Assembly (NCBI GenBank): GCA_973895155.1
Contig: OZ316899.1
Location: forward strand, 15,775,974 to 15,839,973
Direction: 5' to 3'
DNA from: Marsupella aquatica
Taxonomy: Eukaryota; Plantae; Marchantiophyta
Length of the DNA: 64,000 nt
How positions within the stretch are numbered: the first letter of the stretch is position 1; each line of letters begins with the position of its first letter. The notes under the pieces are model-generated. The model was not told the DNA's origin, did no database searches, and saw only the letters and a program-made list of their open reading frames with translations. Positions 1 to 64,000 of the stretch are shown in pieces. The translations under genes and the position numbers were made by a program.

Positions 1-11
1 TTGATAATCTC

Positions 12-713
12 TCAAAGAATTGTGCATCCAAAATCTCTGCAAGACTGATTTTTTGCATCTACATTGAACTTCTCCATTCGATTCAATAGATCTCTAATTA
101 TCTCATGGACTAAAGCATCAATACACCTTCGCTTCCTATTGGGAGTTGGATTCACCTCACTGTTATTTGTGGCTTTTCTTTTCATCCTTGTGCTATACTG
201 TTGCTTGTCCCAATATGCAACTCTTTTCCTCGATGCCTCTTTCCTTCTGAATGCCGCAGCCTTGTCTACATCAACAACCAACCCTACCTCGTCGGTACTA
301 CACCCGACTCATCTATTCAAGGTTTGGAGATGTGCTTCCTTTCGACTTATGCTCACATCCAATCTGGACAACCTTTCCTTGTGTGCAGCCAATAGAGTCT
401 GTAACGTAACGACATCTTGATGTGCCCGTGCAGTGATTTGAAGTGCCTCAATCTTGTCAGCATTCTCAAGCTCTGCACATTGTTGCTTTGCATGAAGAAG
501 CAACTGCGCACCTTCCTCCTCTGCATCAGCAAGCAATTGTAGACCTTGCTGCTCTACTTCTTCCAACATGGATTGCTCAATTAGCATGGCATATTTCTTC
601 CTTTGCTCCTTGTAGTAAACCTTGCGCCTTTGAAGATTTTGTGCTTCTCTCTTCTTTTGTGTTGATTCATCTTCTGCTTCACAAACGACCTTCACCATGA
701 TCTCATCAATCAA
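12..713 (-). pseudogene. Fragmented charged/coiled-coil ORFs of unknown function, probably transposon-derived
   Basis: ORFs 309..713 and 12..281 are adjacent, same strand, and E/K/Q/R-rich; no recognisable domain. Confidence 0.3.
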
Positions 714-1223
714 CTTCTAATACTCAAAGACTTGTACTCTATCAAATGCTTTGGGCGGGCCCGTGTACGGGGCTTTGTGATATCTGATGGAACTGAGTTG
801 ATTGATTGGAACCTGCATCGCAATGTGCGGGAGTTGTTAGATTGGAACCTGCATCGCAATGTGCGTGAATTACAGTCTTCTTGGACTTAATTTCTTGCAA
901 GGAAGTGTAGACTCATTTGCGCTCTTCTCAATAGCTAGTAGGCTAAGTATTTACCGCACAATCAGGTCATTGCAATGCAATGGGTCCAACCAAATCTTTA
1001 GCAGAACATTTAAATCACAATGTGGCATACTTGACGCATGTATGTGATTCAACTTAAGATGATGAGTGCCTGCCGTGGAAGAGCACCCGGAGCCTCTCAC
1101 TGATCAAATGATTAGCGCCTCCCTTTGGCAAGCATCTCAAGCCCGTAGTTGCACTTTCAGACGATGATTGCCTCCCTTCAACTAGCCTGCGGGATCTTAA
1201 TTTGAATTGAGCGCCTCTCATAT

Positions 1224-2717
1224 AGTGGTGGACTTCACCACCCAACGCCCTCACCAATCCCAGCACTCACGCCTAAGTGCCCTTGGTGCCCAAACGCCTC
1301 CACGGATTACCTTGAGCAAGCAACCTAGTGCCCCTTTGCACCGCCAGCGGCCCCGCCCATACAAAGCCGCACTTGCTCTCTAACACGACCGCTACTCAAC
1401 AGTCCTCCCTATCTGCACAAGCAACCTAGCATCTCGGTAAGTAACCCTTCAGGATCTAGAACTCGCCAAGTCTAGCATCCTAACTCAAGCTCAACAGACG
1501 TTGGTAAATAGGTCAGCGATAGGTCCTCCCGACGCCATAAGCCGGAACCAGAACCCATGCCCACTGTTCGTCCAGAACAGCTCCTTCCTTGGGCGAGGGC
1601 CAGGTTCCTCCTTGTACCTATCCATCACCTACTGACCACCCTGACCCCAGGACATGCTCATGGCCCAAATAGCGTAGCTTGTCCCAAAGCTTGTCCTAAG
1701 CTTGTCCCAACACGTCGGGACCAGAACGGCCCCGACTCTAGCACCCGCTCCTGGTTCGCCCCACTGGTGGTCTAGGGGCCGAGCACCCTTGGGACTCAGC
1801 CTCCACACCTACTTGGCCTTGCCTCCCCAACGCAAGCTCCCTTGGGAGACTGAACGTGGCTTGGCTACTGTTCGGCAGGATTTGGCAAGCAGGCGAGCTA
1901 ACACCCGCAAACCACAAGAACCCATGGCACCTCCAGGCCCAGCTGAGCTCAGGAGGACGTAACCTCCTCAAGAGATTTCCAACGCACCCAAGAAGTCCTC
2001 CAACGGACTTCCCGTTGGGAAGATATCGTCATTTCCGTTTGGCGGTTTCCCTTAGTGTCGCGACCGCCGCGGCTCACGACTTCGGCTCGGCCTTAGCCCC
2101 CAGGGAGACACCACTCCCCTCATATATGCTTTTGGAGACCTGCCACCCTCGGACCAGCTTTGGTCCCTAATCATTTGGCCCCCAACCCGGATCCCATCGC
2201 GCATAATGGGCGCGCCACCAACTGGCAACGCCCATAACTTTCTTGATAGGCATCCGCAAGCGGAGTGCCTCAGCCCGTTGTGACCGGGCCGACCCAGTGC
2301 TCATGCCTAGGCCCTCAGGTCTGATTTCCGCTTGGGGCCCTCGACCGGCTCTACCCGGATCGGGCCACAACTTGCGCCCCAAGCGTCCGTTGCCAATGGC
2401 ATCAACTCCATCGGCCTTGGGCCCAAGAGGAGCTCACTCCCAAGCCTTCAGAACTCAAAGTCCATCCGACGGTCCGGACAGCCATCCTTGAGCCCGGCCC
2501 ATTTCCCCTTGACCCGACCAGCCATAGGCTAGTCCAAGTCCTTAGTGTGTGTCCCCAGCTTGGCCCCTTGCCTCGCTAGTGCCATGTCTCGTTGCCCACA
2601 AGTCTCCCCATGCTAAGTCCTCCCCGGATGGCCTATCCGGGCCTGGACCATAAGGGAGCTCGGCGTCGGAGTCAGCGACGCCGGAGCTAAGTGTTAAGGT
2701 AGTCGAGTTCTGCAACT
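1224..2717 (-). mobile_element. Solo LTR of gypsy family A (1494 bp)
   Basis: Reverse complement of the LTRs at 16884 and 41887. Ends are AGTGGTGGAC...GTTCTGCAACT. 5-bp TSD CATAT at 1219-1223 and 2718-2722. Confidence 0.92.
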
Positions 2718-3086
2718 CATATAAATCTATGTACCAAGCTACCATTGCCAATTCCCTTCTGTCTTATAACTTAAGTTGCTTCTCCTTTCCATTTTCAGAA
2801 TGCCAGGCATACGTCTACTTCACAATGCCAAATTTTGCTCAAGAGGCCTGTGATTCACTCATCAACATTCATTGATGTATTGACAGGCTCTTGTGCATTT
2901 TCATGCTTTCTTGTGACTAGGGAAATAAATTAAATATCTTGTCAAATTCAAATCTGACCGTAAGATTGACTCAAACAAATCTAGGCCACTCCATGTAACA
3001 TTTGGTCATTCTTGGTATCCCATGCGTATGTGGCCAAAGAGTCTAGTCCTTTTTGAGGAGAAAAAGGATATCCTTTTAGTACCCCT

Positions 3087-6000
3087 TGTGGTGCGTCCCA
3101 TGGCTCCCTAAACCCAAGAAACCCCTCTGCTCAAGCCAATTCCCGCAGGTTTCGCTCTTGGCGAGGCCGATTTTGCGGCTTAGCGACATGGGACGATGCT
3201 AACTTCCTTCTACTACTATTGCTATTAACATTTTACTCACATATACTGGACAGATCCTTCATTGGGTCATGAGATACGTAGCCGGCCTATTCTCGGCCTT
3301 CCCTTGTCCTCCTCTCTCGATTTTCCTTTAGGTATGTTTGGATTCTGCCGCCGGAATGATCCCCAACTGGCTTGGGTAAGCCGCTAAGACCTCTCTCAGC
3401 TCGACACATCCAACTCTTACTACCTTGCTTACTCCCTTCTTGGTTGATGTGGGCAATCTTCAAACAAGTTAATGCGACACACAAATAGCAAAATGACTCC
3501 TTCTGACTGAGTTATACCATGCACTTGCCATACAAACAATACTTCTCATATACAAGATCTGCGAACTAAGCCGTGAGGCCAACTCTATTCATTTCTTAGG
3601 TATGAGGAAACATGAATATACACAAGGGTCACAGTATAACTAACCGAGAGCTTCTTTAACTACTTGATCCCACCCCTGCTGGTGCACTAAAAACTTGCTA
3701 AGGAAGAAGGCCCTGAACTCCCCGCTGCCCAGGTACTTATCCTGGTAGTGGATCCGCCTAATTCCTTGCAGCATAAGCCTAATCTACCTAACTATAATCT
3801 ACCTATGTACAGCGAGGCAGGAGCACAAGTGTTGCTCTTACTAGTGGATCCGCAATCCCACTAAGCTAAGTGTCAGGGCCGCCCCTTGGTCCTGATCCTA
3901 ATTCTAAACTTGGAGATCTGAGCCCGCCCTGCCCACTCACGCCTCCTCCCTCCATGTCCGCCCTCCTTAAAAGGAGCGGCCCTCCACCGCCGTCATGGCA
4001 GCGGTGTCTGGTCCTCAATGGACGCCCCCAACACTTCCTCCGCAGCCACTACCATAGGTTCGTCCTCTGACAGATTACCTGCTCCTGACCAAGTCAACTC
4101 TCCATCGGCCTGACTGGGTCCATCCTTGGCTTTGGCCTCAGCATCGGCCACGGCCTCCCTGGCATGTTCTAGTGATGGATCCGGTACCCCGGCTTCATCA
4201 CCCCTGCCTTCTAGGGTAGTTGGATCCTCTACCGTGACCCTACCTAAGGTTGGTGTTGGGTTTACCTCCTTGGTCACGACAGCTTGAGGAGCCGTATTAC
4301 TCCCTGACCTAGAAGGTTTCCGCTTCTTCTTCTTTGGTTTGGCAGCTGGCCCCTTCCCCTTGCCACTACCTCCGGCACCGGTGCGAGTGTCTCGGCTTGT
4401 CCTTCGGCCAATACTACACCAGGTAACTTAGTTGCCCCAATTGGAGTTGGTCCTGAGGAAGCCAAGCACTTAAATACTGCGGCCTTTTTCTTTAGCCGCT
4501 CCGTTTGGTTGTCGGCTCGCCGCTGTAAGTTTTCCATCTTCCGCGTGCTTTCCTCCAACTCCTGCAATTCATCTAGGTCCTTGCGCGCCTCCTCCCGCTC
4601 CTTCTGGGCTTCCTCCAATTCCTTCTTTAAGGTCGCCCTCTCCTCCTGGGTTGCTCTCAGCTCCTTGTCGAGCTCCATAACGACCTCAGACTCCATTTTA
4701 TTCATCTTGGCATAAGTCTGGTCGAGCTGGTCGTCTTTCTCGCGGAGGTCGGCCTTGAAGCTGTCCGTCATGGATGCGAGCTCCTGCCGCAGCACGATAA
4801 TCGCCTAATAGGATTTCCCTAACTCGGCCTCCTTCTGCTCAAGGGCTCCGCGGATATCCTCAAGTTCCCCCTTCAGCGCCCTTTCCCTTCTCTGAGTTTC
4901 CGCCATGGCCCGATTGTTGGCTGCTATGTGGGCCTCCTTTGCGTCTCTCAGCTCTCGCTTCCACTTCTCCTTCTCCTTGATCGAATTGGCCAGATCACAT
5001 TGGGTCCGAGTCAATTTATCCTTGATAATCTGATTATCAGACTGCGTAGTATCCAATTGCCCTGCATGATGTTGAGCTCATGCCGCTTAATCCGCAGCTC
5101 ATCTTGGGCTTTCTTGGACGCCTTCAGGTCTTCTACCTCGGCTTCCCTTGCCCTAAGCCGACGGATGACCTCAATCTTGCTTCTTTCCAAAGCCATCACT
5201 TCTTCTAATCGGTGCTTCTCCAACATTTCCCTCTGGAAAAAAGGTCCCTGCTCCAACTCCTCCCCAAAGATGCCAAGCGCAAGTTCCCCACACATCTCCC
5301 CGTACTCCATGGCTCATTCTTTAGCATAGGCGGAGTGAGCAGAAGTCATTGGCATCATCCACCACGGCCTTTGTTCCCAGGCAGCCTTGCAAATTTCTTC
5401 TATCGTGGCTGGCGGGTTGCTTCGTTTTTCTGCAAGCCGCCGAATGTCCTTTGGCCATTCTTCTCTTGGTAAATCCTTCTCCCTTGCCAGGGCTGCCTCC
5501 TCTTCCTCCCTGCGTTGTTCCTGAAACTCCTATGCCGTCTATTTTATGCCGTCAAAACTTGGGGGAGCAACATCTGGTGGGGGAGATTCGGGGCTGCTCT
5601 ACTGGGTCGGGTCCCCTCGAACTACACTTGGAAGAGTGGGGATGAACCTGCCATAGGTCCTTATTCTTGGAACATGATGGTCTGACCCGTAGCCGGAGTC
5701 ATCATTGTCGTAGCCTTCTACCACCTCCTCCTCGGCTTGGACTACCGGCTCCCCCCGTTGCTGTCCTGGTCCTGCCGTGAACACAACCCCACAGATCACG
5801 GGTCTTGGTTCCTCCAACTTCCACGTTGATCTCATCTTCTCCCTGTCGTGACCAGGGGCCTCGGGCTGCTTCTCCTCGGCTTCGGGACTTGAAGCTCCTA
5901 CATACATTCGGACTCCCGGCTCGTGTTCCGGCCTCCTTCTCTCCTTGGCCCCGGTAAAGGGGTTTTCCCTGGTAAGTTGGCTAAGGCCGACTTCGGAAGC

Positions 6001-7736
6001 AATATTCTGTACTGGCCCCGTTGCCGCTGCCGTTCTCCTTTCCTTCTCCAGCAATTTCAGCAGATTCTGCATGCCTGGTTGCTGCATCAGCAAGTCCTCC
6101 TTCCTCGGCCTAAACACCTGCTCGATTGTAGGACTGTCGGGCTGGGTCGGTTTCTCTGTTGCCGGCCTTGGTTCCGGGACCTCCTCTGGTGCTCTTGCCT
6201 GCAGGGGCAGTACCAGGGCAAATATCTGGCTTTGGGCATACCGGCACAACAGCGGCATGTGATAACCAAGCCGGGACACGCTTCCCATGCCGATCACTAG
6301 CTGTTCCTCCTTCAAGATCTTCTTTAGTTGGGTGAGGAGGTACCCGTTGTAGTCTCGGCTTGGGTCTGGCCTCTCCGCCAGATAGACCTGTGCCTTGCCG
6401 ATCTCTGCCCTCGGCAAGTTACAATGCATGGTCACCCGCAAGAAATCAATCATTTCTCCTATGTGCGGGTTGGTGCAGGTGTTTTGGAAGAAGCCATTCT
6501 TTGTTGATGGCCCTGGAAATGACCAAAACGCCTTGTCTGGCAAGGTCTTCCTGGTATCTACTTTGGTCTTATTGCCCATCGGCAAGCCAAATACTTTGGC
6601 AATCACCCGGGGAATGAGATAGAAATCCTTCCCATACACCCTTGTGGAATTGGTCTCGGGCTCACATAATCCCACGAATTCCAGTAAGTCTGAATCCGGC
6701 ACCTCCGGCTTCAGCCATGGTAACTTTACGAATGCTTCCAAGCCGGATCCGGCCATGAAGCCCTGGTATTTCCGAGTCTGCATAGCTGTAAAACATGCAT
6801 CCTCTTCCCACGCAAAGTGTAATTGCACCTCCTCGGGGAGGGTCGCCGCCCAGCCTTTCCAGGTGTCATCTCTTGCTGGAACGGCATTGACGGGGTCGAC
6901 CTCCTCCTCTTCGACTTTCGCCTGCCTCCTGCTTCCCTGCTCTACTGGTTTCCTGGGTGCCACCGACCTCATTCTTTTTGCAGGGGTGGCTTGTTGTTGT
7001 TCCCTTTCCTCTTCATAGCGGCTACCGTGGATGTTTCTCCTAGCACGGTTGCCTTCATCCACCCCTCCGTGCTACCCTTCAACTCCCAGTGTATGTTGTT
7101 GCAGCGGTTGATGGCCTCCCGGATGCCGACTATCTTGTTCTCACAAAACAAAAGATCGTTGAGTTCGTCGGCAGTAGGCATCCACAAGAATTCAGCCGTA
7201 ATGAGTTTTCCTCCTAAGAAAGCAGACTTCTGCAGCTCCCACAGCCAAGCGAGCTCCTGCCGTTCTCAAGCCGCTCTCTTTGATTCTTCGTCCTGGTAGG
7301 TCCCAATGTACTCAGTTGCCCGTTCTAACAGGCATCCCCAAAAATGAGCATCTTGATTGACGTTGCTCATACCCCTCTTGAGTTGATCGTCGGTATCTGC
7401 TTCCACCCCAAGTGCTTGCCTGAGCAGTGGACAGCAGTTGGCCTCCCGTAGTCGTCCGCTTGGCTTGTGTTTGCAAATGAGCCGCCAGTCCTTGCGCTTC
7501 GTCCTTACCCCCCCTTGGCTGATCTTCCTTCCCATTAGTAGCCGCCCGTACTTAGCGCGCCCTAACCCTAATCATGTTTCCCCCGACGTCCTTATCTTCG
7601 GCCTCGGCTTGGGTTCCATAGTCACCCTTAATTGTTTATATTTCCCTATTTTTGTTACTATACTAAGGTGTTTCCTAGGGTACACTCCTGATTTTACTAA
7701 TTAAACTGGCCTAATGATTCCTGGCTAGGCATCACA
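3087..7736 (-). mobile_element. Solo LTR of family B (4650 bp), containing a long ORF
   Basis: Element-strand termini TGTGATGCC...GCACCACA. 5-bp TSD CCCCT at 3082-3086 and 7737-7741. Colinear with 49388-53580, which is followed by a PBS and gag. Confidence 0.88.
3866..7370 (-). pseudogene. Family-B LTR-encoded protein, ~1,150 codons when frameshifts/stops are bridged; plant-transposon accessory-type domain plus long coiled coil
   Basis: ORF pieces 7266..7535, 6969..7187, 5599..7062, 5011..5310, 4805..5056, 4274..4795 and 3993..4277 are colinear and match the copies at 13098-16883 and 49758-52803. Motif GLE..LPW..D..EFV..T..G..FGLP.G; C-terminal heptads. Confidence 0.75.
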
Positions 7737-7741
7737 CCCCT

Positions 7742-8257
7742 CAATCTTGCCATCCACCTTTCTTCAATATCTATGATGTTGTCAACGTTCTTGCAAAGAG
7801 CTTTCACAAGCAAACCAGTCGCAGGATTCAAAATCCCACCCGGTTTTGCAAGAGGATTGGCTTTGTGATTTCTTTTTATTAAATCCTCGGCCATCTTTTC
7901 AGCATTCCTTGAGAAAACTTTTCTACTCTGATGGTTATGTTCACCTATATGAACCGCGAGCCGAGACATGTGACTACAGGTTTCTGTATCAAGTAGGACC
8001 TGTGGATACATATAGAACAAGCGAGCAGGGCAAGAGTCCACACAAAAAGGAATCTGTTCACAATAGTGATATACTATACCACCCTCTTCAATGAACAAAC
8101 CCACCACATGCTGGCCACTAAGCTTAGGGGTACCAGCCCAAGCTTTTGCATTGCATCTCTTCTTTTGCTGAAAGTACTCACCGGCGACCCATGGCAAAAA
8201 AGGCAGAGCAGTAATCCGCCATGTAGCGATAGACAAGAGCAGCAATGACGACGACAA
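7742..8257 (-). pseudogene. Fragment of a MULE-type transposase N-terminal Zn-binding (GCM/WRKY-like) region, cut by the family-B LTR
   Basis: ORF 7697..8257 contains C..SCPARLFY...SRLAVHIGEHNH, a C-x-C...H-x-H pattern typical of MULE DNA-binding domains. The ORF runs into the LTR-B end at 7736. Confidence 0.5.
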
Positions 8258-10777
8258 AAGATGGTTGACCCCAAAAACTACTGAGTCTCACCTTTGCGCT
8301 ACTGATTGTCACCTTTGTCCAAGGTAGCTAGTAATAGCAAGTTGAAGTCCCGCTCCAAGTTGTCGGCTTCCACTCCAAGCTCCCTAAAATATTGATGCCT
8401 CAGGTCCAAGTTGTCAGCTCCCACGCGCAACTCCCTAAACCTACACACCGCGGCTGCTTAGCTCACCAACAGCTTGCAGAAACAATGACCTCCCCTCTGA
8501 AACTGATAAAAACAACTGAATACAATTAGTGAAAGCACAAGGACAAAACAGGGACCTCACTAAGCAGGACCTCACTAAGCGCACTATTGCCTACAACCTT
8601 ATAGAGTTGTTCAGGGCAGTAAGAGAGAAACCCGGAGCTTAAATGCCAGAGTTGTTCCCGAGGAGTGCAGTTCAAAGCAAATGCAGTGTCCACCTACATT
8701 GTAGCTCAACTCACTCGGTTGAGATCAATGTTAACCTCCACTCCAGCTCCACCTCAAAGCCTTGTAGTTGAACTCCAATGTCTCCAGGCCTGGAGCCCAC
8801 TCCCGTTCTTTCAACAACACAAACCTCTTCCTTCCCACTGTCTGACTTAAGAAATTGAAAGGGCATGGCGACAGAAGCAGTCATGTACATTGAAAACTTA
8901 CCTTCAACTAATAGGATGCTCTAGGATGGGCCGCTACTCCTGGGACTATCCCGCACTCTCAGCCATAATCTTTCATGCAATGCTAGGACCAAAATCTGTC
9001 CGCTATCTCCGCTCACAAACTTCGCTCATAAAGCAATCTCTCGCACCTCCAGACTGAAGCTCGCAGCAGCCTCAATCTTGAACACATGAGCGCCTTTGCA
9101 GCAAGTTGTCAAGCAATGGTCGATGAAATGGGAGCGCAAACATAAGGGGTACTAGCAACTGAAACAGAGTCCGCAACTACAAGCTTTGCAGCTCAACTCT
9201 CTGAGCTCTCCCAACTCATAGGTATCAGCGCACTCTACCCACACTTGATCAAGCGCTCTTCCAATGCTTGCTAGGTTGATCTTCCAATGCTCATAGTAAG
9301 CTATGGACACCAAGCTCAGAAGACCGTGGGGAGACAACTATACTTGCAGCCACGAGGTGACATAGCAAAGATAGGGGATTGCAGCCTTACCTGGGCCGAT
9401 GTAGCACGAAGCAGCCCTAACTGAAGCTGCGTAGCAATCCGCAGCAAGACCAGTGCAAATGCAAGCCAAACAATGTCCTCCACGAACCTAAAATGCGGCC
9501 ACTCGATCCACCTCCAAAGATTTTGTTTGAGAAAGGGACGCAATGTCACCATAGCTCCAATCGGTTCACACACTCCTCCTTCAATCACTCAACAACAAGA
9601 AGCACACACTTGCTATTCTTGCCTACCCTTCATAGTGCCTATTGTTGATGCAATACACAATTGCGGATGTCGCCTACTACTGACATTGCCTTTCGTCGAT
9701 GCAGCACACACTCACAATTCTTGCCTCCTACTACTCACATTGCAGTCAGGAGCAAAGTTTGTCGATGCAACTCCAGGTTGAGTGACAAAGTGGCCCCTTG
9801 TTTCCCTCACAAAAAATGCATGATTGCCTCCTCATCCCTGTGAATCCTTGGAATCCTTTGCACAATGGCAGTTGGTGGGAAGGAATACATTAAACCTAAA
9901 CCTGGTTTAACCTGGGAAGATTTGTTTACAACCATCAGATCCTCCTTTGATTAAGGTAAGCACTGACACAATGTTATGGTCATTCCATGAGCACAATGTG
10001 TGTGATGCCTTTATCAGGTATGTAACATGCATGGAGGGGATGGAGTACATGAAGGTTCAAGCTGCATTCCCGGGTCTTGGTAATTTTCTACCTTTAAAGG
10101 TATCTCGATGGGACGATGTGTGGAGGGGGAAAACATGTTGGTTTATAGGGCATGGAAATAAGCCTAAATAACCTGCCCTAGCTTGCATATATATGTGATG
10201 CTGAAATTGGTAAAAACCACACCTGTCGGCACAGCCAATAGCTAGTGTATACACCAAATAGACACTAGGGGAAAGCATTAAGCTAGGCTATGATGCCTTT
10301 CATGGAACCTTTTTGCGGTTGAATGTGGCGTCATTGTTTCCAAATTAATTGCTGGAAGTTGGGGAATTTTCTTGGCCTAGAATAATGGTGGGATACTCAC
10401 TAATGGTTAAAATGACATGACTTAACTATGATTAAATGAAGTAATGTAATTATATATGGTGTATCCAAAATCATATGTATTGGGTTGGATCCCATAGTTT
10501 AGGGTTTAGGGTTAATGGTTCAAATGTTGTGCATACATAATGCTCTAATGTAGAGTCACTTGTATAACTATAACCTAATTGCCTTAAGTTAGTTATACTT
10601 GCAACTTTCCAAATAGTTGTAACCATGACTACCCAAAACTTGTCCAAAACTCAGTCAACAAGGTGTGACTAACATGACACCAAAAACCTTGGAGTCGTTT
10701 ATTTATGAAGGTCTCGCACAAGTCATGTAGGGGAGGGTCTCAAAATGGGTGGTTTTCTTCTAGTAGGAGTTTACTCA

Positions 10778-11227
10778 ATGAGCAACGGACACTTGGGGCA
10801 CAATTTACAGCCCAATCCGGGTTTGGCTAATCGGGGGTCCCAAGCAACAATGGGATTTGAGGGTCTAGGCATGAGCATTGGGTTGGCCCAATCACAACGG
10901 GCTAAGGCACTCCACTTACGTACGTCTAACTAGAAAGTTGGTGGCGCACCCACACATGTGGGCTGGGGTCCAGGCGGGGGGTCCAAATTTGGGGACCAAA
11001 TTTGGTTTGAGGGTGGCAAGTCTCCAGAAGCATATATGAGGGAGTAATGTCTCCCTGGGGGCTAAGGGCAAGCCAAAGTTGTGAGTCGCGGTGGTCACGA
11101 CACTAAAGGAAAATGCCAACGGGAACGACGATAACTTCCCAACAGGAAGTCCGTTGGAAGATTTCTTGGGTGCATTGGAAAGCTTTCAAGGAGGGCTACA
11201 TCCTCCTGAGCTCAACTGGTCTAGGGT
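10778..11227 (+). repeat. Degenerate internal fragment of a family-A LTR
   Basis: Colinear with ~42525-42960 (GCAACGGAC...CTAGGCATGAGCA...CATATGAGGG...CTCCTGAGCTCA); both termini are missing. Confidence 0.85.
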
Positions 11228-12259
11228 TGTCACACAATTGATATGGGTATTAACACCAAAAACGTCACTATTGGGTGCCAAAACCATCTCCTTGTACCTG
11301 AGGATCACAAAGGGATGTTGTGAAGGCTAGTAAACACCAGTTTATGCCCTTGACGCCAGACTATCATAACAAGACTCTGTCACACATCACCCAAGCTCAA
11401 TTCCAAGGAACCAAGGTTGGGAATCAGATCCTGTGCTCATGATAGTTCTGGTGAGAAGGGGTCTTCATATCGGGCCCGTACACACAGGGCCTATATAGCA
11501 CTACGGTGCGGATATGTCTATACGTATGCTTACGGCCATAGGTATATTTCTATTCCACCGCTGTCCTAAGGATAAGTAATAAGGTGGGAAAGGTCTTGAG
11601 AAACACGCTGGGTGTTTGGCTGCTTGAGATAGTAGACGGTTTCCAACAAGACGACTCTAATCAACCAAACATCACAAAAATATCCACCTCATCCATAGCC
11701 AAAGCAAAGTAACTCATCCATTTACAAAATTGAGGACAACTTCTCCTCAACAATCAAATTAATATAACTATAGATTTTTCTAAGTCAAAAGTAGGTCTCC
11801 ATCCAGACCATCCTAGCAAGTAACACCAAGTAGTATGTATAAGATTGCATCTCAACCCCTCCAACAAGTCTATCAAAAACAAGGCTTTGAAATAGTCTAT
11901 CTACTCTTGTCCTACACCATCATAACAACTTCAAGAACTTCAACTCTCAAGCAAGCAAAGCCTCAACCATGGAGAAAAGCTCTTCCCCTTCCATACTCCT
12001 TACTTATCATCCTTCAATGTTTCCTTCTCCCAAACTGAGTAAAACATTGGCCAACGCTTCCGCACAAGAGTGAAGCCAATAATTTCCACCTTACCTTCAA
12101 TGTTCTAGATATTGGGTAAAGATTGCAACAAAGGTGCCCCTTCCAAGCTATATAGACCCCCAAGGCAAGACAAATCCACACCGGTAGGTGAAGGAACAAG
12201 TCAATTACCAAGGCAATTGCACTCAAGGTTAGGCAACACACCTCCAAGCACACATAAGC

Positions 12260-12685
12260 CCAATTCCTTCACATCTACTTTTGCTTCCCAAGTAGCACCA
12301 ACCTCAACAGGATAGGGTGAAATCAAGACGGGATCATCCCAACCTATTTTCAGACAAATGAATGCAGCCAACCTCTTCTTCTCAACCTCACTAGGGGGTA
12401 ATGAAGTAGAAGGTTCAAGACCTAAGGTGTAGACTTATGTCTCAAAAGCTACTTTCACCATCTTGACTTCCAAAGCACTCAAATGATTTTCAACCAAGGC
12501 TTTCATTCCACCCTTACCATTGTTGAAAGGTATTTCTTCACTTGAATCAAATTAAGCAAGCTTCTTCAAGCCTGGCTCACCTATATACTTAACTTGATTG
12601 TTCCTCAGAGCAATGAAAAGCTCTTGACAATCTCTCTTTTGGTGCTCTTTAGAATCACACCACAAACATGGCCAAGTAGTGGTTC
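12260..12685 (-). pseudogene. gag: Retrotransposon gag C-terminal fragment with CCHC zinc knuckle
   Basis: Minus-strand translation near 12620-12670 gives CLWCDSKEHQKRDC (CX2CX4HX4C), followed by stop-interrupted sequence. Confidence 0.55.
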
Positions 12686-13097
12686 TTCTTCACACAAGTT
12701 GATGCGACACACAACTAGAAAAGATGACTCGTACTGACTAAGTTATACCGTGTAAGTGCCATACAAAGAGTACTTCTCATACACAAGATTTGCAAACTAA
12801 GCCAGAGGCCAACTCTATTAAGCTCTTAGGCATGAGGAAACATGAATATACACAAGAGTCACTGCATAACTAACCAAGAGCTTCTCTGACTAATTGATCC
12901 CAGCCTTGCTGGTGCACTAAAAACTCGCTTAAGAAGATGGCCCTGAAGTCCCCGTTGCACAGGTATTTATCCTGGCAGCGTAGCTACCTATTTCCTTGTT
13001 GTGTAAGCCAAATCTACCTCTAAGTGTAATCTACCTATATACAGCAAGGCAAGAGTACAAGTGTTTCTCTTACCAGTGGATCCGCGATCCCATTAAC

Positions 13098-16000
13098 CTA
13101 AGTGTCAGGGCCACTTTTTGGCCCTGATCCTAATCCTAAATTTGGAGGTCCGTGCCCACTCAGCCCACTCACGCCTCCTACCTCCACGTCCGCCCTCCCT
13201 AAAAGGGACGGCCCCCTCCACTATCACAAACCTGGTGGCTGGCCCTCAAGGACGCCCCCAATCCTTCCGCGGCGGCCAATGTAGTCATCCTGTCCTCTGA
13301 CAGGTTACCCACTCCCAACTAGGTCAACTCATCCTCGACGTGACCAGGCCCCACTCCTACCTTGGCTTTTGCTTCTCCGGCTTGTAATAGTGGTGGGTCC
13401 GCTCCTGTGGCTTTGGCACTGTCAGTCTTTGCATTGGCCATCTTGCCGTAGTGGTCCTCCTCGTAGGCTCGTTCTATGAGTCGGGTTGTCTCGTCTTCCC
13501 AAGGTTGCAGTTGATGCCGATCAATGATTGGCAACCTTGAGTTAGTGCCCGTCATGGGCTCACCCAGCTGGTCTTCTTGGCCTACCTCCAAGACCGCCTC
13601 CTTGACAACCACTACCTCGCATAAGGCCGGTGCCATGCTTTCTACCTCAGCCACGATGGCCTGAGGAACCGTGTTGCTCCCTAACCCGGAAGGTTTTTGC
13701 TTCTTCTTGTCCTTCCCTTCCTAGGCAGCTGGTGCCTTCCCCTTGCCACTTACTTTTGGCAAAGGTGAGGTGCCTTCACTTGTTTGGTCAGTACCACGCC
13801 CTGCAACCCTGCTGCCGCCACCGAGGGTCCACTTGTTGCAGCCTACCAATTTAACTCCTTGGCCAATTTCTTCAGCCATTCCATTTGGTTGTCCGCCCGC
13901 CTCTACAAGTTCTCTAATTTCCGCGTGGCATCCTCAAACTCCTCCTGGGTCTTGTCTAAATCCCCGTGAGCTTCCTCCAACTCCTTCAGGTTTTTGTCCA
14001 ACTCCTTCTGTAAGACCGCTCTCTCCTCCTGGGTTGCTTTCAACTTTGTGTTGAGCTCATGGACGACATCAAACTCTATCTTATTCATCTTCTCGTAGGT
14101 TTGATTGAGCATGTCATCCTTCTTGCGCAGGTTGGCTTGAAAGTTGGCCGACAAGGTTTTGAGGTCCTCCTTCAACTTATCAACGCTCCTGTAGGCCTTA
14201 TCTAAGTTGTCCTTTTTTCTAATGGAAGGCCCTGCAAAATTCTTCAATCTCCTCCTTCAGTGCCCGCTCCTTCCTCTGCGCCTTTGCCATGGCCTTGTTG
14301 CTGATTGTTAGGTGAGCTACCTTTGCATCTTTAAGCTCATGCTTCCACTTCTCCTTCTCCTTGAGAGCCTCGGCCAAATGCCCTTGGGTCTGGGCAAGTT
14401 TATTCTTGATTAATTGGTTCTCAGTCTTGGCTGTATCCAGTTGCCCCTGCATGATGTTTATCTCATGCCTCCTAACCCGCAGCTTGTCTTGAGCCTGCTT
14501 GACTGCCTTTAGATCTTTAGCCTTGGCTTCCTTCTCTCTAAGCCGTTGGATGACCTCCTCATTCTTCATCCTCTCCAAGGCCAGTGCTTCCTCCAACAGG
14601 CTTTTCTCCAATCTCTCCCTATTGAGAAAAGGCCCTGACTCCAACTCCTTGCCAAAGATGTTGAGGACAAGTAATCCGCACATCCTCCTGGACTCGAGGG
14701 CTCTGCCACGTGCATAGGTGGAGTGGTTAGGAGATGCCGACATCTCCCAACGCAGCCTTTGTTCCCAGGTCGCCTTCCAAATCTTATCAAACATGGGCAA
14801 GGGCCCAACTTGGTCCTCTGCAAGCCGCCAAATGTCCTCCGGCCATCCTCCACCTGGCAAATCCTTTTCCTTGGCCAGGGTTGCCCTCTCCAGATCTTTG
14901 AGTCGCTCCTGCAACTCTTGGTCGGCCTTTTTTCTCCCATCGTAATTTGGATGAGGGACGTCAGGTGGGGAAGACTTTGGGCTTCTCTGTTGTTTTGGGT
15001 CCCCACGCACCACTCTTGGAAATGTGGGGACAAAACGGCCACAGGTCCATACCCCTGGTACCGAGCGATCTAACTTGTAGCCAAAGTCATCCTCGTTGTA
15101 TTCCTCCATGCCCTCCCTTCCGGCCTGGAGTACTGGTGCCTGCGGGTTCTCTCTTGGGCTGGCCGCAAACGCAACATCATTTTGGAAACTGTGCATGTGT
15201 GTGGGTCTCTCCTCTTGCTCCCACAGTTGCCTTCCTCTCTCCTCATCATGACTGGGAACCTTGGGCCCTTGTCTCTCGGGTTCTGGTCTTGAGGCTCCCA
15301 CGTACATCCACACCCCTGGCTTGTCTTCCGGCCTCCTTCTCTCTGCGCCCCCGACAAACAGATCTGCTCTGGTAGGTCTTCCGGTTCCTCCCTCCCCAAC
15401 CATACCCTGTACCGGTGCCTTTGTTACCATTGCTGTCTTCTCCTTTTGCAGCATCTGCAAGAGGTTTTGCATGGCCGGTTGATGCATTGGCATGGGTTCC
15501 GGCGTCGGCCTAAAGATTTGCAATATTGTGGGGTTGTCGGGCAGTTCAGGCTTCCTTGCTACCGGCCTTGGTTCTGACTCCTCCTCTGGCGCCCGTGCCT
15601 ACAGGGGGAGTATTGGTGCAAAGGTCTGGCTCCGGGCATACCAGCACAACAACGGCATGTGATAACCAAGCCGGGACACGCTCCCTTGGCCTACCACTTG
15701 TTGTTCCTCCTTCAAGATCTCTTTAGTTGGGTGAGGAGGTACCCATTGTAGTCCTGGCTTGGTCTGGCCTCTCTGCCAGGTAAACATGTGCCTTGCCAAT
15801 CTCCGGTCTTGGCTCAGGGGTCTCACTATATGGGGACCTCCCCATCGCCTGCAACGTTTTTAGGCCTCGGACCCCCTAAAATGTAAGAAATGTTTTTAAT
15901 TTTTTAACCCCTATAAAGTTGGAATATTCTTGGAATATTCTAAAAATTGGATTAAAAAGACCCTAATATTCTTATAAGTCTCAAAATTGAATTTAAAAGA

Positions 16001-16883
16001 CTCTATTGTTCTTCTACAAAAATTCTTAAGTCTTCCCTTAGAACCAATAAAATGACCCTATCCTTTGTCGCACGTGATATGCCATTTTTGTGGAAGTGAA
16101 ACCCCCGACGGTCTTGGTAGGTTGCAATGCATTGTCACCCGCAAGAAATCAATCATTTTTCCAATGTGTGGGTTGGTGCAGGTGTTTTGGAAGAAGCCAT
16201 TCTTTGTTGATGGCCCGAGGAACAATCCAAACTCCTTCTTTGGCAAGTTCTTCCAGGTGTCTACCTTGGTCTTGTTGCCCATCGGCAAGCCAAATACTTT
16301 GGCAATCACCTTGGGAGTGAGATAGAAGTCCCTCCCGTAGATGTTGGTTGAGGTGGACTCATGGTCCCATGATCCAACAAATTCCAGCAAGTTTGATTCC
16401 GGCACCTCCGGCTTTAGCCACGACAATCTAACAACCCGATCTGGCCATGAAGCCTTGGTATTTTTTGGTCTACATGGCTGGTAAAAATGCATTCTCATCC
16501 CGTGCAAAATATAACTGCATTGCCGGTGGTAGGACCGCCGCCCAACCCTTCCATGTATCATCTTTGGTAGGGATGGCATTGACTGGGTCGACCTCATGTT
16601 CCTTGACTGCCTCTTGCCTCTATCTTGATCCCTTGCTTGGCTAACTTTCTTGATGCCACCGACCTTGTTTTTTTGGCCGGTGTGGCTTTGTCGGTGTTGG
16701 CCATCTTCTTTTTCATTTTGGCAGCTCTTGACGACTCCCCCAACATTGTTGCTTTTGTTCACACCTCCGTGCAACCCTTTAGGTCCCAATGTTTGTCGTT
16801 GCAGTTGTTGATGGCCTCCTGGATGCCAACAATTCTGTCCTCTCAAAATAGAAGATCGTCGAGCTGATCGGGAGTAGAAGTCC
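13098..16883 (-). pseudogene. Family-B LTR-encoded protein, copy 2 (disrupted)
   Basis: ORFs 16058..16885, 14219..15523, 13903..14247 and 13319..13654 match the copy-1 and copy-3 peptides. Confidence 0.75.
15813..16109. mobile_element. ~296-bp MITE
   Basis: Absent from the other two B copies. Imperfect 14-15-bp TIRs TCAGGGGTCTCACT / AGTGAAACCCCCGA. Flanking direct repeat (C)GGTCTTGG of 8-10 bp. AT-rich non-coding interior. Confidence 0.85.
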
Positions 16884-18199
16884 AATCGCAGAACTCGACT
16901 ACCTTAATGCTTAGCTCCAGCGTCGCTCACTTTGATGCCAAGCTCCCTTATGGTCCAGGCCCGGATAGGCCATCCGGGGAGGACTTAGCATGGGGAGACT
17001 CGTGGGCAATGAGACGTGGTACTACCAAAGGCAAGGAGCCAAGCTGGTGACACACACTAACGACTTAGGCAAGCTGAGAGCTGGTCAGGTCAAGGGGAAA
17101 GGGGCTGGACTCAAGGTTGACCATTCGGGCCCCTGGAAGGACTTTGAGTTTTGAGGGCTTGAGTGTGAGCTGCTTTTGGGCCCAAGGCCAATGGAGTTGA
17201 TGCCATGGGCAACGGACGCTTGGGGCGTGAGTTATGGCCCGATCCGGGACCCCAAGCGGCAATGTGACCTGAGGGCCTAGGCATGAGCACTGGGTTGGAC
17301 TGATCACAACGGGCTAAGGCACTTCGGTTGCGGACACCTAACAAGAAAGTTCTGGGCGTTGACAGTTGGTGGTGCGCCCAATATGCACGATAGGTCCGGG
17401 TTGGAGGCCAAATGTTTAGGGACCAAAGTTGGTCCGGGGGTGGCAGGTCTCCAGAAGCATATATGAGGGGAGTGGTGTCTCCCTGGGGCCAAGGGCGAGC
17501 CAAAGTCAAGGCCAAGGGCGAGCCAAAGCTCAGATGGGTCTGGGGGCGCCATGGGTTCTCGAGGTTTGCGGGTGTTAGCTCTCCCGCTTGCCAAATCCTA
17601 CCGCGTTCAGTCTCCCAAGGGAGTTTGTGTTGGGGAGGCAAGGCCAAGTAGGCGTGGAGGTTGAGTTCCAAGGGTGTTTGGCCCCTAGACCATCAGTGGA
17701 GAGAGAACTGAGAGTTGGTTGCTAGAGTCGGGGCCGTTAGGATAAGCTACGCTATTTGGGCCATGAGCATGTCCTGGGGTCAGGACGGTCAGTTGGTGAT
17801 GGATGGGTACGAGTGGGAACCCGGGCCGTGCCCAAGGAAGGAGTTGTTCTGGACAAACAATGGGCGTGGGTTCTGGTTCTAGCTTATGGCATCGGGAGGA
17901 CCTATCGCTAACCAATTTACCTACGTCTGTTGAGCTTGAGTTAGGATTCTAGACTTGGCAAGTTCTAGATCCTGAAGGGTTACTTACCGATGTGCTTGGT
18001 TGCTTGTGCAAATAGTGAGGACCGTTGAGTATTGGTTGTGTTGGAGAGCAAGTGCAGCTTTGTGTGGGAGGGGCCGCTTGCGGTGCAAGGGGCACTAGGT
18101 TGCTTGATTGAGGTATTTTGTGGAGGCGTTTGGGCACCAGGGGCACTTAGGCGTGAGTGCTGTGATTGGTGAGGGCATTGGGTGGCAAGTTCCACCACT
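16884..18199 (+). repeat. 5' LTR of the family-A element (internal deletions)
   Basis: Starts AATCGCAGAACTCGACTACC (consensus AGTCGCGGAACTCGACTACC), ends TCCACCACT, and is followed by the PBS. Confidence 0.9.
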
Positions 18200-18201
18200 G
18201 C

Positions 18202-18213
18202 TGGTATCATAGC
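18202..18213 (+). promoter_or_regulatory. Primer-binding site complementary to initiator tRNA-Met
   Basis: TGGTATCATAGC versus canonical TGGTATCAGAGC, 2 nt after the LTR end. Confidence 0.85.
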
Positions 18214-18344
18214 GGTTGCCGACATAGACACCGGGCCGGGGTTGTGCTAGGTTGGAATCAAAAAATCTGAATGGATTTTTGTGGGGACTTAGTGCCTCAA
18301 CGTGCCCGGCGGGTCGACTGTGGGCAGATTCGGTTGATAGGGAC

Positions 18345-19034
18345 ATGGCAAAGAACACTCGATCAAAGAGTGGCAAACAGGCTCCCCTCGCCAAGGGGAG
18401 AGCCCAAGTTCAAGAAGAACAGAAGGAGGACGGATCAACTTCCCTAGATGAACATTACAAGCAAGACAACAAAGATGTGGTGGCCGAACCATCGACGGCC
18501 GCATCAAACACATCAAGTGCAGAGCGCCGTTGACTTAACGGAAAGGAGGTGGTTGATCCTTCAGAGGACGGGTCGGACGGCGATGGCTCCGACGCGGATC
18601 GAAGCGACAATGATGTAGAAGCTAAATTGGAGGAAGAGGGTCAAGACCTAGAGGAGGAACTAATCCCAACCTTGAGAGGGTTGGATGCGGAACCAAAGGA
18701 TGATGTCGAGCCAGACGTCAATCTGGATAATTTGACCAAGCAAAACTAGGGCGATGCGGGTGATGTCTCAGCCCAAGGAGGTCACAATGCCCGCAAGACC
18801 CGGGAAATTTCACTAAAATCCACAAAGGACAGGCGGCTTGCAAAGGAAAGACGGTTGGAGGACCGTCCTCATACAACCTGCAAGGGCCCAGCTACTCACA
18901 ACGGTTTGGGTTTGTTGACTCAAGACCAATGACTCATTTATGAGCAGTTGGAACACAACAAGGGGGCCCAGATCAAGTACTTACTTAGTCTGGGTAGTCA
19001 GAGTGTGACGCGTCCCGAGGGGGGAATGGTAGTT
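18345..19034 (+). pseudogene. gag: Family-A gag, N-terminal acidic/low-complexity part
   Basis: ATG at 18345 (MAKNTRSKSG...) downstream of the PBS, with in-frame stops; interrupted at 19035 by a solo LTR and resumes after 33511. Confidence 0.6.
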
Positions 19035-20577
19035 AGTCGCGGAACTCAACTACCTTAACACTTAGCTTCGGCGTTGCTGACTCTAACGCCGAGCTCCCTT
19101 ATGGTCCGGGCCCGGATAGGCCATCCAGGGAGGACTTAGCATGGGGAGACTTGTGAGCGACAAGACGTGGCGCTAGCAAAGGCAAGGAGCCAAGCTGGTG
19201 ACACACACTAAGGACTTGGACTAGCTGAGAGCTGGTCGGATCAAGGGGAAATGGACTGGGCTCAAGGATGACCGTCCGGACCTCCGAATGGATTTGAGTT
19301 TTGATGGCTTGAGTGTGAGCTGCTTTTGGGCCCAAGGCCCATGGAGTTGACGCCATGGGCAACGGACGCTTGGGGTGCAACTTATGGCCCGATCCGGGTT
19401 GGGCCGATCGGGGGCCCCGGGCGGCGATGAGACTTGAGGGCCTGGGCATCAGCACTGGGTTGGCCCGACCACAACGGGCTAAGGCACTCCGCTTACGGAT
19501 GCCTATCAAGAAAGTTATGGGCGTTGCCAGTTGGTGGCGTGCCCATTATGCGTGATAGGATCTGGGTTGGGGGCCAAATGTTTAGGGACCAAAGCTGGTC
19601 CAGGGGTGGAAGGTCTCCAGAAGCATATATGAGGGGAGTGGTTTCTCCCTTGGGCCTAAGGGTGAGCCGAGTTGTGACCCGCGACAGTCGCGACAGTCGC
19701 GACACTAAGGGAAATCGCCAAACGGAAACGGCGATATCTTCCCGATGGGAAGTCCGTTGGAGGACTTCTTGGGTGCGTTGGAAAGCTCTACTGGGTCTGG
19801 GGGCACCATGGGTTTTCAGGGTTTGCGGGTGTTAACTCGCCCACTTGCCAAATCCTGCCAAACAACAGCCAAGCCGCGTTCAATCTCCCAAGGGAGCTTG
19901 CATTGGGGAGGCAAGGCCAAGTAGGTGTGGAGGTTGAGTTCCAAGAGTGCTCGGTCCCTAGACCGTTAGTGAGACAAATCAGGAGTTGGTTGCTAGAGAC
20001 GGGGCCATTCTGGTCCCGACGTGTTGGGACAAGCTTGGGACAAGCTTTAGGACAAGCTACAATAATTGGGCCATGAGCATGTCCTGAGGTCAGGACGGTC
20101 AGTTGGTGATGGATAGGTACGAGAGGGAACCCGGGTCGCGCCCATGGAAGGAGTTGTTTTGGACGAACAGTGGGCGTGGGTTCTGGTTCCGGCTTATGGC
20201 ATCGGGAGGACCTATCGCTGACCTATTTACCAATGTCTATTGAGCTTGAGTTAGGATGCTAGACTTGGCAAGTTCTGGATCCTGAAGGGTTACTTACCAA
20301 GGTGCTTGGTTGCTTGTGCAGATAGTGAGGACCTTTGAGTAGCGGTTGTGTAGGAGAGCAAGTGCGGTTTCGTATGGGAGGGGCCGCTGGTGGTGCAAGG
20401 GGCACTAGGGTGCTTGCTCAAGGTATTCCGTGGAGGCGTTTGGGCACCAGGGGCACTTAGGCGTGAGTGTTGGGATTGGTGAGGGCGCTGGGTGGAGTGG
20501 TGGACCTAGCCACCCAGCACCCTCACCAATCCCAGCACTCGCGCCTAAGTGCCCTTGGTGCCCGAACGCCTCCACGG

Positions 20578-21209
20578 CTCACCTAGCACCCAAAAACCTA
20601 CACGGTGCAATCCTTGTAGATGTTGGAGCAAATCTACAAGATAAGGCAAAAGCGTTAGTCTTAATTTTCCACCATCTAGCAGAACCATTGAAAACCCAAT
20701 ACTTGAACTAACTTAATCCTCGGGTCCTATGGGAAGAGCTAAAATTAAGATATGACCACATGAGAACAATATCACTACCTACAACATGCCATGACTGGAT
20801 CAACTTGCAAGTTCAAGACCATACGACAATTGCAAATTATAATAATGAACTGTTCCAAATTGTATGACAATTGGCTGTGTGCAGCCACCCGGTTGGAGAT
20901 GATGAATAGATAGAGAGAAATTTATCTCTAACTAACTCCAACTAACTTGATACTATCATCACAATACCGCAATATGAATTTCACAAAGTACTCTGAATTG
21001 ATAGCGCATATGCTCTTGGCCAAAAAACACTAATCTTATTGCAGGAGAACTCAAAGTTGAGACCCCTTGGGATTGCACGACCGCCACAACCGACTGAAAT
21101 AAACTTTAACAACTTTGATGATAAAAGGCAAGGAAACTATAAAGGACATGGAAACAGGGGCGTAGAGAGCATTCATCTTATAGAGGATGTCCCCAAAACA
21201 TGGTTGGAA
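20578..21209 (+). pseudogene. gag: Ty1/copia (Bianca-like) gag fragment
   Basis: Translation DKAKALVLIFHHLAEPLKTQYL..PRVLWEELKLRYDH...WINLQVQD...YNNELF...QYR..F.KYSELI matches Bianca-type gag; several stops. Confidence 0.75.
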
Positions 21210-21899
21210 GGGGTATAGCAGTGGAGACAAGAAAAAGGAAACAGTTTTCCTGTTACCAGGTAATTTCTCCTGGTAGCAGGAAATTGTTATTGTAAAGGTG
21301 TACTCTTTGGCAAAGTTTTTCAAAAATTCACGTAAGTAACAACCACATACTGAAGCTGAAAATATTCCTACTGGCATAAGACACGACGTCAGATATAAGT
21401 GAAAGGTGTGCTCACAGTTGCTCGAAGAGGTTCTAATCCCTTGTCACTTGCTCAGATTATAGATAAAAAAGGGTTGTCATTCAATTCACTGTTGTTTAGA
21501 TATAGCATCATTTCTAAATAGTCCACTTTGGAATACTTCATTTAGTTCATATACTTCATTAGTGTGTTTTTAAAAAGCCAAACCATGAAACCCATGGAGG
21601 AATGGAGTATGCTCAAGTGGGACCCACCACAAAGCCAGTTATAGTCTGAATTAAGTCATCAGAAACATAGGGTTCTGCCAGGCAGAGTGTGAAACTAGCG
21701 CCAGGCACTAACAAAGGATAAAGTACGCAGAATATAGCGACGATAATCAAAGCTTACGGGACCATCCAATGACACTAACCAGATAAAATCAAATCATCCC
21801 GACGCTAACCAAAACCACATTAAAAACTAGAGTAATATCCATTAACTAAAGACAAAACAACATAGTATCCGTTATGGAATACGACAGTTAAGGAAAAAT

Positions 21900-24800
21900 T
21901 GCGTCCCTCTATAAACCATTTGCGTTCTGCCTCTCCAACACAAGTTTGACTTCCCCAACTGTCAAAATGGGTTGGCTACATAGGGTAGACTCCTCTACAT
22001 GAAACATGAAGACATTTATGAACACCTAGTACAAATGTTTACAGGGCATATACGGCTTGCCGCGGGAATGACGACGGAAGAAATCCTCACAGGAACAAGT
22101 AGGAAAGATGCACATCTGGACAAAGTAAGTGTTTGGGGATCGAAGGTTCTCGTGAGTCCGTATTCTGAATTGTTTTCCAAAAGCAATTCCACTAATCACA
22201 TCCCACTCTCCATCCAGAGTCATAGCTTCTTTTTGAGCCGACTCCATTTGTTTACTATGAGCCACAGTTTGATTAGAGCGAGGTCTGGAGTTCCTCCCAT
22301 TCCTTTTACGAAGATGCACGTTGGGCTTCACAAAATTGATTTTCTCTGGAAATGCGTTTACATTGATTCTCAAGTCGAATGCAACAGGTGCAGTTAGAAT
22401 TCGAGAGGTCGCAACTGTGTGGACCATATAGACTCCCTGCGCTTGGAGGTACTCTATCTCACCAGGCAAGAGGTTTGTTCCTTTCACAATTGGCAGGATG
22501 TCCAGTACAAGAGGAAGGCATTCAACACCACGACGCAGGAGGCTCTTGTAGCATGTGCTGTTTGGGCAGAACCATATCATTTTGGCAATGGACGTTCCTC
22601 TGAAAATGCAATGTCCGCTGACAAAAATGCCGACAACACCAGCAGCAGAATGGAACCCTACTTTCTTGACACGATTTTGACACTCATCTCTGTCAAAATT
22701 TCCATGCAAGGTCCCATTACACTGTGGCCCTGCCCCATATTTGGCCGTCCGTCTCAAATGCCAGCTCCCTCTAGGAAGTCCATTTCCAAAGGAGTTGATT
22801 CTGTCGGCAAACATTGAAGCATAGCAAGGGCACTGCGTGGTGGTTGAGATGATGTTGTTTCCCTTGTGGCTCCAAGGGTGTTCGCAAGGGAATTGCTTTC
22901 ACTTGTTGAAGTGTCACTCCTGCAGAGGTCTACTACAAGATCTACTACATTGGCGGGAATGGAAGTGAACTCAGTGTTATTGAGATTCTTCCGTTTGAAT
23001 CCTTGAGTATTTGGGGTAGTGATGAGAATGGTGTCATGCCGATGGGAGTCTTGTGGCGAGACAATCCCAGTTGCAAGTCCCTTCCTCTTAACCGATTTGG
23101 TGACGATATCTCCATTCAGAGGAGAATTCCTACCCAGATCAAAATCAGCAGAGTTGGAAAGAATCATGTTAGTGGCTTCTTTGATTAACTTGGGTGAACC
23201 TGCTTGGTCTGCCGAACGGAATGCTAATTCCCAGATAGTTGGCCCCTTCCCTCTATTGAGTCCTTTCCGCATACACTGTAACCCGCAACTTGAGATATAC
23301 CTCAATTTTGATCAACTTTGCATGCTTTGAAGAGACCCACCATTTTTTTGGTTGCCCATGCTTTCATTGAAGCGTGCCTTGACTCAAAACCTATACAGTT
23401 TGGAATGAGGGCACCTTCTTCTGCACTTTTGCTTTGCAATGAAGTCGATCCAGACCAACTTTAGTCAATTTGTTTAAGTAGTGCTAGCAATGTATATGAT
23501 ATATTAATATAATTTGGTATTATCAAGTGTTCCTAAGCCATCAATGTGGCAAAGTTATCTATACAGTTTAAAGCAGCGCCAAGCACTAGCAATGTGTATG
23601 ATACAATAATATAATGTTGGTATCTGTACAGTTTAAAGCAGCGCCAGGCGCTAGTATAAACACACTGAGAAGTGACTATTGTACGTATTGATAAAACTTA
23701 CCACGCGAATGAAATTCCCCCACTGACGCCATTGAACGACCCACCATGATATCCAACTCTGCAACATCATCAATTTTCCTGGTACACAGTTGCCTGCTTG
23801 CCACCACAACACAATCTTCCTAGAAACTCGGTACACCGCAACGAACGATGGAGCATTTTGCAATTTCTCCCAGAGTCTTCGATGTTCAGGTTGCCTACCC
23901 TCTAGTACTCCCTCCGTGGAATGTTGATGGAAAGACTGGTAAAAGTGGAATGCATCAGAGCATTCATGTTCAGGGTCTAGGTGACCTCCAAAAAGACATT
24001 GCGAACGACGATCCATCCAGCCTGAGCATTGTCAACCATAAAACCTTGAATGACAACCTCATATAACCCATTTTTCCTTACAAACCTCAATCATAATTCT
24101 CCATGCCTTCTCAAAGGACTCTGTGTCTTCAGCTTTTAGTTCGCATGTGAATATTGTACAAAGAGCTCGAAAGTTATGATTGTAAACATGTGCACTGAAA
24201 GTAAACCACTCGACGAACCCAGTACAAGTGACCTTACCAAACTCCCAATGTTTCTTTGGTTGCACGTTTACGGTTGTTGGAAAAATCCTTTGGCACGGTC
24301 CATATCACGAAGTCTAGATCCCTTGGACTGCATTCCCTCAATGGGAGGCAACTCAAATACAACATTTCCGTTGTACTTGTTTGGCAAACAAGGAACTTGC
24401 TCATGTTGAAAGTCCCCTACCAAGATAAATCTCGACAGTTCACTATGTCCCGTGGCCTTGAGTAAGGCGTCCATTGCACTCCGCCGGTAAACCGTATGGA
24501 CACTCCGGAGGTGGCCACCGGTTCTCTTAAGGCAACTAGAGTCTGGAACTTTGTACTTTGTAGGAGGATTGGGCGCAACATCCTCATCTTCACTCTAAGA
24601 TATTTTAACAACCTGGGTCGGAATGTTCTCAACAATCGATTGAAGAGGAGTAAGTCTGACATGAAGCGTGTAATGAAGTCCGACATTCATGTGCCAAAAA
24701 CATATTCCCTCATCCACATCAAATGCCGCAGCATGTTCAAGTCCTCCACTTGTTGACTCCTCAGGAACAATCGACTCAATGTCATTGATTCTCAAATCGA

Positions 24801-24948
24801 ATCTCCCGCACAAGTAGGTTTTGCTTACTTGCTTGTAAGTATCAGAAACTTGCACGGGAACCTTGACGACGTTCCCGGTACAAGCACGTGTAATAACAAT
24901 TGAGCGCGACATTGTAGATGAATGAAGTGAAAGCCAAAGGAAATTCAT
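21900..24948 (-). pseudogene. MULE-family transposase with C-terminal SWIM zinc finger (disrupted, intron near 23460-23700)
   Basis: SWIM motif TCSCEDF...PCKHLY in 22026..22814. MULE core-like segments FSAHVY..LCTIFTCELKAED and GFMVDNAQAGW...ECSDAFHF (~23900-24265). N-terminal LPNKYNGNVVFELPP. Confidence 0.72.
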
Positions 24949-25171
24949 GCACTAAGCCAATCCCGACCGTATGGGTTGCTTATACCACCCCTTCAAAGAC
25001 CAACGGCCGTTAAAAGAGTTGTTTCAATGCGACAGAGAACACGCACAACTTTGCATCCGTTGAAATCATAAATGAAACATTTGTCCTTTTTGCCCGGCAA
25101 GTGCGGGTGTCAGGAATATTTATTACATGAATACGACTAGATAATAGCCTATACAAGTGCATCCAGTTCAT

Positions 25172-25562
25172 TAGCGTTAGGCGCTACCAAAAAAGCATTT
25201 GAATAACAATGACTTAATTTGAAAAGTCTTGTGACTAGCGCCTGGCGCTAGCATAATCATACACGCAATATTCATGAATTGTTTTTGCAAAATATTCCAT
25301 CACAAGCATTTTTAAGTTCAAATACAATAAATTGGTACTAGCGCCTGGCGCTAGTATTGATACAATATACTTAATACCTTAATATCAAGTAAAGTTTAGT
25401 TACTATGATTGAAATGAGTACATTTGGAAGTTTGTTAACAATATCTGGTACTAAAATAGAACGTTAATCAAACTATTCACATGGCTAGCGCCGGGCGCTA
25501 GCATTTGTTCACCAATAAGTTTTTGAATTTAGTGGTCACTTCTTTGTTAGCGCCTGGCGCTG
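25172..25562. repeat. Cluster of five 15-bp palindromes TAGCGCCnGGCGCTA in the divergent promoter region
   Basis: Copies at 25172, 25236, 25339, 25486 and 25548 in otherwise AT-rich DNA; further copies are dispersed from 21696 to 32002. Confidence 0.9.
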
Positions 25563-25878
25563 GCATTGCATGTCTGTTTGAAAGGTGTTGAGACAATGGT
25601 AACATTTAACGGTAACTATTGTTTAGCGTGATGATCACGCCAACATTTTAGCGTAATTCACATTAATACTTATCGCAATTTATAAATTGTCGCTTTCTGT
25701 CACGGATAAGTAATATTGAATCTCGTCGTTCACAATGAGTAACGTCTCTCCAACCAATTGAAAAGAGGGGAATGGCGCTCATTGATTGGATATAATACGG
25801 ACGCAACTATTAATATGGTACGGAGAACTAGTAATCGGTCGTGAGAATTCCGTTTGTACACCTTTCAGCGTAAAGACG

Positions 25879-28800
25879 ATGGATGCAATCCCCTCCTCGC
25901 CGAGGGGGTATAGTGTGGTTGGGGATTGGGATCATGGGTATTGTGAGTCTTTTGAGTCTTCATTCTCTGGTTCAATGTATACACGTCGAGTAACGAGGTC
26001 CACCGCATCGCTTGTTCCAATCTCTGGTATTTTGTTTGCCAAGCCAGCGAGAAAGAAGATGGAGAATCTTGACACATTTGCGATTCAAGATGTTTTGTTT
26101 TCAGAGACCGATCTTATTTCAAAACACGTCATGTCTTTTGGGAAAGATTTCAGAGGTTTTGACAAAGAGCCTCCACGAATTCCGCTATGTTGGTTGGTGC
26201 ATATGGAGGTTGTCCAAACTCTGCAGAAAGATAGCTCTTCCATCGACAAGCTGAAAGACTCTTTCCATAGCATGGGATACAATTCTTCGATTGGAATGAG
26301 GTTTTATGTTCAGCCTACCAATGTTGAGGGAGTGCTTCTCACTTGTGATCAGGAAATCCGTGATAGTTGGGATCCAATATGGGCATTTGAGAATGAGAAA
26401 TTTGAGGAATGTGTTGCCGACCCAGATTTTCTGGTTTTGAAGGATAGAATGTTCTTCGTTTTTTATGGGAACCATAGGCTTTACTCATGGACACTTGTCA
26501 CGCAGGAGAATCCCAAAAACCCAAAGTACCACCCGCAAGTGCTTTGTACTATTTTCAATGGGGACAAGGGTTCGCTGATAGAAATCGAAGCGGCTATGCA
26601 CACCGTTAACCAGTAAGATTCTCTTTTGTGCATAACTTTGTGAGTCATTGTGAATTGTTAATTCTTTCTAGCATAACTTTCCGAGGCCATGTTTTACAAG
26701 CGCACAACGTTGCTTATATGTTCTTCTCATTTCATTCTTTTATTTCAGGCGTGGACAAGCGAACCCTCCTGGATCCTAGACGCCGATCAAATTAAGCAGA
26801 TCTTGATGCACGACCTAGAGTACTATAGTAAGTTCATCGACCCTGCAAATTACAAGAAGTTTAAGCAGATCAAGATGAAGACACGGAAAGGATCCTGGTA
26901 CACAAAGAAGATGCCTCAAGAGGCTCTTGTGTACATTCTATGTCAGGATAAGATTAAGTTGTATTTGAACAAGTTCAAGATTGACATGGAGTCCGCTGCG
27001 GCCCTCGGTACCCCTTGGTCGGTCAAGGAGGTTTCTAGAAGGCATACCATTATGATGAATGAAGCAACCAAGGAATGGGCAGTGAAAACCTCAAAAATCA
27101 CTTTTTTGTTGAGTCCAGAGTTTGAAAACTTTCTATCTACGTGCGCAAAAATGTATGCTGTCACGGAGAGGAATAAGCGGGAGAAGAAGCCAGATACCGT
27201 GTTGTGTACCATGGACCGGGCCAGGCTTTTTACAGCTATTTTGGCTCTTGATCCCAAGCTACAAAGTACTTTTCTTGTAGCACATTGCAATCTGGAGCTC
27301 CGGAGACAATTCTTCCATCCAAATAGCGTCAATGATGATCCAATAAAACAGTGGTGTCACACCTGGATTACATGGAATAATGTAGAAGGGATTGCGGTGG
27401 GGATGTTGCAATGTGCTCTGCAAGAGGTCCAACAAACCATTCCCGTGAATCGTTTACAAGATTGGGCATGTGAATCATTCGAATCTCTCATTGACATAGT
27501 CACGAATGATTTTAAGATATACGGTGACTCTGTCAAGGGTAAGTTTTTTAATACAATGTGGCCCTCAAAGTATCTTGACAAAGAGGATTACTCTTTGAAG
27601 AACCAGAAGCAAGCAAAAAGGTACCTCTACCATTTTTACATCCACATGGAAGCTACAAAACCTGATTACTTCTGGGCGTATCCCGCCGCCTTCCTCAAGT
27701 GGACTATAATACCGGATAGTGATTCTTTAGCTGAATTGTATTCTATGTATCCTGCCAAGGGAATTTTCCCAGCAAGACCTTTGAGTGAATGGGATTGAAC
27801 CCATTGTCCATGGTACCTTGATACAGATAGATGGGACTCGCCCTTTGATCACAAAGAAAAGGATGCTTTCCATAAGCTGTCTAAGTCCCAGATCCCAGTC
27901 AATGTTGTTTCTGACATGAAGCTGGGGCTTCCGGACGATGTGGATCAATCCACAACAGAATTGCAAACAATATAATGTGAGACAACAATTGTTCATGTTG
28001 ACCAAAGCTGGAAGCCTCGCGCCAAAGCAAAAGCAGATACTATGGCCCCAAGTGAATCAACAAGATCTGGGAAAAAACGTAAGTATAATTTGTATCTCTT
28101 TGGTTAGCGCTTGATGTTGCTATGGCAGTCAATATCTGTCACATTGTTAGCGCCCGGCGCTGCTATGGCAGTCAATTACATTGTTAGCGCCCAACGCTGC
28201 TATGAGTGTCAATATTTCAAAAACTGAATTGGTATTTTTAGTCAAAAAAGTGTATATTTATGGCCAAGTCTTAGAGATAGTTTGGCCAACGCTGGGCATT
28301 AGCATTGTCGTTGTCTCAATATTGACGGATATCACATCGACATCCATTTGAATAGGGAGAAAGTCAAACCACATGGGGAGCGAAGATACAAAGATAGATG
28401 CCACCCCAGAGGCTTCTGAAGCCAATACCGGAGCACCATCCGATCCAATTACTCCCGCCAAGAAAGGGAAGGCAATCGCTCCAGTGGATGCGACCAATAC
28501 AAGGAAGAAGAGGAAAAGGACCATTGAAGGTGGATCTTCCTCTCGAGAAAGTGCTGCTACTGTAGGTCTTCAATGTGAAGTCGAGACTTCAACAGTAGAC
28601 TTTCAAGGCATTGCCTTGTTGAATCTAGCATCTCAGAATTCTACGACTCAACGTTTAACAAAGGGGAGAAGCCTGACTGGGTGAAGGGTGTAGAGAAATG
28701 GGGAAAGGATCTCATGAAGCCTGGTTTTCAAGAGAAGGGCGTTGTGCGTGGGGGAAAGGAGAGATCATTTGGAGTCCAAGCGGGTTTTATCTACCTTCCG

Positions 28801-29714
28801 ACATGACTTAAACCATCTTTGCTAGACAAAAAAGTCCCCAAATTGAATGTCCCCAACCACACATTGGCCACCTCTTTCTTTTGTGGAATGGATCCATTTT
28901 TATCTGATGACGGAATGCTGGCCATTTTACATAACAGGGAGTACGATCCGATGTCTCAGGTTATATCGGCTTGTCAGGAATCAAAGAAGTTTCATTGCAT
29001 CTTGACACACAATGTTGTCATGTCAATTCCAATGTACGCGCCGAAGACTGACTGACAGGTAAATTTCTCATTGTGACATCTGGTTTGCAGTTCAAAGAAT
29101 GTTTATGAATGCATCCATTGACATACCATTCTTGGGTTATATTTCAGATCTTCACGCTCAGGCTGGTCGTCTTCTGTCAAGTGTCTGAAAAAGGGAAGGT
29201 GCCAAAAGACTCAAGGTTTAGACCTCTGTCTGTCACGGAAGATTCCTCCATAACAAATTTAATTGGACTTCCCTCTCTCAAAGTCGATCCAACACCTAAG
29301 ATGGAATTTGCTGGGAATGCCCGTTTGTCAGTTGGATTCATGCAATCTGTGATCGAGCTCATCACTCGGCCTAGGGATATTTTCATGGATTGGAAAGTGG
29401 GGTCGGGTAGCTCTTTTGTAGCTGGAGACTATTCTGGGAGGTTTGTAATTGGAGTGGAGAATAGGAAAGATTTTGTTGAAACTGGTTCCAAGGTGTTCTT
29501 AGATCTACTTTCTCCAAAGGAAGTCAAAACTTTGCCACCCCCAATTCAACCACCCAAAAAGAAAAGGAGAGACAGGCTCCGTTCTGTACTTAATTTTGAC
29601 TCTGACAATGAGTCAAGTGGTGCGACAGCAAACGAAGATGAGGATGGCACACCTGAGGGGAAGGGTCAGGAACAATCCACTGGCCAGAGTGACAATGATG
29701 ACTCTTTCGAGTAA
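25879..29714 (+). pseudogene. Intron-containing gene: ParB/Sulfiredoxin-like N-terminal domain, helical middle, C-terminal N4/N6 DNA-methyltransferase-like domain (copy 1)
   Basis: RIPLC.LV...IDKLKDSF...FFVFYGNHRL (ParB-like DGNHR, D>Y here). C-terminus VIELITRPRDIFMDWKVGSGSSFVAGDYSGRFVIGVE resembles the beta-class amino-MTase SAM-binding motif. GT-AG introns at ~26613-26748, ~28079-28353 and ~29059-29147. Stops and frameshifts present. Confidence 0.7.
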
Positions 29715-30358
29715 TGTTCTGAAACTCATAAGCTTCTTTCTCCTTTCCAGTTCCTTCATGCTTTTGTGCTATCCATTCATACAATCGGTTGACGAACTTC
29801 TGTTCTCACCCAGGTCCGAATGGAATACAAGAAGGCGCTTCAAACTCAGAAGAAAAGTAGCTCATTTTGAAATTGTGACTTTGGAGAAACCATTTGTTTT
29901 ACCCTCTTATGTTGAGAATGCTGCAAGAATGGAAGATAATCAAAGGACTCTTTTTGGGGAAAACAAAGGTCTCCGGCTACGAAGAGGAGTTGATAGAACA
30001 TTTATCCAAAATCCTTTAGTTATGTCGACGACATTTGTAGGAGCAAGTATGTAGATGACGAGGCAATCTCAACCGAGAGGTCACAGAGCTCCGAATCAAA
30101 ATTGTTCGATTCATGAAGCATTTTTGCGGCTAAGATTTTACCAGCGTCAGGCGTTGTTATCAAAATTATACATGTATTTATTATCCCAATTATGATTGGT
30201 TTACGTTACATTGATAATAAAATGTATTAAATTCCTCATTTCCCTTACTAGCGTCGGGCGCTCCCCAAACGTCTACTTTTCTAATTACAAATTTTGAATC
30301 TTCTGTCCGTTCCGTGGCCCCGCATATTTTGTCGTTACCGAAAACAATCATCTCTTTC

Positions 30359-30872
30359 TCACATGTTGCGGTTGGTCTTTCTCAACGGTCCTTTTTTCGT
30401 TGAACCTTGTTGTGTTACGTTTTTGCTGATCTCCAACCCTAAACTCTCCATTAGGTCACTCTTGCGAGTCATTTCAGGCACAACCTCTCTCAAAGTTGGG
30501 TCATTTTCAACAACACCGGTCTTGTCATTAGCCTTGATTTTGTTTAACAGTTCCCACCAGATGGAGAAGAAGGAACTCATGTCTTTGGAGGAAATGCTTG
30601 CCTTCTTTGCTCCTTCTAGAGTTTGATCGGAGGAGAGTCACTTTAGCTCCTTCAAGTCCGTTCATGGTAACACTTCCACCGAGACCTCGACTTTCCATAA
30701 TCATTTTGCGCTTCCTTATGATGAGGCGATTAGTCCTAGGGAGAGAAACATACCTTGGACTGACGACCGGGACACTCCGCGCATAGTTGCTGATCGGTTT
30801 TTGTTTCATGAAGTCATTCATGCTGATGGTATTCAGCCTATTGAGCGATGAGTGCAAGAGCGATTGGGACAT
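30359..30872 (-). pseudogene. Possible third small gene of the MULE, unknown function
   Basis: Two overlapping ORFs (30528..30872, 30359..30580), convergent with the ParB-like gene; no domain recognised. Confidence 0.25.
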
Positions 30873-32517
30873 GTTGACTTCCTCGATACAAATGTTCCAG
30901 ACCCCGGGAATCAGTATGCGGAGTTTCGGCGCCCCTCATCGTCTTATGTGCGGCTCAGGGGTCTAGGGTTCAAGCAAAACCACAGACGGGCCAGGGCGGG
31001 TATCGACAATGACTGCCAATTGCAGAGCTAAAGTTGTTCAGGACGGAGGTGGTTTGAGTGACACAAGCTTCAGTGGCCATAGGCTTGCATACGATTTGCT
31101 ATTCCTTAATCGCCATTTAAGCTAGCGTCGAGCGTTGCTTTTGTCCATCTTGGACAGTGGGATTTCTTCTATGGTTGATTCAGAGTTTGTGTATTTTTGG
31201 CTACATCTTGAGGCCCATTTTGGATCAGTGTCCCAGTTATGTGCAGCTCAGGTCAAGAAAAAGCACAGACGGGCCAGGGCGGGCTTCGGCGGGCTTTGAC
31301 GACGACTGGAAATCACAGGGATTCTGGTGCTCGGGCCAGAGGTGCTTTTAGTGACAGAAGGTCCAGTTTTAGTGTGTTGGTGACAATTTCCTTTTAGAGA
31401 GCTAGATTTAAGCTAGCGCCGAGCGTTGCTTATGTTCATGTTATGTCGTGGGTTGATTTCGGGATGATCTGCGGTTGGTGTAATCCCGATTATATGTTTT
31501 GACCCATTTTGGAAGTAAAGAATGCAGTTTTGGATCAGCTCTCTTGTTCTTTCATGGTCATTCGTTGATTCCAAGATTTGAGCTAGCGCCGAGCGCTGCT
31601 TATGTTCATTGTGTTCCGTGTTTAGGCGCAGACATTGAATTGTATGTTGCAACTATTGATTTCTAGGAGTCCGACATTTAAGGTAGCGACCATCGCTGCA
31701 AATATTCAACGTCTGTCGTGGCCTCTCTTGGTTGGAAATGCTTGAAATTGAGTTTTCAGTTCACTTCTCGATTGATGTCACATACAATCTCTATCTTTTC
31801 CCCTGAAATTCCCCTTCCCTTCCGGCATACTAGCGCAGGGTGCTGCTAATCTTCGCAAATTTTGGCAACGCCTTTGCTCTAATGGCCGTTAAGTTACTTG
31901 TTCTCTTCTCAATTGACGGTACGTAGAATCTCCATCTTTTTCATTATTTTAGGAATACCTAAAATTGGCCCTTCCCTGCTGGCATACTAGCGCTGGGCGC
32001 TGGTTATCTTCAGAAATTTTGGCAACGCCTTTTTTCTAATGGCCCTTACTTTTTTCACAATTGGATGGTGTTATTGAAAACGACTGAAAATGGGGTTTAT
32101 TGATGGTGTTTTTTAAAAACTTTTTGACCAAATAATGGAGCTCAATCACATGTTTTTTTTTCATTTCTCCTGGTAATAGTAATTGTTTGCTGTTACTGTT
32201 TCCTGGTTCCTGTCGTTTGTAAATACCCCCTAGGGAGACACCACTCCCCTCATATATGCTTCTGCACACCTGCCACCCCCGGACCAGCTTTGGTCCCTAA
32301 AAATTTGGCCCCCAACCCGGATCCTATCGCACATAATGGGCGCGCCACCAACTGGCAACGCCCATAACTTTCTCGTTAGACATCCGCAAGCTGAGTGCCT
32401 TGGCCCGTTGTGATCAGGCCGACCCAGTGCTCATGCCTAGGCCCTTAGGTCACATCACCGCCTGGGGCCCCCGATCGGCCCAACCCGGATCGGGCCATAA
32501 CTTGCGCCCCCAACGTC

Positions 32518-33263
32518 CGTTGGAAAGCTCTTGAGGAGGGCTACGCCCTCCTGAGCTCAGCTGGGTCAGGGGGTGCCGTAGGTTCTCATGGTTTGCGGGT
32601 GTTAGCTCGCCCGCTTGCCAAATCTTGCTGAACAGCAGCCAAGCCGCCTTGAGTCTCCCAGGGAGCTTGCGTTGGAGAGGTGAGGCCAAGTAGGTGTGGA
32701 GGCTGAGTTCAAAGGGTGCTCGGCCCCTAGACCACCAGTGGGGCGAACCGGGAGCGGTTGCTAGAGTCAGGGCCGTTCTGGTCCCGGCGTGTTGGGACAA
32801 GCTTTAGGACAAACTATGTTATTTGGGCCATGAGCATGTCCTGAGGTCAGGGCGGTCAGTTGGTGATGGATAGGTACGAGGGGGAACCCGGCCGCACCCA
32901 AGGAAGGAGTTGTCCTGGACGAAGAATGGGCGTGGGTTCTGGTTCCGGCTTATGGCATCGGGAGGACCTATCACTGACCTATTTATCAACGTCTATTGAG
33001 CTTGACTTAGGATGCTAGACTTGGCAAGTTCTAGTTCCTGAAGGGTTACTTACCGAGGTGCTTGGTTGCTTGTGCAGATAGGGAGGACCGTTGAGTAGCG
33101 GTTGTGTTAGAGAGCAAGTGCGACTTTGTATGGGAGGGCCGCTGGCGGTGCAATTGGCACTAGGTTGCTTGCTCAAGGTATTCTGTGGAGGCGTTTGGGC
33201 ACCAAGGGCACTTAGGCGTGAGTGTGGGATTGGTGAGGGCGCTAGGTGGTAAGGTCCACCACT
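32518..33263 (+). repeat. 3' half of another family-A LTR nested in the inverted LTR
   Basis: Matches ~42905-43664 and ends GGTCCACCACT. The left junction has CGTTG microhomology, implying a later deletion. Confidence 0.85.
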
Positions 33264-33511
33264 CCGGCCCATTTCCCCTTGACCCGACCAGCTATCCGCT
33301 AGTTCAAGTCCTTAGTGTGTGTCCCCAGCTTGGCTCCTTGCCTTGCTAGTGCCACGTCTCATTGCCCGCAAGTCTCCCCATGCTAAGCCCTCCTCGGATG
33401 GCCTATCCGAGCCTGGACCATAAGGGAGCTCGGCGTCGGAGTCAACAACGCCGGAGCTAAGTGTTAAGGTAGTCGAGTTCCGCAATTGGTGGCTAGGTCC
33501 ACCACTTAGTT

Positions 33512-34454
33512 GGATGGAGTATGTTCCAAGTGAACCAACTACGGACTCCTCCAACTTACGACGAGGCCTATGAGAAAAGTGTACAAAAGTTTGTGAGTTG
33601 ACTCTCCACAATGGAGATTCATCTCCAAGTGGGCTACCGCAGCCACTACCTACCTAAAGGACTATGCCTTGACTTGGTACAAGTCATGGAAGAAGTTGCA
33701 AGAGGACTCCTCCTTGCCGTTAACTTGGGAATACCTGGTTGAGGGTCTCTGTGCTCATGTCACCACTAAGTACCCGGAGCGACACGCTCATAAATGTGTA
33801 ACGGAGATGAGTTTCAGGGGTGATATCCAAAAGTTCATCACGTATTCCCAGAACCAGTTGGCGTGTATCCCGGCGGGACAAGAGACCCTACATATACAGC
33901 TTCACAACTTTATAGTGAAGCTTCGGCCATTGCTAAAGGAAATGTTATAGGAAAAGCGTCACGAGTTTAAAATGCTTTCTGACGCCTTCAACAAGGCCAC
34001 TACGTTGGTGAATAACTGGCCGTACTTGGCAAAGGTGGGTGGCAAGGGATCCAAGGGGGAAGCTGGGAAAGCAAAAGGTCCCGAGAATAAGCATAAGCAA
34101 CCTGAGGGGGCGGGGGCCGGTGGTTTGGATCCCCAGCCCCAGAATGGAGAAGCTAAACAAAACTGGAAGGCCGCAACTTCAAGAAAGGAACCTCATCAAC
34201 GCAAAAAGCAAAGAAGCAGGCGCTCATGGAGTAGAGACGAGCTGAAGGTTTGTGCTATGGTGTGACGCTATGGGCCATCAAAGTAAGGACTGCCCCTCGA
34301 AGGGAGGCAAGCTGCGTGGAGATGGAGGGCAGAAGGTCATTAAGGTAAGTATCGCACTAACCAAACCCTTAGAAGTTGACAAGGTCCCTGTAGGAGATGT
34401 TCCTGCCAGAGAGAAGGTGTTGTTGCAAGAGAAGATACCGAAAGTTAAGACAAG
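33512..34454 (+). pseudogene. gag: Family-A gag, capsid and zinc-knuckle part
   Basis: YLK..ALTWY...TWE capsid-like motif; frameshifted knuckle CY/CDAMGHQSKDCP near 34250-34295. Confidence 0.75.
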
Positions 34455-34812
34455 TGTGACGTCGCCGGTACGGCGGTTAATGAGTGATTCAGTCTAACTG
34501 CGCTCGGCACGCGCGTTAGGTGGGTCTTAGGCCGCTATTATTAGCATAACGACAGTATTTAGGTAATCATTAGGGGTAGGACATCATTAGGCAATAAGGG
34601 GGACTTCAGGTTCGGGCTGGCGGCGGGTCGCTATTCGCACACCCGGGTTACGAGCGTGGAGGGGCCCCTCCCTCGGGTCCGTATAACGAACTTAAGGAAG
34701 CGGCCACTGACGCACGCTGACTCAGACCGGCGGAGTGGCCGGTACACCACAAGCGTGAGCGGTTCAACCTATGGGCGTCGAGGAGACGTCGGGGATCGAC
34801 AAGCCCTCAAAG

Positions 34813-34819
34813 TATAAAA
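34813..34819 (+). promoter_or_regulatory. TATA box upstream of the family-C ORF
   Basis: GTATAAAAG ~108 bp before the ATG at 34921; the same motif at the same spacing is in copy 2 (57120-57126, minus). Confidence 0.6.
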
Positions 34820-34920
34820 GGGGAGCCAACCCTTTGTAGTGCACCAGTCCATCAGTTCGCGCGCCAGCTTCGACCCCAGCTCTCTCGTTCTCTCTAGGTC
34901 GCCACTACTATCTCCTCTGA

Positions 34921-37569
34921 ATGTCGCACACAATCCTCTCCAGCTCGGCCATTCGATTCTGGACGCAGTTCCTATCTACCGGAAGGCACTTGGCCGATTC
35001 ATTGAAACACGCCAACCCGCGCCGATACGAGATCGAACGCGAATACGAGAGAGCCATCCGCCTAGCAGGATGACACCACTACGTCCTTAACTTTGACTAC
35101 CCGTCTCAGAGCGAGCTTTACCGACCAGCTGAGGTATCTGGGTACTTCTTCAACGGAGACAAATATATCGGGTTCTGGGAAGCATTGCTTCGGCTTCCGG
35201 ACGAGGTCTTCAATATCCCGGGTACAATCGACCTGCAGCGACATCACTTCGACCACATCCCTGCCCAGGTTCGGGCTGTCATTAACGGCGAGTCCAGTAC
35301 CAACCGTTCGACAAGGGCGTCCACACTCGCTTCGGAGAACTTCTACCAGCACCTGCAGAGCTTCATGGGAACTCGGCCATCAACCAACATGACCAACTCA
35401 GCCGGACCTGTACCCGTACCCGTACCCGTGCCCATGCAACCCCAGCCTCAACTTCAGCTTCAGCCTCAGCCGCAGCCTAGCCAAACCCCACCACCTATCA
35501 CCCAGCCAGCATAGGTACGCTCCGTCATCAACGCTGTGGATCTTAGCGATGACGACGAGGCTACCCCACCCTTGACCAGGCGGCCCAGAGGAACAAGCGC
35601 GCGGGGGGCCGACACTATATCGTCCCCACCCCCTGCTCTGACCCCAGGAGCGGCCCCAGCAGACAACATAGTGACCGTGGCCGCCCCGGGCCCGTTACCA
35701 ACCGCAGTGGCACTCCCCAGGCCCGATCGGGAGGATGGGGAAGTATCACCTTCCCCGAGTCAGTCACGGGGAAAGAAGAGGAAGGAATCCGCCACTGCAT
35801 CCGGGTTACCGTTGGCCACGGTAGCCGTAGCCAAGGTGACGATGCATCGCATGGGGGAAAACGTTCATAGCAACATCCTCCATCCCAAGCATGCGGTGTA
35901 CCTGAAGACTCAGGGATTTGAGCACCTCACCTCTCTCCCCTGGAACACTTGCAGGTACTACGGGGAGGACATGACAGAATTCGTCAAGAATTATGACGAC
36001 GTACGTCAACAGACTCGGCTGCGGGGAAGGAATATGTCCCTCACAGAAGAATGGCTGAAGATGATCTTTGGGTTACCCGAAGGTGACCATCGAGTCGAAT
36101 CACGGGCTCCCGGGGGCAAGGGGGCCAAGTACCAATCTTCAAGTTTTCCCTCAGAGGGATCAGTAGACAACGGGTTCGTGATGAGGACCTGCCTCATGCC
36201 CGAGATAGCTGAGCGGCTGGAGTTCCAGAGGTACGCTCTCCACATGATGGAACCCCGGGGGGAGATCTCCGCCGCCCAGGTTATCCAGGTCGAGGACTAT
36301 CGACCTAGGAAATGGGCATCGTACTTTGCTAAGAAATTCCATGAAGAGATGGAGCGGCGAAGGAAGACGCTGTACATTGGCGGGAAGGCGTATTTCGCTA
36401 GCCATATCGAAATCATTCTTGAGTGGTACGCCCGGTTTGATCGACGAACCCTTCCCCGCATCAACGTTACAAAGCTGGTCCCAGCTAGGTGGGTTTTTCC
36501 GGCATTGGAGAGACGGCCCCAACCCGAGGCCCGAAGTCCAGTGGACACGCCAGCTTCACCCACCCCACCTCCACAAATAGCTGTAATCGTAACCGAGGAG
36601 GCGCCGGAGGGGTCGGTCGTCGCAACCGTTGATGCGACCCAACTAGTCGGGCTAAGTACAGAAGTTGGTACGGCAGAGGTCTTACCCGAACCCGGGTCTC
36701 CCAAGGACCCGCCGGTGGCAATTCCGGAGAACCGGACATCGCTGCAGGAGGACACTCCAGCCCCTTCCAACGTTATGTCCCCAGGGCTGGACGTCACTGC
36801 CCCGGCCCCTGCGCGTGTTGATGTCTGCCCGTGCCCAAATCCGGACAGGCACAACTTGGACCACCCGGAACTCTTCGTACAGGGTACGTTTCTGAACGGG
36901 CTTCTGGGAGATTTCTCTCATCAAATTGCCCGGGATACCGGGGAGTTCATGGCCCGGAAGGTAGCCTGTTTCTTCAATCAGGAGTTGGTTGCCGCCGTAA
37001 AGGCAGGTCGGGCCCAGTCGGAGGCCCTTCAGAGGATAGAGCGGTACCGGGTGGAGTCCGTGTACCTAAAGAACGAAGTGGCGGCTCAAGAGGCTGAGCT
37101 TCTGCAACTACGACCCAAGGTTGCAGCCGCCGATGAGTTGTTAGCAAAGGCGTACGCTCTTACCGCCCTAGCCGAACAGGCCAAAGCTGGGAACGAGGCC
37201 GAGATTACACGACTCCGGAACCAGATTGACAGTTTGAAGAAACAAGCTGTCACCTGGCAAAAAGACCTGGAGGAGGCCGAGGAGCGAGCCCAGCGGGACG
37301 CGACGGAGATAGCCACGCTGCAGGCCGAGATGGCGCGGCTCCAAACCGAGGCCGAGAAGCAGGACCAGCTGGCGAGTAAACTGACGAGCGACGCCCAGCA
37401 GCTGGAGGAGGCATGTCAGGAGGCAGCAGAGGAGACGGACACGGGGAGGCGAGAGAACGAATCTCTGCTGGACCAGGTCCAGCTCCTCAAAGCGGACAAT
37501 GACAGGCTTCGAAGGCAGCGGGATGGCCGTTCCCATTCGGGCGGCTCTGGCAAGCGTGCCAGGCATTAG
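34921..37569 (+). pseudogene. Family-C encoded protein, 882 codons with only two premature stops; homologous to the family-B protein
   Basis: ATG 34921, ORF 35185..35514 and ORF 35536..37569 are all in one frame. Stops are TGA at 35071 and TAG at 35512. The N-terminus MSHTILSSSAIRFW is conserved in copy 2 (MSVTITSSFAICFW). C-terminal coiled coil and basic tail. Confidence 0.8.
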
Positions 37570-38472
37570 CGGCGGAGTAGGAATAGATTAGGATTAGGAT
37601 TGGCTTAGTCAAGCTCTTGGGACAGGCACCTGCCTTAGGTACAGCAGCGCTGCCCTGCTGTCCAGCCTGCGTAGATTAGGATCTTCTAATAAGACACAGC
37701 CGTTTTCCGGCCTGACTGTCAGCTTAGTTAGGACCTTAGTCAGCGAATCTTCGGCGAGAGGACACCCCGTTCCTCGGCTCTTAGTATTTAGTGCACCCCT
37801 CTGTAGAGGCAAGGGGGGGTTTTTAGTTTCAGAGTCGAACATCCACGGGACATGTGGGGAGTCCTGACCTCTGGGAATGACAGAGTACCAAGGGGAGGGG
37901 GTAGGACTAAGCTCGTCGGGCGAGTGCGGAGCCGGGCTCCGTTGTAGTGTGCACCCTCGGTCTTGAACCTGTGCATTCCAGGGCTGTCGTGTCAACTAAG
38001 TGTACGCATATGTTCCCTTTGTAGTAAAATCCTTTCCCATCATTTTCCTTCGTGTAAATCGAGATTGTATGCATGTGTGCGCATATGTGTGTGGGCTTCT
38101 CGTATATGGGTGGCAGCGCCAGGCCGAATGCACTACCCGAGACGTGCACAGGGTGCAGCCTGCGGGTAAGTGGTTGCGAGCACGGGTTGAGGACCTGTAT
38201 CATCGAATCCGGATCGAAGGCGGACAGCACGAAGGCTTAGAAGCCCTTAAGCCGGGGTCGATCCTGCTATCGACTAAGGTACGTTCCGGCGGCGGAACAC
38301 AAACCATACCTAGGAGGTGTCCGTATTTAGCAGTATGCGCACTTAGCGCTAGTTTATGAGAATAAGGTGCATTACGTGCTTCCCTTCCTGCCCGAACCCT
38401 CAGATTTACGAGGGATGTGCCCGTCTAAGCTGAAGTCTGAGTTAAGGCCGAAGCCTACGACGTGACAACAAG

Positions 38473-41440
38473 GGATCCTGGAAAGCTGATTTTTGTGAAT
38501 GTCACTTCTAACGGTTATCTGCGTGTTGCTTTGGTGGATACAGGCGCGACCGCCTGCTTCATAAGCGGGCAGGCGATGGCACGTCTTGGGGTAGACGTGC
38601 TCTTGTAGAAGCTACCTAAAGGTTTATCCCCACGAAGAGAAGTGGATCACCAAGTTGAGTTGGAGGCAAGTTCGGCTCCTCAGGCTAAAGCTCCTTACCG
38701 TCTAAACCTGAATGAACAAATGATGTTGAAGAACGCCTTGGAAGAGTTGATCAACCAAGGATTCATTTGTCCTAGTAAGAGTCCTTATGGGGCGCCCGCG
38801 CTGTTTGTGTCCAAAAAGGATGGTACTTTGAGATTGTGCGCAAACTATCGGGCCCTCAATAAGCAAATAGTAAAGAACAAGTACCCGTTCATATGGATCA
38901 CCTCTTTGATTGCCTCTCCGGGGCTAAGAAGTTTTCAAACGTGGACTTGCGGTCTAGGTATTACCAGATCCGCATGGCTAAGGGAGACGAGTATAAGATT
39001 GCAATGCGCACAAGGTTTGGATCCTATGAATTTTTGGTTATGCCGTTCGGGTTGTGTAATGCAACTGCAACGTTCATGAAGATGATGAATACCATCTTTC
39101 ATGACTTGTTGGACCAAGGAGTGGTCGTCTTTATTGACAACATCCTAATCTACTAAAAAATGTTGGAGGAGCATGAGCAGTTGCTTAGAGAAGTGTTCTC
39201 TCACCTTTGTAAGGCTCGTCTCTTTTCTAAACCTGGCAAGTGCAAGTTTGCAATGAATGAGATTCAGTTCCTTGGCCATACCTTTACCCCAGAGGGGATT
39301 ACGCCTAGTCAAGACAAGCTTAAGGAGATCAAAGAATGGGAGCGTCCATCCAATGTAAGGCAGGTTAGAGCCTTCTTAGGATTTACGGGGTTCTATTGGG
39401 GATACATGAAAGACTATGCGAGGATTGCGAGGCCCCTAAACGCGCTAACTTTGAAAAACAAAGTGTTTGTGTGGACACAAGATTGCAAGTTAGCATTCCT
39501 AGAACTTAAACGGCTAATGATAATGCCGCCGGTTCTAACGTTACCTGAGATGGGGAAGCCGTTTGAGATTTGCACAGACCCAAGTGATTATGCCATTGGC
39601 GTCTGTCTTCACCAAGGTGGGCGTCCTGTGGCCTTTGAGTCATGTAAGTTGGAAAATCATTGGATCACACCGGAAAGGGAAATGTATGTTGTGATCTATG
39701 CGTTGAAGAACTGGGAGATTTACCTTAAGAACGGTCCCAAAGTGGTAATACACATAGATAGCTCGTCGGCTAGGTACTTCAGTTCTAAGCCAAGGCTGAA
39801 CCCCAAGGAAATGCGCTCGCAGATGTTCTTGGCAGATTTCAATTTCAAAGTCGGTCACGTTTCGGGGAAGACAAACATGGCAACTGACGCGTTATCGCGT
39901 AAGGACCATCATCGTGTCAATGGGATCATGATGCTTGAATCCGAGTGGCCAAAGGTTTTGGCCGAGGTATATGGGGATGACAGGTTAGCTAAGGAATGGC
40001 AAAGCAATGGGGGTAGCCAAGGCAAGGTAAGGCACATTTTGTTGGGGTTGGATACCGCGCATAATGTCCAGTTATGGCAATACAAGCAAAGGCGTATGTA
40101 CATCACAGAGTCCCTAAGATTAGAGGTTCTGCAAAAGTACCATGACTTGCCCTGGGGAGGGCATAGCGGACTGTAAGCTACTATGTATTGCAACATGTCG
40201 CAAGATGTGTATTGGCCGGACATGAAGCAATTGGTTCTTTGCCACATGCAAAGTTGTTACTTGTGCCAAAAGAACCGAACGGTCTATAGGGTTAAAGGAG
40301 GACTTCTTCAACCCTTACCAATAGCTGCAGCTCCATGGGAGTCTATCTTGGTCCATGGACTTCATTGTTGGGTTACCGGAGTCCCACGGCAGTAACTCCA
40401 TCTTAACAATAGTGGATCATTTTTCCAAGATGACATATTTCTTGCTGACTACAAAAATGGTTTTGGCCCGAGAGGTTGTCAGTCTGGTGTTTGATAATGT
40501 CTTCCAACAATGGGGATTGCCATTGCATATCCTGTCCGACCGCGATACCAAGTTTACGGGCCATTTCTGGAAGGCGTTATTCCGGTTAACCAGAACGGAC
40601 CTTACTAGGGGATCAGCGTATCGTCACAAGACGGATGGCCAAATGGAACAGGTGAATGGTATTGTCGAGGACTACTTGCGTCACTTTGTGACGGCCAATC
40701 AAAAAGATTGGGCAAAGCACTTAACAATGGTCAAGTTTAGGTATAACTCGACCAAGCATTCAGCAACAAGGTTTGTGCCATTTGTGTTGGCCACTGGGAG
40801 GATGCCAAGGGCGCCCTCTTGGTTCATAAATCCGGAAGCTTGGTGGACGGAAAGCAAGGTTCCTTCTGCGGACAATTTTATTTGAGAGCAACGCCTAGTT
40901 GTGGAAGCGGCTACCAAGGGTATGACCCTTGCCCAAAGTTGGTACAAGGAGCAAGGGGATAAACATCAACGCCAGGTAAGCTTTCATATTGGGTAGAGCG
41001 TCTGGTTGCAATTGAGACCTAAGCAATACCACAGGAACATAAGTAGGAAGCTGGCTCCCAGATATGCGGGGCCCTATTGCATCATACAATGGACCCACAA
41101 GGATAATCTGGTTTCAGTGGTGTTGGAGACACCCAAGGAAATGGGCATGGGCAAAAGCTACCATGTTAGCCGGCTCAAGAAATTTGCCAAAGACGACGAT
41201 CCCAACCGGGATCAGGTCGTGCATCCGGACGCCGTGTTGGTGGAGGACGCGGAGGAGTTTGAGGTGGAGGCAACTCTGGACCACTGTTACAAACACAAGT
41301 TGGGAAGGCAAATCTTAGAGTATTTGGTGAAGTGGGTTGGCTATGATCAGGCCAAGAGTACTTAGGAAGTGAAAGAAAATTTGGGTAATGCCTCAGAGAT
41401 CCTTGGAAGCTATCGTAAGCAAAGCAGCCTACCGCCATTG
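38473..41440 (+). pseudogene. pol: Family-A pol: protease, RT, RNase H, integrase, chromodomain (disrupted)
   Basis: LVDTGA; [17 protein letters not shown]; VMPFGLCNA; FIDNILIY; TDPSDYAIG; H..GGH..C.LC; SDRDTKF; GPY; EFEVE...YLVKWVGY chromodomain. Confidence 0.93.
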
Positions 41441-41869
41441 TGAACTGGTATAGGAAAATGAAACTACCTTTGTGAGTTGTATCCTAGTTTCACTCCTCTC
41501 GGTCTCTTAAGGATAAAGTGGGATCGCGTTGGTGCTAGAGGTTGTTGGGCGACCAATTTGCTTTTTGCAAGTGGGAGTTGATGGTGCCCGCCTTACTTCT
41601 GTGGGCGGGCTGGTTTGAACCAAAGGGGAGTACCCCAAGGGGAGGACAATGGGTCCGACGAGTTTGGAGTTAGCTTACCCACTTGGACTGGCATCCTACT
41701 TGGAGAAGTGGGATAGGTTGGAATTTCCTATGTTTTGAATGCGCACACCAACCTGGTTTGCATCAGCCTTATGGGCAAACCATTTGTTACCTCATAAAAA
41801 CTTTTAAGACCTAAAGTGGTCTAGGCGTGCTGGAACGTTTACTAAGGTCACGCGCACATGACCATTTTT

Positions 41870-41882
41870 AAGGGGGGGGGGG
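41870..41882 (+). promoter_or_regulatory. Polypurine tract of element A
   Basis: AA followed by a G11 run, 4 nt before the 3' LTR. Confidence 0.85.
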
Positions 41883-41886
41883 TGCA

Positions 41887-44839
41887 AGTCGCGGAACTCG
41901 ATTACCTTAACACTTAGCTCCGACATCGCTGACTCAGATGCCGAGCTCCATTCTGGTCCAAGCCCGGATAGGCCATTTGGGGAGGACTTAGCATGGGGAG
42001 ACTTGTGGGCAATGACACATGGCACTAGTGAAGGTAAGGAGCCAAGCTAGTGACACACACTAAGGACTTGGACTAGCGATGGCTGGTCGAGTCAAGGGGA
42101 AATGGGCCGGGCCCAACAATGGCCGTCCGGACCTCCGGATGGACTTTGAGTTCTGAGGACTTGGGAGTGAGCTCCTCTTGGGCCCAAGGCCAATGGAGTT
42201 GACGAGTCGCGAAACTCGACTACCTTAACACTTAGCTCCGGCGTCGCTGACTCCGACGCCGAGCTCCCTTATGGCCAAGGCCTGGATAGGCCATCCGGGG
42301 AGGACTTAGCATGGGAAGACTTGGGGGCAATGAGATGTGGCACTAGCAAGGCAAGGTGCCAAGCTGGGGACACACACTAAGGACTTGGACTAGCCTATGG
42401 CTGGTCGGGTCAAGGGGAAATGGGTCGGGCTCAAGGATGGCCTCCGGACCGTCGGATGGGCTTTGAGTTTTGAGGGCTTGGGAGTGAGCTCCTCTTGGGC
42501 CCAAGGCCAATGGAGTTGACGCCATTGGCAACAGACGCTTGGGGCGCAAGTTGTGGCCCAAGCCGAGTTGGGCCGGTCGGGGGCCCCGAGCGGTGATCAG
42601 ACCTGAGGGCCTAGGCATGAGCACTGGGTCGGCCCGGCCACAACGGGCTAAGGCACTCTGCTTGCAAATGCCTATCAAGAAAGTTATGGGCGTTGCTAGT
42701 TGGTGGCGCGCCCATTATGCGCAATGGGATCCGGGTTGGGGGCCAAATGTTTAGGGACCAAAGCTGGTCCGGGAGTGATGTGTCCCTGGGGGCTAAGGGC
42801 GAGCCGAAGTCGTGAGCCGCGGCGGTCGCGACACTAAGGGAAACCGCCAAACGGAAACGACGATATCTTCCCAACGGGAAGTCCGTTGGAAGACTTCTTA
42901 GGTGCGTTGGAAAGCTCTTGAGGAGGGCTACGCCTCCTGAGCTCAGCTGGGTCTGGGGGTGCCATGGGTTCTCTCGGTTTGCGGGTGTTAGCTCGCCCGT
43001 TTGCCAAATCCTGCCGAACAGCAGCCAAGCCGCGTTCAGCCTCCCAAGGGAGCTTGCGTTGGGGAGGCAAGGCCAAGTAGGTATGGAGGTTGAGTCCCAA
43101 GGGCGCTCGGTCCCTAGACCATCAGTGGGGCGAACTGGGAGCGGTTGTTAGAGTCGGGGCCATTCTGGTCCCGGCGTGTTGAGACAAGCTTGGGACAAGC
43201 TTTAGGACAAGCTACACTAATTGGGCCATGAGCATGTCCTGAGGTCAGGGCGGTCAGTTGGTGATGGATAGGTACAAGGGGGAACCCGGGCCGCGCCCAA
43301 GGAAGGAGCTGTCCTGGACGGACAATGGGCGTGGGTTCTGGTTCCGGCTTATGGCATCGGGAGGACCTATCGTTGACCTATTTACCAACGTCTGTTGAGC
43401 TTGAGTTAGGACGCTAGACTGGGCGAGTTCTAGATCCGGAGGGGTTACTTACCGAGGTGTTTGGTTGCTTGTGCAGACAGTGAGGACCGTTGAGTAGCGG
43501 TCGTGTAGGTGAGCAAGTGCGGCTTCGTATGGGAGTGGCCGCAGGTGGTGCTAGAGGCACTTGGATGCTGGCTCGAGGTATTCCGTGGAGGCGTTCGGGC
43601 ACCAAGGGCACTTAGGCGCAAGTGCTGGGATTGGTGAGGGCGCTGGGTGGCGAGGTCCACCACTTGACGCCATTGGCAATGGACGCTTGGGGCGCAAGTT
43701 GTGGCCTGATCCGGATTGGGCCGGTCGGGGGCCCCAAGCAGCAATCAGACCTGACAGCCTAGGCATGAGCACTGGGTCGGCCCGGTCACAATGGGCTAAG
43801 CAACTCCGCTTGCGGATGCCCATCAAGAAAGTTAGGGGCGTTGTCAGTTCATGACGCGCCCATTATGCGCGATGGGATCCGGGTTGGGGGCCAAATGGTT
43901 AGGGACCAAAGCTGGTCCAGGGGTGGTAGGTCTCCAAAAGCATATATGAGGGGAGTGGTGTCTCCCTGGGAGCAAGGGTGAGCCAAAGTTGTGAGCTGCG
44001 GCGGTCGCGACACTAAAGGAAAGCGCCAAACGGAAATGGCGATATCTTCCCAACGGGAAGTCCATTAGAAGACTTATTGGCTGCGTTGGAAAGATCTCAA
44101 GGAGGATTACGTACTCCTGAGCTCAGATGGGTCTAAGGTTGCCATGGGTTCTTAATATTTGCGGGTGTTAGATCGCCCGCTTACCAAATCCTACCGAATA
44201 GCAGCCAAACCGCGTTCAGTCTCCCAAGAGAGCTTACGTTGGGGAGGCAAGGCCAAGTAGGCATGGAAGTTGAGTTCCAAGGGTGCTCGGCCCCTATACC
44301 ATCAGTAGGGCGAGAACCAAAAAGTTGGTTGCTAGAGTCGGGGCCATTCTGGTCCCGACGTGTTGGGACAAGCTTTAAGACAAGCTATGCTATTTGGGCC
44401 ATGAGCATGTCTTGGGGTCAGGGTGGTCAGTTGGTGATGGATAGGTACGAGGGGGAACCCGGGCCACGCCCAAGGAAGGAGCTGTTCTGGACGAACAGTG
44501 GGCATGGGTTCTGGTTCCGGCTTACGGCATCGGGAGGACCTATTGCTAACCTATTTACCAACGTCTGTTGAGCTTGAGTTAGGATGCTAGACTTGGAGAG
44601 ATCTAGATCTTGAAGGGTTACTTACCAAGATGCTTGGTTGCTTGTGCAGATAGATAGAGGACCGTTGAGTAGCGGTTGTGTTAGAGAGCAAGTGCAGCTT
44701 CATATGGGAGGGGCCACGGGTGGTGCAAGGGGCACTAGATTGCTTGCTCGAGGTATTTTGTGGAGGCGTTTGGGCACCAGGGGCACTTAGGCGTGGGTGT
44801 CGGGATTGATGAGGGCGCTAGATTGCAAGGTCCACCACT
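41887..44839 (+). repeat. 3' LTR of element A, split into 41887-42204 and 43665-44839
   Basis: AGTCGCGGAACTC start after the PPT; GGTCCACCACT end. Confidence 0.9.
42205..43664 (+). mobile_element. Family-A solo LTR (1460 bp) inserted in the 3' LTR
   Basis: TSD TGACG at 42200-42204 and 43665-43669; AGT...ACT termini. Confidence 0.93.
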
Positions 44840-45056
44840 TGAAGCTTCCTCCCATGCGAGCTTGACAAGCGATTTGTCTTGGCTATCCCATTTCGTTGTA
44901 GATGACTCGGTAGGCCTATTGGGAACTTACTTAGTTATACTTAAATCCAATCAAATAATGTATTGCACCCAAAATAGACGTAAACAAGAAGGCATCTATC
45001 AGGGAAGGTAGTTGACATGGATAGCCCAATAGAGATTGACTATTCCATCCAGATGG

Positions 45057-45480
45057 ATCTTGGAGAGGGCAACCAAGATTGACTCTTCAATTGACGGATC
45101 TTGGAGAGGCCAACTGAGATGACTATTCCTGAGATGGATCTTGGAGAGGCCAGCTGAGATGACTCTTCCATTGACAAATCTTGGAGAGGCTAGCCAAGAT
45201 TGACTCTCCCATCAATGGATCTCAGAGAGGCCAGCCAAGATGACTATTCTTGAGACGGATCTCGGAGAGGCCAGCCGAGATTTCTCTTCCTGAGATAGAT
45301 CTCAGAGAGGCCAGCCAAGATGACTATTCTTGAGACGGATCTCGGAGAGGCCAGCCGAGATTTCTCTTCCTGAGATAGATCTTGGAGAGGCTAGCAGAGA
45401 TTGACTCTTCCTGAGACGGATCTTGGAGAGGCCAGCCAAGATGACTCTTCTTGAGACGGATCTCAAAGAGGTCAGCCAGG
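45057..45480. repeat. Tandem array of 11 units of 40-41 bp, each with an imperfect palindrome
   Basis: Unit ATCT(T/C)GGAGAGGCCAGCC(A/G)AGAT plus GACTCTTCCTGAGACGG-like linker. Units start at ~45057, 45098, 45138, 45178, 45219, 45259, 45299, 45339, 45379, 45420 and 45460. Confidence 0.92.
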
Positions 45481-45713
45481 TGCTCGACAATGTCAATCGC
45501 AAATGGACTTGTCATTGCATGTAGAGGAATGAATCTTGGCGAGGTCCGCCAGCATGCATCTCAAGTTAGGACTTGCCCTCGCTTGTAGAGGAGGCCAGAT
45601 GCTATGAATGTCAACAAGGTCAGCTGACATGCACACATCTTGGCGAGGCCGTTGACTTGTATCTCTCTATTGTCAACCATTGCGATGAGCAAGCAGATAT
45701 GAAATGAACAATG

Positions 45714-48700
45714 TCAAACGCCAAAAAACTTACATGTTGTTGGGAGTACTGCCGGCTTTTTCTTGTTGTGCTTTTCTGGATTGGCTTTTGAACGGACCAC
45801 CAATACCTCTTCCTCCTCCGGGGAGAGCACTCCAACCAATTTTGCCAGTTGGTCTTGTGCACAAGTTCCAAAGTGCGGATAGGATTCAGTCCCAAACACC
45901 ATCCGTCTGCAGTTCTCACCCGCCTTGAATATTGTCCCAAACTATGCATTGAAAGTGAGGATAGTTGCCCCTGGCTATGTTGTATATTTGATGATACATT
46001 GGAGCGTTGTTGGCAACAATGTGCCCGCAAAAGGATTGTTAACCTGATTCTTTGTGGGTGTATAGTTTGTTAGCCCATTCCTGCTCTTCATATTGAGCTC
46101 TAATTGTAAGACATTTGAGGACTAATTGGTGCCACATCGTCCTTTGGGCATAGCTCTACAATAGACTTAAACCCCCACAGGTCTAGCTTGAGATATTTGC
46201 TCTGGATTGGCCAAACACATTTAGAGGTCAGACTTCCTCAGTTGAGGACAATAAGTCATTGGAATAAAAATGAATGAAGAAGTAGGTAATTGATGGGACT
46301 TACTTGCTTCCCAGTCCTACCGTCGTAGGTGGGTGTGATGTTCCAAATAAAGAAGCTTTCTCTCAACCCCTAGTTGGTATTCTTGTAAACTAATGCATCA
46401 TAAATGCAAGTTGAGTGCCAAAGAAAACCATTGTGCACTATGGCAAACAGTCCCTTGGAATCAAGGAGATCTCAAGCAAACTCTTGAACCCGATTCAAAT
46501 TGTCCTCCCGGGACAAATTCCACAATGGGATGGACTTATCCTTGACCACACGCGTGTCCGTTCCCATATGTATCAGAATTAAATCTACACCAGTCTTGAC
46601 TTGCTTCCCCCCTTTTCTCCAGGCATTTTGACGCAAACCTTCTCGCAATAGCTTTGTACACCATGAGATCAATTGACTAACTGCAGGGGGTTTGGTACCT
46701 TCTTCAACCGCATCAAAAAAAGTTGTAAATAGGTTTAGAGACCACCTAAAATACATATGTTTGCTATAGGAAGACATGGCATCGGTGTCAAAATGCCTTA
46801 CACCTTCCACTTGTGTATTATCCTCTTCTCCAAGGGCCTCTTGATCCTCCTCATTTTCCAATGTGGGGTCAGGTTAGATGGTTGTGGGTGGAACCTCTCC
46901 AGTGCCGGGTGGGGGAGGCAATATAGTGGGGGTAGGAAGAGGAGGAAATTCCTTGTCACGTGCTTTGCTTGGACTCCCTTTGGGAGCTCTGGGTTGCCTA
47001 GTTTGCTTTCTTTTTATGGCCTTTTTGTTTTGCTATGACAGTAATGGTGATCGGTAAGGTGCACGAGAGATATCAGACAAGCGCCCTTTGTCCCCGGATT
47101 GTCCTTTGTCCTCTTCCTCTTGCTCCCTCTTCCTCTTGCTCCTCTTCCTCTCGCTCACCCACATCATCCTCACCTTGTTGCTTCTCAGCCAGTTCATCTT
47201 GTACTTCACGAGCCTCATGCAAAGGCAAGTCAGATTCTTGTAGTGGAGCCTCATTCAGATCCATCTTGACTATTGGCTGTGTACCCTTGTGCCCTAGACC
47301 CTCCTCAACCCCTGGACCCTGCTCAACCCCTGGACCGTCCTCAACTGCTGCCTTTGTAGCCGGCTCTACACCCTTGCTCTTGACAGAACCAGGTTCCGTT
47401 TGGATCTATGCATAACCTGCATAGGATGCAAATTGATGAGCTTCATTGTGGCCTGCATCTCGGTGAGCCTCGCCAAGATTGGGTTCATTATATGCAAGCA
47501 ACTTATTACTCAACTAATACTTCATCTTGGCGAGCCTCACCGACATTTGGACTGGACCGGACACTTAATCTTGGCGAGCCTTGCTGACATGTGGAGGGGT
47601 TTGGATTTCAAAGACGTTCTATGTCATCCACCCTCACCGAGATGAGACCCTCATTCCCTTTTGTGTTATGGCAGCGACCCCAGCCAAGGTTAATTCTAAT
47701 GTAAGCCACCACCTAATGCAAAAGGAATTGAGTGATACTTGATGGGGTCTTTGTTGGAGTGCTTATAGAATCTGGCAGACTGGCCTCAGCTGATTGTTCC
47801 TTGTTGACCTTCTTCTCACCTCCTTCCTTTTGGGCCTTTTTCCCATCATAGGCTGGGTCCATTGGGATTATGGCCTCCAGCGCTATTGCCTAGGGCACAG
47901 AGTCCAACAATTGTTGCAGCCTGGATATGTCGTAGTAATTTTTAGGCTCTTGTTGGTCCTTCAGCTTCATTGCACACTCCTTCTCAATGTCATCAATAAA
48001 AGTATTTTAGTCACGGTACTCCATATACCATGGGTAGTTTTGACGTTCCCAATTGTAGACTACTCTGCCATTAGGAATCTGGCCATCACATGGATACATG
48101 CTAAGGCTTTATTTCGGCTCCATCCAAGATGTGAGTGCCCATGGCAGCTCTTTCAATACGGATTTGTTCATGTTCTCCTGATGGATCAGAAATCTTTTCA
48201 CACACCTCTTTATCACTTTTTCACATTTCTTTTAACAGGACCGTGGCCTTTTGTCAATCCAAATTCCCCCGCCTAGTTTTAGTGATTTCTCTTGCACATA
48301 AGCAGCTTTCAATAGCTTTACTCTGCACTTTGCAGTTACCCAAACCCCAGCAAACAAGCGGACCCTATCCAAGTCAACCTGTACATTCATCACACCCTGC
48401 TTGGCGTCCTTTGACAACTTGTGATACAGCTACCAACATACCAGCATGAACTGCTCTCCATTGGCCGGCTTTACGCAGGCTGCAAGCTTGGGGAACTTGT
48501 TGTCCCAGGACTTGCATGCAACATAATCATTGCCTGTGTCTCCTCCTCAGTTCTCTTCACACTCCATGGGTGCCCATGAGTTGCATCTTGTGCCATCTAA
48601 TTGGAGATATTCATTTGTCCCGCTTCAATGTTTGACCAAGACATGATGTACACAATGGCTTCTTTTGTCATATTCTTTGAGTACCAAGTCTTCCCATGAC

Positions 48701-49387
48701 TTGATTTTGGGCCTTCAAGAAAGCCTCCATTGTCTCCTTTGACATAAGCAGACTATACTCCTCCAATGGAGTGTTCAATAGCTTTGCAACCCAATCAGAG
48801 TCATTAAACCAGAACGTCTTCACGATAGTCGCACTCATCCTGGAAATGACAAACAATACTCTTAGGTCTAACATTGAAGAGCCTTTTCATAACGTTTGGC
48901 AATATCAGAGAGGCTCTCCGAGATGGCACACAAGGTTTACACAAATGGGTAATCACATTTTGCAAAAAGACGCGAATGAGAGTACTTACAAGTTGAGAGC
49001 GTGCATTGCTTGCTCAACCTTCTTGAATTTGTCCTTCCCAGTATTCAAAAGACAGAATTTGATGCACATATGGTATTGCAATTGATCCGGATACTCAGAA
49101 GCAACTACGGACCAGGTTGTGTATCTATGGTTTCCATCAAAAACCCAAAACATCTTGTCCTTAAGGACTTTGAACTCCTCTGATGCATTGCACTCTTGCT
49201 CAAACTATTCATTGAGCTTAGTCCATAGAGGGTCCCAAAATGGCTTGAAGTCTCTCACTATCTGTGTTTCCCTGGTTTCATTGAACTCAGTGATGTGGAA
49301 CTCGCTAAGCTTTACAACGTAACCGCTCTCTTTGAATCCTTTCTTTAATTTTGCAATAGACTCATCTTGAAGATTTCTGACTGCCTC
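45714..49387 (-). pseudogene. ParB-like / methyltransferase-like gene, diverged copy 2 (5' end cut by LTR-B)
   Basis: AVRNLQDESIAKLKKGF...WDPLW...LKDKMFWVFDGNHRY; KVEQAMHALN followed by the same phase-2 intron as in copy 1; GVDLILIHMG...LLDSKGLFAIVH; IIKYTT*PGATILTF..FGTIFKAGENCRRMVFGTE. Confidence 0.72.
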
Positions 49388-52300
49388 TGTGATGCCTAGC
49401 CAGGAATCACTAGGCCGCATAAAAGGTAAAACCAGGTGGTATACAATAAACCATTGGTATAAGGAGGAAAAAACAAGAAAACATAAACAATTAAGGGTAC
49501 ACATGCAACCCAAGCCAAGGCCAGAAGTAAAAGGCGTAACGGCCACTAAGGGGCACGCTAAGTATCAGCGGCTATAGGTAATCAATAACCAAGACAAGCA
49601 GCGGCAGGCTAGAGGGGGGGGTAAGGGAGGTTCACCACGAGTGACGGCTCACATTCGCACATAGATTGAGAAGATTACGAGCATAAGCCAACGACTGTCA
49701 GCCGCGAAGGTGAACACGGTGGGCATAACCAGATACCAAGCAACAACAAAGGAGGGAATGAGCAACATCAATCAAGCGGCACATTTCTAGGGATGCCTGT
49801 TCGAACGGGCAAGTGAGTACATTGGGACCTACGAGGAGGAAGAGTCAAAAAGAGCAGCCCGCAAACAATAAGAGCTTTCTTGGCTGTGGGAATTGCAGAA
49901 GTCGACCTTCTTAGGAGGAGAGCTCATCAAGGCTGAGTTCTTGTGGACACCTACTGCCGATGAGCTCAACAATCTTCTAATTTGAGAGAACAAAATCATC
50001 GGCATTTGGCGGGCCATCAACAACTGCAACAACAAACACTGGGACCTAAAGGGTTGTACAGAGGCATGGACAAAAGCAACAGTGTTGGGGGAGTTGTCAG
50101 GAGCGGCCGAAAGGAAAAGGAAGATGGCCAACAACAAAGAAATCACACCGGCCAAAAGGACAAGGTTGGCAGCATCAAGAAGGCCGGCCCAGCCCAGCAA
50201 GGGAGGCATAGGGAGGAGGAAGCCGAGGAACAAGAGGTCAACCCAGTCAATGCCACTCCTACCAGAGATGACACATGGAAGGGTTGGGCGACAATAATAC
50301 CACAAGCAGTGCAACTACATTTTTCACGAGAGGAGGATGCATGCTTTACAGCCACGCAGACCAAAAAATATCAAGGCTTCATGGTCGGATCGGGCTTGGA
50401 AACCTTTGTTAGATTGCCGTGGCTAAAGCTGAAGGTGCCAGAATCAGACTTGCTGGAATTTGTGGGATCATGGGACCACAAGTCCAGCTCAACCAAGATC
50501 TACAAAAGGGACTTCTATCTCACTCCCAAGGTGATAGCTGAAGTATTTGGCTTGCCAATGGGCAACAAGACCAAGGTAGACACTCGGAAGAACTTGTCGG
50601 ACAAGGAGTTTAGATTGTTCCTTGGGCCATCAACGAAGAATGGCTTCTTCCAAAACACCTGCACCAACCTGCACATTGGAGAAATGATTGATTTCTTGTG
50701 GGTAACAATGCATTGCAACTTGCCGAGACCAAAGATCGGCAAGGCACAGGTTTACCTGGTAGAGAGGCCAGACCCAAGTCGGGACTACAACGGGTACCTC
50801 CTCAACCAATTGAAGAAAATATTGAGGGAGGAACAGCAAGTGATAAGCCAGGGGAGCATGTCTTGGCTTGGTTATCATATGCCGCTATTGTGCCGGTATG
50901 CCCAAAGTCAGATCTTTGCGCCAATACTCCCCCTGCAGGCAAGGGCGCCGGATGAGGCGTCGGAGCCGAGGCCTGCAGCAAGGAAGCCCAAACCACCCGG
51001 CAGCCCCACAATAGCATAGATCTTTAGGCCAACGCCGGGAGCCATGCCGATGCAGCAACCAGCTATGCAGAGCCTCTTGCACATGCTGTAGAAGGAGAAG
51101 ACGGCAATCGTAGCAGAGGCACCAGCCCAGGGCATGGTTGGGGTGGGAAGCATTGGAAGACCCACCAGAGCAGATTTGTTTGTCAGGGCTGCAGAGAGAA
51201 GGAGGCTGGAAGACGAGCTGGGGGTGCGGACGTCCGTGGGGGCCTCAAGACCAGAACCAGAAGGACAAGGGCCCAGGGTTCCTAGTCATGATGAGGAGAG
51301 AAGAAGGCAGGTGTGCAAGTCGGAGGAGAGAATCACACACCTGCACAGTTGCCGGCAAGATGCCGCACTCGCGGATAGCCCCCAAGGGGATCCGCAGGCA
51401 CTGGTAATCCAGGCCGGAAGGGAGAGCGTGGAGGACTACCACAAGGAGGACTTTGGCTATGGGTCATATTGTTTGGTACCAGGGTGTGGACCTATGGCCG
51501 TTTCATCCCCACCCTTCCAAGAGTGGTGCGTGGGGACCCACAACAACAGAGAAGGTTGGAGTCTCCCCCACCAGACGTTCCTCCTCCAAATTACGATGGG
51601 AGAAAACAAGCCGACGAGGAGCAACAGGAGAGACTCCGAGATTTGGAGAGGGCAACCCTAGCCAAGGAGAAGGATTTGCCAAGCGGAGGATGGCCAGAGG
51701 ACATTTGGCGGCTTGCAGAGGACCAAGCCGGGCCCTTGCCCACGTTTGACAAGATTTGGATGGCGGCATGGGAACAAAGGCCGCGTTGGGAGATGCTGGC
51801 ATCTCCTAACTACTCCACCTATGCAGGTTCCAAAGCCCTGGAGTATGGGAGGATGTGCGGACTACTTGCCCTCAACATCTTTGGGGAAGAGTTGGAGACG
51901 GAGCCTTTTGTCTACAGATGTTGGAGAGAAGCCGGTTGGAGGAAGCACTAGCCTTGGAGAGGATGAAGAAGGAGGAAGTCATCCGACGGCTTAGAGAGAA
52001 GGAAGTTGAGGCTGGAGATTTAAAGGGGCCAAGCAAGCCCAGGACAAGCTGCGGGTTAGAAAGCATGAGATAAGCATCATGCAGGGGCAACTGGCCTAGA
52101 CCTAGGGGGATTTGGCCGAGGCCCTTAAGGAGAAGGAGAAGTGGAAGCAAGAGCTTAAAAATGCAGAAGCATCTCACCTCATGGTCATCAACAAAGCCAT
52201 GGCCGAGGCGCAGAGGAAGGATCGGGCACTGAAGGAGGAGATCAAAGAATTCCGGACGACCCTCCATAAAAAAGATGACTTAGATGAGGGCTACAGGAGC

Positions 52301-53580
52301 GTCGACAAGCTAAAGGAGGACCTCAAAACCCTATCGGCCAATTGTCAAGCCAAACTGCATAAGAAGGATGACATGCTCGATCAAACCTACGAGAAGATGA
52401 ATAAGATAGAGTTTGATGTCATCTAGGAGCTCAATGCAGAGCTCAAAGCAAACCAGGAGGAGAGGGCGGCCTTATGGAAGGAGTTGGATGAAAGCCTGAA
52501 GGAGTTGGAGGAAGATTGCGGGGATTTGGATGAGACCCTAGAAGAGTTGGAGGACACCACACAGAAATTAGAGAACATGCAGAGGCGGGCAGACAACCAA
52601 ACGGATCAGCTGAAGAAACTGTCCGAGGAGTTAAATCGGTAGGCAGCAGCAAGTGAACCCCCGATGGTGGCAACGAGGTTGCAGGGTGTGGTCCTAACCG
52701 AGTGATAGGCCAAGGTACCCTCACCTTTGCTGGAAGTAAGTGGCAAGGGGAAGGCACCGGCTCTTTGGGAAGGGAAGGACGAAGAAGCAGCCCTGACACT
52801 TAGATTAGTGGGATTGCGGATCCGCTGGTAAGAGCAACACTTGTGCTCTTGCCCCGCTGTACATAGGTAGATTCCAATTAGAGGTAGATTTGGCTTACGC
52901 AGCAAGGAAATAGGTAGGTGCGTTGCCAGGATAAATACCTGTGCAAGCGGGGACTTGGGGGGCCTTCTTCATAAGCAAGTTTTTAGTGCACCAGCAAGGC
53001 TAGGATCAATTAGTAAAGAGAAGCTCTTGGTTAGTTATGTAGTGACCCTTGTGTATATTGATGTGTCCTCATGCCTAAGAGATGAATAGAGTTGGCTTTT
53101 TGGCTTAGTTTGTAGACCTTGTTTATGAGAAGTACTCATTGTACGGCAATGGCATGGTATAACTTAGTCAGTAGGAGTCATCTTTCTAGTTGTGTGTCGC
53201 ATCAACTTGTGTGAAGATTGCCCACATCAACTACAGGAGAGAAAGGAAGGTTAGAAGCAGGGAGAGTTGGATGTGTTGAACTGAGAAGGATCCAACCGGC
53301 TACCCAAGCCGATTGGGCATCATTCCGGGGGCAGAATCCAAACATGCCTGAAGGGAGACCAATAGAAGAGAGTAAGGAGAGGCCGAGAATAGGCCGGGTG
53401 CATATCTCATGACCCGGTGAAGGATCTATCTAGTATATGTGGTTAAAAAGCTAGTAGAGTAGAGTTAGCAGCGTCCCATGCCGACAAGCCGCGGAACCGG
53501 CCTTGGTAGGAGCAAAACCGGTGGGAATCGGCTTGTTCAAGTCGGGTTCGTGGGTTTAGGGTGTCATGGGATGCACCACA
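49388..53580 (+). mobile_element. Family-B 5' LTR (copy 3, 4193 bp)
   Basis: TGTGATGCC...GCACCACA, immediately followed by a PBS and gag; a deletion near 52790 makes it shorter than copy 1. Confidence 0.9.
49758..52803 (+). pseudogene. Family-B LTR-encoded protein, copy 3 (disrupted), same strand as gag
   Basis: ATG 49758 (MSNINQAAHF; copy 1 MSNVNQDAHF); ORF pieces 49982..51019, 51134..51661, 51469..51951 and 52112..52426. Confidence 0.78.
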
Positions 53581-53584
53581 TTTT

Positions 53585-53602
53585 TGGCGCTAGATGGAGG
53601 GG
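53585..53602 (+). promoter_or_regulatory. Primer-binding site, probably tRNA-Asn
   Basis: TGGCGCTAGATGGAGGGG 4 nt after the LTR end. It is one mismatch from the complement of the plant tRNA-Asn 3' end as I recall it (TGGCGCTAGAAGGAGGGG). Confidence 0.75.
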
Positions 53603-53872
53603 CATTTCTTAAGCCGTGAGATATGGATCTAGGTAAAGAAGTGTAGGTAATACACGGCTGAACCTACACCTAGAGAAGAACGAGTGATACAACAAGAGAG
53701 AGCTCGTTTGCAGCAGATTGCCGGGTGGCAGGAAACACAGCGACTAAGAGAGCGGAAAATAGAGCCAGTAGCTCCGTGATATAGAGTGGTGTTGAGGAAG
53801 AAGAATTAGAAGAGGGGTTGGTTACCTGCATGGAGTCCATTCAATTCAAGCGCTAGCTACCCAACTGAGAGC

Positions 53873-54570
53873 ATGGGGGAACCAGAGGCACGACCAGGCC
53901 AGAGGAGAGGAACCAGGCTAAGTCAACAATTGTGCATCCATTACAAGGCATTTCATGGCAGAGGAGATGAGGATCCTGATGAATGGTTGGATGATTTTGA
54001 AGGGACCGCTGCAGCAAATGGAGAGTCAGCCATTAGGATGCAGATCCTGCCCAACTTGTTCAAAGGTGAGGCAAGACCGTGGTACAGAGCACTAGATGTT
54101 GAGGAACAAGGTGACTGGGAACTCTTCAAATCATTGTTTGTCAAGGAGTTTTGACCCATTGGAACCTCAAAATTGGCAGTACTGAAGTTAGGACAACTTT
54201 GGTTCAAGGAGAACAAGTCCTTCCGGAAGTTCTTACAACGCTTCCAAAAGCTGGTAAGACGTACAAAGACCAATGCATCGAAAGGTATGCAACTTCAATG
54301 GTTAGTAAATGCGTTACCACAGAAGATGAGCTTTGCAATTAGGAAGGAAAACCCTGAGACCTTAGCCAATGCAGTTAGAGATATCCATTTATATATTAAT
54401 GCAGATATCACCAGCGAGAAGAAATAGTTCAAATCAGGGAGCTCATCATCTGATGAAGGATTGACCAAGAAGAAGAAAATAAAAATAAAAATTCCAAGAA
54501 GCCAAGAAGTGACAACTCAAGCTCGGATAGTGAAAGTAGCAAGAGTGAGTCCTCTTCTAGCTCTGAGGAA
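53873..54570 (+). pseudogene. gag: Family-B gag (truncated)
   Basis: FHGRGDEDPDEWLDDF...LFKGEARPWY...W..FK..F..EF retrotransposon-gag motif. Confidence 0.82.
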
Positions 54571-54571
54571 G

Positions 54572-57474
54572 AAGTTGGTCTTGCTTTGTGGCTTCTTCTA
54601 GAAGCCATGCCACCTCCGCCTTAAGGGCGCCAATCTTTGCAGTTTCTCTGTGGGCCCGGGCATCAGTGTCCTTTGCATCCTTCTGCCAAGTGAGAGCTTG
54701 TCCTTTTAGGCTGTCAATCTGCGCCCAAAGCCGAGCAATCTCCGCATCCTTCCCGGCTCCGGCTTGTGTAGCTAAGGCTGCCTTGGCTTTGGCCTCAGTG
54801 ATCTGGGCCAAAGCGGTCGCGAGCTAGGGCTGAAGAAGCTGAAGCTCGGTCTCTCAATCCGAGGCTTCATCCAAAAGTTGGGTTGCCTCAACGCAATACT
54901 GCTCAATCCTCCTTGTGGCTTTGGACTGTGCTCGTCCTGCTCATACCGCCGCACCAGTTCTTGGCTAAAGAAGTACGCCATCTTTTGGGCCATAAACAAC
55001 CCAACGTCTCAACCAACTTTTGCAGAGAAGTTGTTAAGAAACCCATTCAAAAATGTACCCAAAGCAATGTATTTTGGGTTCATTAGGTCATGGCTGCTGG
55101 CTCTTGGGCACTGCCCTCCTTCTATTTGGGTGGGGGCGGGGTGGATAAATCCAACTCCAGAGTGACAAAGACTAGGGTAGCTGGATCCGCAAAGGATGGG
55201 GGTTCCGTTAGTGCTGCCATGGGGGATGTAAGGGCTTCCTTGGCAGGGGCTACCGGCTCAAGATCAGCTTCAACAAGGTCGATTGCGATGGTGGCTTGAG
55301 CTTGGTTCTATGCGTCTAAGGTCGCAATGACTGCTGCGTCCAGTACGGAAGGAGGGGATTCAGTGGTTGACTACAAGGTCAAGGTAGGGGCGAAAGCCAT
55401 GGGTGCTGGGCTTTGGGCCTTGGGTTGGGGCCATCTCTCTTGAGCCAAAAAGACCCACCTGGCCGGGATGAGTTTGGGCTTGTTGCACCGAGGAAGGGTT
55501 TGGCGATCAAAACGGGCATACCACTCTATGATAATCTCTATGTGGCTTGCAAGGTATGTCTTTCCCACAAGGTACAAGGTCTTCCTTTGTTGTTCCATCT
55601 CCTCGTGGAACTTCTTCATGAAGAAAGAAGCCCACTTCCTAGGGCCGGTAGTTTTTGACCTGAATCACCGAGGTGGCGGATATCTCTCCCCGCGGCTCCA
55701 TCATGTGGAGCGCATAACTCTAGAACTCCAACCATTCTACTATCTCCGGGATGAGGCATGTTTGCATGAGGAAGCCGTTGTCCACCAATCCCTCGGACGA
55801 GAAGCTAGAGGACTGGTACTTGGCTCCCTTGCCCCCTGGTGTCCGTGATTCTACCCAATCTGATCCTTTGGGTAGGCCAAAGATGAGCTTCAGCCATGCC
55901 TTGTTCAAGGACATCACTCGTCTGTGAGCATAGGTCTATTGTTGGGATTTGTCAAAGTTCTAGATGAACTCTGTCATGTCTTGCCCATAGTACTTGTAGG
56001 TGTTCCAAGGGAGAGCGGCAAGGTGCTCAAACCCTTGGGTTTTTAGGTAACCTGCATGCTTTGGGTGGAGAATGTTTTTGTGGACATTCTCCCCCATTTG
56101 ATGCATGCTTAATTTGGCCACTACAATGGTGGCCACGGGTAAGCCCGATACTGAAGCCAGCTCCTTTTGCTTCTTACCCCAGGATCTGGGGTGACTCATT
56201 GAGGGGGACAACTCCTTGTCTTCCTTATCCCGTGGTGGCTAAATTGCTACCACTATAATTGGTACTGGTGTTGGGGCCGCAACCGTCACTGTGTTGTCTA
56301 CCGGGGATGCCTCTCGGGTTTGGGCTTGTTGAGGTGGTGGTGTATTACCCATCCCGGGTCAACGAGCTCCCGGAGGTTTGCGGATAAGTGGTGGAGGAAC
56401 TTCCTCATCCTCCAAGCTCAGGTTGACCACACTCACCACGAATTGCACCCAAGCGAATGGTGCAATCAGTGGCAGAGAGCGGCTGGAGGGTGCTTGGGGC
56501 GGCATCTGCGCCTGTCCTAGCACTGGTGAGTTGGCCGTAGGTGCTGCTGGAGGAGGTGCCATGGGACCTAGAGTTCCTAATGGGAAGCCAAGTGATGCTG
56601 AGATTGACGATGGTCCGCTCGGGTTCGGCCTATTACCAAACCGACAGTCAAGGAAGGCCTGCACCCTAGCGGGTATGTCGTCAAAGTGATAACGTTGTAA
56701 GTCCGTCGTGTCAGGGATCTTGAAAACCTCATTCGGGAGTTAGAGGAGTGCTTCTCCAAAACCTAGGTACTTGGTCCCCTTGAAGAAGAACTCAGAGATC
56801 TTAGTGTCCTGACAGTACTTGCTCTCAAACGGAAGGTTGAGGTTGTTGTTGTAATGAGAGCGCCTGTTCAACCGGATAAGTTGTTTGTAATGCCTTTTGG
56901 CATTGTACTTCCGCTGGTTGTGCTCAGCAAGTGAGGTCGCAAGATTGTTACCAATGCACAGAAGTTGGTACCAAAAGCAAATAGCAAAACTGGACGTAAT
57001 TGTGACAGACATATTGCAAAGTTTCAAGGGCTTGCTAAATTACTAAGTACGCAAAGGTGTCGGGCTCAAAGCTTGCGCAAGGAGAGAACTGGTGAACCCC
57101 ATACGGGGAAGGGTCCATCTTTTATACCCCTGCCTTGCCTTGATCAATTGGCTCCTCTTGTTCATGATAGGCCGGGCTTGTCATGCTCGAGGCTTACCAA
57201 TCACTCCTTCCGTCCGGGTCAGAGCGTGGCAGATAGCTGCCTCCGGATCAGTTATATGGATCCAAGGCGGACAGCCATAACGCGCCTTTAATCCAGTGGT
57301 ATGTCAGGTGCTGTGCGTCAGCCTGATTATGAACTCCCATTATTACTAAAACCTATCCTAAGCATCATGACTAGCTAATGTTGTGTCTTTATGCTAATAA
57401 CTATGGATTCCTAAGTCTACTTCATTCGTGCGTAACATGGATTACTCATTACCAGCCGTGCTGGTGGTGCCACA
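54572..57474 (-). mobile_element. Diverged, truncated family-C element (copy 2) with disrupted ORF starting at 57012
   Basis: Terminus TGTGGCACCACCAGCACGGCTGGTAATGAG matches the copy-1 start. Peptides MGENVHKNILHPKH, ESRTPGGKGAKYQSSSF and AEIARLWAQIDSLK match 35536..37569. Confidence 0.85.
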
Positions 57475-57565
57475 TAGCTCCCTACTTAGCTTTGAAGTGT
57501 CCTTGCAAACATCACTATCTGCGGTATCGTCTTGATGATGGTACTTTATTACACGGTCATAATTA

Positions 57566-60169
57566 CACTAGTAGAAACCAGGGTCTATTTAGACCTTATT
57601 AAACGACTATCCACCACCGTTTAGGACTTGCAAAAGACTGGGCGGGACTACAGTCCTTTATAAGACTGTGAGTTGTATGTTTTGTTACTAAGCTCGACTC
57701 AGTCCTTTATAGAACTGCATGACCAGTCGTATAATAAACTTGATTTTCAGTCATTTCTAGTCTTTATATTGGCCGTTTTGGTGAGTCATTTTTAGTCTTT
57801 CATGGGTTGTGCGGGTGAGTCGTTGTGAAAGACTAAAATGGTGATAATCGGGTAGTCTTAAAGGTTACTTGATGGGTTCATAAAATGACTAAATGAGATA
57901 CTTTGTGGGGTTTGTATTAGTCTTCCATGTCTTCCATGTCTTCCATAAAGTTCTGTGAAACTCTATATGTTCCAAGTTGACATAGAATGAGGGAAAACAA
58001 ATTCAGACATCATAGACAAACACCATAGAAAATGTCACAAGTTCAAACATCATTCACCAGCCCCATAGGTCACAAGGCATTCTTCTACACCATGTCAACT
58101 AATCTGAAATTTCACAAAATAGATTCAAGTATCATAGACAATCACCATTGATCCATAGTTTGGCATGAATCACTTGTTGCATACATACATACAGAATTCA
58201 GAAATATACATGTCACACATAAATGACAACAAATCCTTCATCCTCTTCACCAAATTCAAAATTGGTACATGTAGTTCTTGGATCTCTCCAAGTCAATGTC
58301 AAAATGTAACACAATTCACATGATTCTTTCACTACGGGAGACAAACACACTCTGATGGCCAGAGCACAAGAGATCCTATTGCATTTGCATTTACTTCCTG
58401 AGGTGGATCATCTGCTCTATTTGGAAATGGCAAATTACAATCAGATACAATCACTATAGTCAATAACACTACTACATGGTCATCCGGGACCACTTTGCCA
58501 TGGAATTTAGCATGATCCGGTTGTAAAATGCTTGTACCCACACATACCTGTGAGTCATCCTCCCATGATAGAAGATTATGGACTGGCTCTACTGTGGCTA
58601 TCACCTCCACTTCACCCTGATTGTTTTTCTTGGCTTTCCTGGGTGGCTTATACATGACATTGTTCATACCTTGATTGCGAGTGTTTTGTGCTGGTGATCG
58701 AGAATTGGGGACACTCTTCTTCAAAGAACTTGCATCCATATTTGACACTTCTGATTGTGTAGCAAGATTTCCCTGCGACATCATCTCAGTATTTGCTTCA
58801 ATTGAAGCATCTACAATGTTACTTGCATCCAATGTTGCTCCCAAGTTTTGGCGTCGCTTCACCCTGCTCCCACTTGGTTGAAAGTCTGTCAACTCTGCAT
58901 CAACTAGAATTCAGTGCATTGTTCAGTGCATAAGTCAATCACTAATCATATGTGCTAAATGTACATGTCACCAACCACAAACTTGTCACTATCACCTTAC
59001 CATTATGAACAGCCTTCTTCCCCTTCTTTGCCATTGCCACATCCTCCATGTCTGCTTCTGCTGATCCTAAATGAATAGAAATAAACACACCACAATATTC
59101 AGGTTGAATTTGTTAACCAATGAATTGTCTCACAACATTCATATACATTTAAAGCATAAGCGCACCTGATACCTCCAGGTTGGCTATGGACACTGAGGCA
59201 TTGGGCACATCTTTTTCATTATTTGTCTTTGAATCACCTAATACATCAATCATAATGTCACTTCAAATTTTGTTCATCCCACCAAGGTGACACAGTAAAG
59301 ATTACCTTTCACTGTAACTTAAGCTTGACCAAACTTCATGCACTTTTTAAATGTAAACTACTGAATCTTAGCATATTACCAGTCTCAAGAACCTTCTTGC
59401 CCTTCTGCTTACAAAAAACATCTGCCTTCAATGCTTCCGTTGTTCCTGCATTCAAACCATTCATGGTTTCATGAAAACCTAGTTGTAACATTTCCATCTC
59501 ATGGCACAATGAACAATATAGGTGTCATTTCCATACCTGTGTCAGATTTTCCAGTTCCCTTATTTGTGAACAAGGGCACACTTTGTACAAGGTTGCCCTC
59601 ACTGTACGGCTGGGAACCACCCCATTTCTCAATTACAAGCTTGAAATTAGATTCCACTAATGCAAGAAGGTTCGCTATAGATGCCTACACAATATCCAAG
59701 CGATCACCCAATTTACTTTCCACTCAAGGGAGTCCACACTCTAATGACTTCAACCGTTCACACATCTCTGTCAGAGTTGTAACAGTTCCCTGTCATTACA
59801 CCAAGGCACATATCTTAGATAACTGTCCCTAAGAAATGGTTGCTAACTTCCTACTACATTTCCTTCTGATGCTATCAAGTGCAAATAGTGTATGAACATA
59901 ACAGAATTACAGTCATAATCACCTATTTGGAACTAACACTTGTCACCTCACTCCTTTGTTTCATGAACTCCTCTCTCACTTCTTGTGCTGATGGTTCTTC
60001 ACCTGTCAATTTCTTCTGCATGCCACATCAACATACATGTCAATGAAACCAAGTGTTGATTGTCAATGAAAATGTAATAATGGTAGCAAGATGATAAGTT
60101 ATAGGTTTACTATCAAACATGTCACTACCTTACCAGTTGTTCTTTCACTGGAGCATAACTTCCTCTCCC
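57566..60169 (-). mobile_element. One end of a CACTA (En/Spm) transposon
   Basis: CACTAGTAGAAA terminus at 57566, followed by ~350 bp of short direct/inverted AGTC..GACT subterminal repeats and then a TnpA-like gene. Confidence 0.7.
58332..60169 (-). pseudogene. CACTA TnpA/TNP1-like gene, 3' exons
   Basis: The last exon encodes VGT..FHGKVVPDDHVVV...LPFP...AIGSLVLWP (En/Spm TNP1-like C-terminal domain). Several short exons with splice-like boundaries lie upstream. Confidence 0.6.
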
Positions 60170-60251
60170 GGGTATAACCACCGTGCCAGGAAACAGTAAA
60201 AAGAAAACAACAAACAGTAAACAAGAAACAACAAATGGGTGAGAATTTTTT

Positions 60252-63200
60252 TGATATTTAAAAAAAAAACTTGGAATTTATTATGTATCAACCATGGACA
60301 CACATACACCAGCAAGCTCACTTCCTTCATTACCTTGTGGGAGAGTAAACTTCTCCCTATGTAGTACATGGTATATCGGCAGTTATGTAACCTCCATTTC
60401 CCTACATTCTAGGGTAAGTAGGGTTAGGGTTTTAGCCCTTATAACACTCCCCCTTGGTTGAATGAAAAATATTTCAAACAACCACAAAAGTATGGGGAAA
60501 AACTAACCCGTTTAAGGATATGTCGATTATTTGGCCAAAGTTTTAGTATGGTCTCATTAAAACCATGCTCCAATCATGGAAAGAGTGCCACTACTATTAC
60601 ATGGTCTAAGGCCAAAAAAATGGAACATATCAAGAATTAACATGACTAAGGAAAAATTTATGCCTAAACTTAACACTAAAATTACACTATGGTATGTAAA
60701 GTAAACAGTAGTCTCTACTGTAAGAGTAAACCTAAATGCAATTGTAAGTGTACAGTAAATCTATAGATTAGGTATGCATTCGATAGTTTCCTGTAGTGGA
60801 GAGTCCTGTGTGAGTTGAATCTTGATTCGAAAGAACTGTGGAATACATGAGAACTTTGAGTCATCATTAGGAACGTTGGCACCGGAAAGAAAAACTGATT
60901 TTAGAATGTCGATTTCATCCAGTAGATGGTAACATCTGCGAGAGAGGAAGAGCGGGAAGCTATGCGTTGCTGAATGGTATGCAACTCGCCAAGGCAAAGC
61001 TTCCATCAATAGGCTGTCGAGTATTGCGCTGCAGCCACCTCCAGGAAAGAAAATGTTGAACTGAAATGAACGGGATCGTTGCTGCTCGACGTTGCACTTA
61101 TCCTTTTGGTTATCGGCTATTGCAAATGTGCATTGTGGGATCGCTGCTCGGATCAGAGAGAATCGGAGGAGAATCGGAGGAGAAGAGGTGAGCACGAAAA
61201 AGTTGTCGGCTCACTGGATGTTCTGGTTTTACAAGGTCCAGTTGTTTCTCGATTACTGCAAATGTGGGAGAGAACGACTGAGTTGCCCAGTCGATTGCAG
61301 TTCCTTAATAGTCGATTTAGTCTTGCTGTGCGCGAACCCGGGATAAGCTTCAGACACGGGTCAGAATACTCCTGGCTTGGCTTTCTTGGTGGAGGTCAGG
61401 CATGCTCGGTGGAGCTCGAGAGGAGGAGAGAAGATGCTGCTGCTGCTGGTAGTTGACTACTGCTGGTCGACTACACTGGTCCCACTGTGAGTTCCTTGTC
61501 CCTTTGTTCGGGAGTCGTTCTTGTTGGAGCTCAGTCTTGCTAGATGGAGCTTGGTCTTGCTCGCTCGACCTCTGTCTCCCTCAGTTCTTGAAGTATTTAC
61601 ATATCCTGAGTTCGTCTCTGTTGTTCATCTTACCTTTTCTGAGCTTGATTCTTCATCTTTATCAGCATAAGTGGAATGTCCCGTGATCAGTATTCCAGTA
61701 GAATATGTCTCCTGGTTTTCTATGAATAATAGAACATGTAATTTGTGTCAAGCAATGTCGATTTATTCATGAATGCCCTGCAGTAGTGATTTCATACTCC
61801 TCATTCCAATACCATATGTATGTTCCCTGTGTAGGGATGGTGGTAGTGGTTTCGTGAATAAATCTGCTCGATTTTCCTTGCTAGGAATCCACTGCACATT
61901 TACCTGTTCGCCATGCTGCTCATGTGTATAGAAGAACTTGGGTGCTATATGTTTAATTCGATCCCCTTTGATAAATCCCTGTACTATCTGATCGACACAG
62001 GGTCGATTGTCTTTGTATATAACAGTAGGTTTATCAAATCGGGGTCTGCCTGTGTTTTTCTGAATATGATCTATCAAATGTCTTAACCAAATGCATTCCC
62101 TAGTGGCTTCGTATAGGGCAATGATCTCCGAATGATTAGAAGAAGTAGCTGTCAGTGTCTGTTTGCAGCTTCTCCATGAGATAGCAGTACCTCCTTGAAG
62201 AAAAACATATCCTGTCTGGGATTTTGCGTCGTCAGGGTCGGAAAGGTACCCTGCGTCCGCATATCCCACTAATAGATTTTCTGACTGCTTGGGAAAGAAT
62301 AGTCCCAGGTCTGTGGTTCCTCGCAGGTAACGGAACACTCGCTTTACTCCATTCCAGTGACGGATAGTTGGTTTTGCACTATGGCGTGCAAGGAGATTCA
62401 CTGCGAAAGCTATGTCAGGACGGGACTGGGTAGCCAGGTACATTAGAGCACCTATCGCAGAGAGGTAAGGTTTTTCTGGGCCAAGAATTGCTTCCGGTGC
62501 AGTCCATTTCTTGAATGTATCTTTTGCAGGATCTGAGGATCTTAAATCCATTGGAGTGCTTACAGGGTAAGCAGCAACCATGTTAAACTATTTTAATACC
62601 TTCTCAGTGTAGGTCGATTGATTAACTAGTATGCCATTATGCAGGTGATTAAATTGTAAGCCCAAGCAATAGGTGGGCTTACCTATATCCCGCATCTCGA
62701 ATGTCTTCTTCAGGATTTCTATTGTTTCCGCTGTGATTTTTGCTGTGCCGAAAATATTGATGTCGTCCACATAAATTGCGATAATGACAAATTCATTTCC
62801 TTCCTGTTTGATAAAGAGGCACGGAGCAATATCATCAGTAATAAAATTCAATGTAATCATTTCAGCTTTGAATCGTTTATACCAGGTCCGCCCACTCTGT
62901 TTTAAACCATATAGAGAACGAAGTACCTGAACTGCAAGTTCTCTTTTAACTTTCTTTGTTGGTATAACAGGGGTAGCCTGTGAGGAAGACATTCGTTTCC
63001 TCTGAGCAGATGTGTGCAGTACATCTTGCTTAGTCGGGACTAAAGGTCCGATTTCAGTCGTCACTGAATTCAAATTGCCTGTAGGACAAGTTTGATGTAC
63101 TCCAGGTTGTAGACCTGGGTTTATTTTACCGGTTTTCTCCCCCTCAATGTGAAACGTCAATCGCTTGATGAGTTCCGGGGGTGCCTTCATATAAATCTTG

Positions 63201-64000
63201 GTATCAAGGATACCATATAGATAGGCAGTAATCACATCTAAAATATGCATAACTAGTTTGTTCATAAGAGCATATGCGATTAGATATCTATATGTGATTG
63301 AATCCATTACAGGAGAGTATGTTTGATCAAAGTCTCGGCCGGGGATCTGGGTATAGCCCTTCGCGACCAAGCGGGCTTTATGTCTGATCACTTCTCCTTT
63401 TGCATTTCGTTTTCTGACGAAAATGAATCTGTAACCTGTAAGATGAAGTCCTGCAGGTGCAGTAATAATGGGTCCAAAAACTTTTCGTTTTATTAGTGAG
63501 TCTAGTTCTGAATTTATAGCTAACTCCCATTGTGGCCAGTCTGGGCGAGTTCGGGCCTCAGCAATCGTTAGGGGATCAGGAATAGTGTTTTTAATGTCCT
63601 CAGAAATCTTGAATGCAAAGATATCATCAACCTGTGTCTTATCACGCTGCAGTATCTGCCCGGTATGTACATAATTAATTGTAATCTCATCATTATCGGC
63701 TGTGCCTTGTGAAGATGGTACTGTAGTAGGTATATTTCTGGGAGATAGCATGGGTGTACGTGGCTGTCTAGGGTGAGAATCCTTGGATCCCAGTGGGCGA
63801 CCTCTTTTTGCCCTGGGTGCAGTCTCAGTTGCAGATGTAGTCTGTCGAGAAATTCGAGCTGGTACATTTGTTGCCTCTACATGTGAGCGAGTTACCTTGG
63901 CTGCATCGTTAAAAGCATCTGGAAGTTTCATAAGCATTTGTTGTAAATGGAGAACACGTTGTACTCCTTCATCTGCTTCTTTAGTGCGGTGGTCGTCTGC
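60252..64000 (-). mobile_element. Ty1/copia (Bianca-like) retrotransposon, 3' part; 3' LTR ~60252-60446
   Basis: PPT AAGGGGGAG (60447-60455, minus) abuts TGTTATAAG. The ~195-bp LTR has AATAAA and ends ATATCA; the LTR 3' end is inferred. Confidence 0.75.
61763..64000 (-). pseudogene. pol: Copia pol: RT and RNase H, one premature stop at 62588
   Basis: HKARLVAKGY, DVITAYLYG, RSLYGLKQSGR, IYVDD, YADAGY, SSNHSEII, KHIAPKFFYTH; PDAFND..VTRSH and KRGRP.GSKD are Bianca-type motifs. Confidence 0.93.

Follow-up and report, generated by a model that had tools for sequence, protein, structure and literature searches.

Accessory open reading frames (ORFs) are common in plant retrotransposons, their function is obscure, and they are described as internal to the element. 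In the non-chromovirus gypsy group, Athila ORF1/Transposase_32, Ogre PMD-A and Retand TRP28 are element-encoded proteins that combine a globular domain, disorder, a coiled coil and basic stretches, like the protein considered here, and long terminal repeats (LTRs) of up to ~5 kb occur in this group, again as here, in the portion of PMC6317226 that deals with it; however, the accounts in the relevant parts of PMC7264820 and PMC11963269 place these ORFs in the internal region, once per element, whereas the ORF that I describe lies inside the LTR. Retrosat2, RIRE3 and RIRE8 have LTRs >3 kb, many solo LTRs and an extra ORF0 upstream of gag, but in the passages of PMC3485330 that concern it ORF0 is described upstream of gag-pol, with the LTRs counted apart, and is not placed in the LTR. 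Coding sequence within an LTR, hence duplicated in the provirus as it would be here, is found in MMTV sag (whole ORF in U3) and HIV-1 nef (partly in U3), going by the section of PMC12789967 devoted to them. These are retroviral, sag is a membrane protein, and no sequence relation to either is expected. Their ORFs are also much shorter than the ~1,125 codons of the LTR ORF. A further relative, in fold, is VANC21 of VANDAL21, an Arabidopsis Mutator-like DNA transposon (PDB 9LNJ/9LNK), which proved to be the best fold match: both are transposon accessory proteins with a coiled coil, but one comes from a DNA transposon and the other from a retrotransposon of a likely bryophyte host, and they share 9% identity. 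VANC proteins bear a DUF1985 signature that the LTR-encoded protein does not match, and they are encoded by VANDAL Mutator-like DNA transposons, whereas the context here is an LTR with a 5-bp duplication.

The stretch of DNA analysed, 64 kb in length and called the window below, contains a 4.65-kb repeat (unit A) and two related copies (B and C), laid out as follows.

3082..3086, no strand: target-site duplication CCCCT, left of unit A
3087..7736, minus: unit A, solo LTR, TG...CA, 4,650 bp; a joint marks the empty site, and depth changes sharply at either end
3087..3992, minus: 3' non-coding LTR part of unit A, 81-85% identity between copies, UGUA/AAUGAA-rich
3993..7370, minus: decayed LTR-internal ORF of unit A, ~1,125 codons
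4430..5200, minus: long coiled-coil-like region of the ORF (coiled-coil families below cutoff)
6218..6855, minus: conserved core domain of the ORF, dN/dS 0.13 (A-B) and 0.21 (A-C); a homologue's model resembles VANC21
7070..7370, minus: N-terminal domain of the ORF, dN/dS 0.15-0.17
7371..7736, minus: 5' non-coding LTR part of unit A, 366 bp
7737..7741, no strand: target-site duplication CCCCT, right of unit A
12687..16884, minus: copy C, incomplete LTR that lacks either end, with an interruption at 15814-16109
49388..53580, plus: copy B, serving as 5' LTR to a truncated element, without ~450 bp of the ORF 3' end

Unit A is confirmed as a solo LTR, as a preliminary description of this DNA had proposed from its TG...CA ends and 5-bp duplication: on the minus strand it reads TGTGATGC...GCACCACA with seven of eight terminal bases inverted, the chance of a 5-bp flank match such as CCCCT is ~0.001, and a contig of run X2 (one contig from one public run, with 26 letters on its shorter side) retains the empty site, joining 3080 to 7736 and skipping 4,655 bases. 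The 5' end recurs in many related contigs with mixed flanks in four of four sequencing runs; summed depth in run X1 falls from 42,375 to 2,627 to 372 across 7735-7743, depth is far above flank level in 28 of 28 bins inside the unit, and none of the 15 joints listed (of 127) deletes the ORF at more than single-locus depth.

The ORF runs from an ATG at 7370 to a stop at 3995-3993 that A and C have in common, so that the single ancestral sense frame first put at ~1,150 codons is indeed one long sense ORF, but of ~1,125 codons in A. Because it carries six premature stops (7268, 5601, 5541, 5532, 5316 and 4807) and about five frame breaks (near 6993-6940, 5060, 4835 and 4368), unit A holds a decayed, non-working cassette; the earlier claim that a solo LTR leaves a complete gene cassette thus stands for the position of the ORF inside the LTR, but not for this copy's completeness. 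B and C have two premature stops in common (7145 and 4465 on the unit A positions), so the gene may have been lost or shortened in the B/C sub-lineage before it was copied. Judged by its substitutions, the family A ORF is under purifying selection along its length: dN/dS is 0.24 for A-B (CI 0.19-0.29, 905 codons) and 0.31 for A-C (CI 0.26-0.38, 997 codons), it falls below 1 in 11 of the 11 segment comparisons with data, and shifted-frame controls give 0.86-1.26, so the gene first suggested here yields values across copies that are not near 1, in a window that holds no intact copy. Its N-domain matches that of the second family and homologues weakly over the full length (E 1.2e-4, two-sequence search), and the coiled-coil-like region is followed near 4335 by a basic stretch, KPKKKKRK, presumably a nuclear signal. 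Unlike env-like membrane proteins with their transmembrane helix, five A segments, D and homologue P0022 show no transmembrane stretch (maximum 19-residue hydropathy, KD19, 1.14). The 3' non-coding part (3087..3992) is a candidate for the 3' UTR, poly(A) region and U5; at the other end, a TATAAA at LTR position 97 of unit A is not kept in copy B, and a conserved TATA before the A/B ORF is absent.

A second family in the window (units D and E) possesses the same anatomy.

34455..38467, plus: unit D, solo-LTR-like, 4,013 bp, TGTGACGTCG...CGACGTGACA, duplication ACAAG
34813..34820, plus: TATA box GTATAAAAG kept in D and E, ~110 bp upstream of the ATG
34921..37569, plus: unit D ORF, a single frame of 882 codons with premature stops at 35071 and at 35512
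54575..57474, minus: unit E, the other copy of family D, which keeps its 5' end but not its 3' end

The gene-in-LTR layout therefore recurs in a second, distant family, which goes beyond the preliminary description: the encoded protein is homologous at 27% identity, and the D-E core has a pN/pS of 0.19. Unit D lies within another gypsy element, with gag on one side and protease on the other. Unit E was also considered as an internal antisense ORF of the element behind copy B (element B), a candidate that was ruled out since it begins with the family D LTR start. With a profile built from 10 outside proteins only, the core is recovered from all five copies, A to E (E <= 4.5e-29), there are homologues free of stops that keep this order of domains (P0022, 787 aa), and the named homologues come from a liverwort, the host likewise being likely a liverwort. 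Word-index protein searches returned 0 of 630 longer proteins for the A core, 0 of 707 for the D core and, for alignment A1, 1 of 7,994, already an A1 member; a PDB sequence search gave 0 matches, a metagenome scan with the exact 22-base LTR start nothing, and one with P0022 74 pattern matches of which 0 were confirmed.

As for the fold, the evidence concerns the family D model (pLDDT 86.7, pTM 0.85), not family A, whose own core model from unit A is poor (pLDDT 45.8) and matched nothing in structure searches. DNA-bound VANC21 is the only clear PDB match of the D core and covers it whole, ranking first in Foldseek (E 0.1, prob 0.85, TMq 0.51; next prob 0.03) and first among 48,161 chains in VIA-align (Z 7.7, rmsd 4.3, 200 of 214 aligned; next Z 2.2), where Z 7.7 lies in the range reported by VIA-align for unclear matches and identity to VANC21 is 9%; a viral fold library gave no match at E 0.001. 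VANC and MAIN/PMD have a common fold and PMD-A is gypsy-encoded, according to the parts of PMC13547354, PMC5418596 and bioRxiv 2024.09.27.615353 that treat them, and the core of the LTR-encoded protein is accordingly predicted, by modelling, to be of VANC/PMD type, a likeness that alone shows no function. The Transposase_32/PMD-like centre anticipated earlier finds tentative support: Pfam gave no match for the A, B, C and D segments or 16 alignment members (DUF1985, PMD, Transposase_28/32 and ATHILA included), but the ESM Atlas returned Transposase_32 at 0.84 for the core of homologue P0009, with ATHILA at 0.83 and PMD at 0.80 (all leads only, being <0.9; 8 of the 10 best share a family or clan), and the fold points to the related VANC/PMD type.

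The explanation that I favour, with somewhat better than even confidence, is that the 4.65-kb LTR of a likely Ty3/gypsy element carries a ~1,125-codon sense gene whose product, with a predicted VANC/PMD-type DNA-binding core and a coiled coil, likely acts in the nucleus for its own family, as an anti-silencing factor or a trans-activator; the gene-in-LTR architecture itself is highly probable, and the VANC-like role only slightly favoured. Since reverse transcription makes identical LTRs, full elements would carry the gene twice, and since it lies inside the terminal repeat it would remain when the rest is excised, LTR-LTR recombination leaving one copy. A promoter of the gene's own would lie within the first 350-450 bp of the LTR (the TATA is kept in D/E, not in A/B), and the gene would end in the conserved 3' tail; the protein would oligomerise via its coiled coil, bind short same-strand motifs in the non-coding parts of its own LTR, and keep these unmethylated or active, so that solo LTRs would provide the factor in trans while young, before decay sets in. 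Most likely, the gene would have begun as a sense accessory ORF of the internal region, which became part of U3 when the plus-strand priming site moved upstream.

It is also conceivable, if distinctly less probable, that the LTR-encoded gene has another job, its product being a scaffold, either nuclear or particle-associated, for integration targeting, nuclear import or RNA handling, with a VANC/PMD-like fold but no anti-silencing. Coiled coil and disorder make up more than half of the protein, the fold match is moderate, and the host PMD proteins MAIN/MAIL1 are described as silencing factors in the pertinent part of PMC5418596; clear motif arrays are also absent from the non-coding LTR parts, where no 6-8-mer array was significant (8 of 9 tests not significant) and no tandem array was seen, whereas the VANC system has same-orientation motif arrays. 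However, the sole solved match covers the whole core and is a DNA-bound anti-silencing factor, and VANC21 likewise has a predicted coiled coil in the account that PMC13547354 gives of it.

Whether the unit is an LTR at all turns on what follows copy B.

53585..53602, plus: primer-binding site (PBS) TGGCGCTAGATGGAGGGG, 18 bases, starting after 4 bases beyond copy B's terminal CA
53882..54460, plus: gag of element B, Retrotrans_gag PF03732, E 5.3e-9, truncated by unit E

Copy B is 69-80% identical to unit A, with the same TG start and CA end, and because it has no target duplication (its flanks, GCCTC and TTTTT, are unequal) and is directly followed by PBS and gag, a succession that had been reported before and was seen again, the 4.65-kb unit is taken as an LTR, its ORF in sense orientation relative to gag. 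The site TGGCGCTAGATGGAGGGG is one that I take to be of tRNA-Asn type; tRNA genes, sought for comparison, are absent from the 64-kb window. The element is likely Ty3/gypsy, to which, in sequence terms, only Retrotrans_gag and the PBS type point, its pol being missing from the window. The unit could instead be a self-contained non-autonomous element with TG...CA ends and a 5-bp duplication, copy B having come to lie before PBS and gag by chance or rearrangement, and it fits this very improbable reading that VANC is known from DNA transposons, that the PBS-gag junction is known from copy B only, with none for family D, that no two-LTR element with such LTRs lies within the 64-kb window, and that no polypurine tract (PPT) junction was recovered at unit A's 5' terminus among loose ends past 7736 that are mixed (agreement 0.48-0.56); yet copy B lacks a target duplication and ends exactly at the terminal CA, with an 18-base PBS-like site following after 4 bases and without another LTR end ahead of that site, and TG...CA with 5-bp duplications is an LTR signature in the relevant part of PMC6317226. 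An AGGGG before unit A's TG, considered as a PPT, was ruled out: it is the target duplication, recurring on the other side, with the empty site seen. That the ORF belongs to the internal region, as an ordinary accessory ORF of short-LTR elements, with A, B and D as rearranged derivatives, accords with the plant accessory ORFs that PMC7264820, PMC6317226 and PMC11963269 describe, in the parts concerned, as all lying between LTRs, but is the least credible account of all, given that internal direct repeats are absent from unit A and copy B (blastn word 7, E 0.01), that termini are clean with duplications in two distant families, that many copies have a common 5' end, and that the PBS comes after the ORF, not before.

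Solo-LTR formation is usually treated as the loss of all coding capacity, a rule broken by a selected gene of ~1,100 codons in the LTRs of two families with 27% identical cores, and one that annotation tools treating LTRs as non-coding miss. Through the fold link to VANC21, one class of accessory proteins in retrotransposons gains a specific function that can be tested, and the link touches on whether PMD/VANC domains arose in gypsy elements or host genes, a question left open in the part of PMC5418596 that raises it and answered in favour of capture of a host MAIN-like gene in the corresponding part of PMC13547354. More tentatively, and at somewhat less than even confidence, an old lineage of bryophyte retrotransposons may have brought a complete anti-silencing gene of VANC fold into the LTR itself, along with its promoter, terminator and target sites, each LTR thereby acting as a positive-feedback unit that needs nothing else. 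If so, LTR-LTR recombination, the main host route for removing retrotransposons, would leave working anti-silencing genes able to reactivate the family in trans, and the VANC/PMD/Transposase_32 fold would be placed among the retroelements of bryophytes, which would favour its origin in retrotransposons.

Among the minor observations, an Rfam search gave one match only, at chance level, and the LTR-end RNA fold has a z of -1.5. Sense TTAG is absent from the 5' part of copy B; with that part left out, it ranks 1-4 of 256 4-mers in 6 regions, a post hoc result.

Unit A, a solo LTR, is accompanied in the window by two further copies found by self-comparison (B and C) and by two units (D and E) of a second, distant family with a homologous ORF:

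3087-7736, minus strand: unit A, 4,650 bp, start TGTGATGC, end GCACCACA
49388-53580, plus strand: copy B, 5' LTR of a truncated retrotransposon (element B)
12687-16884, minus strand: copy C, partial
34455-38467, plus strand: unit D, ends TGTGACGTCG...CGACGTGACA, ACAAG duplication
54575-57474, minus strand: unit E, 3'-truncated relative of unit D

Unit A has CCCCT at either side and interrupts a flanking reading frame without a Pfam match (7742-8290 and 2720-3086, minus strand) that runs on across the duplication, and one contig of the public sequencing run X2, with 26 letters on its short side, joins the flanks while skipping 4,655 bases; from this empty site and the continuity of the frame it follows that unit A arrived as a single insertion and that its 5-bp duplication is genuine, which bears out the preliminary description of a solo LTR with TG...CA ends. 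Both termini are common to A and B, the flanks of B are unequal, and neither contains an internal direct repeat. Four bases beyond the end of copy B lies TGGCGCTAGATGGAGGGG, which we take to be the tRNA-Asn-type PBS of non-chromovirus gypsy elements, followed by a Retrotrans_gag domain (E 5.3e-9), so that the succession of copy, PBS and gag reported earlier also holds. The gene of family A lies within the LTR, and this observation is real. Copy C also carries a MITE-like, AT-rich insertion of about 296 bp (15814-16109); its short ends are inverted, and its duplication is 8 bp long (GGTCTTGG). At 54575 nothing separates the gag of element B from the broken-off 3' end of unit E, indicating that a deletion took the pol of element B and the end of unit E.

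Contigs of four runs (two organisms, two studies) were compared with unit A, and all 28 bins inside it are covered at a summed depth, which is not a copy number, far above that of the flank bins (15,099-724,005 in run X1 versus 456 and 2,361). At the 5' end the X1 depth falls from 42,375 to 2,627 to 372 over 7735-7743, the other three runs behaving alike, and the letters beyond 7736 differ among contigs (agreement 0.48-0.56), which together show a terminus common to many insertions; no PPT junction was recovered from these letters in the four runs. None of the 15 joints listed, of 127, shows loss of the ORF above single-locus depth.

Conservation between A and B begins at the ATG at 7370, and the stop at 3995-3993 is common to A and C, so the single long sense ORF put earlier at about 1,150 codons stands with a length of about 1,125. 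The dN/dS across copies, proposed earlier as a check, is 0.24 for A-B (905 codons, CI 0.19-0.29) and 0.31 for A-C (997 codons, CI 0.26-0.38), compared with 0.86-1.26 in control frames offset by 1 or 2 nucleotides; the core gives 0.13 and 0.21, respectively, and segments range from 0.13 to 0.47 in all 11 comparisons with data. The ORF was under selection. It is broken in all three copies, and most premature stops are private to a single copy, the pattern that post-insertion decay should produce, while two coincide in B and C. The 900 bp of 3' non-coding sequence is far more conserved than synonymous sites (distance about 0.2 versus about 1.0), pointing to putative essential cis-elements.

In the encoded protein a basic linker joins the N-terminal domain to a core of about 210 residues; disordered sequence follows, then a long region resembling a coiled coil and finally a basic stretch. 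There is no transmembrane segment. Searching 1.84 billion representatives gave 14 matches at E up to 0.001; among the ten relatives looked up, the two with an organism name both belong to the liverwort Calypogeia fissa and are unnamed products, one outside homologue (P0022) is stop-free over 787 residues with the domain order unchanged, and a profile built from 10 outside proteins detects the core in each of A, B, C, D and E. Unit D splits an unrelated gypsy element between gag and protease. Its frame spans 882 codons, interrupted by two premature stops, and its core is 27% identical to that of A over 182 residues (E 2e-19). Between D and E synonymous sites are saturated and the core pN/pS is 0.19; both share GTATAAAAG about 110 bp 5' of the ATG, and no TATA is common to A and B at the corresponding site. 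The LTR status of family D is drawn from its ends, duplication and homology, no PBS-gag junction of this family being present in the window. The host of unit D (33500-44845, plus strand) has gag, protease and RT-RH-INT, and by eye its end resembles a chromodomain. A G-rich PPT lies near 41870, and the element includes a long LTR-like repeat that contains tandem duplications.

A structure model with the A core as first sequence was poor, whereas one with the D core first (19 sequences) was confident (pLDDT 86.7, pTM 0.85). Its first-ranked match is DNA-bound VANC21, the anti-silencing protein of Arabidopsis VANDAL21, both in Foldseek (E 0.1, probability 0.85, TM 0.51) and in VIA-align against 48,161 chains (200 aligned, 9% identity, rmsd 4.3, Z 7.7, where values below 8 can reflect a common arrangement; this match spans the whole domain and stands alone, only three chains reaching Z 2 and the next scoring 2.2). 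For the Transposase_32/PMD-like centre anticipated earlier, the ESM Atlas gives leads with homologue P0009 (Transposase_32 0.84, ATHILA 0.83, PMD 0.80; all below 0.9), and Pfam gives no match. Published work describes a common fold of VANC and MAIN/PMD and predicted coiled-coil oligomerisation of VANC and Athila-domain proteins (PMC13547354; bioRxiv 2024.09.27.615353), a gypsy-encoded PMD-A (PMC5418596), a relation of Athila ORF1 to Transposase_32 (PMC11728184), and binding by VANC21 of a 9-base motif that forms same-orientation arrays where its element is non-coding (PMC5735166).

In the non-coding LTR parts there is no 6-8-mer array, and the evidence for target sites is weak: sense-strand TTAG, chosen after the fact, ranks 1-4 of 256 4-mers in six non-coding regions, two control repeats giving ranks of 19 and 31, and is absent from the 5' part of B. 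A possible shared cis-element of both families is TAGTGCACC (3680-3700, 34836-34848, 37783-37793), which occurs once per 3' tail in A, B, C and D, once more 25 bases past the TATA of D, and in neither ORF. Reverse transcription places an LTR copy at both ends of an element, and LTR-LTR recombination leaves one. With a putative promoter in its 5' part and candidate poly(A) signals in its 3' part, suggested by UGUA clusters (positions 4115-4203 of A, 3489-3612 of D), each LTR would form a transcription unit. The encoded protein probably binds the LTR that carries its gene and opposes silencing. The ORF would lie either in a very long R or, as we prefer, in U3 with a second promoter in the tail.

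A review of plant accessory ORFs (PMC7264820) and three surveys (PMC6317226, PMC11963269, PMC3485330) describe these ORFs as internal, and the documented cases of an ORF within an LTR are MMTV sag and HIV nef (PMC12789967). A phrase search confined to open papers found neither a plant retrotransposon gene inside an LTR nor a plant retrotransposon VANC-fold protein shown to counter silencing, and the supplements of PMC6317226, which list accessory ORFs, could bear on the former; the accessible text of PMC13468544, PMC12885004, PMC12859917, PMC12844716 and bioRxiv 2026.08.24.746577 held nothing further on either kind of gene.

Elsewhere in the window, decayed frames at 29109-29711 (plus strand) and 45400-49387 (minus strand) have a sub-cutoff N6_N4_Mtase match (E 3.8e-4) and may represent, amid plant repeats, a gene resembling DNA methyltransferases of bacterial type; they bring to mind the liverwort 4mC methyltransferases. 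The frame adjoining element B, within 45400-49387, extends to B's first base and contains what by eye is presumably a ParB-like motif. A Copia-type reverse transcriptase (RVT_2, E 9.5e-45) occupies 61766-64000 on the minus strand.

Follow-up and report, generated by a model that had tools for sequence, protein, structure and literature searches.

Transposon accessory genes of the kind described here are already known in outline: a ParB-methyltransferase cargo (PMC12477816), a ParB-like protein beside inverted repeats (a preprint on Bostrychia) and family-specific motifs (VANC, TnpA) are all in print. The accessory protein of Sola1-1_Ec32 in Ectocarpus has ParB-like and N4C/N6A methyltransferase domains in ~1100 aa, is encoded opposite to the transposase, and has been suggested to act on the element that carries it, by binding and modifying it (PMC12477816). 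It shares its ParB-like and methyltransferase domains, and its placement opposite a transposase, with the liverwort family reported below. However, it comes from a brown alga, and a palindrome is mentioned neither in the main text of that paper (0 matches) nor in the family's row of the supplement. In Bostrychia, the ParB-like accessory protein PAG3 of Plavaka elements has inverted-repeat tandem arrays beside its gene; self-binding is proposed, and the cassette moves between transposon superfamilies (bioRxiv 10.1101/2025.02.11.637652). Tandem inverted repeats also adjoin the ParB-like gene in the liverwort, but PAG3 is fused to a 2OG-oxygenase, its methyltransferase is a separate gene, and the preprint's text states no family-specific motifs (its supplements may bear on the point).

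Experimental demonstration of function comes from VANC21 and VANC6, accessory proteins of Arabidopsis VANDAL elements, which have family-specific, tandemly amplified, short non-coding motifs that co-evolve with the protein (PMC5735166, PMC10398659). The liverwort family likewise has family-specific non-coding motifs and tandem amplification. The VANC motifs differ in being short (8-9 bp) and non-palindromic, and the texts of these papers report no ParB or methyltransferase domain; Pfam scans of the window genes found no VANC-type family. Family-specific motif clusters also co-diversify with transposon lineages for Spm TnpA and the AtMu1 transposase, but there the reported binding and demethylation are at termini and the proteins are transposase-derived (bioRxiv 10.64898/2026.08.24.746577). 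The bacterial ParB/parS, Noc/NBS, KorB and VirB systems resemble the plant family in their ParB/Srx nucleotide-binding fold, G-x-x-R motif and palindromic sites. ParB/Noc specificity resides in a helix-turn-helix (HTH) (PMC7383237), and VirB is an anti-silencing CTP clamp (PMC10676424). Unlike ParB and Noc, the plant family has no assigned HTH specificity domain and no ParA.

The window is a 64,000-nucleotide stretch of a Marsupella aquatica contig, and it contains two genes of this type (Table 1). An earlier note had presented the second as independent internal support for a wider system, although that system, as described above, was already published in outline. Its identification of a diverged second homolog on the minus strand holds: copies 1 and 2 share 38% identity along 141 residues of the ParB domain (E 3e-22). 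Copy 2 (45734-49387), which has lost its 5' end, is a pseudogene from a multi-copy family that encodes a ParB/Srx-fold and an amino-methyltransferase-like domain. It has 11 in-frame stops across six homolog-aligned segments, two further segments in a wrong frame being left out of the count, and is cut off at 49388. The DGNHR motif described as intact is indeed present (D-G-N-H-R at 49138), but in a dead gene. The first intron, thought to be common to both copies, has the same donor codon and phase (after H-x-x-N plus 2 nt). The copy 1 acceptor is out of frame with the next exon; thus, only the donor is shown to be common. Neither the missing 5' part of copy 2 nor a partner transposase was found within the window, and both ends of this element are interrupted. 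Copy 2 thus belongs, as a broken copy, to a repeat family with many members, likely a plant DNA transposon. Three word-based homolog searches with the longer proteins returned no homolog, and no relatives of the gene were found in viral_contigs, genome_contigs or phage records.

Table 1. Coordinates of genes, introns, repeats and palindromic sites in the window.
Feature	Position	Strand	Remarks
Decayed transposase-like gene	22020..24950	-	Head-to-head with copy 1; SWIM-like CxC...CxH end
Motif-1 sites (YAGCGCCnGGCGCTR), n=16	span 21696..32002	.	All outside coding segments
Copy 1 ParB-like/MTase-like gene	25879..29714	+	Comparison gene, also decayed; YGNHR; Y-L-P-T at motif IV position
40-bp tandem array	45051..45478	.	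10.6 units, motif-2 variant in each; unit number differs among family copies
3' non-coding sites	45533..45660	.	Full sites 45533 and 45608, half-site 45637; possibly last intron, donor 45733
Copy 2 exon 4, approximate	45734..46201	-	SAM-binding motif I region ILTFNA*FGT (45933-45962); beta-class order, by homology
Copy 2 exon 3, approximate	46304..47416	-	Low-complexity linker and first half of amino-MTase-like domain; H-M-G-T at motif IV position (46559-46570)
Copy 2 intron 2, predicted	47417..47738	-	Donor uncertain: 47738 or 47766
Motif-2 site, intron 2	47457..47479	.	
Motif-2 site, intron 2	47524..47546	.	C at 47528 and G at 47539 in other copies
Motif-2 site, intron 2	47568..47590	.	C at 47572, 47582 and 47585 in other copies
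Weak motif-2-like site	47621..47643	.	A at 47622 in other copies, worse fit; probably no true site
Copy 2 exon 2	47739..48839	-	Central all-helical domain (copy 1 domain modelled); several stops and frame changes
Copy 2 intron 1	48840..48989	-	GT-AG, phase 2; 50/80 homolog rows end at that position
Motif-2 site, intron 1	48902..48924	.	L002 (two sites) and L003 (one) hold motif 2 in same intron
Copy 2 exon 1	48990..49387	-	5'-truncated ParB/Srx-type domain (EAVRNL...DGNHR...AMHALN), one in-frame stop; fold predicted on copy 1 homologous domain
Retroelement-type repeat truncating copy 2	49388..52790	.	

The N-terminal domain is predicted to have the ParB/Srx fold, with modest scores. The AF2 model of this domain in copy 1 has a pLDDT of 93; copy 2 was assigned by homology. 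The top eight structural matches in VIA-align all belong to the ParB/Srx superfamily (Z 5.0-7.3, all under 8), the best being KorB (Z 7.3, rmsd 2.6, 92 aligned), and the top Foldseek rows are ParB/Noc with E values of 0.06-0.2, over 0.05. Neither the sequence of the domain nor its profile yielded a useful match in the PDB. G-x-x-R is a nucleotide-binding motif, and here it takes the form GNHR in 16/16 rows. The model of the central domain has a pTM of 0.49, with no assignable structural match and no HTH assigned; an Atlas search with this domain found no match. The only lead from Atlas, for protein P0021, was fungal DUF3723 (score sub-0.9); a literature search found no link of DUF3723 to ParB.

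Each copy has its own palindrome. The motif-1 pattern, YAGCGCCNGGCGCTR, has 16 matches in the window against 0.33 expected (0/100 shuffles equal the observed count), every one within the copy 1 element. The non-coding location of all 16 compares with a non-coding share of 0.43, with only six independent clusters. Sites also occur in the transposase intron and in intergenic DNA. As the earlier note reported, copy 2 is free of motif 1: neither TAGCGCC nor GGCGCTA occurs in 45057-49387. The two genes differ at the equivalent intron 2, where copy 1 has motif 1 (28148, 28185) and copy 2 has motif 2.

Motif 2 is a 23-bp site (ATCTCGGCGAGNCTCGCCGASAT) that reads ATCTCGGCGAG-N-CTCGCCGA(C/G)AT in other family copies. 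The pattern ATSTYRG-N9-CYRASAT has 18 matches in the window, 17 of them within 45057-48924, again with 0.33 expected and 0/100 shuffles equalling the count. Both motif patterns were derived from the same sites, so the counts show clustering and are not an independent prediction. Palindromes reported at 47457, 47524, 47568 and 48902 are present, and 45537 is the core start of the site at 45533. The array placed at 45057-45480 is also there, as 40-bp units over 45051-45478. The supposed site at 45641 is a half-site only (2/11 pairs), and we rejected 47621 as a full site, given the worse fit of other family copies. All six non-array sites tested lie outside coding segments (non-coding share 0.19; only three independent clusters). 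Other family copies have more perfect motif-2 sites, and site number varies through duplication.

The pairing within these sites could reflect RNA hairpins or DNA cruciforms with a splicing, small-RNA or structural role, and not protein half-sites. Among 13 aligned motif-2 sites, 78.5% of cells pair and covariation is above 500/500 shuffles; because the outer seven pairs covary above shuffles, this reading retains some weight. We nevertheless consider it very improbable. The inner pairs 8-10 are unpaired in 7/13 sites and pair 3 in 5/13, a C-C mismatch is present in the majority form of intron 2, changes on both sides are mostly symmetric CpG decay in related array units, the spacing between arms is constant, and an Rfam search with the palindromes found no match.

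The earlier note had aligned the two cores, TGGCG-AGnCT-CGCCA and TAGCG-CCnGG-CGCTA, as kin. The motif-2 core in that alignment is decayed: other family copies read C/G at the decayed positions (undecayed core CGGCG-AGnCT-CGCCG), and the common TRGCG arm is therefore partly a product of CpG decay. Four of the seven half-site positions match motif 1 in the decayed core (P 0.07-0.11) and three in the undecayed core (P 0.24-0.33). We rejected the alignment as a sign of common descent, and the comparison of the two sequences does not support descent of both motifs from one core. Unlike the sites of ParB/parS and Noc/NBS, the plant motifs are unequal in length (15-17 bp for motif 1 versus 23 bp) and do not, on the present comparison, come out as variants of one core. 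The information in motif 1 resides in the inner six positions and that in motif 2 mostly in the outer arms.

Motif 2 follows the protein clade on the few loci recovered: relatives whose proteins are 51% identical also have it in their first intron, which is new support for such tracking. The informative loci number only four, namely two metagenome loci (L002 and L003) and two outgroup loci (L001 and L004). The L002 and L003 proteins (51% identical) fall in the copy 2 clade with 99/97 support in a careful tree of 35 chosen rows; a larger 89-row tree was built in quick mode. Both loci carry motif 2 in intron 1, and the rest of the intron aligns no better than shuffles. With a matrix built from nine window sites and P values from 500 shuffles, the L002 intron has sites of 28.1 and 26.2 bits (P 0.002, the floor of 500 shuffles), and that of L003 has one of 14.5 bits (P 0.006) that fails the strict pattern. 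No site was found with the matrix in L001 or L004, which also lack any repeated palindrome in the available 1.2-1.8 kb. BLASTN of L002 against the window gives no matches beyond exon 1 (69.5%) and the motif array. P0031, a third clade member, runs on through intron 1, and its last residues, HLGEAR, are motif 2 in translation; none of the other sequences in a set of 155 proteins fits a motif-2 peptide pattern. Motif-2 carriers form one side of the 99/97 branch; this is one origin on the tree, and 30/500 label shuffles are equally good. The idea that motif type tracks protein phylogeny stands, on these few loci, for motif 2, found in L002 and L003 only; motif 1 was not found in L001, the locus nearest to copy 1 (52%). 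The sole viral_contigs match to a motif-2 pattern (L005) falls in phage coding sequence, where no homolog of the gene accompanies it, and is therefore attributed to chance.

Motif 2 is very probably a selected, lineage-specific site. The alternative, that a short palindrome was amplified by local duplication and inherited as a neutral relic without function, is scarcely credible. It would fit the variable array length and intron-2 unit number among copies and the exon third positions of L002, which are below saturation (60%), but CpG-rich sites persist in the non-aligning introns of relatives, and sites avoid coding DNA. Since motif 2 recurs in the intron of clade relatives and not in the neighbouring element, each lineage likely recognises itself via a private site. 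Strict orthogonality of the two families is fairly probable.

We propose, with confidence evenly balanced, that motif 2 is a docking site by which the ParB-methyltransferase-like helper recognises its own family and probably maintains it in an active state. A helper dimer would bind the two half-sites via the central helical domain, and the bound helper would close on a nucleotide, like the ParB, KorB and VirB clamps. Closed helper would then spread over the element and oppose CG methylation by the host, the part that VANC plays for VANDAL. Tandem duplication would multiply the sites, and each lineage would drift to a private site. The helper role would probably be anti-silencing or self-marking.

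The binder of the palindromes is somewhat more plausibly the helper than a transposase, based on site placement: palindromes sit in helper-gene introns, as do VANC targets (PMC5735166, PMC10398659), whereas TnpA and AtMu1 transposase sites are at termini (bioRxiv 2026.08.24.746577). Motif-protein tracking cannot separate the two, because helper gene and transposase travel together. On the rival reading, the transposase or a TnpA-like factor would bind the palindromes in synapsis and to activate its own element, and the ParB-methyltransferase gene would be a passenger whose tree follows the element. The 10.6-unit array, placed 3' in the manner of a subterminal repeat, would suit this, as would the reported family-specific TnpA motifs and self-activation by the AtMu1 transposase alone (bioRxiv 10.64898/2026.08.24.746577); also, the search for a DNA-recognition domain in the helper found none. 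We consider it rather unlikely, given that the sites are in internal helper introns, with those of intron 1 kept across three DNA loci, and that copy 1 sites are in the transposase intron and intergenic DNA. The transposase-like gene beside copy 1 has SWIM-like and DDE-like motifs (judged by eye), and no Pfam or homolog match was found for it; on these motifs it is, tentatively, Mutator-like. In a search for terminal inverted repeats and a target-site duplication, the candidate ends of the copy 1 element showed weak similarity to each other.

The present result makes the published algal suggestion, namely self-binding of elements by their ParB accessory genes, precisely testable, with a 23-bp site kept across one protein clade versus another site for the neighbouring clade. 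If true, land-plant transposons recruited ParB-type clamp logic as a self-recognition code, so that VANC-like anti-silencing would have been reached a second time, by an independent route, and the unexplained spreading of VANC would have a mechanism. Orthogonal protein/site pairs might also serve to label loci or to edit the epigenome at chosen targets. More tentatively, and as something possible rather than probable, non-seed-plant transposons might carry diversified ParB-type clamps, each clade with a private palindromic loading site in introns and ends; together these would form a natural library of mutually orthogonal pairs which, once loaded, would spread along plant chromatin and either rewrite or shield it, one family at a time.

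A methyltransferase-like domain was identified in the C-terminus of copy 1 and in Riccia homologs (PF01555, positions 164-218, with E values of 4e-4 to 9e-6 that fall short of the curated cut-off), together with an M.DpnA-type PDB match (E 4e-4). Copy 2 aligns to the motif IV region of Riccia P0154 (E 3e-8). The catalytic motif of beta-class N4C/N6A DNA methyltransferases is (D/N/S)PP(Y/F). The canonical PP(Y/F) occurs in 0/6 homologs reaching motif IV and in neither window copy; both copies are decayed, with HMGT in copy 2 and YLPT in copy 1. It is improbable that the protein docks on the palindromes as an active 4mC/6mA methyltransferase, with a private mark and not clamp spreading as the output, as proposed for Sola1-1_Ec32 (PMC12477816). 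In its favour, copy 2 and P0154 retain motif I and the beta-class arrangement, in which motif IV precedes motif I, and homologs keep D-x-P at motif IV (DLPT, DMPS, DMPT, DVPF, DFPI). The missing PP(Y/F) and the HMGT of copy 2, which may be either family-wide or a product of decay, argue against it. MpDN4MT1, the methyltransferase clades in PMC4738411 and DAM retrotransposons, as described in those sources, were set aside as having a different architecture from the ParB-methyltransferase gene. In this family, the domain is less likely to be an active writer than a weak or inactive enzyme.

The window consists of nested repeats and holds two helper genes, each joining ParB-like and methyltransferase-like parts. 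Copy 2 aligns to copy 1 over the ParB-like, central and methyltransferase-like parts, and is the second homolog that the earlier note took it to be. A repeat, also found at 4344-7736, cuts copy 2 at 49388, and its missing 5' end was not found within the window. The DGNHR motif reported for copy 2 is present, but the gene is not intact: it is a pseudogene because it contains 11 in-frame stops across six homolog-aligned segments. Across 44850-49420, every one of the 30 bins is covered by four public contig sets, with 398-1068 variant records each, and most of their differences from the window are T>C and A>G; the CpG observed/expected ratio of copy 2 is 0.37. Thus, these sequence comparisons indicate that copy 2 belongs to a multi-copy family and itself underwent methylation-type decay. 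Of the 80 aligned homolog rows in which the column at the intron 1 position is occupied, 50 end there.

Features of the window and their positions
Feature	Position	Strand	Remarks
Copy 2	~45734 to 49387	minus	Homology to copy 1 and Riccia P0154 (1207 aa)
Copy 1	25879-29714	plus	Head-to-head with decayed transposase-like gene
CCAGGAAACAGTAA-type stretch, then A-rich sequence	32160-32210, 60180-60270		Similar; possibly a common transposon terminus
Weak similarity to CCAGGAAACAGTAA-type stretches	21236-21330		Inverted
Another intron-containing gene remnant	57568-60400	minus	CACTAGTAGAAACC lies before it, as do short AAAGACTAA/GTCATT-type repeats in both orientations
Gypsy-like pol remnants	35074-41362		RT, RNase H, integrase and chromodomain-like end recognised by eye; an extra 684-aa ORF with coiled-coil tail lies in front
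ORFs related to the 684-aa ORF	55400-56740
1.2-1.5 kb repeat	1224-2718, 16886-18199, 19035-20501, 32224-33489, 41887-44845		Many copies, 81-90% identity; some tandem
Repeat with long ORFs	4275-7736, 13652-16884, 49388-53580		Three copies; common KNGFFQNTC motif

Motif 2, the 23-bp palindrome of copy 2 (searched as ATSTYRG-N9-CYRASAT with one mismatch), has 18 matches in the window, 17 of them inside 45057-48924. All 16 matches of motif 1, the copy 1 palindrome (YAGCGCCnGGCGCTR), lie inside 21696-32002; 0.33 matches were expected for each. No site of at least 12 bits for either matrix occurs in the other element or the remaining window. Sites are non-coding in six of six non-array cases at copy 2 (three clusters) and 16 of 16 for motif 1 (six clusters), and the intron 2 of copy 1 contains motif 1, whereas that of copy 2 contains motif 2. 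Copies differ in the number of units in the 40-bp array, and one contig has an additional intron-2 unit.

Half-sites of motif 2 are divided among TCGG, TTGG and TCAG, the pattern of CpG decay. Other family copies have C at 47528, 47572, 47582 and 47585, and G at 47539. From the split and these bases, we read the site as ATCTCGGCGAG-N-CTCGCCGA(C/G)AT. The earlier alignment of the two motif cores is therefore wrong: after CpG decay is considered, 3 of 7 positions match (GCG; P 0.24-0.33 for random half-sites). Information is concentrated at positions 5-11 from the centre in motif 2 and 1-6 in motif 1; GCG-N5-CGC remains common to both, although not significantly.

One metagenome scan gave 42 pattern matches, reduced to four loci with homologs (L001-L004). 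The proteins of L002 and L003 share 51% identity with copy 2 and group with it (support 99/97, 35-row tree); a quick 89-row tree recovers the same clade with support 99. A matrix built from nine window sites detects motif 2 in intron 1 of L002 (28.1 and 26.2 bits, P 0.002) and L003 (one site, 14.5 bits, P 0.006; it fails the strict pattern), and none in L001 (copy-1 side) or L004 (distant). The introns of loci with motif 2 do not align apart from the sites. The L002 sites have undecayed TCGG and an inner variant common to copy 2's array. P0031, a clade member available as protein only, runs into intron 1 and ends HLGEAR, which aligns with HLGE at 48914; noticed post hoc, it is the sole motif-2 peptide match among 155 proteins. 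On the tree, motif 2 has one origin, a count as low in 30 of 500 shuffles. Because L002 and L003 both carry the motif and group with copy 2, and L001 and L004 lack it, motif 2 tracks its own protein clade, the first cross-sample evidence that it does so. Motif 1 was detected in none of the four loci, not even in L001 (52% identity), and no repeated palindrome was seen in the short contigs of L001 and L004. Thus, the claim that motif type follows protein phylogeny holds for motif 2 and found no counterpart for motif 1. Motif 2 is very probably a real, selected, lineage-specific palindrome.

The palindromes might instead form a hairpin rather than protein half-sites, and covariation does exceed 500 of 500 shuffles. 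However, this owes partly to related array units, and inner pairs 8-10 are unpaired in 7 of 13 sites, making a hairpin very improbable. Given the constant arm spacing, tolerated inner mismatches and dyad symmetry, a dimeric double-strand binder would fit better. We consider the helper protein somewhat likelier than the transposase to be that binder, since the sites lie in the helper gene's own introns across lineages, as described for VANC targets (PMC5735166, PMC10398659), whereas TnpA and AtMu1 transposase are reported to bind at termini (bioRxiv 2026.08.24.746577). Co-inheritance of helper gene and transposase is a caveat on assigning binding to the helper. The transposase-like gene beside copy 1 has a SWIM-like motif at its end, and Pfam and homolog searches gave no superfamily assignment.

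The helper's N-terminal domain (172 relatives in a profile-free HMMER search) was modelled at pLDDT 93, and its top structural matches are all ParB/Srx, with modest scores (KorB Z 7.3, PadC 7.0). For the central domain, model and structural comparison gave no assignable fold; if the helper resembles ParB/Noc as outlined in PMC7383237, this domain would determine site specificity. The C-terminus is beta-class amino-methyltransferase-like; catalysis is doubtful, as motif IV reads HMGT in copy 2 and homologs have D-x-P-x there. By analogy with ParB relatives such as VirB (PMC10676424), the helper may be a nucleotide-gated clamp that loads, spreads and counters silencing. Names were found for nine of ten homologs looked up, eight being from the liverwort Riccia sorocarpa or the fern Adiantum nelumboides, so the window probably comes from a land plant without flowers.

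The accessory protein of the Ectocarpus transposon Sola1-1_Ec32 (1104 aa) resembles the helper in combining ParB-like and amino-methyltransferase (N4C/N6A) domains; the published proposal is that it binds the element encoding it and modifies that DNA (PMC12477816). Inverted-repeat arrays are described as adjoining the gene for ParB-like PAG3, a Plavaka accessory protein in Bostrychia (bioRxiv 10.1101/2025.02.11.637652). In searches of openly accessible literature, we found no report that this gene has palindromes specific to its clades in land plants.

Neither motif is present in the 57568-60400 remnant, and the KNGFFQNTC-containing ORFs have no Pfam match. Positions 1-165 of L002 hold a ~58-bp tandem repeat upstream of the gene, without motif 2. 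The literature search found no paper joining ParB and DUF3723; an Atlas feature search linked the homologous protein P0021 to fungal DUF3723 clusters with a score below threshold (0.80).
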